64,000 nt of DNA, taken from contig OX597816.1 of the NCBI GenBank assembly GCA_951406725.2, positions 127,100,001-127,164,000 of the forward strand, read 5' to 3'. Origin of the DNA: Octopus vulgaris. Lineage: Eukaryota. Shown piece by piece: positions 1 to 64,000 of this stretch. Every line of letters begins with the position of its first letter. Within the stretch, counting starts at the first letter, position 1. The notes under the pieces are model-generated. The model ran no database searches. It was not told where the DNA came from and saw nothing but the letters and a program-made list of their open reading frames with translations. Position numbers and translations under genes: made by a program.

Positions 1-2788
1 AAATGTCTGAGTAAATGCTTAATAAATAATATTTCCTTTATAGTTTCAAAAAGTAATACTTTTAAGATAAAAAGATAAACTAATATTAACTTTGGTGATT
101 AATGGGAAATGTTTATCATTTTGAATCAAAGTGTATAAAATAAATTTATTTAATTTTTCATTATCTCTTTAGTTCTTGAAAGATCAACCTGTCAGTGATC
201 AGATTAATTGTAAATATATATATCACAGCATCTGAATTTGCTAATGCTGTTAAAAGAATGAACACACTTTTATTGCTTGTTTTCTTTTCCTTTTTAAGAT
301 TCAAGAGTCTATTTTTTGGGTCATAGTTAAAACAAAAAGATTTTAGGAAAATTAATTGAATAATTAATTGAAGAACATTTCTTTCATAATTGAATATCTC
401 TGATTTATTTTACCTTAAATGTTTATGTGCATGTCTGTATGTGCACATATTTGTGTGGGTATTTCTATGCATTTGTGTAATTCATGCATGATATTTTTGT
501 CTCATAACTTTAAGAAGGCAATCAATTTATATTTAAAAAATACAATTATGGACTTAAGAAAAGAATTAGAATTGACATTTGGAATATTATATTCTTAGAA
601 AGCAAAAAAAAAAATCTACTAAATCTATTTTTCTATTTTCAGTTGACTACTTATTGATGTATTACAATGGGTAGTTATTCATCATAAGAGAAATTATGAA
701 CTTCAGTAAAGCAACATATCACATTCATTTTTATTGAAGTAAAATTACTTAGCTAATGGTCACTTAATAATGAATATAAAAGTATCAAAATCTGGCTGAA
801 AATTTTTGAGATTTACAAACATTCAGAAATTTTTTAATGAATATTTGGTTTTAGATATGTTGAAAGTAAAACAATTTCAAATTTCCTAAATTAGTAATTT
901 TAAATAATTATGTTTATAATTACTTGTGTGTGTGTAGGGGGGTGTACTAATGGAGACTCAAAGTTATTTTATTTAGAATAACCCATCTTTAACATGAAAA
1001 TAGACATTAAAATATTTCTAGATGTTTGCAAAATCTCAAGGAAAGAAAAATTCAAGCTAATATTAGACACATTTTTTACTCTTATTATTTAACAATCATT
1101 AGCTAAGTAATGATACTTCAATAAACGTTAATGTGATACAAGTTACTTTACTGAAGTTCTTTTATCATGAATAATTATTCAATTAGTAGTCATTTGAAAA
1201 TAGAGAAATGTATTTAGTGGTTTTCATTTTCTAAGAATGTAATATTCTAAATGTCAGTTCTAATTTCCTTAAGTCTACAATCAAATTTTTAAAATATGAA
1301 TTAAATATATGCATATATGAATGAATATACATATGTACATATGTGTATACGTAATATGTATGTATAAAGTAGATTTTGGCATTTCTTATAAAATGATCTA
1401 AATGAATTAGAATATTTTGGTACATTATGGAAATATATTAAGTTTTAATTTCGTAATGAGCCAGCCTCATACTTCTTTATTCCTTCTTCAAAAAAGACAG
1501 TACTTAATCCTTCCTTCATCACATACATATTAATTGTCATTTCTTTCTTCTGTTTTGATTATAAGTGTTATCTATTATTGGTTCAGTTTATTTCTCTTAC
1601 AATATTTTGATATTTGAATTTGTGATGCATTTTGAATATAATTTTTTGTGTATATTTATTTGAAATTGATATTGTCATATGAAAATAAGTTTTTTTGTAT
1701 TTCACTATAAAGTTTGAGATAATTTGATATAAAAAAAATTTTCTCTATGAATTTTTTTTTATTCTTTTGATATAAGTTGATAAGATTTATCCATTTTTTG
1801 TAATGAGTTGCTGTGAAAGCACAATGAATACACATCTGCAGCTAAGGGAGTCATGAAATTTTCCTTATAAATATCATCAAGAAAACCAGAATGCACAAAA
1901 TATTTTTACAAAAGTTGTAATTAATCTTATCATAATCAAATAAAGTATTATCAAAAAAATGGATAGATTTTGTGTTTGAATGCCATAAATATTTAATTCA
2001 GGAAAAGCATAGGATGTAATTTATATATATGCAGGGATGTTATTCTACATGCTTTAAATAAAATGCTATAATCAGCCATACACATACATCATACATACAC
2101 ATATATATGTGTTTATGTACATATGTATGTGAGTGTGTGGAAAGAGAGAAAGAGAGAGAGATACTACAAAGTGAGAATACTATGAAATTTATATTAGAAA
2201 TAGAAAGAGACAAAGTGTAAAAAAAAACATTCTTTTTCTAATATTTAGAATTATCTTAATATAAATTCATAACTAAACTATATGAATTTTTATGATTAAA
2301 ATTTATGAAATAAGTTTTTAAACCTGATTTTTTTTAAGTTAGCCAGTAAAAATTTCTGACATTTACAAAAATTATATTAATAGATTTTATATCTCTTCTA
2401 CATCATAGTAATATTGTGGATGTATATATATATCACTCAATTTTATTATCACTGAATTATATTATTATAGAATGATTTTTAACATATGACAGAAACAGGA
2501 AGGCTTTGGACATAAAGCCTTGTTGTGCTTATTACATTCCTTTACAGTCTAAGTTCAATGCCTGCTGTTGTTAATTCTGTTTTTCTTCTGGCATTGATAA
2601 AATGTCAGTCAAGTATAAGAATCAGCAAAATTTACTATACATTTCTTTTACAACAATGTTGAAAATAATATATGAAACACAAGTGAATTGATAAATATAA
2701 TAGAATATTAGATTATATACTTTATGATTTCTTTAAACATTTCTTGAACAGTTCTTAATTGTCAAAGGAATAAAATAGGTAGCATCTA

Positions 2789-3962
2789 CAGGGTGCATAA
2801 GGTATTTGAGGACATACCTTTTTTGGGTCATTACTGCATTTTTTTACTAACTGTATATAATCTTTGTTTCAGAAAATAATAATGGTAGACTCTCAGCTTA
2901 CTCAAGAAATGAAGAGACATGCTGTTATTTTGGTTATAAAGACTGAGCATGGTGATTTAGAAATATCTTGATATTTAAAAGTTTGTATAAAGAGAAGCAT
3001 AAAAAGCATTCTAAATGCTCTGAAATCATCAGAACACCTGAATTTATCCAGCAAGTTCAACCGATCATTGATTACAATCCCAGAAAGTCCATGATGTCAA
3101 TTGCAAATGATCTCCATGTGTCATAAGGAACAGTCAGAAATGTTGCTCTTGAAGACATCAGATATAAGTCTTATATGATGAGGAAAGGTCAATTTGTCTG
3201 AAAAAGCAAAAGAAAATCACTGCATCAGATCTAAAAGGCTCTTAAACAAACTGAAAAATCCAGCAGAAGAAGATTTGGTTTTTCTCAAACGAGAAAAACT
3301 TTGACCAAGATCAAAAAGTTAATAGAAGAAATGACAGATGGTTATGTGCAGACCCTTCTGAAGTTCCAAGTGTTATGCATACAAAATTTCCTGAAACTGT
3401 CATGGAGAGGTTATCAGCTATGAAGGGCATGTGATGCCTCCTTACTTCTTTCCACAAGCCTTAGAGTTAACTCTGCCACCTACACTGAGGTCCTGGAAAT
3501 AATTATTAAGCCTTCGATAGACAGTGTATGCAATGGGCAGTGTATGTGTTTCAGTAAGACTGCACTAATATACATAGCCCTAGTAACACAGGAATGGATT
3601 CCTGAAAATTTTCATGATCACATAACCCCTAATTCCCCAGATCTCAATCCATTGGACTATGACATGTGGAGCGTTGCTGAGAGAGAGAGAGGTCAATGAA
3701 GATGTCCATATCACCAAAGATTCTTTGAAGGCTACCATTGTCACAGTAATGAACCAGAACCACTTGATTCGAGCGTGTAAATGATTTAGATCTCATATAA
3801 AAGCAGTTGTTGAAGCTGAAGGTGGCTTTATTGACTAACATTATAGAAAAGGTTTATTTTATCCTCATAACATTTTTTGACAAATAAAGTTATTATCTGT
3901 TATAATATATCTGGGTTTTTTTTATAAGCACAAAGCTGTCCTCAAATATCTTACATACCCTG
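2789..3962 (+). mobile_element. Full-length decayed Tc1/mariner DNA transposon, DD37D (maT/Bmmar1-like)
   Basis: 26-bp TIRs CAGGGTGCATAAGGTATTTGAGGACA / revcomp CAGGGTATGTAAGATATTTGAGGACA, flanked by TA on both sides; internal transposase remnants. Confidence 0.93.
2882..3838 (+). pseudogene. mariner/maT transposase pseudogene (stops and frameshifts)
   Basis: Manual translation: MVDSQLTQEMKRHAVIL..., WFFSNEKNFDQDQKVNRRNDRWL (FSDEK motif), VFQ*D, NSPDLNPLDY, AEGGFID*. The D..D spacing is 37 if the deleted 'LWPPN' segment is restored. Confidence 0.88.
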
Positions 3963-4356
3963 TATATACTTGTGTCAATGGAAATGATAATGCTTTCTTT
4001 AAAAATAAGTATAATAATATCCACAGCCTTCTGCTTCTTAAAAGAAATCATTATTAATGCTTTATTTATTAAAATATGGTCATATTATATTGAAACATAT
4101 CATACTAATGGTGTTGCAGTGTACCATTTGAGATCCATTGCTTTACCTCTTAAAAATTAATACTTTTATTGACATTGGCAGAAAATATTCTTTGCCAATT
4201 ACCACTAATATTGAATTTCTGATTATCATAAAATAATGGCTGAAATAATGATATTTGTTTCAATTTTATAGACCCTCTTAAAAATATATTCTTGATGGGA
4301 GCATTTGTTATTAGAATTAAACAATATATAATTATCTGTCAAAATCAAGCAGTTTA

Positions 4357-4681
4357 GGCACAGGAGTTACTGTGTGGTAGCTTGCTTACCAACCACACGA
4401 TTCTAGGTTCAGTCCCACTGCATGGAACCTTGGGCAAGTGTCTTCTACTATAACCTTGGGCTGACCAAAGCCTTGTGAGTGGATTTGGTAGATGGAAACT
4501 GAAAGAAGCTCATCATGTGTATATATATATACAGCATATATAGTATGCTTATATGCTTGTACAGATGAATTATGTTCCATCTTGCGGGATGTTTATATGT
4601 ATATTCTATGATTAAATGTTCGAATTATGTAATGTTATGTGGATGACCTTGCATTTGTTTGTTCTATAACCTTAGTTTGAT

Positions 4682-4712
<31 letters not shown>

Positions 4713-4938
4713 ATATATGTATATGCATGTGTTTATGTGTCTGTGCTTGTCTCCCCATCATCACTTGACAGCCAATGTTGGTGTGTTTACATGCCCATAA
4801 CTAAGTAGTTCGGCTAAAGAGACCGACAGAATAAGTACTATGTTTACAAAGAATAAGTCCTGGAGTCGATTTTTTTCGATTAAAGGCAGTGCTCCAGCAT
4901 GGCCACAGTCAAATGACTGAAACAAATAAAAGAATAAA
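4357..4938 (+). mobile_element. tRNA-derived CORE-type SINE (octopus OR/OK-like, 'family A'), with internal (TA)n and ~140-bp insert
   Basis: Head GGTTCAGTCCCACTG (B-box-like), CCTTGGGCAAGTGTCTT core, tail CAAATGACTGAAACAAATAAAAGA; four other copies in the window. Confidence 0.85.
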
Positions 4939-7175
4939 GTTTAATTGGATTAAAAGATACTTATCAAGTGATTTTTAATTTCATGACAATACATTAGTTT
5001 ATTTGTACAATATGTCTAATTGTTTTAGTATATTACTTATGACTGGACACAATAAAGAAGAAAAATACAGATTTAAAACTTTGGCAGAAAACACAAATTT
5101 TGTAAAGTAGAGAGCAGATAATTAAATCAACTTTATCACCTGATTTTATTGATTCTTGAAAGGTGAGAGGCAAATTTTCTTTCCATTGAGATTTGAAATC
5201 AGAACATAAAATATTATAATTAAATATCTCAAATCATTTTGTTTGCTACTCTATTAATTTTGTCATAAATTATTTGAAATTTATCCAATGATTTCTGCTA
5301 TAAACAAAAGTTACTGATTATGGTATAGATTATGATTTAGGAACAATCATATGATTTATCTGCTGACAACAAATTACATAGCATTAGAATGAAAATTTTC
5401 CTACCTAATTTTAGTAAAATCCAACCCAATTCAATTGCATTTTTAGAAATGTTAACCAGTTTTAAGATAAGAGTAAGCTACTTATGTTAGCAAATTAATT
5501 ATATATAATAATGTCCTGTAGAAATATTTATTATAAATAGTTAATATAAATAAATTTTGACAGTTTTAACATTAAACGTTATTAAATTTTGCATTTCTAG
5601 AAACAGTTATTTTGCCTGTCCTACTTATGAAAACTTGTTTAATATATAATACTTTCCTTTGAAATATAGTGATAGTATATCCCAACAAAGGTTTAACAAT
5701 TTGTAACTGTAGAATATTGAATTCTTATATTTAGATGTAAATGAATTAGCATCTATTGAGACATTTTTTACCACTTTTTATTAAAGACCAATTAAATTTT
5801 TATTAAACAGCAATTATAAAATCTTAAATTTAATTTTAAGTAAAATAGTTCTCTAATGAAATAGATAGCTTTAATTCAGCTAATTCTTTATTTTCATTAA
5901 CATACATCTTGTCTAACTCAAGTAGTTACAACCAAGAGAATTTACTGAATCCTATCATTTATGTGACTATCATACACTACAATGATAATTATTGATTTCA
6001 TAAACATTTATCAAGGAGAAACCATTTGAGAAAATGAAAGTAATTCTTGTCACTGAATAAACAAAAAGATATAAAAGTGGATTGTTTTCAATCAAATTGC
6101 ATAAAATTATTTAGTATCCTTTTAAGAATTATAGACTTATAAATATTATTTAATGAATTACAAATATAAGATGTAAAAGTTGGTACTTTAAAAGTATGTA
6201 CTTGATTAATCTAAATTAGCCTATTGTTGATCTTATCTTCATCATAATTTATATATATAGTTTCAAATATGAAAATATCTAATTAGATAATTATGGAATT
6301 GAATATCCAGAAAGGTGTCTTGTTTTAAAGTGATAAATACATACATGTTTTATGTTAACTTTTCAGTCTTTATATAAATAAAAACATTTCGAAGAAATGT
6401 TCATTGAATCTACCACAGTAAGAATTTATTAACTTAATTCCTTAAAATATAACGTTATTTGAGTTGTCTGCTAAGTTATTGTACATATATGAGAAAGATA
6501 CTGTTTCAGACAAAACTTATTTTAAAATTTGAGCAAGAGTTTTATATAAATATTCTGTTTCTTAATTTTTAACAAAATTCATTGGTGGAAAAACTTTGTA
6601 TCAACACTGATATTTATTAAAATTATATAAGCCAACAATCATAAGCTTTCATTTATTTTGTTGTCCACAATTCTTTTCATATTTCTTAACCACTGAAATT
6701 TATTCTTATCACAAAAATGTTCTATAATTTTCTATGCTCTTTTCTGCATTACTATAACAAATACTTGGGGAAATTATTTGATTGTTTTATCACTTTAAGT
6801 ATTTATATATATTGCTGTTTTGCCTTAAAAACAGATTTAATTCTTTTGATTTAATAGTTATTTCATTTCAAGCCCTTTATATCATTTGTTCATTAAAATT
6901 ACATTATTCAATTCAGACACCCATACATACAGCAAACTGTTCTCAGATTTTATCAGAGTTACCAGAATGTTAATTTGGAAGGTGTAAAAGAATTCTGAAT
7001 TTCATGTTAAACAGTTTCTACCTTAAATCCATCAATAATTTGTCATAGTTTATTGATTAAATATCCAAGAATTGGAGAAATATGCTTTTTTTATTTGGTA
7101 TATAATATTTTACAAAGTGGACAATTGCTACTATCAAATAACGGTATGAAGTTGAATAAGTTATTCATATGATAT

Positions 7176-7437
7176 CTAAAATATTTTGGAAATCTCACTA
7201 GCTGAAATAATAGGACAGCTATGACAATACATGTGGTCAATCACATCCTGTTCTGATAATTTCTCTTTTCTTTCATGACAGCAAGAAATGTCCACCCTAC
7301 AGAGACGATTTTTAGTAACAATACTTATTTTAGCATCAAATATGTTATCCACTCTAAGTGTCACGGAGAAAACATTTTCTACTGAGTAAAATTTCTCACT
7401 CGCAATGGATTTGATATTCTTTGCAATTTCTTTATCA
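7176..7437 (-). CDS. Candidate terminal coding exon of an unknown gene (86 aa + stop)
   Basis: Minus-strand pyrimidine tract and AG acceptor at 7438-7439; open frame DKEIAKNIKSIASEKFYSVENVFSVTLRVDNIF...SEISKIF*; CpGs retained; no homology recognised. Confidence 0.3.
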
Positions 7438-8004
7438 CTATTTCAATACAGACACACAATAAATATAAAACAAAAAAAGAAAAAGAAAAGCTGTAATGAC
7501 AATGCCACTTCTAATAGACAAGTCAACTGCTAGCTTCAACATACAGAATTATATGAAGCTGACTGATTCTCATTCTTTCATTATCATTTCTAAAGTATTA
7601 AGAGCTTCATTTCATTTTACTGCATGGATTTTTAGCAATTACCTTAATGCATTCTCCCTTCACTAGTTTCTGTGCCTAGTTATCAAAACCCTTGGATAAT
7701 CAATAAATTTATATTTTCTTTAACCTTATTTACACTTAGCTAACTTTGATGTTAATTATTCAATATATACACATTGATGTCACGCATACTGAATACTTTT
7801 TATATCAATATCTAGAAAGTTAAAAACAATAACTTCCTTAAAATCACTGAAACCAAGTAAAAGTCTATGCCATCAGGAACAGCTATTTAATCATTGCACT
7901 ACTTCCAAAATGGCCAGTTTACACAAAATTTACTCTAGACACATTAAGCTATCTATTATTATTTTTCAATATTTATGTACGCACATACTGGCCCAGACAA
8001 GAAA

Positions 8005-8270
8005 CAGTTTGTACTGTCATGGAGATCAGCTGCCTGGCTGGTGTGAATATCTCTTCAAAACTCAACGAGAAAGAGGAAAATTGTGAACAACTGATTTGAA
8101 GCCTTCAGCTTCTGTATCCAGATTATGAATTCACATGTATTCCAATAATAATTGGTGCACTTAGTTTTGTTGTAAATACCAAAGTGACAAGCTGGAAAAG
8201 ATAGAATTTTCCAAAATGGAAATCAACCATGTAAATAGCTCATTACAAGTAAAATATATAAGTAGGACAG
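8005..8270 (+). mobile_element. R4/Dong-like non-LTR retrotransposon 3' (RLE domain) fragment
   Basis: Degenerate peptide ISCLAGVNISSK..EKEEN..LQLLYPDYEFTCIPIIIGAL; similar to 40900-41150. Confidence 0.55.
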
Positions 8271-8442
8271 TATATACATATATATATATGTGTGTAAGAA
8301 GTTTTCAAGTTCAACAAGTGTCATTGCTTTTATCATCTGCATTCCAGCCATGGTGCTTTGCATCTTAAAAACCATCTCCTTCCTTACAGGAAGACTTCAA
8401 ATTATGAAAAATGGATGAGAAGATACATACATACATACATAT

Positions 8443-8658
8443 AAGGGTAGGTTGAAAAGTTTATATGCTGACTATGAAGTAGTGATGCAAGAGCAGTTAA
8501 ATCTTGCATAGTTTAATTCCAACACTTCTTATTATTAACTGCATTTTTTTTAAGGTAAATTGATACCTGACTGTTCAAAGAAGACTTCAAAAGTAACTAG
8601 TAACCACTTCGCTTGAAAATGGATAAAATTTGGCATCAGGTACTTGGAAAAAGGGTTT
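8443..8658 (+). mobile_element. mariner 5' fragment (left TIR plus transposase start)
   Basis: TAAGGGTAGGTTGAAAAGTT resembles mariner TIRs; ends in MDKIWH..YLEKG, like the mariner N-terminus. Confidence 0.55.
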
Positions 8659-8751
8659 CACACACAGCCATGCCTGTACCTATGAAATTATTTGGAAAAG
8701 ATTTTTCTATACCATGTATTTTTGGTGCATGGAGACTGAAAGAAGCTAGTC

Positions 8752-8794
8752 ATATATATATGGCCACTGTGATATATATATATATATCATGGTG

Positions 8795-8806
<12 letters not shown>
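8752..8806. repeat. Short palindrome around a (TA)n core
   Basis: TATATATGGCCACTGTGAT(AT)nATCATGGTGGCCATATATA. Confidence 0.8.
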
Positions 8807-8836
<30 letters not shown>

Positions 8837-8840
<4 letters not shown>

Positions 8841-9396
8841 TTGAATAAAGTTAAAACTTGGTCTACTTTTCATGTTTTTGATTATGGTATTCTAATATTT
8901 AAAAAAATATATATACATTTCATAATGCTCATAAAGTTAAATTAGCACTTTCATACATAGAGTAATCATCAGATTTCAAATCTGCTTAACTAACAGTTAA
9001 GGTCTTGATAACTTTAGTACCTCTTAGAAGGCTACAACAAGCTGAATTTTTAGAATATGTTTTTAACCAATCCACATGGATTAAAAAAATATCTCTAGCA
9101 TATAAATATAAACAAATTACAGAATATTAGTAAGTTTGGCGATCCATGAAGTTTAAGCTGCATGCGGATTGGTTAAAATCATATTCTAAAACTCCAGCTT
9201 GTTGGAGCATTCTAAGAGGTACTAAAGTTGTCAAGAACTCAACTGCCAGTTAATCACATTTGAAATCTGAGGATTACTCTACGTATGAAAGTGCTAATTT
9301 AACTTTATGATTATTACAAATTGTTTTTGTTTTTAATGTTAAAATAACATAATAAAAACCTGAAGACCAGACAATGTGTTAATTTTATTCAACTGA
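8837..9396. mobile_element. Fold-back MITE-like element with ~240-bp inverted arms
   Basis: TCAGTTGAATAAA...TTTATTCAACTGA termini in TA context; arms ~8837-9077 and ~9160-9396 are reverse complements (e.g. TAGTACCTCTTAGAA / TTCTAAGAGGTACTA). Confidence 0.85.
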
Positions 9397-9434
9397 TATA
9401 TTATTCTATACACTTTCACACAAATTCAAAGCTA

Positions 9435-9836
9435 GGCACCAGTAGGGCTGTGTGGTTAAAAGATTGCTTCCCAACGATATGGTTCTGGGTTCAGTCCCAC
9501 TGCATGGCACCTTGGGCATGTGTCTTCTACTATAGTCTTGGACTAAGTAAAGCCTTGTGAGTGGATCTGGAAGATGGAAACTGAATGAAGCCCATTGTAT
9601 ATATATATATATATATATGTATTTATATTTAAATGTGTGTGTCTGTGTTTGTCCCCCCACCATCGCTTCATAACCAATGTTAGTGTGTTTATGTCCCTAA
9701 AACTTAGCAGTTCAGTAAAAGGAACTGATAAAATAAGTACCAGGCTTACAAAGAATAAGTCTTGGGCTCGATTTCTTTGACTAAAGGTTGTGCTCTTGCA
9801 CGACTACAGTCAAATGACTGAAACATGTAAAAGAGT
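9435..9836 (+). mobile_element. SINE family A
   Basis: Same head, core and tail as 4357-4938. Confidence 0.85.
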
Positions 9837-10789
9837 ATATATATATAAGCACACAGATAATATATGATATAAAAAGCATATATAAAATATATATTATATA
9901 TAGCATAATACACACATACACACACCAATTTTTGTTATGTAGTGTTTAAGTAAAAGAATGTTAGATAAATTCAATAATGTCCATCAAGTTTATTTGAAGC
10001 ATCTTGAAAACTATGGAAAATTATACAATTTTAGAGTACAATTTCCTATTACAAATGTACAATGACTCTTCACTTTGTTTTGTCCAAACAAATGCATATA
10101 ATGATTGCATTCTCAATAAATTAATCTAAATTGTCTATTTTCACTGGAAATCAAGTGTGTAATTTTAATGACAATAACATTAAGGCCATAATGCTGAATA
10201 ACTTAAATATCTTTTCTTAGTAATTTGAAATTGAAATTAAGTAGTCAAATGATTTTTCTCACATATTTTGAGAAAAATATATCTAATTATATGTGTCTAT
10301 GTATGCATGAGTACATGCATTAATGAATCTATTTATTCATGACATGACAATATAATACATTAAATCATCCAAATGTCTGCACTTTCATCTACTGACTTTA
10401 TGATGAAGATTGAGATTGTGAGGCTCATGTCAAAGTATTAAGATTATAAATAAAGACAAACAGTACCACATGGAATCGAAATTAGGTCAGGAATTATTTA
10501 ACTGTGTATCATGTATCAATTTGCCTTTAGCATTATTATTACTGGAAGCTCTTCTTCCATGGTGATGGACTCCATGCAGATGGTGATGCATGATCTTGAT
10601 ATTGAATTCTTTCCCATAAGTCAGTGCTATAGATCTGCTTAAGGCAATGCATGTGAAACTGTTGTAAACCCTTAAGGGTAGTACATGGTCTATGCCTCAC
10701 AGCCCTAAGGGGGATGGGCAAAACCACAGTAAGGTAAACATGAATGTTAGTATTAAACTGAGCACCTTATCCAGAGGCAGAATAGTGAC

Positions 10790-11960
10790 AGAGTTATTTT
10801 GCAAGCCCAAATTTACCTCCACTACTACTCCAATCATCCACATCATATAATTTGGTCAAATCTGAAATCCCAATTTTTGAGGATAAAACGGATTTGTACT
10901 GACACAGGAGTTTACTAGAAACATGTAAATGCTTTTGTATACCATTATGCCAAATGCGATTACAGTGAAACATGATTAAAGAAAATAGTAAATGACATAG
11001 CTAAGATTAGCAAAGAAAGTCAAACTTTCCCTTAATGATTAACTGGCACCAAAATTTCATTGGCATTTCAAAAGTGTTGAATGAAAGTTACCAGCATGTT
11101 GTGGAAAAATATCCTTGTTTCAAACAGATATTTCCTCAGTCACCTATTGTAGCCTTTAGATGGAATAAAAATATAAGAGGACTATTGACTTCTATTTCTG
11201 ATTCCAAGAAAACTATGATTGGAGTATCTGCATGCTGTACCTTGTAAAACAGCCACAAGAAAGGTAAGCCCTGTTTATTGTGCAACAACACGAGTCAAGT
11301 GAATTCTATTAAGAATCATAACAGAAATGTTATGATTTATACAGAAGATGGGACATGTAAAGATTCCCATTTGCTGTACATGGCAGAATGTATGAAATAC
11401 AACTTGATTTATGTTGGTTGTATAACAGAACAATTAAACAAAAGATTTAATAGGCACAATAACAGTAGTTCAACAGAACTGGCCGAACATTTTGCTTCAA
11501 ATGGCTGCAATTTTGAAAATGACTTGAAAGTGTATATTCTCAGAAAATATTCTGAATCTGCATCACTTACAATACTCAAAATGCACGTGGAGAAATATGT
11601 TTGTGAGTTATCAACATCACACACTAGAGGAATAAATAAAATGACAAGAGAATATCATCAAATTTATACAAAACTGTTTGATTAAATATTCTTCTTCTTT
11701 ACCCTTTTCTGTCTTCTTTCCTTCTTTTTTCTTTTTGTTTTCTGTCTTTTTCGTTTTGCCAGTTATAAAATTGAAACTTAAAGACTGATGATGTCATTCC
11801 ATTAATGTGTGGACGCTGGTTGCTCTCGTTCATAGTTGAGATTTGTATTTCTATAATTTTGAATTTTTATCATTTTTTATTTTGAACTCAACAAAGTCAA
11901 GCCTGCTATTGAAATATCGTTCAGCTAATAAAATATCTGTTACAATTGCATCTCACTCTT
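10790..11960 (+). mobile_element. Decayed Penelope-like element 3' part (RT C-terminus, GIY-YIG endonuclease, 3' UTR)
   Basis: AQIYLHYYSNHPHHIIWSNLKSQFLRIKRICTD; PIVAFRWNKNIR; ORF 11278-11685 has GTCKDSHLLYMAECMKYNLIYVGC...LNKRFNRH and GINK motifs. Confidence 0.85.
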
Positions 11961-11989
11961 TGCTTTGTCTATCCTCCTCCTCCTCCTCC

Positions 11990-12655
11990 TGGAGTCTTGC
12001 ATGCATAGTGGGCTTACTACCTGCAGCCTACAGTACCATGCTATCTGTTCTTTTCAGCTATATAATATTTTCCTGATTATTCTGCCCATACCAAGTAGGC
12101 AAATGCTTTGTAACAGTTCTACTGGGAACTCTATTAAAATTTCCTTTTTATTCCTCTTGATGCCTTCTGATACTGTTTCTAAGGATACAACAATAATTGG
12201 CACTATCTTCACCTTCTTCATTTTCCATAGCCGGGCTATTTCGTACTTAAGAGGGTTGTATCTATCTATCTTTTAACCTTTCTTCTTGACTATTTGTGGG
12301 TCAAAGAGGCATGCAACATCAACTATATAGAATATGTGGTGCACCTTATCCATCACCACTAGGTCTGGTCTGTTATTCTCTAGCATGTGATCTGTTTGGA
12401 TTGGGAAATCCCAGAGGATTTTGCTAGTCTCTGACTCCATCACTCTCTGCAGTTTGTGCTCATACCACATCTTCCCTTTCTCTAGCCCCCACTTTTTGCA
12501 CAGTTTCCAATGCAGCACTTTCACTACCTGGTTGTGTTACCACAACTTGTAGTGGTTTTGGGAAAGTCTAGGGCATTTGTTAATGATATGGGCAATAGTT
12601 TCATCTACTCTATTGCAGATGCAGCACTGTGGAGGCACTTGTTCATTCCTAAGGT
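11990..12655 (-). mobile_element. R4/Dong-type non-LTR retrotransposon 3' end (restriction-like endonuclease)
   Basis: HWKLCKKWG..WYEHK..KILWDFPIQTDHMLENNRPDLVV..IVDVAC; continues as RYNPLKYEIARLWKMKKVKIVPIIV. Confidence 0.85.
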
Positions 12656-12689
12656 ATCATCATTATTATTATCATTATCATTATTATTA

Positions 12690-12903
12690 ATGTGGCAAGC
12701 TGGCAGAATTGTTAGCACTCCAGACAAAATACTTAGCAGTATTTCATCCGTCATTACCTTATGAGTTCAAATACTGCTGAGTTCAACTTTGCCTTTCATC
12801 CTTTCGAAGTTGATAAATTAAGTACCAGTGAAAACACTGGGGTCAATATAATCGACTTATCCCCTCCCCCAAAATGGCTGCCCTTGTGGCAAAATTTGAA
12901 ACC
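12690..12903 (+). mobile_element. tRNA-derived SINE 'family B'
   Basis: GCTGGCAGAATTGTTAGCA...GAGTTCAAAT...TTTGCCTTTCATCCTTTC...AAAATTTGAAACC followed by ATT repeats; many copies in the window. Confidence 0.85.
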
Positions 12904-13483
12904 ATTATTATTATTGCCATTATTATTATTATTATTATAAGACATAAAATAGTGAAATAATACACTTGTTAAGTATTTTTACATTGAAATATATACCTGT
13001 GATGTAGAAATGCTGATTTTTTTTTCTAAATTGTAGGTCTTGTGTCAATGTAAATATGTTATTTTTTTCATCTATTTATATGTCTGAACTATTTTATTTA
13101 CTTTCACTCCATTAATAATTGCATACTGTACACTTACTGCAGACTATTGCTGAATGGTATTTTTAAAATCTACAATTTACTTCTTTGATAGATATATTAA
13201 ATATTTGTCAAAAATATAACAATCTTAAATTTACTTTATCTCTTGATAAGTTTTTTTATTTTCACTTCTTTTTTTCTTCTTCTCTGTTTTCAATAAAGAA
13301 ATATGTTTTCAATAACAGGAAATATGGAAAAGATTGGTATAATCAGATTTAAAAATAAAAACATAGGAATTGTTACATATTCCTTTGAAATTTGACAAAT
13401 ATTTAAAAATACAGATCTGATTAAAGATATCTGTGATTGCAGTTGTGTGAATGTGCTTGTATGTGTCTAATTCTTTCTCTATG

Positions 13484-13487
<4 letters not shown>

Positions 13488-13540
<53 letters not shown>
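13488..13540. repeat. (TA)n microsatellite
   Basis: Pure TA run; similar runs at 20967-21017, 26163-26242 and 32007-32044. Confidence 0.95.
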
Positions 13541-13544
<4 letters not shown>

Positions 13545-14338
13545 CATATGTATATTTATATAGATACATATATAAGCATATGAAAATATTTGCACACAGT
13601 CATAATTATTATCATGATAAAACATCTTCACCAACTCTAATCAATCAAAGTAATAAATATGCATGGATATGGAAATATAAACATGCATTTTCCATATTGA
13701 CGCCAAAGAATTCTCCTAACATAAAGAAGACAGCTTGTGTAGAACATATTTTACAATTCATAATGTAAATAGAGTAATCTTTCAGGACATTAAAATATAG
13801 ATGGCCATGATTCACTACTTTTGTTTTATGAGCTGATTAAGCATGTAGATTTTCTTGTGTACATGCCACTTCTCACAACATGAATTACTTTAAAATGAAA
13901 AAACAAAGCTTAATAAATGCAGAAGAATTTCTCTTGTTATAAATCTGATATTAGAATTCTGTCGTTTGAATTGTTTTTCTGTTTGCACAATGCAATAAAA
14001 TTCTTTCTAAATAATTCTAAAGACATAGGAAAGTTCAATGTTTTCTGTAGTTTCCTTTATATTTTACTAAATGGATATATTCTGGCGAAATGGGTTTTTT
14101 TCTAACTAAAATTTCAATGTCACCTTGTGAAGAGACTAAATGTACTGTTTTGTCATTGATACAATTTTTGTTGACATTTATTTGGAGCTTAAACAACCAG
14201 ATGAACTCAATACACATTTTTCATGCAGATACATATTACATTAGGTTGGGCTGACATGATGAGGTTCACTACACAAGAAGGAAGTCTTCAGTGACACTAT
14301 TACTATGGATTATGTGATTCATTGTTACATACAGTGAA

Positions 14339-14672
14339 GGTGCATGGCTCAGTGGTTAGTGCATCGAGCTTACGATCGTGAGGTTGTGAGTTTGAATCCC
14401 GGACCGGGCTGTGTGTTGTGTTCTTGAGCAATACACTTTATTTCACATTGATCCAGTTCACTCAGCTGTAGAAATGAGTTGTGATGTCACTGGTGCCAAG
14501 CTGTATCGGCCTTTTCCTTTCCCTTGGATAACATTGGTGGCATGGAGAGGGGAAGCTGGAATGCATGGGCGACTGCTGGTCTTCCATAAAAATAACCTTG
14601 CCCAGACTTGTGCCTCGAAGGGTAACTTTCTAGGTGCAATCCGATGGTCATTCGTGACTGAAGGGGGTCTCC
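14339..14672 (+). mobile_element. tRNA-derived SINE 'family C' (relatively young, CpG-rich)
   Basis: A-box TGGCTCAGTGG, B-box-like GTTTGAATCCC, then TTCTTGAGCAA..CACTT..CACTCAGCTG body. Confidence 0.8.
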
Positions 14673-17600
14673 GTTACATACAATCTTGCTGAGGATGAAC
14701 TTACGCAGTCAACGAGTCTTTCAACATTCATGTAACCTGCAACAAATAACAACCAAATTACCCTCAAATGACTTACACTATCGTCAGAAAATGAAAGACA
14801 TGCTGGTAAATATAATTCTAGTTGCACAAAATATTTTAATCCTACATCTGTATGATCTGGGCTGACACAGTGTTAAACACTAAATACTTCTACTTGTTCA
14901 AAGCATTTTTCACTTATGCTATTAATTTATCATAAGTATAGTGTACTAGTTATCAGTGTTGAAAGGTTTGTGGGTAATAAAGACCCAAACCTGTATATGA
15001 ACAGAGTATGTACCAAACTAATGTCTTATAAGCAAATTGCAAGATGAATTTAATGACCTAGAATTCTAAAAGTGCACAGCTGTATTTTGCAATACCATAT
15101 ATATATGATGTTGGCATCTAATATCCTAAAAACTGCACAATATCATTATTATTATCATAGGGTGGTGGATTAGCAAATTCATGAGGAGTTGGTTAAACTG
15201 CATTGTAGTGAACTTTGGCTCTTAGTATTATGAGTTTAAATCCAGCTGAAATCAACTTTGCTTTTCGTATTTCTGGGGTGATCAAAGAAATATTGGAGCC
15301 AGTTTAATTGATTAATCTTGCCCCAGCCATACCCAAAACTCTACTTATATAAATTGTCATCATCATCATCACCACCATCATAAGTGTGACATTGAAGAAT
15401 GTACTTATGTAGAGAAAAGTTATGATTCAACTTAGTTTGGTAACTTTTGGTTTACAGTTGAAATCTTACTAGATTTTAAATTTTGTTTCATTAATCGCAA
15501 GTAAATATATTTGGTGTTTTATTGAAATTAATTCGTCCACCTAAAATCCATTCCCAAAATATTTCTGGTCAAATTAAATAATCGTTTTTATTCTACTTGA
15601 TGATTCATTTTCTTTGTTATACAAACTATTGTAGAAATTTTTAGTTTTAAGATACTACAGCAAACAGACTCGGAACCTTATGCTTTCAACACTAATTTTA
15701 TTTAGAGTTTACCCTCAGTCTTTAATACACTTTTCATTTTTCCTAGCAACTTCAAATGCAGTTAACTTTTAAAAGTTGTAATTTTATTTCTAGTGATAGT
15801 TAATCTTAATCTAAACCAATGCTACAATAACATCTGTTTACTTTACTAGCCTCATTCTATTGATGTAGTTAGTTGCTCCTAAAGCATCCAGATTATTGAG
15901 GAAATGAAGTAGCATCGTATGGTCACACTGTTTCAAATTCTTTTCTCTAAATGTTGTATTCTGAGAATGTTACTATCTATCCAGAAATGTTCTTTAAATG
16001 TAAATTTACCTAAGTAATGAAACTTAGTGAATAGAGAAGGCTAAGATATTCAAAAGAATAAATAATTATTTTGATCATATCTGCAGTTAGATTACTGCTA
16101 ATTCAACATTAAGACTGGGCTCAAAGTTGCATACTTGATTATTTAAAAAACTTTTTACATTTTCATGCCATCTTCATGTTCATACTGAATGATACATTTA
16201 TATTAGTAACATGAACTTTAGAAACTATTTCTTTGAAATCTCCGACTTCATTATTTCCCAAGTAGTGAATGAAAAATAGTATTTTTTTAAAAATAATAAT
16301 TCTACCTTGATTATATATTTAACATACAAATTCATCAAATTATATTTTATAACTTCTTAATACATTTTCCATGTAAAAGTATTTTCTGTATATGTTCCTG
16401 GAGGCTAAATACTTTAAAAATAAAACTATGAATGATTCTTATGGTGTGCATATTACCTTCAAGACTTTCTTAAACTATAATTAAAAAAAAAATCTATGAT
16501 TGAAATTTTTAAATGAATATGTTAATAAAATAATTAGTAACTTATTCAAGTTTCTTTTCTCAAACTTGCACACATTTGAAAAATTTGAAGAAAGATATCA
16601 CAGACATAAGTTTAGAATTGGTTTGCAATTTACTCCAGGCAAGGGCTTGGATATTTCAGTTGCATTCTGTTTAGAGATATCTTATTTTTAATATTTAAAA
16701 ATAAAACTTGGAAACTGAAAATCTAAAAAGCTAAATGTTGCAAAACAATTTAAAAAGTTTCCTCTGTAGTAAATAAAGATAAAATTTTAAAACATTTGTG
16801 ACAAAGCAATCACTGAGTGAAGCCAACTGTTGATAATATTTGATATCTGAATGACTTCCTTCTGTTTAAAGTAGCCAAACGTACATTTCAAATTTAAAAA
16901 ATGGTTTATGCAATGTGAGTTTATTAGAAAACTATTTGAAGACTGATAACAGACCAAAGCATATACTGTAAAAATCTTAAAATTTATTTGATGAAAACGA
17001 ATTTGTATTCAATTTACTGAAACAAGTTTTCTTTCAAAGATGCTGATGTTTGTGAGCAATTTCAATTAGTTCAAAATATAGCATGAAACAATTCAGTCAC
17101 TGAACATTTAAAATGCTACTCTATCATAAACTAGGTCTGCAGCATGTCTGTGTTTTTACCATCTTATTGCTTACTATTATCAATATTATTGTTATATTTG
17201 CTATTTATGTTAGAAATAATATATCAAATACATTCTGTTTTAAATCACAATTAGCTGCATTTTGGAAAAGGGTTTAAATGAACTCAATGTTAAAAATGTT
17301 CTTTGTTAAGAATTATTTTCTAAGAATATCTTAACATTATTCACAGATCCTAGCATTAATGTTTCTTAGAATGTACCTGTATCTACCCATATGGATAATC
17401 TGATAATTTCTTGTCAGAAATGGTTGTATATAATTCTAATCATGTTAATTACTGATGGGATGGTAAAAATGTTCCTTTATTGCCACATTGTCTTATTTCA
17501 ACAGCTAGGTCAGTGTAATTCTGTAGCTCTTCAAGTTGCTTCTGTGCAACACGATAGCAATTTGTTATTGGTATATTAATAATTACTATGTAAATGTGGT

Positions 17601-20600
17601 TTTTGTCATTGCAAATGATGTACTATTTATAATATCTGGTGAAATCATAAAGTCCCATAGAATTTTAGCATTGTCATTTTCTTAGAAAAGGTGAGTGAGG
17701 TTTATATGAATGCTACAGAGCCTTTCCTTGAAGCAGGGGAAATTTGGTGGATATGTATATTCAAAGTTGCTTGATGTTATTGTACTTTCAAGTAAATTTT
17801 GTTGGAATTAGTGTGAGCAGCCTGAAATAAAATCTGTATTATCTCAAAAAAAGGCACCATACAGGTATCGTTTATTTTCCTTTCTATTCATTTTCGTCTC
17901 TTTTCTCTATGCTAGTATGGGTTAAACCAATATACTATTTAGGTACCTATTTTTACAGTCAAATGCCGTTCTTATGTCTCTACAAACTCTCTCTCTCTCC
18001 TTTTTATCTATTCATATCTACTTAGCTATCTCTCTTTCAAATAGATCCTTTCTCCCTCATGCAGTGACATGTATTTAATATAAATATTGATTTATTGAAA
18101 TTATCTTCTCTATTCTTTGTGTGTTACTAATCAATACTGAAAAGTTTTTGTTTTACTACTAAAAGAAAAACTTCAATTTCTTCAGAATTTTCTCCATATA
18201 TCATTCAGTATATCCATACATAACTGATTTTTCTGTATCTATGACATATTCTTATTTATGTTTTATTGAAATACATGGCAATGCATGGATGATTCAGAGG
18301 GATTAAAGATATGGAAGGAAATATTTTTGCCATAGTTAAGAAAATTTAATATAATTTCTGTCTAAATAATCTATTAGAGTGATACTCATGTAGAAAAGAA
18401 TGAATTGTCCTGTGGAATGATTAACTTTCGTTTAATATTTTTTAATGATTATAGAGAATTTTATTTTAATTGGTACAAAGTGATGAAAAAGTCAACTTAG
18501 CTGATTATTAACTATTAAAAATCTAAAAGTTTTGAATGGGACTTTTGAAATCTTGTCTTTGCTGAGGAGAAGCTCCGATCATAAACACTAGGAATTGAAA
18601 GTTACAGTAATATGTACCAACCTATAGGACATCCTCAAGGGTACATCTAAAATTACTGGAACTACACGAAGAAATGTATAATGATGCAACTTTGAAAGAC
18701 TGTGTAGGCCTTATTCAAATACTTACAACAATGCAAAATTCACTTAGTTACTCAAAAGTCAGATGATGGTGTTGAACCATGCTGTGCATTAGTCTTACCA
18801 GCTAAATTATTCTTTTATTTGAGTAATAGTTACAAGCTAAATACCAAAATTTAGATCCAAATTCTAATATTTAGACTTCTTGACTCAAATATACTCAATG
18901 GTACCTCAGGATGATGAATGTTAATTCTAGTAGGAATACAGAATTGCAATGCCCTGAACTTGATGTTTTACTTTTCTCAATTCAAATTTCACAATTTTTA
19001 ATATCTTTCAGATATTAATTTTTCAAATAATTCATTTTTATGAATTAATATTTTACTATAACCTTTTTGAATAAAGGAAACTTCAGATTAAATTTAGTGT
19101 GTTTCATGAAGTTCCAGTCCTTCAACACAGTTAAGGTATTTTCTCTGTTAAAACACACAAATATTGCCAATACTAGATTGAAAATTCAAGTTATTGATTA
19201 ATTTTAGTAATTCTAATGCAATTAGGCTTCACTTAACAAGTTAATTCTGAACAGATTAGCTCAGTTAAACTAATTTTCACTGGTCTTTTTCTTTGCATCT
19301 GAAATCCAGTCTCTTATCAAGTGAAACATATTCATATTAAATCAATTTAAACACATTGATGAAAATTATTTTAGAAATAATCTCATATTTTCTCATATCA
19401 AAATAAAATACAAATAAAATGAGATCAATTGGGAAACTGACCTTATATCAGTCATAGCATTTCATCAAAGATTAGCACTAAAATGTTCACCCAACTTTTA
19501 TAATTCTTAGTTCTAAATACAATTCAAAATTTTAGTAAAGTTCTGGATTTTTTGTTACTAATACAAGAAATGGAAACGATTGATATAATTTGAATGAAAG
19601 GATACATTTTCTCTTTCAATATTTTATTTATTTGCTGACTCAAAAAGATTAAAATGTTCTAAACCTGTTATGACTATTCTGGAGAGAAATGATAGGAATT
19701 TTGACTGAAATTAATATTACTTCAAATTTTGAATAAAAATAGTATTTCTTTAAAATTTTAAGATAAAATAATATTTTAAAATAGAATAATATTTCTTAAA
19801 AATAATCACTCATTAATATTAACTAAAGAAGTTACCTGTCCAAATTGTTTCTAAGTTACTAACATAAGGTTTTTTGTCATTTGATTTTCATGATTACTAT
19901 ATCTTCATCATCATTACAATTATGATCATACATGTTTTAATATATGATTATGGTTGTTGGCAGCAACTGAACTGTAACATCTCAGAAGAAATTATATATG
20001 ACTGAAGCCTGGCTTTGCTACTTCCTCATACAACCTCATATAACTTCCTCATGCTACTTCCTCTTACAACTGATGAGTAATAACATAGCTTAGTATTGTA
20101 TTTAAAAAGTGATTCTTGAAAATTTATTTATTGTTTGTTTTAGAAACAACATTTATGCCAGTTATAAAGCTTTAGTGTGGTGGTTATTCATATATTCTTT
20201 GTTGGCTTTTCACAACATGAAGTATGTTGTATGTGGAGTTAAATTGAGTTTTCAAGTATCTCATCATTTCACTTTGTTACATTTACAAATGTATACCCAA
20301 TAAATTAATGAAACAAAGTTCAGTGAACATACTGGCTAGACACATACTGTATATAATCTGCTGGCTAATATTATAGAACTTACATCACTGCATATAGTTA
20401 ATGTACATTACTTTATACTACTGGTTAAAGTTTGTACCTTTTGTCAAGCATGACATATGCCTTTTATGTAAGAAATGTGAAAGAGGAGGAGAGAGAACAA
20501 CTCATTAAGACAAGTAAAATAGACTCCCCTAGAGAGCTTAGTGGTTCTCTAGCCTAAGGTTGAATTTTCCTGTTTTTATAACTGTAAGTCAGCTTGTAAA

Positions 20601-20964
20601 ATCTTCAGTCAAACTGGCTGGCAGAAAAAGTTGTTACTTTGAAGTTTACTGTATAAAAAATAGTAAGTCAGCCAATGCTGATTGGTTAACCAATATTCAT
20701 AGACATAAACATCTTTTATGACAACACTTTTCCTTTTATGAAGATGAATTATTTCATGGTTCTAGATTAAGAAAATCAAAAAGCAATGGTTCAAATTTCA
20801 GACAGGGTCTTAATATAAAATAAAGAAACCTGAAATATTATGAATCATAATGAATGATTTTGAAATGTTATCCATTAATGCTTCCTATGTGCTTGGCAAA
20901 ATGTTTAGCTCAATGACCAGGTGTAAACCTATTAGTGTAAACCTATTAGTGTAAACTAAAAACA

Positions 20965-21019
<55 letters not shown>

Positions 21020-24000
21020 TTTAGCTCTTTGCCTCAGTAACCTTGTTTAGTGACAAAAGTTTTGTTAGCCCTTCCTTATGATATCAAATCTTCCATTAGT
21101 TGAAACTTTTAACAGAATCTTTTATGGCTTTGGAGGATAAAGACAATGGTCATGATCTAAACAGAGCTGCTGAAACTGCCACAAGATATGCAAATAAAAC
21201 TGCAACTTTAGATTTACTGTAGTAGCACTGTGCATGAAGGTATCAAGTAATCCTCAGAACAAGAGTCTGGTTTAAATGTCTGCAATATGTTCTACTAAAA
21301 GCTGCCTATGGTCAGGTAGTAGTATTAATAAGGTAACAGATCAAGACCACCTCTCAAGAACAAGTGCTATTCATCTGATAGGATTCAACATACTTTCTGC
21401 CTATGTATGTTCTTTCATATGGTTTTTTTTATATTCCATCTGAAGCTGTGGTAAAAGACACTTGTCTAAGGTAATATACAGTGAACTTAGTCTTGGAACA
21501 CATTACTATAAAGCAAATTTTGTTCAGATTAATATATCTCTCTGTTTAACATAATTATTGGAAGATGATGCTGTGTAATGCAATATCTTGCATGAAAAGC
21601 AGTAGAAAACTATAAAATAAGATAAAAGAAAGAAAACTTTCTCCTAACACTCACTATATAAAATATCATCCATCTATCAGTTAAGGCATTCAAAATAATA
21701 CAGCAGTGGTGCCCCAGCATGGCCACAGCCTTTGGGCTGAAACATTTTTAAGGATTTAAGGATTTATCACAAACAACATTAGTGTTCTATATTTTAATTT
21801 CTTTTGTGAATAACAATACTGCTTCAGCCCATTTAAATCAAATTGAATTTTTGCTTTTAATTTCAATTCTTTTCTCCCTTTGTCATTCTTTTCAAATTAT
21901 TTCAAAAAATGCCTCTAGTTTTAAAATAAGAAATGCACATTCTAAGATCTAACATATTAATTAGCCCAACAATAAAAACAACGGCTTCAAATAAACTACA
22001 GATTTAAAAACTGTAGCTTGATACAAACAAGTGCTTCAGACCTCTTATAACTGTATTTCTTGGTTACAGAACCAGTAAGTTATCCTGAAGTGTCCATCAG
22101 TTAATTCCATCTTAACCACAAATGAAAGAAACAATACAATTTTTCAATTACATGCCAGTCTAGTTCTGATTCTTAATATCTCTCTCACTTGCTTAAACAC
22201 AGCAAATTACTGCTATTTCTAGATCATGAGTTTCACTTTAAAAAGTACATTTTTCTTCTTTTTTTTATGCTTATATCTTGAATCACACTAGTCAGAGAAT
22301 GCCTTTATGCCTTTTTGCGATTAGGATATTAGTTCTGACTGTTCTGAACATATTTTTTCTTTAATAAGTGATGGAAAAATACTTTATGTAATTATTTTTT
22401 TAATTTCTTAGATTTTATTATTTTTCTTCTTTTGCTAAAATCAATAACACCAGCTGAAATTCATTGAAGTTTAAATTTCATGCTTTATGTTAAATATTGA
22501 TTATGAATTGGTGTCAGAACGCCATAAAAATAATTGTTCAATTTTGGATGATACAAATCATATTTTTCTATATCATTAGAAAGTTGATATCATGAAGAAA
22601 TTATTTTTATATAGTGCAAAATTATTTTCTTGTTGCAGAATATTTGGGAAAACTTTCTATAATTAATTAAAAATGATCGTGATATATTTTTATCAAGAGA
22701 CATTGTTTTACAAGATATTACTTACATTCTTTAATTATAATTCTAAATCAGTTTTATAATCTTAAGTTTCACTCTAATCCTTCTAGATGCATATATTTGT
22801 TGATAATTACACTTTGCATATTAGAACAAAATAATAATAATAAAATAACCTTTAAATTTAATATAACAATAAAGAAAATTACTTTTTATTTTAATTTTAG
22901 CACATTGATATTCTAATTCCACGACCTAAAGCAATCTATGGATCTAACTCCAGACAAAGCTAATTACATACCATTGCTATTTAAATGTCAAACAAACAAG
23001 ATTTTTAAAAAAATTCACTGGTTTCTATTCTTGCTAAAAGGTATCACTTATATCATTACCAATGAAAAAAATAATAGAAAGATTATAAAATGATACAACA
23101 AAAGCAGTTGAAATCAAAATATTGTACCCTTTAGTCTATTTTATTAATGATTATTTTGGTGAAGAGTCAGGTAAGCAAATTTGAATACTCAGATTCAGAC
23201 TGGATAATTAGTCTAGAACTCTGATATTTCGCCAAATTTAATTATGATATATGACAATACTAATATTTGAAGCGTATGTAAATAGTCAATTACATTAACC
23301 CTCATACATTATGATCAGTAGTTGACGTCCAAATTTTTTCATGTATTCTCCATTTTTCCTCAACTAATTTATCTTACCATGTTAATACTAATGATGATGA
23401 TTTCTCACATTGGTACAAAACAAGTAATTGTAAGGGAATGCTGTAATTGATTTGAATTCAGCTGACGGCTGGTATTTTATTGATATTCAATGGATAAGCA
23501 ATAAACTGGATTCTTGTTGGTTTTTAAATTTTGAATATAATGTGACATGATTAAATGCTGTCAGGCATTTTGTTTAACATCCTATCTACCTTTTTGACCA
23601 CTTCAATACTACAAGAAAGAAATAAAACAACAACAAAATTTTACATTAATTTTACTTATTTTGGATGTATTTTACTAAAAATGTAGACAATGTTTAAATT
23701 TACACAAAAAAAAAGAAAAAAGAAAAGCCTAATGATTTTGAAATTTACTGTTTCACTTTTATGTAAGTAAAATTATTCAAAAGATCGTCTCAGAGACTTG
23801 AAAATAAGTCATTAAATGGAGTGAATTAAGAAAATCAATCACTGTTTGAATATAAAGTTACAATTTTATTACCATTTCGAACAGCAATGTTGCACTTTTA
23901 CTATGAAATTTTGGAAAGATTTCAAAATGTCGATTTAGTCTCTTTGTCAGAAAAATAAAATTAAAAAAATATTTATAGATGAATATGCTTATGTATCTCT

Positions 24001-24419
24001 GTATATATCGGTCTACCAACCAAAAAACTAATGTCTAGTCTGGCTCTCCCCTCTCTTTCTTTCTTCTATCCTTTCTCTCCTCCACCTCTCTCCTTCTAGT
24101 TTAATTTATAACTGTGTGCATATATATGTTTATATATATAACGTCCAACCCTTTAGTTAGATAGTCATCATTTTTGTAGAGAACCAATCCACTTATGTCT
24201 GGTGTCAGAGAGTTTTGCACACGTAATCTTTTGTACATTTTATGCAATATGTTTAAAGTGTGCATTTCCCAATTATTATCCTTTGACTGAATAATACTGG
24301 TATATATCTATATTTATATGTATTGTGAGAATGTTGTGTACTGCACACATTTCAGCATTTTGCCAATTTTTTTTATTTTTGGTTTCATTCGTTTTTATTT
24401 TCCTGATGCTATTGGATAA

Positions 24420-24815
24420 ATTTTAGGACAATATCTTAGTATTCTTGCATTTCTTCTGGCTCTTTCAAATTCCGTTGAGGTCAATTTTGGCTTTCATTCT
24501 TTTGAAGGTCAATAAAATTAGTACCTGTTGAGCAATTGGATAGATGTAATTGACAAACCTCTGCTTCTTAAATGTGTTGACTTTGTGCCAAAATTTGAAA
24601 CCAAAGGTGGAAAGCTGGAAAAATTGTTAACATGTCTGACAAAAAGCTTAGTGGCATTTTTTCCAATTCTTTAGGTTTTAAGTTCAAATCCCACCAAGAT
24701 CAACTTTATCCATTACTCTTTCAGGATCAATAAAATACCAGTCAAGAACTGGAGTCAATGTAATTGACTAACTGCTTCACCCTAAAATTGTTGACCTTGT
24801 GTCAAAATTTGAAGC
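24420..24815 (+). mobile_element. Two tandem SINE family B copies
   Basis: Two units each ending in TTGTG(C/T)CAAAATTTGAA. Confidence 0.75.
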
Positions 24816-26178
24816 AATTATTATCTTCAAGTTCCAAAGCATAGATAGAGAAAAGGAAGAGACAGTTACAGGGAAGAAAAGACAAAATCAGCCTTTAAAA
24901 TAGTTCTTAAAAGTAGAACCTAGCTAAGAACAAGCTTTAATGGAATAAAGCCATTTTCGTTTTCTAAGATTTTCTCCCCTTTCTCTTGTATTTCATTTTT
25001 CTCTTTGTCTGTGCATGTTACTTGCTTTCCTTGGCTTCTGTGAAACTTGAAAAATGTCTTCTCATCAGAGAATTCACCTTGACTATCCCTCCATCAGGCT
25101 CCTTCTCATTAGGGAACTCAGCTCATCTATCCCCACTATTGGGTTCCTTAAAACCTGTCATAATGCATTCTCTTCACAACTAGTACTAAGTCATCAACGC
25201 CATTTTGAGATTACTTTCACAAATCTTTATTCCTATACATACATAATATACTTCCAACATCTCTCTCTTTCTCCATTGTTACTTTATATTGCCAACATCC
25301 CACTTTCTCCCTTTGTTACTTTAGACCCATATTCTCTGTATATAGATTCTCTATAAAACTTGTGCATGTGTGTTGGTGTTTCCATCCAAGTAAATATATT
25401 GGATGTATGTGTATATGTCAGGCCATTCCTATATGTAGTAGGTAACAGATAATTCAGTACAATCTGGTATATGTTAGTTAGTTAGTTAGTTAGTTAATTT
25501 GGCTCAAAAGCAAATAGCAAGGCCGATTGGGTTGATGACTAATCTGGCAGACACCAAGCTAGCATGGTGAGGAGGGCTGCTCACAATTCAGCAGGTCAAA
25601 TATAAAATTTGTCAAAATATTGATTAACCCACTACAGAGACAGTGGCTGTCCAGCAGTAACACTGGGAACTACAAAATGACAGAATGTGAGAAAGCATCC
25701 AGAAGGCCACTGTGAGTAATGCTTAGACATGTGCTCATTGGCCATGGCGAAGGTAGCCTTTCTTGGAGAAAGTCACTTTAAATAAAAGCTGTAGCAGCAG
25801 TCTTGATGAAAAAATTACAAATAGAAATCATAATCATGGATGTTTTTGAAAACTTAGAATCCTCGGTGCAACATTAATGATGTGCGTGTGTGTATACATA
25901 CACACACACACGAGTTCTCGGACTAATTATCTATATACATATAAAATTCACTGCATGTGTGTTTCCTTTATGCATGGCCAAACCACTGGATCAATCCATA
26001 CCAGATTTGGCATGAAGGTTTTTCATTACTCAGGGAAGGTTTTGCCCATATAGGGGGGATGCAGCTCCCCCCATAGACCTTGCAGTCTGTCTGTCTATCT
26101 ATCTATCTACCTATCCATCTGTCTGTCTACCTATCTATCAATCTATTTATCTCGCTCTCTCTCTATATATATATATAC

Positions 26179-26242
<64 letters not shown>

Positions 26243-26246
<4 letters not shown>

Positions 26247-26645
26247 GTAACAGAAAAGGAGGAATTTCGATTATAAGCTATTAAAAAAGGAAAATACATA
26301 CACTTTACATAGTTTTAATATCATTTTTAATATATCAACCGGTTTCACTTTCGCTATTCATGATATTACGGTTTACTTATTTGAATATGTATTTTCTTGA
26401 GAAGAAATTTTTGTCCATGTTGTGTGTGATGATATTTATGAGTGAATTACTTCACAAGTAGAAAAATAAGGAGAAGTAATTGGTTATCGTTATTATTGTT
26501 GTGGTGGTGGGCAAGGGAGGTAACCGTTCAGCTTTCGGCAAGGGGAGGGGAATATATATATGTGCACACAAAAAATTGGTTTTGAAAAACTTGTTTAGTG
26601 AGGGGATTTATGTACAGTGATGTAATCGTAAATTGAAATATGTAA
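26243..26645 (-). mobile_element. Solo Penelope 3' end/pLTR fragment between (TA)n runs
   Basis: Contains a hammerhead-like motif, and its AAGGGAGGTAAC motif resembles the 3' UTR of the PLE at 30168-32007. Confidence 0.55.
26332..26366 (-). ncRNA. Minimal hammerhead ribozyme, A3-U8 core variant
   Basis: AUAUC AUGAAUA GC-GAAA-GU GAAA CCGG U U GAUAU: 5-bp stem I, 2-bp stem II with GAAA loop, palindromic stem III, GUU site. Confidence 0.7.
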
Positions 26646-27239
26646 ATATATATTCATATATATATATACAGCTTGTGTATATATATATATCATCATCATC
26701 GTTTATCTATCTAGCTATCTATATATATATATATATATATATGGACGTGTAATTTTATTCAGTACAATATTTTATGATTTTAGTCATTAGTATTTGTACA
26801 TTTTCTATATTTACCATGTCAATTAAGTTTTTAAGAAATTAAAAGGTAAGTTCATGGATAAATAACAGTAATTGATTGTACATAATTTTCTGTTTTATTT
26901 TTTATATTCCATGAAACATAAGTTGTGACAGATGTTGTTGGTAAAACAATGCAATATTAATTACACAGTACATTGTTTGAGATTACAGGTTAAAATAGAA
27001 CAGAGTTCAGACAAGAATATCATTATTTAAATATAATCATAAAAACGATATATCTTAGTTTGCAGCCATCATGACCAGTTTGCATGAATATCATTCCGAG
27101 AATTTTCATTGTTATTTCTGTGCTTTACAGAGTCAATTGGATAAAATGTGTAGAAAATGTTGGTGTTCATAAAAAGTTTGTGTTGTAGCTTCAAATGTGT
27201 GTGAACATATTATAGCCAGATGCAAAGATAGAAAAAATA

Positions 27240-29270
27240 AAGTATGTATTTTTAAATTGGTGGAAATTATTCTGTCATATCTAAAGCATAAATCTGACTA
27301 CACATCAAATGAGAAAGAAAATAAGATTGCTCAGCTATAACTGCCATATAAGACAAAACAAGTGAAATATCCATAAGAAAGAAAAGCTTTTTTACCTGCT
27401 TAATGTGGCCCCAAAATGGCTCAGTTTCTCATTGGGTACAAGCTCTAATTGACTAAAATAACAAGCATTACAATGGTGTGTATAAAATTGCCATATGCTA
27501 GGTTTAACTGGCCTAAAAATTGACAACTAATCAATGAGCCAAACTTTCTAACTGGCTGAAATAATACACATGACAATGATGTAACTAACATGTTGGCATG
27601 AATTCACAAGATTAACCTGTTCTTAGATTGCTGGAAAAAACAGTAATTGATACGAATCAACATAGAAACAACAGACAGCAAAAACCAAATGATGATGCAA
27701 CATTGCTTAGATGAGTGGATTGTAAAGTTTAAGAGTTGGGACCAGTAGAAATATATGACATATGCATGCTCAAGATATAAACTTGGAAGTTTGTATGATA
27801 TGTACGCAAGTTAAACAAGTTAATCTGTTTAATATGCACATCATATTTAAGCATGTGAATGTACGATGCATATGGGTTGTGTAAAATGTGCTTTCATTCA
27901 AGCAAATCTGCAGAAAATGAATACAGTATGAGTTCCATGCATATTGGTCTTCAGAAAAGTGAATTGAATGATATTAGCATTCTACAAAAATGATGTATGA
28001 AGTTTGCTTTTGTGCTACCAAGTGCTCTAAGTGAATGCTAATTTGGGGCTAAAGGTGAAAAATTGTAAGCAATAAAATGTCAGTCGCTCCTTAGCCACAT
28101 TAGTTGGCAAGTGCATTATGCCTGAATTCATATTAAGTGTTTGTGTATGTGTGTGAGTGTGCGTGCACTTATGTTAGTGTTTGTGAGTGTGTTTACGTGT
28201 ATGCTTATGCGAGCATTTGTGAGTGTGTGTGTATACTTATGTGAGTGTTTGTATGTGTGTGTGTGTGTGTCTGTGTGTGAGTATAAATACTTGGTCACTC
28301 CATTTGAGAGATAAATATGTACCAGAAAAATGCCTATAAAATGTTTTGCCAGGTAGGCAGATTTGGAAAATACATTTTTAAAACAGCTAAAATTTAAAAT
28401 GTTCAATCAGAGTTTAAAATAAAAATAAAAAAAGTAACAAAATTAACAGTATACATAATCAAAGTAAAAGTGTTTAAGATATAGTCTGTTTATACAATTC
28501 AGGAATTGCAGCAGTAGTTTTACCAACCTTAGTGTTTCTTTTCCTCAAATTCTGTAGAGTAAGTGATTTCATGTTAGTCATATTCTGTCCTTAAGCTTTC
28601 TTGTGTAAAAGGTGGTAGTATTGCCACTTTACAGTTCAGTTGACCAATGTTCTGCATAGCAGTAACTGTTTCATCATTGTTGCTTACTATTATTTCTGAC
28701 TGAAACAAAACAGTAATGGTTGCAAGAGAGTAGCTCTGGAATTATATTGAGTGTCAAACAGAAAACAGACCTCAAACACATGTGTGTGAGAGAGATTGTC
28801 CAAAAGTTATTTTTATGTTTCTGAAAACTGACTAGCGAAAGTGTGTAGTAAATGTTCATTTCAATGAAATAATTTGTATTATGGAGTCAAGTGTGTGTGA
28901 TCAGATAACAGCCAGCAGAGTTAAATGTGTGCAATCAGATAACAGTCAGATAATGGCCAAAGGAGAAAAAATGAAGCTCTTGTTTTTAAATTGGTGGAAA
29001 TTGCTCTGTCATGGCTAAAGCACAAAGGTGACCCTAGCCAAAGATGATAGAATTAGTTTAACCATAGTAGTTGCTGGTGTGGTGAAGAGAAACTTGTTTG
29101 GGCATGAGCAGATTTGACAAGAACGCATAAAGATTTTTGATGTGCTTGATATAGCTTGAAACTGGCTCAATGGAGAAATAGTTACTGATTAACTGAAATT
29201 TCTAATTGGATAAAGTTTCTGTTTGGCTAAAATAACAAACATCAGAATGCTTGCAAGAAATACATCAACT
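27240..29270 (+). repeat. Two diverged direct copies of an unclassified repeat (~27240-27580 and ~28975-29270)
   Basis: TTTTTAAATTGGTGGAAATT..TCTGTCAT..CTAAAGCA at 27249 and 28983, and CTAAAATAACAA.CAT in both. Confidence 0.55.
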
Positions 29271-29480
29271 TAGTAAGAATTTTTAAATGGCTTTACATGT
29301 GCATTAATTAGACAGATATAACAAACACACTTTATAGAAGATTAATGTAAACTTTGACGCATCAAGAATTAAATGGAAACTGAATACTAAGGTGCTTGTG
29401 TGATCTTAAATAGCTCTTCCATACTATAATTTCTCTATCTTCTCTTCTCCCTTTCTTTGTTTGTGTGTGTCCCTCTCTCT

Positions 29481-29486
<6 letters not shown>

Positions 29487-29525
<39 letters not shown>
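29487..29525. repeat. (CT)n microsatellite
   Basis: Pure CT run. Confidence 0.95.
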
Positions 29526-29527
<2 letters not shown>

Positions 29528-30303
29528 GAGTGAGTGGACAAATGAAAGAAGAGTACTCAAAACATTTATTAGGAGTTACATGTATGGCTCAAAGTAGTTT
29601 GATTCAAATTCGTTGGTACTCTGAGTTTCAAGTGTGATGCTAATCTTCAGCCATTTTGAATTTGAATTAAACTGTTTTGCTCTATACATACATGCATGTA
29701 TTTATATATAGAGAGGTTTATATATATATATAAACCTCTTTCTAGGTTTACAATGATACTATTATCACTCTGAAAGCTCACCATAAATCTGTTTGGGTGT
29801 GCGTTCATCTGCCATTTGAACAATATGGCCAGACCATCTCATTTGGTTTTTCAGAATCATTGCTTTAATTGAAGTGATGCTTGCAGACTCAAGGATATCT
29901 GTGTTTGGAGTAAAATAACTTCATTTAATGTTTAAAATGCAATGAAGGCAATTTTGGTGGAATTGTTCTAACAATTTGAAAGGTATTTCATAACATGCTC
30001 ATGCTTCGGAAGAATACAACAGGGATGGTAGGACAAATGATTAGTAAAGAGCCAATTTTGTGTTGTTATTTTTATGTCATTGGTGTCAAATGCATGACTC
30101 CAAATCACCAAATCCTTGTGCTGCCCTTTGAATTCACAGATGTATGCAAACATATATATATATATATAAGAAAATAGTAAAGTGTGAAAAAACGACAGAA
30201 GGCTTAAATGTTAAAAAATATATATATTTGTGTCAAAATGTCTGGAGAATATTGGAAAAACTTTTTTCCTTTCCTTAAAATGACATAATTTAAAAATTTT
30301 TTA

Positions 30304-30343
30304 AAGAAATTACCGGTTTCGCGTGTAGCTTTTCAAATTTCTT
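30304..30343 (-). ncRNA. Minimal hammerhead ribozyme, U3-A8 core variant, in the PLE 3' UTR
   Basis: AAGAAAU UUGAAAA GC-UACAC-GC GAAA CCGG U A AUUUCUU: perfect 7-bp stem I, palindromic stem III, GUA site; 135 nt after the PLE stop, same strand. Confidence 0.8.
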
Positions 30344-30478
30344 GTGACGTTATGTTTATATTGCATGGAGTTATCGTTGTGTTTATTTTCAGGAGATTTC
30401 TAAATAAGGGGAGGTAGTGAGTGATTTCTTCCGGTGTAAGGGAGATAATTGCTTAAAAATTTTTTTCCTTTTCCCTTG

Positions 30479-31992
30479 TTAATTTCTCTGTGTCAGTATG
30501 TTCGGATGGTTGAGTCTGGGTTTGTACTTTTCAATGAAGAATGTTTCCTTGTTCAGTCTCATTTGTGTTGATGATCCGAAAGCACATTGGTAAAATGGGA
30601 AGATTAAAAATTGTGGCAGTAGTTGCTTTGCGCATTTCTCAATGTGCTCACTAAAAGGTATCATTCTATATTCTGGGAATGCAATCTGTTGTCGATGCAG
30701 TGTGCATCTACGCCTGAGTGATAGTCCCGTGGAACCCACGTAGTCTTGGTGGCAGCCCGAGCATTTAATGACATAAATTATGTTTTCAGAGGCACAAGTA
30801 AAGTTAGATTTGATCTTGAATTTCTATCCCTCTTTAAAGAAGAATTCTGATCCTTCCAATAGGTTAGGACATGTTGCACAGTTCGATCTACCACATTTTT
30901 TTACTTTTGCATCCGTAATTTTAGAAGACAATTTTGCCTTTGTGAGAATCTTTTTAAGTGATTTAGGCTGTTTGTAGCTTTTAATGATTTGGTGTATGTT
31001 TAGAATTTCCTTTAATTTTGGGTTTTTATGAAGTATTGGTAAATTCTGGGTGATGATGGTGAAGGCTTCTTTGTTTCTGGGGTTGTATGTAGATATGTAA
31101 GGTAGTATTTTCGGGGAAGGTGTGTTGTTGTGTTGAACTTTTCTTAAAGTTTCTATGTTGATTTCTGTTGCACGTCTGATCCCATCCTCTATGAGTTGAG
31201 CTGGGTAATGTCTGTCAATTAGGGTGTTTTTGAGTTCTTGCAGTCTAAAGTTCCTGGTATTTTGTTCTGACACTATTGTGCATATCCTTCTTGCAAGGTT
31301 GAAGGGGATGTTTGTTTTAGTGTGTCTTGGGTGGCATGAATTAAAAAGAAGGTATTGTTTGGCGTCTGTGGCTTTGTAAAAAATGTCTGTTTCTATTTTA
31401 AGGTTAATTTTTTTAATTAGTATATCCAAGAACGGGAGCTCCTTTTGGTTGTATTCCATTGTGAACTGTATATTTGGGTTTATGCTGTTCAATAGGTTTT
31501 TAAATTTTAGGAGTTTATTTATGTTTTCATTCCAGAGAATGAAACAATCGTCTAGGAATCGTTTCCAATTCTCTTTTATGTATTGAGAGAGGGAGTTTCC
31601 AAAGATTGATAGAGATTCCTGGTAAATGATTATTTCCATGTATCCCATTGTTAAGTTCGCAATGACTGGTGCTGCCCTTGTACCCATAGCAATTCCAGAT
31701 TTTTGACGGTAAAATGTATTGTCAAACATGAAGTGGTTATTGTGTAGGATGAATTCAATTGATTTAGTAATGAATTCCTTACTGATCCTTTTTGGTATTT
31801 CTTCCGGAAATTGGTCTAACCAGAACTATTGCCTCCAGTCCATAATTATGAGGTATACTGGTATACAAGTTGACTACATCAAATGAAACCAGGATTGTTT
31901 CTTCCTTGGTTTTTTTGGAAGGTGGTTTAACATATCTAAGTCATCTCTGATATGGCTATCGATATGTTTAAGGAAGGGTTTCAGGAGGATGT
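30479..31992 (-). pseudogene. Penelope RT/GIY-YIG polyprotein (frameshifted)
   Basis: SFDVVNLYTSIP, GIAMGT, RFLDDCF, LPFLDI, YLLFNSCHPRH, CGRSNCATC, then IIYVIKCSGCHQDYVGST...RCTLHRQQI...KPRLN. Confidence 0.93.
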
Positions 31993-32005
31993 CCATACTT
32001 TCTTA

Positions 32006-32064
<59 letters not shown>

Positions 32065-32639
32065 ATATATACATATTTAAGAGGATTAGAAAAAATGGAG
32101 CATAAACATGTTAACATACAAGGAGAATGTTTGGATTATAAATCAAGTGTGTAACAGGAAAAAAAGGTCTGATAAATTAGTACGATTCACCTGTTCTTAA
32201 ATTGAACTTTTCTTCAGTCATTTTCTGCTCAAAATTTGTAAATTAAAACTCAAATCATTCTAGGTTAAACCTATTTAAGAAGTAGCTGCCATGTGGACTT
32301 GAGCATAACTAGTAAGATGATATTCAATACCATCTATCTGAATGTATATCAATGCTCAACAGCGATTTTTTTTTATACTGGTGGATAAAGGCTGTGCCTG
32401 ATAGATGGAAATTTTCTGAGCTGTATTCCAATTGACTGGTTACCAAACAATGCATCTTACAATGTTGCAATATCTTTATGTTAAGGGATCAAGATTATGG
32501 AAGCAAAGATAATGTAAGATTTGGTCATCACATGCAGTCATTTCAACTTAAATATAACTAAGTTTTATTATTACGTAAAACAATTATTTAATATAAATTA
32601 GAATTCATTTCCAATACACTTCAATATTCAACAGAATTT

Positions 32640-33790
32640 AATTTCTAATATAAGTAAAAGTATATACTCTTTATTTTCACATTCAGTGGTGCTTCCCAAT
32701 GTTATTTTACCCCCTCATAATGCAAATTTCTATACAAAATACAATGTATAACACACAGTTTCCAAGCATAAAAATATTTAAAGAAATATCGTATGCTACG
32801 ATCCAGAATTTAGTTTGAAGAAATGAACATTATTTGCCTGAAGCTTACATGTAATCTCTTTCAATATTCTGATGATATATAGTTTAACTAAAACATTGAT
32901 TAAAGTTAGCCATTCTTGTAAAAATATGGCATACTCAGTCAACCACTTTATTTCTAAAAACCTTTCCAATACCAATAATATAGTTTCTCCTTCAAATTGT
33001 AATTTCATTGAGCTAAATAATCGTACCCTTACTGGTAATTGTACTTCAAAGCTCTAATATGCTGTGCTAAGATAACAACATCATGCACTTCATTTACAAT
33101 GGATTAAGGAAGAGCTGCTTTAAAACATGCTTTAATGACCATATTAATACATTCAGTAAAACAGTATAAAAGATTCTTTACAATTCTTTCAAATCATATT
33201 TTGTTTGGAAAAGATATAAGTTTGGTGGTGTTTAAAATTAAATGGTCAATACTTTAATACATTACTTCCTGTTATGAATTTGTTCGGTAATTTTTGTTTA
33301 AGTGATACAGTTTCCATATTATTTCAAGATAACTTACATAAAATGAAAGATCAGAGTTGCTAGACCTTTGCATCTATACTTCAAAGTATTCTTATTTTCC
33401 AATTATGTACACACAGATGGATGATTCTAATACCAATATGTACCTCACATAGTTGAATATTCAGAAAACTTTGAGTAGTATTAATTGTATCATCTCCATT
33501 TCAAAACTGCTTTAAAACACCTATATACCACTTTTCTATTGCTGTGTTAGATCTTTATGCACATGCAACTGGCTATGGCAACTTTTTCACACAAATATAT
33601 ATAGTTTTCAATAACTTTTCATGCTGTTTATATTCTGTGTCCACTATATCATATTGCCTAATTTCATCTTTTTTATTTAAAGTGTTACTTCTCGTATGTT
33701 TCAAAAACAGTTTTATTGTCAAGAAAGTAGATTCTTTTAAACCATTTTTATCCAATCACTATTCATTTCAATATTGAAACATATTGTATA
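32640..33790 (-). mobile_element. Heavily decayed transposase remnant, possibly hAT
   Basis: Fragments LLKTIYICVKKLP, YCFTECINMVIK and RFLEIKWL loosely match hAT motifs; many stops. Confidence 0.3.
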
Positions 33791-34929
33791 TAAACGTTTA
33801 TGTTCCATTTTACATGATCATTCAAGGATCAGCTAGAAGAGATTTATAGGGACAATTTGTGAAGTTCATCCTACAAAATATTATACAACTCTACTTTCAT
33901 TATAGAGGATAGTTTTTCCTTTTTCTTATTTACTCATAAATGTTTATATCGTTTATGTACTGTTGTTTACTACATTAAAGAGTTTTTTACCAGTGGTTTT
34001 GTGTCAAGGAAATACATACGTATATATATATGTTATATAATGTAAATTATTTATATATACATATAAGACTTATTCTTTATTAGTTTCACTCATTGGACTG
34101 AGGCCATCGTGACATTCAAGGATTTGTAGTTAGTTGTGTTGACCCCAGAAAACCTACAGAAAGGATTAAGATACTTATGAAATTGCCAGAAAAATATAAA
34201 AAGATAAAATATTTGCGATGCTGCAGCAGAATTAATGAAAAATAACATAAATGGGGAAAGATTTGGTATCGTGAGAATAATCATGATTTGGACACATCAA
34301 ATACCTTGAAAATCAATGCTAAATTGTCATAGATTTACTAGTCAACAAAGAGAAAATTGAAACAGGATTACAATTTTGTAGGTGATAAGTAACTATGAAT
34401 AGTGCAAACATACACAACAGAGAGGACAAGAGAAAAAGAATGAATAGAAAAAGCAAAGTAGCATACTGTATAAATACCAAAACAAACAGAAATGAACACG
34501 AGTTCAAGAAAATAGGTCAAAATTTGTTTATTAAATGGAGAATAGTTGTTTTGAACAAAGTGTGGAAGTTGTCATAATGGTTATCTGATGAGAATTTCTA
34601 ACGTAAATATCTGGTGTAAATCATACATATTTCATTGAAGTTTGCTGCATCAAAATCTGTAACAAATATTCAATGAAATTCAATTGCCATTTATATAGCA
34701 TTATATCTGCATTATAAATTTGCTTTTATTTTGCAGAAGTCATCATTTCAGGAGCAATGACATAGAATGGAGAAAAAATTATTTTGTGTTATCAAAAACA
34801 ATTTCGTGATGCCATACATTGATTTTATAGTGTTAGATGTGTCTCACCATCAAGATACTTTCTATAAATAATATTCATATAAACAACTAAAATTAAATGT
34901 TAGCATTTCAAACACATTAGCCTGCTTAC

Positions 34930-34991
34930 CTTATTCTTTCAAAATCCAACTGATATATCTATAACACTCTAATGGTATTTGCATGCGAGTT
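34930..34991 (-). other. Candidate 62-nt non-coding/UTR exon
   Basis: Strong acceptor CTTTTCCATTTTCTTTCTCTAATTGTAG and donor AAG|GTAAGC; all three frames contain a stop. Confidence 0.35.
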
Positions 34992-36414
34992 CTACAATTA
35001 GAGAAAGAAAATGGAAAAAGTAACATCATCATACAATAAAATAATGTTTTATTTTTTCTGAAAGCTTTCTTGTTTCTCAAATATTAATGAATTCCAAAAT
35101 AATTATTGAAAATTGTATTAAATGAAACTTCATTTGGAATGCAACAAAGGTTAAAACTAAAAGATAAAACTTCTTTCCTGTTTCATCTGAATTTCAGTAA
35201 GGATGTAAAAATATCTCAAAAGCACTAGGATACAATAACTGATAAAAATCAAGCCAAAATAAATTAATGAAAAGTCAATATCTTGCGAATAATAAACATT
35301 CTAATCTTTTGACTCTATTTTTATCAATATAACAAATCAAATTAAGATCTTTACTCATGCTAGCCTTATTTATATTGTATTCAAAATCAATAATGTTTAT
35401 ATTTTGTGTATTTTAAACTACCTTTTGATGTCAGTATTGCCTGGTGGTCAAAGTGTCATGTTTTTATGCTAATGAATCTAATGCATCCTACGTGAGATTT
35501 CACTTTATTCCCTCACTGTTTGATTCAGGTGTGTTACTGAAATTCTGTCAAAATACCTGACTCCAACTTCTGTCTTTCTATCATAATATGACATCTAGTT
35601 GATCATCAATTCATTTATCTTATTTATAGAATGTTCCTTTAGTTTCGTATTTCATCACTAATTTTAGATATAGTTTTATACATATATGTAAAATGTATAT
35701 TGTATGTATTTTCAAAAAGAAACCATTATTTTTAATAAAGGAAATAACTATTATCCTTTCCACAGACTATATTTTATCAAAAAATGTTTATATAATAATA
35801 CATTTTGCTGAATATATCATAAATTGATCTTATATCATTATTTATTGATTTTCTTGTGGCTACTCCGTACACTTTCAACTGACATATTTATCGCTCGAGT
35901 TTAACGAGAAATTTTTGCCTCAATTTATTGCTAATATTTTATGAATTTCATTGAAAATATTATTTAAATATATGTTTTAATTTGCTTACATTTTTTAAAT
36001 CCTATCTGCTCATTCACTAATGGATGATTGAAATAAATTATAGACATAATTCCAAATCTCACTGATGGTTCAAATTTTGATCACTGATTGTGATTTCTGA
36101 AGGTAGTCAACATCGTTTTGAGAAATGATAATACAACTTGTAGGAACAGTATGGCAAAATGGTTAACATTGTTTTCCAATTATGAGATCCTGGTGTTGAT
36201 TCTACAGAAAGGCATCTTGGCCACACATCTTTTATTTAATCTTGGATCAGTCTATAATTTGTGAATGAAATTGGAAACTGTATGGAAGCCTGTCAGCTGG
36301 ACTACACATGTAATTGAAAGGCCTAGCCATGTCACAAGTTTCACACTGACTTTGCAAGAGAATTACATTAGGGGTATACATATCTGTGGAATACTCAGCC
36401 ATTTCCATATTAAT

Positions 36415-36634
36415 TTGAACCTTCAGCATTGATATTTGGCCCAAATATTCTACCTGATATATGTCCTAACTGGCCAGATCTGGCCTCTCCCACTTTCTCT
36501 ACAATGTCCTTCAAAATGTATACCGTCACATCATTGAAATCTTGAACTTACGAGATGATGTGAGGATTAATTCGAAACAATGTGAATAAAGAAGCATTAC
36601 ATTTGACAGAATAATCTGAATGCTAAAGCGTTAA
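36415..36634. mobile_element. piggyBac-like (TTAA) MITE, decayed
   Basis: Termini TTGAACCTTCAGCATT ... AATGCTAAAGCGTTAA. Confidence 0.5.
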
Positions 36635-36884
36635 TGAATTTGGTTGTTCACTTAAACTACTGAATAATCATCAGTGGAAATACTGTGCAATTTCCACTTG
36701 CTACAGCATTAAGAAAACTCCTAATGCTAATGATCTGAGAATGTTTTATTTATATAATAAAGATTGCTTTTCATATGATGCACACATTGATAAAAAAAAG
36801 ATGTGCAGAATTTCAGCGCTTAAGGTGCAAGTGTGTGATGGTGATGATGATATGATGACAATGATGATGAAGATAATCCTTTCT

Positions 36885-37369
36885 ACTGGAGGCACAAGGC
36901 TTCCAATTTGGAAGAAGGGATTAAGTCGATTTCATCGACCCCAGTACGTTACTGGTAATTAATTTATTGAACCAAAAAGATGAAAGGCAAAGTCAACCTC
37001 AGCAGAATTTGAACACAGAATGTAGTGGCAGACGAAATACCTATTTCTTTACTACCCACAGGGGGCTAAACACAGAGAGGATAAACAAGGACAGACAAAT
37101 GGATTAAGTTGATTATATCAACCCCAGTGCGTAACTGGTAATTATTTAATCGACCCTGAAAGGATGAAAGGCAAAGTCGACCTCGGCTGAATTTCAACTC
37201 AGAACGTAGCAGCAGACGAAATACAGCTAAGCATTTCGACTTTGCCTTTCATCCTTTCGAGGTCGATTGAATAAGTACCAGTTGCACACTGGGGTCAATC
37301 TAATCGACTTATTCCCTTTGTCTGTCCTTGTTTGTCCCTTCTATGTTTAGCCCCTTGTGGGAAATAAAG
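36885..37369 (-). mobile_element. SINE family B cluster: two minus copies plus an inverted partial copy
   Basis: GATGAAAGGCAAAGTC twice; 37236-37369 is the reverse complement of 37047-37180; (AAT)n tail at 37372-37440. Confidence 0.85.
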
Positions 37370-37399
37370 GCATAAATAATAATAATAATAATGATGATG

Positions 37400-37440
<41 letters not shown>

Positions 37441-38242
37441 TAGAATAATAATTGGGTGAAAGGAAACTAGAATGATAGCATATAACTCAGTGGAAGCATT
37501 GTAATTAAGCTCAAAAGTGAGAAAGATAGAAACATGTGTTTCATGAAAGTCATAATTCAAAATGAAAATAAGTCAAATTAGAAGCAATAAAACTGAAGCA
37601 ACATTATATCAGTACTCATTTTGATACCGGTAATATAAATATAAAATGATGAGTTTGTTGCTATAAATAATAACACCAATAATTAAAATATTAATTTATC
37701 TAATCAAATCATAATTTTAATTTACACAAATTTCATTTACTACTTAAAATAAACCAATGCTTAATTAAAAAGATTACTGCATTTGATTGAAACTTTAGGA
37801 TTTAATATTTCATACAAAGCGTTATTCTTCATTACTTCAATTTTTTTTTTTTTCAAAATCAGTCTTTTATTTTATCCCAATCTGTTTTGACAGCCATTAA
37901 AACTAATATACATAAATTATCTCTTGTGGCTTTTAAAAAATGTATTGTAGCTACTTGAAAAACAAAACATATCCAACTGAAACATACTGCTTTATTATAA
38001 TCAACAAATGTGAATTTTGAATTGTAGATATTCTGCTAATTCAGATTGCAGCTTCAAAACTAATTAGGTCCTCATATGATAAAAGTTATGTTCCATTTGA
38101 AACCTGATGATGACGACAATGATGACGAATATGATGATGATGATCATCATCATCATTTAGCATCCGTTTTCCATGCTAGCATAGGTTAGATGGTTTGACT
38201 GGAACTGGTAAACTGGAGAGCTACACCAAAATAATAATAATA

Positions 38243-38836
38243 AGAGGGCTCAGACAGTGCAAACCTCTGTAAAGGCAACACCAATGTCCTCTCAACGATT
38301 AACCAAAAATGATTTTTAAAATGAGAATATCTGAAATAAACTCAACTGCTCTCACAAATGAGAATACTAAAAACGAATCCGACCACTCTCAAAACTTAAG
38401 TAAAAAACCTGAAAAATAATCCAAAATCTTTGTCTGGTACCAGATCAATCCCAATGTTAGTCATGGAATGTGAAGGTGACTGTAGAAAATTTAGTAACAG
38501 TAATAAATAGTTTATCATTATCTAGTACAAGCCAAAGTTAACAAATTCACCATTCAAAATAGCTACAGCCTAAAGGGAGATAATTGAGAAAGACTTGAAA
38601 ATTAAGATAAGATCATAATCATGTAAAGTAAATATAACAAATAATCCAGAATCCTTATCCTGTACCAGATCTATCCCAAGAACCAATCAGTTCATGCCAG
38701 TCATGAGGCCAAACATCCCTGAAAGATTCATCCAAATCCATCCAGTGGTTCTTGAGATATCTAGTCCACGGACAAACAAACAAGCAAACACGACTGGAAA
38801 CAACACCTCCACCTTCACTAAGGGGAAGGTAATAAT
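38243..38836 (-). mobile_element. Non-autonomous Helentron/DINE-like (HINE) element
   Basis: Terminal hairpin ACCTCCACCTTCACTAAGGGGAAGGT, (GTTT)n tract, GATATCTCAAGAACCACTGGATGGATTTGGATGAA core, related ACCTCTGTAAAGG at the other end. Confidence 0.6.
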
Positions 38837-38849
38837 TATCCTTACTGCT

Positions 38850-39260
38850 GTAGGCACAAGGCCTGAAATTTAGGAGAGGAGGATAGTCGACTATATCGCC
38901 CCCAGTGTTTCGCTGGTACTTAATTTATTGGCCCCGAAAAGATGAAAGGCAAAGTCAACCTCGGTGGAATTTGAACTCAGAATGTAGCAACTGGTAAAAT
39001 ACCACTAAGAATTTCATCCAGTATGCTAATGCTTCTCCCAGCTCTCTGCCTTAATAACAACAACAATAACAACAACAACAACAACAATAATAATAATAAT
39101 AATGGTTTCAAATTTTAGCACAAGGCCAGCAATTTTGTGGGATTGAATAAGTCGATAGCGTTAGCCCCAGTGCTCAACTGGTATATATTTTATCGACCCT
39201 GAAAGAATGAAAGGCCAAGTCAACCTCAACAGAATTTGATCCTGCCAATTCACTGCCTTC
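38850..39260 (-). mobile_element. Two SINE family B copies separated by (AAC/AAT)n
   Basis: GGCACAAGGCC..., GATGAAAGGCAAAGTCAACCTC...GAATTTGA. Confidence 0.8.
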
Positions 39261-40068
39261 ATAATAATACTAATAACAATCATAATGATAATTTGTTTAT
39301 CTATTGTTTTGATTAAATTGCTCTGTCATAAAAATTGTGACTCATAACCTACTGAGAAATAGCTTTTGTTTTTTTAGCTCCAATAATGTATTGTGTTGCT
39401 GCAGATTCTCTTTTACCCTCAAGGTAAAAGAATTTTTTAATTGTTCATTCACTGAGTATTTGGAGTTAGTTGCAAAGGTCTTCTGCTTTACAACCGAGGA
39501 GCAAATCTTTTAAAAGCTTATTCATTTTTAATTAAATTTTTATGAATATCAAAATTTTAAAATCAAAAGTTGTTCTGTTGTAATGAGTTGTATGTCTGTA
39601 TCTCAGAAATCAAATATCATGATTGATTTATGAATTCATAATATAAATTATATATTTATAATAGTAAAACTATTACTCAAGCATTAGAATAGTTTGTTCT
39701 TTGTTAAAGTTAATTAAGTGTTATTTCAGAACTGAAAATTCATTGGCCTAAGAGTATAAATACAGTATCTCTCAGACAGCACCTGCTTAAGAGCAACACA
39801 AAAAATACATCTACATATATAAACTCAATATATGAAAGCATAGAGAATAAAATTCTACATGTCTGCAGTAAGCTCTTCCCATACAACTCCCATGCAACTC
39901 CAAAATAGCTGGACTAATTTATCTCAAAGAAGACTTGGTTCTTAAATGCTCAGAATACTAAAAACAGACTATGCATGACACAGTTCTATATTTAAGAGAT
40001 GAGGAATTATGTACATTATTTACATTATTCACAATTGACGGACATTTGTCCTCATCTTGTTTGTTGTT

Positions 40069-40114
40069 AATACAACGTTTCGGCTGATATACCCTCCAGC
40101 CTTCATCAGGTATC
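40069..40114 (-). ncRNA. Minimal hammerhead ribozyme (canonical C3-G8, extra A after A9)
   Basis: GAUAC CUGAUGA A GGCUG-GAGGGUAUAU-CAGCC GAAA CG U U GUAUU. Confidence 0.8.
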
Positions 40115-40200
40115 TTGGAGAAATTTCGAACCTGGGTTCTCATTCCTAAGCTATTGAAAAATACCTTAGGAATGAAAACCCAGGTTCAAAATTTCCCCAA

Positions 40201-40243
40201 GAGACCCGATGAAGGCTGGAGGGTATATCAGCCGAAACGTATT
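40201..40243 (+). ncRNA. Mutated hammerhead copy (U4C, 3-nt deletion at the cleavage site)
   Basis: GAGAC CCGAUGA A GGCUG..CAGCC GAAACGUAUU. Confidence 0.55.
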
Positions 40244-40305
40244 AACAACAAACAAGATGAGGACAAATTTCCGTCAATTATAAATAAGATGACACTAATA
40301 TTGAT

Positions 40306-40516
40306 TTAAACTTTTGGCACAAGGCCAGCAATTTTGTGGGAGGGGGGAAATTGATTACATCAACCACAGAGTTCAGCTGGTACTTATGTTATCGATCTCC
40401 AAATGGATGAAAGGCAAAGATGACCTCTGACAGAATTTGAGCTTCGATGTAATTATGGACTAAATGATGCTAACCATTTTGCCTGGCATGTTAACAATTC
40501 TACCAGCTGGCTGCCT
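40306..40516 (-). mobile_element. SINE family B with a 21-bp target-site duplication
   Basis: TAAGATGACACTAATATTGAT at 40285-40305 and 40517-40537. Confidence 0.88.
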
Positions 40517-40559
40517 TAAGATGACACTAATATTGATATGAAATGAAGCCTTTCTTGGG

Positions 40560-41180
40560 CTTGTGACTGCTATATCACATCAAAAGCGATGCATTTTCAG
40601 CCCAGGAGCAGGAGATAGCTACAAAATACCAAATAAACAAAAGAGGTTGTGAAGCACTTGGAACCCCAATATGCAACTGAGAATTTCAGTTATGTCACAT
40701 TACTATGAGAGATCTCATATGTGATTAGCTGCTGCTCAAAATTGTCATCACCATACAACATCCCAATGTGACAGTACTGGGATAAATATAGGAAATTCTT
40801 CCATTATTGAATACATACACAAACATCAACACAAGGCATATTAGTGGAGCTTTCCCATCAAAACGTCTACCAGGTGCAAACATAATAGTTTGGCTATAGT
40901 AGTTTGAGACAGACAAGGAAAGAGAATGTATCTTCATGGATATCAGCTGCCCTGCTAATATAAATATCTTTCAAACATCAAAAGAAAAGAGAATAAGTTC
41001 AGACACTTGCTTCAAATTTTCATCTTGTATACCCAGATTATATAGTCACATTTATATGAATAATAATTGGTGCACTTGGTTTTGTTTGTAAATTTCTAAG
41101 TGACAATCTGGAAAATCAAGGGCTTTCAGAAAAAAGAAATCAAGCTAACGCACATCACAAATACAATCTGTATCTAGAAG
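40560..41180 (+). mobile_element. R4/Dong-like non-LTR fragment (RLE region)
   Basis: Degenerate RCKHN..AIVV*DRQ..MDISCPANINI..YPDY..IIIGALGFV; paralogous to 8005-8270. Confidence 0.55.
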
Positions 41181-41260
41181 GGTAAAAATATGCAGGATTT
41201 TTCTCAAACTCAATGCATGACACTGTTTTGTTATCCACATGCCAACAATGGGGTTTTGTA

Positions 41261-42223
41261 CATTAATGTCTTGACGTATGAGTTAATTTGTTCCTGGAGA
41301 CTGCTCATAAAGCAAAAACTCATAAGGCTGAGCAATAATTTCCCATAGTAGCAATGTTATAAATCGTAATTCGTTCCCAGAAAAATATTTTACTTATAAA
41401 ATTAATAATACTTGTAAATAAATAGCAATAAAATAACAGTAGAATGTAAAGAAAATATTAGGTAAAGTAAAAAGAATGTCAAGATCATCTATAATACTCT
41501 TTTACTTGTTTCAGTCATTTGACCATGGACATGCTGGAGCATCATCTTTAGTCGAGCAAGTCAACCCCAGGACTTATTCTTTGTAAGCCTAGTACTTATT
41601 CTATCGGTCTCTTTTGCCGAACTGCTAAGTTACGGGTACGTAAACACACCAGCATCGGTTGTCAAGCGATGTTGGGGGGGTCAAACACAGACACACAAAC
41701 ATATAAACACACATACACACACATATATATACATATATACGACGGGCTTCTTTCAGTTTCCATCTACCAAATTCACTCACAAGACTTTGGTCAGCCTGAG
41801 GCTATAGTAGAAAACACTTGCTCAAGTTGCCATGCAGTGGGACTCAACCCAGAACAACTTAGTTGGTAAGCAAGCTACTTTCCACACAGCCACTCCTGCA
41901 CCTATTATTATATTATTATTGTTTTGTGAATCACTTTCACACATACTAGACTTGTGCACACTATCACTTGTAGATGCAGTCTCCAATTCACAAGCACTTA
42001 TAGACAGGCTTGTAGATTTCTTTTTAGAAAACAAGTCTAGAGTTGTTTGCTCAGAAGAAGCATTTTTTTTTGTGCTCTATAAATTTCTTGAAAACAAGCA
42101 GAAATATTTGTCATGGTAGTTGAAACTTTTGCACTTCATTCAAAATTTGGATCTTGTGCTTTAAAAACAACTCATAAATCCTGGGTCTCATAAAGCAGGT
42201 CCTCATAAAGTGAGGTATTACCG
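41261..42223 (-). mobile_element. Tigger/pogo internal-deletion derivative, interrupted by a SINE
   Basis: TA-flanked degenerate TIRs (CATTAATGTCTTGACGTATGAG / CGGTAATACCTCACTTTATGAG); minus-strand DPNFE*SAKV...CFQEIYR...QTTLDLFSKK Tigger C-terminus. Confidence 0.7.
41495..41902 (-). mobile_element. SINE family A nested in the Tigger element
   Basis: Reverse complement of the family A sequence. Confidence 0.88.
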
Positions 42224-42411
42224 TATCTTTGTTAGTAACCAGCTCAATTCTTACAGGAAAACTTCAACTAACTGAAAGTAGAACACACACACACCTAATA
42301 TCTTTATAGAGATCTCTTTATACATTGTATATGTACATATGTCAAGGACTTTATATTTGGGAGTGCAAAATAAACAGTGTATATCTACCATGATGTAATT
42401 TGTTTGTAATT

Positions 42412-42573
42412 TGTGGCTGTGTGGTAAGTAGCTTGCTAACCAACCATATGGTTCCGGGTTCAGTCCCACTGCGTGGCATCTTGGGCAAGTGTCTTCTGCT
42501 ATAGCCCCGGGCCGACCAATGCCGTGTGAGTGGATTTGGTGGATGGAAACTGAAAGAAGCCTGTCGTATATAT

Positions 42574-42613
<40 letters not shown>

Positions 42614-42821
42614 TTGTGTGTCTGTGTTTGTCCCCCTAGCATTGCTTGACAACCGATGCTGGTGTGTTTACGTCCCCTTCATTTAGCGGTTCAGCAAAAG
42701 AGACCGATAGAATAAGTACTGGGCTTACAAAGAATAAGTCCCGGGGTCGATTTGCTCGACTAAAGGCGGTGCTCCAGCATGGCCGCAGTCAAATGACTGA
42801 AACAAATAAAAGAGTAAAAGA
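42412..42821 (+). mobile_element. SINE family A (young, CpG-rich copy)
   Basis: GGTTCCGGGTTCAGTCCCACTGCG...GGCCGCAGTCAAATGACTGAAACAAATAAAAGAG. Confidence 0.9.
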
Positions 42822-44944
42822 AATCTAATAATATACATTTAGAAGGATTACATCAGGTTAAAACCATATAGAAAACTTAAAATTAAAAGTTTTAGCAATG
42901 CTTGTTCCAGCTAGATAGCACGCCCTCTGGAAAACAAATCCACTTTATGCCACTGAAACAAACAAAACCTATATACATAAATATATATATATATATTGTG
43001 TATATACATAAACATGTGTGTATGTTTTGATCGTTTTTCTTGACTCTGGTATCAAATACTCATGTCACATAACATCCTTCTAACCAGTGAATACAATACC
43101 TTACTTGTACTCTATTTTCCTTGTTTTTTTATATAAAAAGTCCTATAACAAACCCCACTTCATCCTTTTCAAAGTTTACACTTGTTTCCATAAAATAGTC
43201 ATTGTTCTTTCCACTACATACAAAACCAAACCTCTTCCAGAAAATCAGTGACTTCTTGCAGCAATTTCATCATGTCATTGCTTTGTGTACTCACTTTGTG
43301 TTGATTGGAAGTATTTCAATATGAACTATGATCACATCTGTTTTGCTATATATTCTTATGTTTGGGGGAACAGATTTTATCTATCATTTTTATGGAGCAA
43401 TTCACCCTTAGAGTCTGTTCGTATGTTGTCAAAAAAATTATTCCCTCAGTCTCTTCCTCAATTCTCCTTTCTACAAAGTCCCTTCATACTTTAACTCTCT
43501 CTCTCTCTCTCTACATCTACCTTTCACAGTGTTTTTTTTTTATTATTGGAAAAACGCCAGAATAGAAATGTTTTTTGATTTTACTCTTTTGGGCTCTACT
43601 AACTTTTTAAGTATCCCTTCCCAGCAGAAAAAAAATTTTTGTTTCAGGTAGAACTGAAAACTTGTTTTATCTTGTTCTTCCTCTTCAGAATTCCCTAATT
43701 TCTTACATCTGTATTTTTCCAATATAACTGGCCCACGTCTGATTAGGGATGCATAATGCTGTGCATTGTGTGTGGCTAACTATTCTTCAGCTGATTCTTT
43801 CTCCATTCATTGTTTCCTATCCTGTACTTTATTAATGACACTGATATTAAGTCCATTGTTTGTATGACATTTTATGAATTCAATTTGAATTTTAAAATTT
43901 TAAATAAAAATATTCATTACAGGAGCCTTAATTATATTGTTTTCCAGTATTCCAAGATACTTTTACAATTCTACATTTAAGGATTTGATACTCTCACTAT
44001 TAAGAATATTCATTTCAATACTTTTTATGAATTTTCTATACTTCATTGCAACCAAAACAACATTTTTTGCAACCAGATATCTTCCAAATATCACTACTAG
44101 TTACTTGTATGATTTGAAAAGTCTTTTTTTTATCTGTCTTTGTCATAAAGTTCTAAATTGTGAATGAAACAGAGTTGATTTGCTTTTCCTCCATTCTTTC
44201 CTAGTGATTTCCCTTCTTGCTTTTATTTAGATTAATTAAGAAATGGATCAGTCCTATTGGAAATAAGATAGCTGAGTGGCTGTTTCTTTGACAACTTCCA
44301 CTTCTTGGCTGTACATTTGTGGTTTCTATAGCACCACCTGATGAATTTTCATGGTGTTTAAAGAAATGCTTTTTGGGAATGTAAAACTGTTTGTCTGCTT
44401 TGTCTATTTTGTTTTTGGTGGAGTTTGTTTTATTTTCTTATTAAAAATACATAGAAATAACAATAAATTATAATTATTCCCATTATTTTATACATAATAC
44501 TATTAGTATAAACCTCTTTGTTTTAGTGCTGCTATAAATGCAAGTAAATAAGTGGTATTTACTAATGTTGGTGAAGCGCAGGTGTGAACTGTACATAGAG
44601 AAAAATAACATATTTCAAATTACAACTGTAATAAAAGTAACATTTGTATAATTGTGGTGTAGAAAATACTTATGCATAAGTTTCTGTTTGCCCAATGGAA
44701 TTTATTTCTCAACTCTCTTACCTGGCTTGTATACTTCCCAGATTTATAATTCATATTTATAGAAATAGTCTTATATATATATGCTCTTGAATTAAGGCTA
44801 TTTTTGAGTATAGCTTGTGATGACAGAAGATAATGTCACTGATGGAAATAAAAAGAAATGTGTTACAGTAAACTTGGAAAAAATGTAACACTGAAATTAT
44901 TTCCCTTTTGGCTTAAATGTATCTTATTATTAAAGATTTGATAT

Positions 44945-45260
44945 AGGTAGTGAGCTGGAAGAATCATTAGCATACCAGGTGAAATGCTTAGTGGCATTTT
45001 ATCCGTTTTCACATTCTGAGTTCAAATTCCATGAAAATCAACTTTGCTTTTCATCCTCTGGAGATCAAAAAAATAAGTACCTGTAGATTTTGGGGTCGAG
45101 GCCATCGACTTACTCCCTCCCCAAAATTGCTGGCCTTGTGCCAAAATTTGAAATCATTATTTAAAATCAGATTAACGTGAAAAGCTGGCAGAATTGTTAC
45201 TGCACTGGGCAAAATGCTTAGTGGAATTTCGTCCATCTTTACATTCTGAGTTCAAATTCT
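44945..45260 (+). mobile_element. SINE family B plus a partial second head
   Basis: GAGCTGG.AGAAT..TTAGC...CTGAGTTCAAATTC twice. Confidence 0.8.
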
Positions 45261-48200
45261 GGAGTTCCATATGAATAAAATGATTCTATTAGTTTCTGTG
45301 GCACTCATGTATACCTAATAGAAGAGCCGTGACAGGTTAGTACATTCTTTGCATGGATAAGCAAAACAAGCTAAGAAATATTCTTTTTTAAGTTCTGTTT
45401 TATATAAACAAAATGGCTGCTGGAATACTTTTCACTCATTGACAAATAAAACCAGTGGAAATGGTATATCTAACGCATTACCTATTGCTTGAAATTTGTT
45501 ACACAAGATTTTATTGCATCACTAAAGAAATCTGTGTTCTTGAGGTGTTTACAGTATCATCTTTTTTGTGGTGGGGTATTTTTATGCTACATTGGTTTTG
45601 GTTTGTCCTGTTTGTTTTTTGTTAATTTAGTGTTTTATCTGTGAAATTGGAAGATTGTGTCGTATGTGAGTTGTGTTATTTTGTTGAGTGTTGATTATGT
45701 ATCATATATGTTGTGTGACATGTTTCAGTGTCAGACAGTGATTGTGAAGAGATTGTACTCTGTGCACACTGTTATATTATACAACATCACCTGCAGAATG
45801 TGAGTTGTAAGATGTTTATAGTATTGGGTGTTTATTTTGTAAGCATATGAATTGCATCATTTAATTGGACAGTAATTATATAGAGTATTTGGGGCTTGTG
45901 ATATAATTTTATTGGGTGATGATTCTGTTGAGTATGAGCTATGTAAATAGTGTTATTAATAATATTATTAATATTATCAAATTTTTATTATTATTTCACT
46001 GTATCTATTTCATTACATTTTTGTAATTTATCTGTGATTGGTTGCACCAATGGTAAGCTGATTCTTTGTATAACATCTACTGAACACAGTGCTTATCAAC
46101 AAGAAACCATTCACATTCCATCAATTCTCTGGAGCCCCTTGTTAAAGTACAATTGGGTAAAATGTATGTTACTGATTTACTCATTTCCTTATGCACTCTC
46201 TTACTCTTCCTGTCTGGCCACCTTATCTCTCTTTCTCTCTACTTCTCTCTTCAGTTAGCATTGAATTTTTTTACTCTATGATCGATCAAATCTGACAGTA
46301 TTAAGAACTTAGTTATTCCATGTCAATGTAGAAAATATATGCTCACATAACGTACATCATTGTTATTATACAGACACATTAGCATAGAATATACATTGTA
46401 AGTTAGAGGAGTGAATTCAAATTAATTTTAATAATGCTCGACAGGGAAATAATCAAGTTTAATAGACTGAAATAAGTTTTTAGTGCTGAATATTTCTGAT
46501 GTGCACCTGTCTCACCTGATTCATCCCACCAAAATAGCAATGATGGATCAGTCTACATTAAGATTTCAATGATTCCTTTATAAATCAGAAAAAAACAAAA
46601 TAGTTTTGATCAATCATTTGCCCTGGGATTGAAGTGAAGTGCAAATACATTCTTTAATTCTTCAAACCTTAAGATAATGATGGAAAATGATGCATTAAAT
46701 GAAGCACTTGTTAATTGAGAGTATCAAGGTTGGAAACTTGTGTGGCTGAAAAGCAAATTGTACTTGAATAAAGTAAGAATTATGAACAAATTGTTAATCT
46801 TTGTAAAAGATAACATGTTTAGACCAGTAATTTAGAAGGATATAACTATTAAATAACTAGTTATTAGCTTCTTATCTGAAGAACCTCTTCCCCACTTAAA
46901 TGTTATTGTTGTTGGGATATGCTTTGTAGCTATTCCTATCCATATATTCAGAAATATGCCAGCCAGACTAGTATTAATCAAATGTTACTTATACAAAAGT
47001 AAAGTTTATCTGAAAAATGATGTAACATGCCATCAAATATATCAATCAGTTATTTCTGTTACTTAAATATGTATTTTAGTCTTGTTCAAAATATAAATTC
47101 TTATATGTAATTAATAACTAACATGATTTCTCTCTAGATATATTCTATTATATATAATGCAAATCTGAGAAATATGATATGTACAAATTTAGTCAATAAA
47201 TTACACTATTGGTGCCATAAGCAATGAAGGCTATGTCTAGTTCTGAAACTTTGTTCTAATTAGTTACAGCAGTGGATCAGATGAGATCAATGTAGTTAGT
47301 TATTTTGAATTTGTTTTTAAGAAAGGACAGAAGGAATAAAGTGTGACTGGAAGAAAGTTAAATAACAGTTTAAAGATTCACTTTATTCATAAGTAGTTGT
47401 TATGAGAGAGGTGACCAACTCTGACATGAGGAAGATATGAGAAATAAAAGTAGGAAGGTATATATAGCAATTAGAGTGGGACTAAAATGGCTTATGTGAA
47501 CTTCATAAAAAATTGATGATGTGAACTTGATCAAAAATGGATGTTAGTAATTTATTGATAGTAGCTGTGGAATAGCTGGTTACATAAATTACTGTAAGAT
47601 TAAATGTAAAGTGTTTTTAGAAAAATATATCAAAACAAATAATTTTACTAGAATATTTATTGTAATAGTTAAAAAGATGTAAACATGCAGAAGATAACGA
47701 TGATTGCTTTTTGGGAGAGTTTATGTTTTTATGTTATGGTATAATTTGTCTTATCCTCAATGAAATATATGAATCAATGCCTATTGTTTTAGATAAAAAG
47801 AATGAGGATTTCATTTTGTTAAGCACTATATTTGAAATCATGAATCATAATCTTTAACAAGGTTCTTGAGAAACTTTAATGGAAAGTGCCTTACCATTTA
47901 TTTTTATTGTTATTTCAAAATATTTGTATTATGGATCATTTTACATTCTAAAATATAAATTTCTCTTAAATAGATTATGTTAATCTTTAAGGCAACTATT
48001 TATTATTTATACTTTAATATTATCATGAAAAAAAAACTTTTTTGAGAGAAATGTTAATGAATCCACATTGAATATTTCCAATACAAAGGAATCTATTTAT
48101 TAGCATTTAGGCTTTGAAGTTCAAAACCTTTGATGTCTTAACAAATGCATACTTTGGTAACAAACCTGAAAGCTCTAAGGCAAGAAAAATCCTAACATAA

Positions 48201-49423
48201 AATATACATCAGCACGTACTAAAGTTATTAATTATTAAAATGTATGCAAATTAAAGCATACAGTCAGTAATATGCAAACAGTTGGATAAGATTGAATGGT
48301 TATACAGTTTCTTGTCATTTTCATGTTTTGCATTTGTTAAATTTTGTTAAATTCTCTTCATTACTAAAACCTATAATCTAAAAGATTTAAGCTAACATGA
48401 TGTGATAATCCATTCTTAATTTTCTTCTTCGATAAATAAGTAGATATGTAAGTACAAATTGACAGCTAAAAATATGCATGCATATTTTAATACATCCTCA
48501 CTTCTAAAGAATAACATTAATGTACACTGGCAAACATTATTATTATCAGAATAATCAATGACTTTGTACAAGTCATTATTTCTAGATCTCCTAATTTTTC
48601 TTAATTTTTAAAAATAAATAAATATACGCCCATTCAGAAGAGTTTTCATAAACACACAAATATATAATAATACAGTATAGTATTACACCATGTAGATTGA
48701 ATGGATGGCAAATTGCTAAGAAAAACCACCAACAATTCAATTATAACTAATTTAAAACCATTGGCAATTTGCTAATGGCAAAACCTGCAAACAATGTAGG
48801 TACATCAATTATATTCAGGTAAATCGATAGGTTTTGATACAAATGCTAGTTTATTGTTTAATAATTGCTTTTTGATTAAATTTCGTAAAGAAAGAGTACT
48901 AACGATGTCTATCTAACACAATGGAACCCATTGATGGAAATTTCCATTAATTGGCTCATAATGTTATTTCTGCTAATATATAAGGGGAGTTCAAGTGCAA
49001 TGAGTAAATGCATATCATTCTATGTTCTGCTGAAAGAAAAGACAAAATTTGTTTTATTTTTTTAAATGTGTTGCTTACTATACTAACTCAATACAAAACA
49101 AATCGCTATTTATGTAATAGAATCATCATCTATTTATGCATTTAATATAATTTTCATCTGCAGTTTGTATATATTTTCATGCTATTCCTTACTAAAACAA
49201 ATATTAAAGCTTTTATAATTCAGGTACTTCTTTTTAATTATATGTTTGCTGATATTTTGCTTTACAAAAACATAGATATTTGATTTAATGCATAAATATT
49301 CAGTTACTAATTGATGAATCACCAGTTTACAAAATATCAAGATAGATAACTGAAATTATTTTAACTGCATCTCTTTCTACTTAGCAATCATATGATGATC
49401 CACTAAATACAATATTTCTCTTT

Positions 49424-50037
49424 TAAATACATTCTGTAGAAATATTTATATATTTTGAGCTAATTGTATTTTCTGAATAAACAATAAGAGTTCAAACTGT
49501 TTGATAGAGGTTATAGTTTATTGATTATGAGCTGATTGTTTTTAAACACACACCACTTTTCTAGTGTCTCTACTGAATAGATCCTATGATATAATCCAAT
49601 GGCTCACTTCAGCAAGCTAAAGATAGGTACCTTATAGAAACTGTTTCCCTGTTGGAAGCATGATAAAACTGATATATATTATCTTGTGGAGTAACTTCTT
49701 TCCCCTTTTTGTGTCATAAAATTGCACAAGTCAAGTGCTTAGCACAAATTTTATTGCCCAAAATGAGAGAAATGTCACTCCTTAAGTTAACACATGTCAA
49801 TTCTACAGTCCTCCCAATACTTAAAATTGAAAACCTGTGGTACTTATAGTTTGCTAGAGTAAGCTACTGGGGTTTCAGTATATTTGTAATTGAGATTATA
49901 CAATGGTGGTGGTGTTTAAAAACAATCAGCTTTGCAATCAATAAATCAGCCCCTATCAAACATTTTCAACTCTTATCATTTATACAGAAAATACTATTAG
50001 CTCAAAATATATCAATTTTTCTACTGAATGCATCTTA
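49424..50037. mobile_element. MITE-like element with ~140-bp inverted arms
   Basis: ATATATTTTGAGCTAAT / ATTAGCTCAAAATATAT and GCTGATTGTTTTTAAACAC / GTGTTTAAAAACAATCAGC. Confidence 0.8.
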
Positions 50038-53000
50038 TATCTCTTAACTCTTACCTTCAACCTACAGATAACAAAAAAATAAATAAATAAATAAAATTAA
50101 AAAATATCAACAAAAAATTCATTTCTCCTTCACTATAAAGTGTTTCTAAGCAATCTATTTTACTTATATAGAGAAATGACTTGAAAGAAATCTTTCTAAA
50201 TACTTAACAGCAATTAAGATGGATAACGACTGCTGACAGATGTTTATATATTGATAGCAGAAACCTCCTAAATTAACTGGAAAAGAAATTAGTAAAACTA
50301 TTTCAAAAGATGCTTTATCTCATCACAGCCTTCATATCTGTTTTTTCATTCTAAAACACTCATGATTTTACTTCTATAAGATGTTTATAATACATTCTCA
50401 CATCACTTCGTATTTCTTTCTCCTTTTCAGTTTTAGCTACATCTTTACAAGTTTAGATATACATTTTCATCATCATCATCTTCTTCATCATCATCATCAT
50501 CATATACTCACTATTTTTCATACTTGCATGGGCTGAAAAATTTTCTTGATGCAATATTCCACAGCCAGGTGCCCTTCCTCATGCCAACCTCTACATTTTT
50601 TTCCACTGAGGTACTTTATTCTATGCCTCATCCATATTTTCCAGGGATATATGCATGTAAAAAATGTAAACTCACTTTGCATGCACATAGATTCACACAA
50701 ATACTCACATATGCAAGAGGCTTCTTTCATTGTTTAGTCTGAAACTACAGAAGATGCTAGCCTAAGACCCAACTCAGTGGGATCAAGATTGCATTTAATT
50801 CTTAAATATTGCTGAGTGGTTATGCTGCCTTAATGTCTGTCACTGATCAGTTTCATGGTCAAATATGGCAGCTCAACAACAATCAAGTGAAAAATAAATT
50901 CATGACCTCGAATCCATATTAATATTTTCATAATTCTCAGAAGCTTAAAACGGAGATCAAATCAATCAGATTCATTGTTGGTCAATAAATTATCAGAATT
51001 TGTTCACATCTTCTTTTTAAGCTTTTTGTCATTAGTACACTGATTGAGTAGCATTCATTCCAGCCATGAAAAAATGATTTTGACTTGTTTGTATATGGAC
51101 AAGTTCTTTCACTCCTGTGTATATGGACAAGTTTACTAAGAGTTGATTATTTTCATGTTTGTTTTCTAATAACAACCATTTTTAAAAATCAAGATTCCCA
51201 AACAACTGCATGAAGATAGTATATTTTCCCATAATCAAAAAGAACACATCTTTCATCTCTTAACAGATGGATTTTCAGTTTTGTCTTCAGACAAATTATC
51301 ACAATTTTACTATTTATGTCCTCATTTAAGCACTAGGTTCACTAGAGTAACAAGGTGCAATCTGATCCACTTCTCTTCAAGAAGCAGTGAATTATATTCA
51401 TAACTGATACTGATTCAAAATGTATTTTCTGTAAACTTACTATAATTATTTCAGCATTATCTTTAGAAAGTATTCAAGCTCAATACACTTGTGCCTTCAT
51501 TGCTTTAAATAAATAAGCTAGATATGTTGTTTACTTGTAATGTTTTAGTTTGTTCCTTCGTGCACAATTAACTCAAATGCTTCCCTAATGAAGATGATGA
51601 TGATAATTTTGAAATTGATTTTTGAAGAGTCTGGGATATCTGTTCTTGATAAGAAAATATTGTTTTTTATCAATTCAATGAAATTTTCCACTATAATGGA
51701 TATTATGCATATAACTGAATTATACCTTGAATTTGATGGTTTTTACTTTTCTTAGTTCTTTATTTCTGTGAGTTCTGTTTGGCTATGCATTTTAGTTTCA
51801 CTTTAAACTTGTAATTTTAAAACACGTGATTATTGCAATCTGTAGAATGGATAAATATTTTCCTGCTAATGTTCATAACTAATTACTTTTGTTATTGTTG
51901 GTGACTGATTAGAATTCTTGTTAACAGAGTGTTTGATATTTTGCATTCAGTATTTATAGTATTAATGTACAAAATGTTAATGATTGAAATTTATGTTAAA
52001 ATTTTTCCAAATTTTTAATAATGTTAATTGCTTTAGAATTTAATGTGTTTATGTGACCAGACTATGCAAATTCATAAGTACACATATCTGGTATTCTTTG
52101 AAGCTAATCATTCTAATCTGAGATAAATTATCTTCATTCTTCATTAAGGAAGGGCCATAGTTAGTGTTTGATGTGTGCTTGTATGTGTCTGAGTATTCAG
52201 AGGAAAATATATGCTTTTAGTGATTTCATTCAATGGAGTATTGCCTTCAAGGGTTTAGTCAACTCTAGAACTTTGTGTGTGTGTAACATTTAGTTTGAAT
52301 TAAGTATTGTTCAGTTAACTGGAATATGAATAATATATATAACATACAAGCTCTGTCTATAATAGATTGCCTTTGATTTTCTATTACAGTTTATCAGTTG
52401 AATAATATAAACGTTGAGTATATAATAGATTATAAATTCGATTTCTCTCTAGAGTTAAGATAACATTTGTATAAAGCCTTACATTTGTAGACCATAACAG
52501 AATAATATAGATACTTCCAACTTGAAAATACAATGAAGCTAGAAACTGGTCACTCACAGCAACCTCATTTTACTGTGAATCAATAATACTTGTCAAAAAC
52601 TTTGCAATCGAAAACAGTTGAAGCAAAAGTTTTTAAAGTTTAAATGAAGTTATAAGTAAGCAACAATGAGTATTATTTTTGCATCCTTTGATCCTTGACT
52701 GTTGAAATATTATCTTCCTGGTGGTAAACAAATGGAATAAAATATATTTTGTTTCATACTAATCATATTTCTTAACTGAAACTTTTTCTGAAGATTGACC
52801 ATTAGCATTAATTTCTATAGAAACAACCTTTACAATATATTTTTGCATTAATAATTTTCCATCATGACAGTTTGTTTTTGAATTAATACAAATCTTACAT
52901 CTTCCTCCATTGTCCTAGTTAAAGCCATATGGTGTAGTTGTGTTGCTTATTGCTATTTAATGTTAAATAAATATGCTTAAAGTTTAATTATGGCATCAAG

Positions 53001-53162
53001 CCTCCAAGAAAATAAGTTTTTATCTATTAATTGATGTTCATGTCTTAATTACTTGTCTGGGATATGTCTAGGGTAACACTTGACCATAATCAAGCTCTGT
53101 CTACATTCTTGTTACGATCTATGTGTGTGCTTTTATGCACCAAGCGCCTATATGAAAATTAG

Positions 53163-53462
53163 TGTTCAAGGAAAAATATAATCTATGTCTTAACCTGCTC
53201 AGGTTGTGGTCACAATTATATGTGCCAAACGAGCCTTACTTTGAGATGCAGAGTCATGCGGCATAAAGAACAGATTCGTTTCCCTCAATACAGGCAGATA
53301 GCACTGAGCAGACATATCAACAGATGCGCAAGTAACAAAACACCAAATTTTTATATCTTCCCATTATACCAATGCAAAGATTCAATCACAGCACAAGAAC
53401 ACCTAAACAAGGAAAACCTGTTCATACATAAGTACAGACCACACCTCAATATACAAATTTGA
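53163..53462 (+). pseudogene. Penelope GIY-YIG endonuclease fragment
   Basis: KNIIYVLTCSGCGHNYMCQTSLTLRCRVMRHKEQIRFPQYR...FPLYQC...KENLFIHKYRPHLN; homologous to 30479-30790. Confidence 0.85.
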
Positions 53463-54974
53463 CCATTTTAAAAATTATACTAAGGAGCCAGTTGTCCCCC
53501 TTGAAAAGCTAATTTAAATAGCAAAGACCAGTTGGATTTCATGACATCCATATAATATGTATATATTTATAAAAGGATATTAAACTATATGAAATGAAGG
53601 CATTTCTCTGCCACTTTTTATATTTTTTTCCACATATTTTCAGCTCATAATTTTGACCCCTGGTGTATACTGAATTTTCAGTATCTTTGCACTTTGTATA
53701 TTTTTATATTTCACATATGTTTGTATATATGTATGTATATCAGATGAGTGAAGAATATGATGATTAACATTAGTTATGAATGTTTTATGATTTTTCATAA
53801 AATATTTGACTTCTTGAAATACCTATCAAACTTAAATGTCTCAACTAATGACTACATGCTGACTAATTTCTAATATCCTTGTGTTTACGAACCATTGTAT
53901 ACATAAATATTCAACAGATGTAACATAAATTGCTGTAAAATATTCAGCTTGTCAGAAGATGTATCAAAGGGAAATGGTTCAGACAACCATTACATTCTGA
54001 GTAGTTTTGAACAGCTTTGGATGTATAAATATTCAATAAGTTTGTCAGGAAAATACATATTCAACTAATAAATAAAATACAGAATAACAGAAAAGATCAT
54101 TCTATTGTATTATAATTACAGAATATTAAAATATACTTTCTTCTTGTTGATAAATCAATTTGGCACTGACAAATCTGAAAGACAAAAATGAAATTGTTAT
54201 ATATATTATGAACCTCCTTTCGATATTCAGTGTATTATATAAACAAAATAACTCCTTTTCTTTTGTCATCACTTCATTAATTAATATTGTAAGAGTGTGA
54301 GAATTGAGTGGCAGATAGATAGAGAAGAGAAGAGATGGAACAGCAGTGAGTGGCAAGCACAGGTGAAAGCATAGTCATTCATGAATATAAGTTGGAGTGG
54401 AAGGTGTAGGAGGTAGTCAGAGAGGTGATAAGTGGCAGCAAAGATGATGTGAAATGTGTGCAGGTGGTGTGGATGAGGGAGATGCACAATGCTAGAGAGG
54501 CAGTCAAATGTACATGAGGATGGAATTGGTGGGATATGCACAGAGGTAATACAGGAAGGGATGCTGTCAGTAAAATGAGGTGTACAGTGAAAAGGGAGAT
54601 GAAAGGAGCATTCAGTGAAAGATGAGGTGGTAAGAGATGAGACTGAGAATGCATGGGAAAAAGAAAGGGGTTTCAGGAAGGTAGTGGTAGGGGACGAAAT
54701 ATATGCAATTCTATTCTCAAATAATTACAAAAGTTGAGTGAATGGCACCATAGTCAGAGAAGTGATGGAGGGGTGGATGTTAGAAAGATGAGTTGTGGGA
54801 GGGGGAGTGTTAAGGAGATGGGTTGTTGGGAAGGGGAAGGTTCATCAGGGACATATTGGATGCAGGGGTATAGACATAAGTGACATGCTTTTAGGGCCTC
54901 ATATTAGCTTAGATGAATGTTTCTTAAGCAGAACAAATTATTAATATTTTGTTATCTCTATGAGATGTAACGTT

Positions 54975-55625
54975 TGGAGGTCACACTTCAGTACTACATC
55001 CTATGCTTTTCTGGGTCTCCATCTTCCACAAGCTCCATCTACATTTAACAATTTGTGTTTCTTTATGTAGCTGTTCCATACAAATCACATGACCATACCA
55101 GCACAGTATTCTCTCTTGCACAGATCTGATGCTTCTTACACCTGATTTTCTCTCAGCATACTTTTACTTTGCCATATATGCATACATCCAACAGAAAATA
55201 CTTAGCTTCATTTCTTTCAAGCCTTCACATGCTCTCTACATTCACTGCCTACATTTCACTACCATGTAGCATTGCTGTTTGTTCACAAACATCATAAAAC
55301 CTACCTATCACTCGCAGAAAGAATCCTTTTGTTACCAACAAAAGTAATGGCTTTCTGAACTTTCTCCAGCTAATTATTATTGTAGCAACTATTCTTTCAG
55401 ATCATCCTCCTCCAATGCTAATTAGGTCACCTGGGTAACAGGAATTATTTACCACCTCTAACGATACTTCTAAGCATTTTCAGAAGGTTCTTCGTGTTTA
55501 TTCTTTATGCACATCTACCCCCACCACACATATACACAAATTTCTTTCTCAGTTAACCTTCCTGTGATTCTACTGTCCATATTTTTCACCTGGTGTACCA
55601 TATGGAATTTTTACCGACACTTTTC
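54975..55625 (-). mobile_element. RTE-clade LINE fragment (post-RT region)
   Basis: LEVVNNSCYPGDLISIGGG..SWRKFRK.LLLLVTKG..GRFYDVC..TAMLHGSE..RLERNEA. Confidence 0.75.
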
Positions 55626-55879
55626 TATGTACTGACAAAGATAATTTAATACTAGTTCATTTATCCATTGATCATTTCAAGGAAACACTTCTCTCATCAC
55701 TTCCCAATGTTGCAGTAAGACTACAAGAAACTAATAATTTGAAACACTGTAGTGCCAAAAATCGCTGTCACTTGCCACTGTATTTTATGTCCAATGGATT
55801 TTAATTCATTTAAATTCCATTGTATTTCGTTTTTAGATTTGGTTTGCAAGATTCTTTATATGAGTTCATGTGTTGAAAG

Positions 55880-56623
55880 ATATTCTGTTGTGTATGGGGA
55901 GAGTCATTTCCCTTTTGTGCCTTAAAATGTAGCACACACACCGGTAAAATTTCCACTTATTTCTTATTTTTATTTTCCTAAAATTTTCGTTGTGTCTTGC
56001 AACCTTTTCAATAGTCTTGACTCTGTCCATTATTTACACTGCGTTCCTTTTTGTTTGTTTGTGTGCATGTGTGTGGGTCAGTGTGTGTGTACCTATGCAT
56101 GCATGTACATATGTAAGTGTGTATGTATGTATACATGTGTATGTATGTATATATGTGTATGCATGTGTATATATGTATGTATGTTTGTGCATCTGTATGT
56201 ATCCTACACACACACAAACATGCACACACAAGGAGACACGTGCATACATATACAAACACACACTCACACACACACACATACATAGAAAGTACACAAACAC
56301 GGATATTCAAGTACATGAATATGCAGGATACATACAGATTCACACACATACATACATACATATGCATACACACACATATATACATACATACACACATACG
56401 TACATGCATGCATAGGTATACACACACACACACACATGTACACAAACAAACAAAATGGAATGCAGTGTAAATAACAGACAGAGTCAAGACTATTGAAAAG
56501 GTTGCAAGATGCAATGAAAATTTTAGGAAAATAAAAATGAGAAATAAGTGGAAATTTTATTGGTAAGTGTGTACATTATAAGGCACAAAAAGAAAATGAC
56601 TCTCCCAAGACACAACAGAATAT
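55880..56623. repeat. Long inverted duplication (arms 55880-56205 and 56325-56623)
   Basis: TCTTGCAACCTTTTCAATAGTCTTGACTCTGTC / GACAGAGTCAAGACTATTGAAAAGGTTGCAAGA; the arms include the (TG/TA)-rich tract. Confidence 0.9.
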
Positions 56624-57642
56624 ATTCCATTGGTTGTCCCTCTGCTTTTCTGAATCAAAATTAATAATTTAAATAATTAATTTTTCTAATCACTTAAGGG
56701 TGTAATTTCTAGTTAATTAAAACCCATTGGTGCAATGTATGAGTCTGTTAACTCCCAGTATTAATTGTTCATATAACAACCACCCCTGTATATTTTTCCT
56801 AGTCATTCTTTAAAACTCATACAAGATCAGTGCAGCTAATGCAAAATAACTCATTTTGGAGGTATGTTCTATATGGATGATGGTAATGATGTTAAACTAA
56901 TGCCAACATTCTTTGCCTTCTAATGAGGAAGACAATGATGCAAAGACATTTCTTTTTAAATCAAAGCTATTGGGTATGTATTGGTAGTTTCAAATATTTT
57001 CTGTTAATAAGGAACTTCAATTCTCATCAAACAATTCTAGTCCATGCATGCTAAGAGTACCTAACTACTAATAGGATTTTTTGTTATTATTTACAGTCAT
57101 AACAATAAATGGTGCTGCTAGATTTGAACAAAGTCATTTTCAGGGTTGGCAAACTTATAGTTCTTATTTTGTTTGTTACATTTTTTAGCAAAATGTTCCT
57201 TTTTCTTTGGAGAAGTATTACATATTCTTCTTCATTCCATCTTCAAAGCCAGCCTATATCCTTAATTTTCACTACATGTGTATAATAGTGTCTTACATGC
57301 TATTCTCAAGTAAGAAAAAAAGTTGAAAGACTCTTTTGTTTATCCTGATGCTATATTTTTATAAGTTATGCATTCAAGAGAAGCATTATTCAAAGTTGAT
57401 GCTGATTTTGAAGCAGACTTTCATACTTGTACAAGTACTATTTATGCACTAATTCTCTAGTGTACTAAATTTCAATATGAGAGAGACAATGTTTAGAATT
57501 TAAATTTTACCTGGCTGCCATCAGTTCTGAAATATATATGTGTTGGTGAGATGATATTAGGAAAACAAATCTCAAACACCAGTAAAGCTTTCTCATTATA
57601 GATTGTTGATGTAGCAGTTATTATTTCTCATTTGTATAACAA

Positions 57643-57830
57643 AGGTGGTGAGCTGGCAGAATCGTTAGCACACCAGACAAAATACTCAGCAGCCTTTTAT
57701 CCTGCTTATCATTCTGAGTTCAAATTCTGTTGAGGTCGATTTTGCTTTTCCTCTTTTCAGGGTCAATGAAATGAGTACCAGTTGAGCACTGGGGTTGATG
57801 TAATCAACTTCTCTCCTGCTCCTTGTGCCT
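57643..57830 (+). mobile_element. SINE family B
   Basis: GGTGGTGAGCTGGCAGAATCGTTAGCA...CTGAGTTCAAATTC. Confidence 0.82.
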
Positions 57831-58076
57831 GAAGAAGAGATTGTTATTCATTTCTATAACTGGTTATCACACTAAAACTTCATGCTGAAGTCCCATTAGG
57901 AAAGGGAAAACTAATCATCTGTAAATAAATTAATGATTTTAAAATTAATATGACAATATGATTTGTTTTCCAAATATCATCTCACCTACACATATATTTC
58001 AGAACTGAAGTCAACCTGGTAAAATTTAAATTCTAAACATTGTCTCTCATATTGTATTTTAGTACACTAGCGAATA

Positions 58077-58233
58077 GGTGCAGGTGTGGCAGTGTGGTAA
58101 GAAGCTTTCTTCCCAACCACATGGCTCCAGTTTCAATCCCACTGCATGGCACCTTGGGCAAGTGTCTTCTACTATATCCTCGAACCTTGTGAGTGGATTT
58201 GGTAAATGGAAACTGAAAGAAGCCCATTGTATG

Positions 58234-58271
<38 letters not shown>

Positions 58272-58490
58272 TATATATGTATGTATGTGTCTGTGTATGT
58301 TACCCCACTGTCACTTGATAACCAATGTTGGTGTATTTACAACCCTCATAACTTAGTGGTTTGGCAAAAGAGACTGATAGAATAAGTACTAGGCTTACAG
58401 AAAATATGTCCTGGGGTCAATTTGTTCAACTAAAAGTGGTACTCCAGCATGGCTGCAGTCAAATGACTGAAACAAGTAAAACAATGAAAG
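58077..58490 (+). mobile_element. SINE family A
   Basis: Family A head, core and tail. Confidence 0.87.
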
Positions 58491-59193
58491 AAAAAAAATA
58501 AACATTTTAATACCAAAAAATCTTACCGTTTAGAACTTTCAAATCTAAAAAATGGTAGAACTATCTAAAACACAGCTACACTTATGTGCTGTCTTAATTC
58601 TAATATGTTAATTATTTTAATTCCTATGTAAATTATAATGATTTCCTCCTTTAAGTCAAAATATAAAATGGGAACTTTCTAAATAGTTACTTATGTTTTT
58701 GTCTAAAAGTACCTGCATTTGATGAAAGTTTCTGAATTATAGGATTAATGTCTTCTAAATTGAATTTTAAAAAGAATTTCAAAGAAACACAGGTCTATGT
58801 AGGAAATGAAAAGGCAACTTCAACTTCATAACTTTAAAAGTGAAGCTGCTGATTTTTTTATGTGACTGTTATTGTATCTTTTTGATAATAACAGCAAATT
58901 TCATTTTATGATTTATGCATAATCAATTTATTTTATGTAAAAAGAAATCATGGTGTGATTTTTGACCCTTCAAAAACACTTGACTGAACAATTTCCTATG
59001 AATTATTACACTCTTTTCATGAAAAAATGTTCATTTTGTAAATTTCTATTTATAGGAAATAATTAAAAGTCTTGAAAATAACAATTTCTTTAGTAAAATT
59101 TAAAATGCAATCATAAATATTTGAGAATATTGAGAACAGATTTGTGTTTTCTTCCTGGGTGTTTGCATAGAAAATCTATAAAAATATTTCAAA

Positions 59194-59223
59194 ATGACGG
59201 CTATTATGAAAATATTAGATAAA
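59194..59223 (+). CDS. Candidate first coding exon (MTAIMKILDK) of an unknown gene
   Basis: Acceptor TTTGCATAG at 59170, CAAAATG start context, donor AAA|GTAAGG, phase 0. Confidence 0.3.
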
Positions 59224-60403
59224 GTAAGGAAATTGAATGAGAAACTAATTATGTAACCAGATTCTAACTCTGTCGAAACTCCACACAATATTTAAAATTT
59301 AAAAGAAAGCATTATGAGAGAACATCATTTTAGAGTCAAAGCAAGCAATCAGAAGTTTAGATTTGGTCTGCAGCAATCTATCAAAAGACCTTTAATACAC
59401 ACATTTATTGTTAAAATACTAACTATAGGATCCATACTTGAAATAGAGTAGAAGATATCTAAAAGAATAAAGGGGCACATTTCAAACTTAAGCAGTTAGA
59501 AAATGATGAAAGAGAAGATGAGTAAATAAATAATCAATGTAGAAACGTTCATGCTGAAATGCTGTTATCTGTTGGTAAATTATATTTTTTAACCTGTAAA
59601 TTTTGAGATATTGTGGGACACTGGACCACTGACAAGGGGTATTTTGACTATGTTAGCATCTTGCCTCACTGATGTATCAGATGATGCTCAGGAGGATACC
59701 AGACTGTTCCAGCATCTCAACCTCACAACCAGCCATGGTAAGGCTGTGCTTCTGGGTATCTCAAAAAATTTTAACAGATAACATCAGTTTCCCCTGACAT
59801 AATGTCTAATTGAAGGCGTGTGTATGCTTCTATTTTAGTCATTTATATACTGATTTCTGCATATCTTTTCTTTTTCTTCATTTTCTTACTTTGTAAATAG
59901 GTTCTTTCTTACAGCTTAATAAATCATACTTCTAGCAGAATGGAATAGAAAAAATAATGGAGAAAATTAGATAGAATAATGGCACCAAAAGTATAAATTA
60001 ATTCTAAAGTGTTATAATCTAATATAAATAAAGTTAAGTATAAGCATGAATAGCCATTAACTGCTATGCTTTTTAATATGAAAGATTTAACATTGAAGAT
60101 ATACATATATTGCTTGGAAAAACACTGATTTTTACGAGAAGTTCTGTCACTGGTCATATTGCTGATTCATAACTCTATCAACAAATCATCTACTAGCTCA
60201 GCAATTTTGAAAAATAGATGAGGATAGTGACAAGAAGGGTATCTGATTGTAAAACAGCTCTCCAATAATATGTACAAATATAACTAAAACATAGTTTTTG
60301 TTGTTGTTGATTATGTAACACTATGAGTGTGTAATGTGTATATGAGTGTTTTTATACAAGTGATGTGTCAAGTTACATCCTTCTATATCAAAAGATAATT
60401 TAG

Positions 60404-60526
60404 CCTTTTAATAATGGAGATCAATTAAAAAAGTTTCGGCTAGAAATAAATGTAAAGACTGATATCAAACCGAAAGCTTTCGAGAATCATGCTACAACCT
60501 GGCCTGAGTCCAATAACAGAGATTAT
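60404..60526 (+). CDS. Candidate coding exon (41 aa)
   Basis: TTTAG|...|GTACGG, phase 0-0, open frame PFNNGDQLKKFRLEINVKTDIKPKAFENHATTWPESNNRDY, CpGs retained. Confidence 0.4.
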
Positions 60527-61309
60527 GTACGGAAATGGAATGTCTTGCATGCTTATTATTTTAAACTAATTAACTTAAAATATATTAGTGTTATGAAATT
60601 TTCTAATACCTCAGGCAATATTTTCCAACAGGAGTATGAATACAAGCAACATTTGAAAGCAATTTAACATTTTAATTATTGCATTTATACATGCTTAAGA
60701 GTAATATATTGCAAATATTGGGATAATGGGGAAACAGTTTTTAAACAGTGAAAATACACTTCAGAGTTGTAAAAATTTAAAATCAGATGATGGTGAGTAG
60801 GCATAATTTATTAGTATATCTTTTAACTGAATTTATTTTCCTATGATCAATTAAAAATTAATTTTTAAAAACAAAGTATTATTAGACTTTGAAATTCTCT
60901 TCTATGATTGTTTTTTTTTATTATTATTTTTATAATAGATACTACCAAGGGAAATTAAACTATCAACACTTTAGTTTTTTTTTTTTTTTCAATCACATTT
61001 CATAAACACTTCTGTTTGCTAGCTTAATGCAATTATATCACCAAGCTATTTTAATTAATGGTTACTTCAGTCAAATATTTTATTAAATCAAGAATGGAAA
61101 TTAGAAAGTATTTTTTGTTTTTGCCTAAAAGGAAGCTAATTTTATAAATATTAACCACAGTTTCTTACAAGATAATAAACAACTATTATATGAATTAAAA
61201 AAAAAAACAGCTCACATCTGAAAAAATGTGTAAATATAAATATCATTTCATAATCAAAGCTTAGAAAAAATGGTAGATGACTAATATTTTTTATAAATTT
61301 ACTCTAAGA

Positions 61310-61745
61310 GGAGTGGGGTCAGTGTGGCTGTTTGTCCTGAGTCTGACATCTCGAGAATGATGACTGGAGGAAATTTGCAGGCAGGATATGAAAGGATATG
61401 TGTAGTGTTAAAAAATGTATAGTTTGTCATGCTTCCAGTGAATACGAGTCTCTGTTTATGGATGCAGTGGAGACATTGGTATCAGGTATCTGATTGTGTG
61501 GATGATACTTGTGTGCCAATGTTTAAACAGGAACATAGAACTATATCAGATATACAGGAGTGTGTGCTCATAGAAGTGATGGCATCTTGCATGTCATTGT
61601 ACAACAGGTGAATAGAGGAGAGAAAGTATAAGAGACTTAAATCTATCTAGGGATACATCAGACTTTATAGAGTTGGGTTTCTGGAAATCCACGTCAGCAT
61701 ATGCTTCAATTATGTCATCTTCCAACAGACAAGAGGATTGGGTAG
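61310..61745 (-). mobile_element. Highly decayed retroelement fragment, possibly Penelope RT C-terminus
   Basis: Loose YK.D...SYT.S.. motif; composition differs from the flanks. Confidence 0.3.
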
Positions 61746-62183
61746 GTAGAGCTCAAACAAGTTTAATATTTCAAATTATTTATTATATTTGCAGGAAATA
61801 TAAATATTTCTATACTCGAATTTTAACTTTTTTTATTATTTTGTAAGATAATAACAATACAAGAACCTTTTGTTCTGCATAATTTACTTTTTGTAAATGA
61901 AATATTTACTGACTATATTTGAAATTATGATAAAATAATTTCTGTAGATTTGATTGAATTCACTTCAAATCTTGTTTTACAAACAATTATATGATGTTAA
62001 ACGATATAAATTAAACAAATCATTTTGTCAGAAGATTGTTCTGGTATGCTATTTCAGTATAACTTTCTTAACATGGCTATCAACAAATGCTTATCTAAGT
62101 TAATGGATTTTGAAGAAAAGGTTTATAGATTAAATATGTGTGGCAATAGTTTATAGTTTTTAATGCCCCCCCCTCCTATTAAG

Positions 62184-62275
62184 TATTCTCGGGTAATCTC
62201 CTTCTTTATTACATATAACAACGTAGAGAAAATGCTGGAATTTCTTAATTACTGTCAAACTAGTGATTTTCGTCT
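62184..62275 (+). CDS. Candidate coding exon (92 nt)
   Basis: Pyrimidine tract CCCCCCCTCCTATTAAG| and donor |GTGAGT; only frame 0 is open: YSRVISFFITYNNVEKMLEFLNYCQTSDFR. Confidence 0.45.
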
Positions 62276-62693
62276 GTGAGTTAATTAATCTTTGGTATTT
62301 TTTAAATATATTTTTAATGTTCATAAAATAATTTTCATTTTCAGTCCAAGTTACCATTCAGTAAACATAGTTTACATTTATCCATTTGATTTACAATATA
62401 GTTTTACAGTGTACGCTTCTTAATATTTGTCACTAAACAAAATAAAAGGGTAATTTCTGTTATAAGGGGAATAGAGAACAAATTCAGTTCCATTTTAAGT
62501 TTATAGGGGATAAACATTATGATATAATGTTTATTTCAAAGACATTAAATTTCTTGTAACATTTTAGCATTAGCATGAGTAAGATATCAGCATAACAGCT
62601 CTGGTAATACTAGGCACAAAAATATTTTTCCAAATTTTATATGCTACACACAATGCCGCATTTGGAGAATTGCTGAATTTCTGAAACCTCTTA

Positions 62694-63095
62694 GGTGATG
62701 GCACATTCTGAAAACCATAATGAGTAACAGTTTGAGTTTTTCTAAATACAACTATCTAACCTGATAGTTTTCATTCATCATTTATTAGGAACTCCTAATT
62801 ATTTTAATAAGCTCAGTTTTCTTAGCATACTTTTCCTACTGCCAAACACAGGACATTCTCTAAAACTTAAGCAGGGGCTGACCTAAGGCAGGGGTGATGG
62901 CACATTCTGAAAACCATAATGAGTAACAGTTTGAGTTTTTCTAAATACAACTATCTAACCTGATAGTTTTCATTCATCATTTATTAGGAACTCCTAATTA
63001 TTTTAATAAGCTCAGTTTTCTTAGCATACTTTTCCTACTGCCAAACACAGGACATTCTCTAAAACTTAAGCAGGGGCTGACCTAAGGCAGGGGTG
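62694..63095 (+). repeat. Identical 199-bp tandem duplication
   Basis: 62694-62892 = 62893-63091, with GGTG microhomology at the junctions. Confidence 0.95.
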
Positions 63096-64000
63096 TGTGT
63101 CACGTGCACCCCTCTAAATAATGTTATTACACCCTTTTCTCCTGGAATTGTATTCCATTCTGACCTTGTGCCCTCCCTTCAAAAATATTTCTGAGACCGT
63201 GCCTGTTAAGAACAGGTGTCTTTGGCAAAAGGAAGATTGTTCTAAAAAAATTTAACCTTACATAACAGCAAATAAGAGTTTCTAAAAAGTTATCTACAAA
63301 ATAACCATCAGGTACAACAATTATATCTGCAAAAGTTTGTATAGTGATAATAAACATGTATAAAAATTTTCAAGGTTAAGAAAGATTTTCAAGGTTAAAT
63401 TCTATATAAGAATAACCCCAAAATATTTACCAATCCTAATATTGCTATGTTTGGAATTGAGTATATTTATATCCTTATAGGTAATATATCAATGTCCTTA
63501 CAAAATGGTCATGAAACACACCATGTGTTCTTCCAGTTATGCTTGTTTCAATTAAAATAATGAACACATTCCTTAATTACCATTATGTTTTTAAGTTATT
63601 AACTTTTCAGCTAATTCCCACACATTGCAATTATCTGGTATCACTACTTAGCATGCTATCATAATTTTTATTATGGGAAAAAACACTAAGCTTATATATC
63701 TGTTGGCTTGTCAGTGTTCTGCAGTATTTCCCATTGCCATTTTCAAGGATAGGTAGTGGCTTGAGTGAATACAGCAGAACTTAAGTCTTGAAACAGTTGA
63801 AATTGTGTGGCTAAGAATATATGCATAGATTATTGTTTCTGTAATTATATTTTGTTAAAGTTAGATTTGGTTTTCCTGATGAAATGTTTTGCTTCAGTAA
63901 ATACATCATACAGGCAACACATTTTCTAGAGGATGTGTGAATATTGTTGTTAACAGCGATTTGCATTGGACAATCTACTTGTCTAAGATTGTCATGGCTG

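Follow-up and report, generated by a model that had tools for sequence, protein, structure and literature searches.

Results

A minimal hammerhead motif and its neighbours in the window

The window (the whole stretch of 64,000 nucleotides of Octopus vulgaris DNA that was analysed) carries a 35-nt motif on the minus strand, 26366 to 26332, with the layout of a minimal type I hammerhead. It is present exactly as a preliminary description of this DNA had written it. The positions of the motif, its host repeat and the related features are given in Table 1. After the 5' arm of stem I the motif begins its core with A3 (26361) and continues through U4, G5, A6, A7, U8 (26356) and A9 to G10.1 (26354) and C10.2; a loop of 4 nt is followed by G11.2, U11.1 (26347), G12 to A15.1 (26346–26343), CCGG, U16.1 (26338) and U17 (26337). 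By hammerhead numbering the cut is predicted to fall after position 17. From the sequence and the family letters (see below), the motif has the hammerhead core, that is U4, G5, A6 and A9, G12, A13 and A14, the A15.1-U16.1 pair, H at position 17 and a three-stem junction, and in this copy stem II holds a G10.1·U11.1 wobble. Positions 3 and 8 are complementary and would form a Watson-Crick A3-U8 pair; the canonical letters C3 and G8 are missing from this copy and from its family, so the core is a variant one. The extra nucleotide between 9 and 10.1 that is usual, though not universal, in the minimal hammerheads of Penelope-like elements (PLEs) is missing here, in the motif at 30336 and at two related loci (L023 and L027). 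At the 26.3-kb locus the motif is single, and tandem units that each carry a hammerhead, a trait of non-LTR retrozymes, were not found there. An alternative register with C at position 3 and an inserted A was rejected, as no G8-A9 would be left and the C2.1-G1.1 pair would be lost.

Table 1. Features of the 26.3-kb locus and of related motifs and elements in the window.
Feature	Position	Strand	Remarks
Host repeat, high-copy, between (TA)n tracts; likely 5'-truncated 3' end (pLTR) of a Neptune-like PLE	26241–26640	−	From depth and flanks; 5' limit approximate
Minimal type I hammerhead motif, A3-U8 core, 35 nt	26332–26366	−	This copy worn at 11.1 and 17
Stem I, 5' arm	26362–26366	−	5 bp with 26332–26336
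Core positions 3–9, AUGAAUA	26355–26361	−	A3 = 26361, U8 = 26356
Stem II, 2 bp, with 4-nt GAAA loop	26347–26354	−	G10.1 = 26354, 11.1 = 26347
G12-A13-A14-A15.1	26343–26346	−	From sequence
Palindrome ACCGGU, predicted to form a 6-bp stem III between two molecules (double hammerhead)	26338–26343	−	Duplex −8.3 kcal/mol
Predicted cut site, after position 17 (26337)	26336–26337	−	From hammerhead numbering; U here, C in the family
Stem I, 3' arm	26332–26336	−	Pairs with the 5' arm
U3-A8 motif, 2-bp stem II and ACCGGU as at 26.3 kb, 7-bp stem I, A17	30304–30343	−	From sequence and descriptor
ORF with RT and C-terminal GIY-YIG, Neptune-like PLE, 5'-truncated, broken	30506–31996	−	Directly upstream of the 30.3-kb motif
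Canonical C3-G8 minimal hammerhead, other family type	40069–40114	−	Extra A after A9, 5–6 bp stem II, 2-nt palindrome
GIY-YIG remnant of the same PLE group, then decayed U3-A8 motif (53501) without GAAA	53157–53541	+	From sequence and profile match

The U3-A8 motif at 30.3 kb lies 169 nt behind the RT-GIY-YIG ORF, in an element placed between (TA)n tracts as at 26.3 kb. This ORF has 283 longer relatives among 3689 candidates, the closest protein being 77% identical, and its Cys-rich linker resembles, by eye, Neptune rows in the supplement of Craig et al. (PMC8557442); Nematis stays an alternative. The element as a whole (30166–32010, minus strand) is a 5'-truncated Neptune-like PLE whose reading frame shifts near 31827 and is interrupted by a stop that separates RT from endonuclease. 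The motif at 53501 (plus strand) has preserved U3-A8 and stem II, but its palindrome is disrupted. The motif reads AAAG in place of GAAA; the description of GAAA as fixed thus holds for three of the four motifs and fails for this one.

Further repeats were observed in the window. The 40069 motif belongs to an inverted pair of hammerhead-bearing repeat ends (40052–40263), the second copy of which (plus strand) has a C at position 4 and lacks three cut-site letters. A remnant of a more distant PLE with GIY-YIG is found at 11005–11800 (plus strand); some 100 nt past its stop there is a GAAA word with a CUGAUGA word after it, an arrangement that fits no ordinary hammerhead and may be a permuted form. 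Two further dispersed families, SINE-like and often in inverted pairs, occupy 4364–4935, 9446–9852, 41495–42831 and 58088–58501, and 12682–12829, 36972–39268, 44937–45261 and 57635–57782, respectively.

Frequency of the motif by chance and in sequence collections

A descriptor of minimal hammerheads yielded three matches in the window, at 26361 (A-U), 30336 (U-A) and 40109 (C-G), and the same three were obtained with or without a required 3-8 pairing; three different 3-8 pairs in one window, as first noted, are thus confirmed. In 300 local block-wise dinucleotide shuffles, matches averaged 0.017 when the 3-8 pair had to be Watson-Crick and 0.12 when any pair was allowed; at least one paired match occurred in 5 of the 300 shuffles and three paired matches in none, a significance that is somewhat overstated since the descriptor was composed with the motifs in view. 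The Rfam hammerhead models gave no match in the window (71 weak matches of any kind) or in two narrow stretches; this test is insensitive to minimal forms, as the canonical motif at 40069 was also unmatched.

The A3-U8 pattern had no matches in viral contigs and 22 in metagenome contigs. In 20 of the latter, stem I amounts to 0–2 bp; the remaining two have a stem I of 4 bp, one with G17 (L006) and the other with U17 (L007). All 22, nearly all of them lacking stem I, were dismissed as chance matches. The element was not matched in phages, the related RT was not found in plasmids, and the RT alignment found nothing in viral contigs.

A3 and U8 at the level of the family

Parts of the region 25300–31800 are contained in 20 runs from 9 studies and 4 organism labels (public assemblies). 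Four runs, one per organism label, were compared over 26240–26600 at 80% likeness, copies below 80% being left out. The repeat is a large dispersed family, with 1001, 1214, 818 and 455 contigs, respectively, on these 361 bases. In run X1 the depth summed over the motif amounted to 36,000–168,000, versus 24–57 for single pieces, which suggests thousands of family copies, although depth is no copy number.

Among the best 40 of 90 variant rows of this comparison, each of which reaches at least about 10% in one run or another, none falls at 26361 or 26356. A second comparison was made over 26312–26392 with a floor of 1%, in which runs X5 and X7 were reused (350, 336, 204 and 3 contigs; the 3 contigs come from X13, a run guessed to be RNA, and were not counted as expression evidence). 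Rows were listed solely at 26347, 26349, 26350, 26352, 26353 and 26354, and none at 26355–26361 despite the high depth, in a table that omits positions close to either end of the stretch (it lacks 26337 and 26369, though both are majority changes in the wider comparison) and that can miss minor letters (26348, at 3–10% in three runs of the wider comparison, is absent); 26361 lies 32 letters from the right end, near the edge zone without listed rows. Within the limits of these comparisons (80% likeness, table edges), A3 and U8 are the letters of the family. The proposal that A3-U8 is a natural variant is therefore upheld at family level, no other letter reaching at least 1% at positions 3–9 in the four runs. 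A canonical or mismatched family core, of which this copy would be a decayed version, was looked for as well, and the family majority was found to read A3 and U8.

The only departures of this copy from its family within the motif stems and the triplet are two C-to-U changes, both at CpG sites. The family has C at 11.1 (91.1–98.7% of depth) and at 17 (91.2–98.9%), positions at which this copy has U, and hence a canonical G10.1-C11.1 pair and a GUC cut triplet; all other core letters of the family are canonical. The G10.1-C11.1 pair, a trait of PLE minimal hammerheads, is accordingly present in the family majority (91–99%), and the view that the stem II G·U of this copy is a decayed G-C is borne out. 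Position 26350 in loop II is polymorphic in the family (45–84%). The 26.3-kb copy is also worn beyond the motif, with many differences from the family majority over 26240–26600. Fixation across copies mirrors the master element and not selection on each copy.

The host repeat and its probable relation to Penelope-like elements

No ORF or profile match was found at 26.2–26.7 kb, and the flanks of the motif were compared with the elements elsewhere in the window. The likeness of the upstream flank to the 30-kb tail was equalled in 62 of 1000 shuffles, and that of the downstream flank to the 53-kb tail in 11 of 1000, both marginal; between the downstream flank and the 30-kb tail there was no likeness (772 of 1000). 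The upstream flank aligns best with the end of the 53-kb GIY-YIG ORF, again at a marginal level (53 of 1000). In the 26240–26600 comparison the depth thins steeply toward the 5' side (about 26600) and opposite-strand joints are present, and together these fit with truncated PLE insertions. No 5' ends were placed from the depth profile, since its dips coincide with indels of this copy. Location in the pLTR of an element with RT and GIY-YIG was found for the motifs at 30336 and 53501; at 26361 there is no ORF match and a marginal likeness of the tail. Judged from these sequence features, the A3-U8 family is likely linked to PLEs.

Opposite-strand joints were seen at 26335/26368, 26366/26445 and 26398/26437, each in single contigs, which is the pattern that inverted PLE insertions should leave. 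In the narrow interval 26321–26335, 11–23 contigs per run agree with the downstream tail as far as 26335, beyond which they diverge into another hammerhead-like sequence whose stem I arm is different; some of these divergent contigs rejoin near 26407. The loose ends at 26335 point to a sibling subfamily, of which no copy was found in the window (2 matches with 2 mismatches, which is chance level).

The 3-8 pair across related elements

A search of genome contigs with the RT alignment yielded 16 loci (L023–L038), five of them close (37–44% identity). These loci sit in bacterial genome assemblies, most likely through contamination from animal hosts. In three of the five close loci a hammerhead of similar layout, with a 4-nt palindrome, lies 154–198 nt behind the ORF: C3-G8 in L023 and L024 and U3-A8 in L027. 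The L024 motif (about 1851–1890) has a U10.1·U11.1 mismatch and a 6-bp stem I. No motif was found in L025, which has a tail of 161 nt, or in L026, which ends within the ORF; their tails are short or missing. Among the 11 distant loci, seven (L028–L032, L034 and L035) have canonical C3-G8 minimal motifs with the usual bulge, like 40069.

All five intact motifs of the close group (26361, 30336, L023, L024 and L027) thus have a Watson-Crick 3-8 pair, of three kinds. In a permutation test, 4 of 120 permutations do as well, the five rows being few and related and 53501 being left out. The covariation that had been proposed across PLE subfamilies stands in so far as all five intact close motifs are paired; the 40069 motif that had been counted with them is of a different family type and not a subfamily of the same element.

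Predicted folding

The palindrome ACCGGU would allow dimer formation, as in PLE minimal hammerheads, with a computed duplex energy of −8.3 kcal/mol; stem III cannot close within one strand, as the loop would have only 2 nt. The double-hammerhead fold of the 26.3-kb copy was computed at −8.7 versus 0.0 for the monomer fold, and the best cofold (−13.3) differs from the double hammerhead. In this copy the probability of an A3-U17 pair, which extends stem I over the cut site, is 0.84. A comparable C3-G17 trap has been proposed for minimal hammerheads (PMC3884650). The CpG-worn 26.3-kb copy is probably inactive in this model, since an A3-U17 pair would close stem I across the cut site. A trap of the same kind is seen in the 30304–30343 motif, where A17 can pair with U3 (P = 0.73).

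Discussion

Proposed function and rival explanations

The 26.3-kb motif is best explained as a minimal type I hammerhead that is worn at CpG sites in this copy and belongs to a high-copy A3-U8 family; the family likely represents the pLTR of a Neptune-like PLE, and its intact form is likely a weak dimer cutter, a reading that we consider rather probable. For the intact family members, a weak, dimer-dependent and probably protein-assisted cleavage after C17 is predicted, with about the same moderate confidence. PLE sense transcripts would contain the motif, in two copies where elements are in tandem or flanked by pLTRs. Pairing between the ACCGGU palindromes of two motifs would create a 6-bp stem III, in which the core and stem II contributed by one strand act upon the triplet and the 3' arm of stem I in the second strand. 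Hammerheads use G12 as the base and the 2'-OH of nucleotide 8 as the acid (PMC6155905), so that base 8 serves via its pair with position 3. An A3-U8 Watson-Crick pair replacing C3-G8 would position the 2'-OH of nucleotide 8, with G12 as the base and a cut after C17. The rate would be low, and the protein of the element would probably be needed as a chaperone; the 26.3-kb copy itself would be inactive through the U17-A3 pairing over the cut site. More tentatively, A3-U8 may be a working natural core, the rarest of the four Watson-Crick options, and the PLE families of this genome may use all four 3-8 pairs (C-G, U-A and A-U are seen) in dimeric, protein-assisted ribozymes of 35–40 nt, in which each family would be addressed through its own stem I and letter 3 would limit the choice at position 17, A3 families avoiding U17.

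A somewhat unlikely alternative, the strongest of those considered, is that the PLE-derived repeat is real and its A3-U8 core no longer cuts, the fold being kept by master-copy descent or protein binding while the family spread without cleavage. In the lizard PLE, hammerhead mutants leave insertion in vitro unaffected and RNA-seq ends were not found at the cut site (PMC11167929), and A3-U8 is not among the rescuing pairs in PMC9901934; stem II has just 2 bp, and a tertiary contact is not evident. These points are to be set against the finding that 3 and 8 both differ from either known state and are nevertheless complementary. Moreover, the family majority retains all other core letters, the G10.1-C11.1 pair, the GUC triplet, stem I and the palindrome, and a mismatched 3-8 pair occurs in none of the five intact close motifs.

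In principle, the motif could cut and be carried by a non-autonomous small element, retrozyme- or SINE-like, that is moved by the PLE enzyme, rather than by a truncated coding PLE; PLE-derived non-autonomous elements have been described (bioRxiv 10.64898/2026.07.22.740005). We regard this as quite improbable. The missing ORF match at 26.2–26.7 kb and the steep drop in depth toward 26600 would agree with such a carrier, but the same 5' thinning is that of 5'-truncated copies and is accompanied by opposite-strand joints, the locus holds a single copy with no tandem array seen, the upstream flank aligns best to the end of the 53-kb GIY-YIG ORF (albeit marginally, 53 of 1000 shuffles), and the placement between (TA)n tracts mirrors that of the 30.3-kb PLE. 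Least probable is that A3-U8 arose by private decay of a canonical core in one copy, or is a chance match in AT-rich DNA: the family majority has A3 and U8 in all compared runs, which contradicts private decay even though the copy is worn at other places, and the three descriptor matches compare with 0.017 per shuffle, even though 22 matches to a similar pattern, nearly all without stem I, turned up in metagenomes.

Comparison with known systems

Minimal hammerheads of metazoan PLEs were described by Cervera and de la Pena 2014 (PMC4209133). The A3-U8 motif shares with them the type I layout, the short stem I, the palindromic stem III implying dimers, the G10.1-C11.1 pair, the AU-rich flanks and the mostly solitary copies from truncated PLEs. 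That study also reports that single PLE minimal motifs show no activity and that dimers or trimers cut slowly, and it contains a published U3-A8 covariation, with about 1,300 matches in Schistosoma. The motif differs in its core, as no compared row of Fig. S3 in PMC4209133 starts the core with A, in its 2-bp stem II, which is longer in most of those rows, and in having no extra nucleotide after A9. Natural 3-8 covariation and stems II of often just two pairs were found by Perreault et al. 2011 (PMC3088659) too and are shared by the present motif; the only swap in the text covered of that paper is U3-A8, so the A-U pair is the difference. The suggestion that the motif may stand for an under-described class finds no support in these two papers: PMC4209133 already describes, for PLEs, dimer-forming minimal hammerheads whose stem III is palindromic, as well as the U3-A8 swap, and in PMC3088659 stems II of 2 bp are frequent. 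In a pairwise-mutant library, G3-C8 alone rescued the pair and the other double mutants of the region, A3-U8 included, were low (PMC9901934); the lizard PLE hammerhead needs its protein, is killed by C3G or G8C and is partly rescued by C3G/G8C (PMC11167929). In these engineered swaps it is the pair that matters and not the letters; they are laboratory mutants, in contrast to the natural family here. The A3-U8 element differs from Neptune-clade PLEs (Craig et al. 2021, PMC8557442) in showing no ORF here, and no copy of the motif was found in the supplement of that paper.

The largest survey of such motifs is reportedly that of Lunse, Weinberg and Breaker 2017, said to comprise small PLE hammerhead variants with a diminished palindromic stem III that cleave as dimers; the A3-U8 motif would have in common with them the diminished palindromic stem III, the PLE association (likely here) and the predicted cleavage as a dimer. 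Przybilski and Hammann 2007 are said to have found all four 3-8 pairs able to cleave, depending on the context. In the literature covered, that is the accessible parts of the cited papers outside the Lunse 2017 alignments and the Perreault 2011 supplements, no report of a natural A3-U8 was found. Of the comparison with Rfam and the PLE literature that had been suggested at the outset, the Rfam part thus gave no match in an insensitive test, and the literature part left A3-U8 without a report and U3-A8 in PLEs as already published.

If A3-U8 cuts, the natural hammerhead core gains a pair that lies outside the standard descriptors (CUGANGA, UUGANAA), and surveys based on these would miss whole PLE families, since the descriptors exclude it. 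If it does not cut, a PLE family can attain a high copy number with a dead core. The C-G, U-A and A-U families in one layout form a natural series on whether PLE hammerheads need to cut, and either outcome refines a known system without adding a new one. Overall, A3-U8 is a genuine core variant, shared across its family, of a ribozyme type that is already known, and not a new class.
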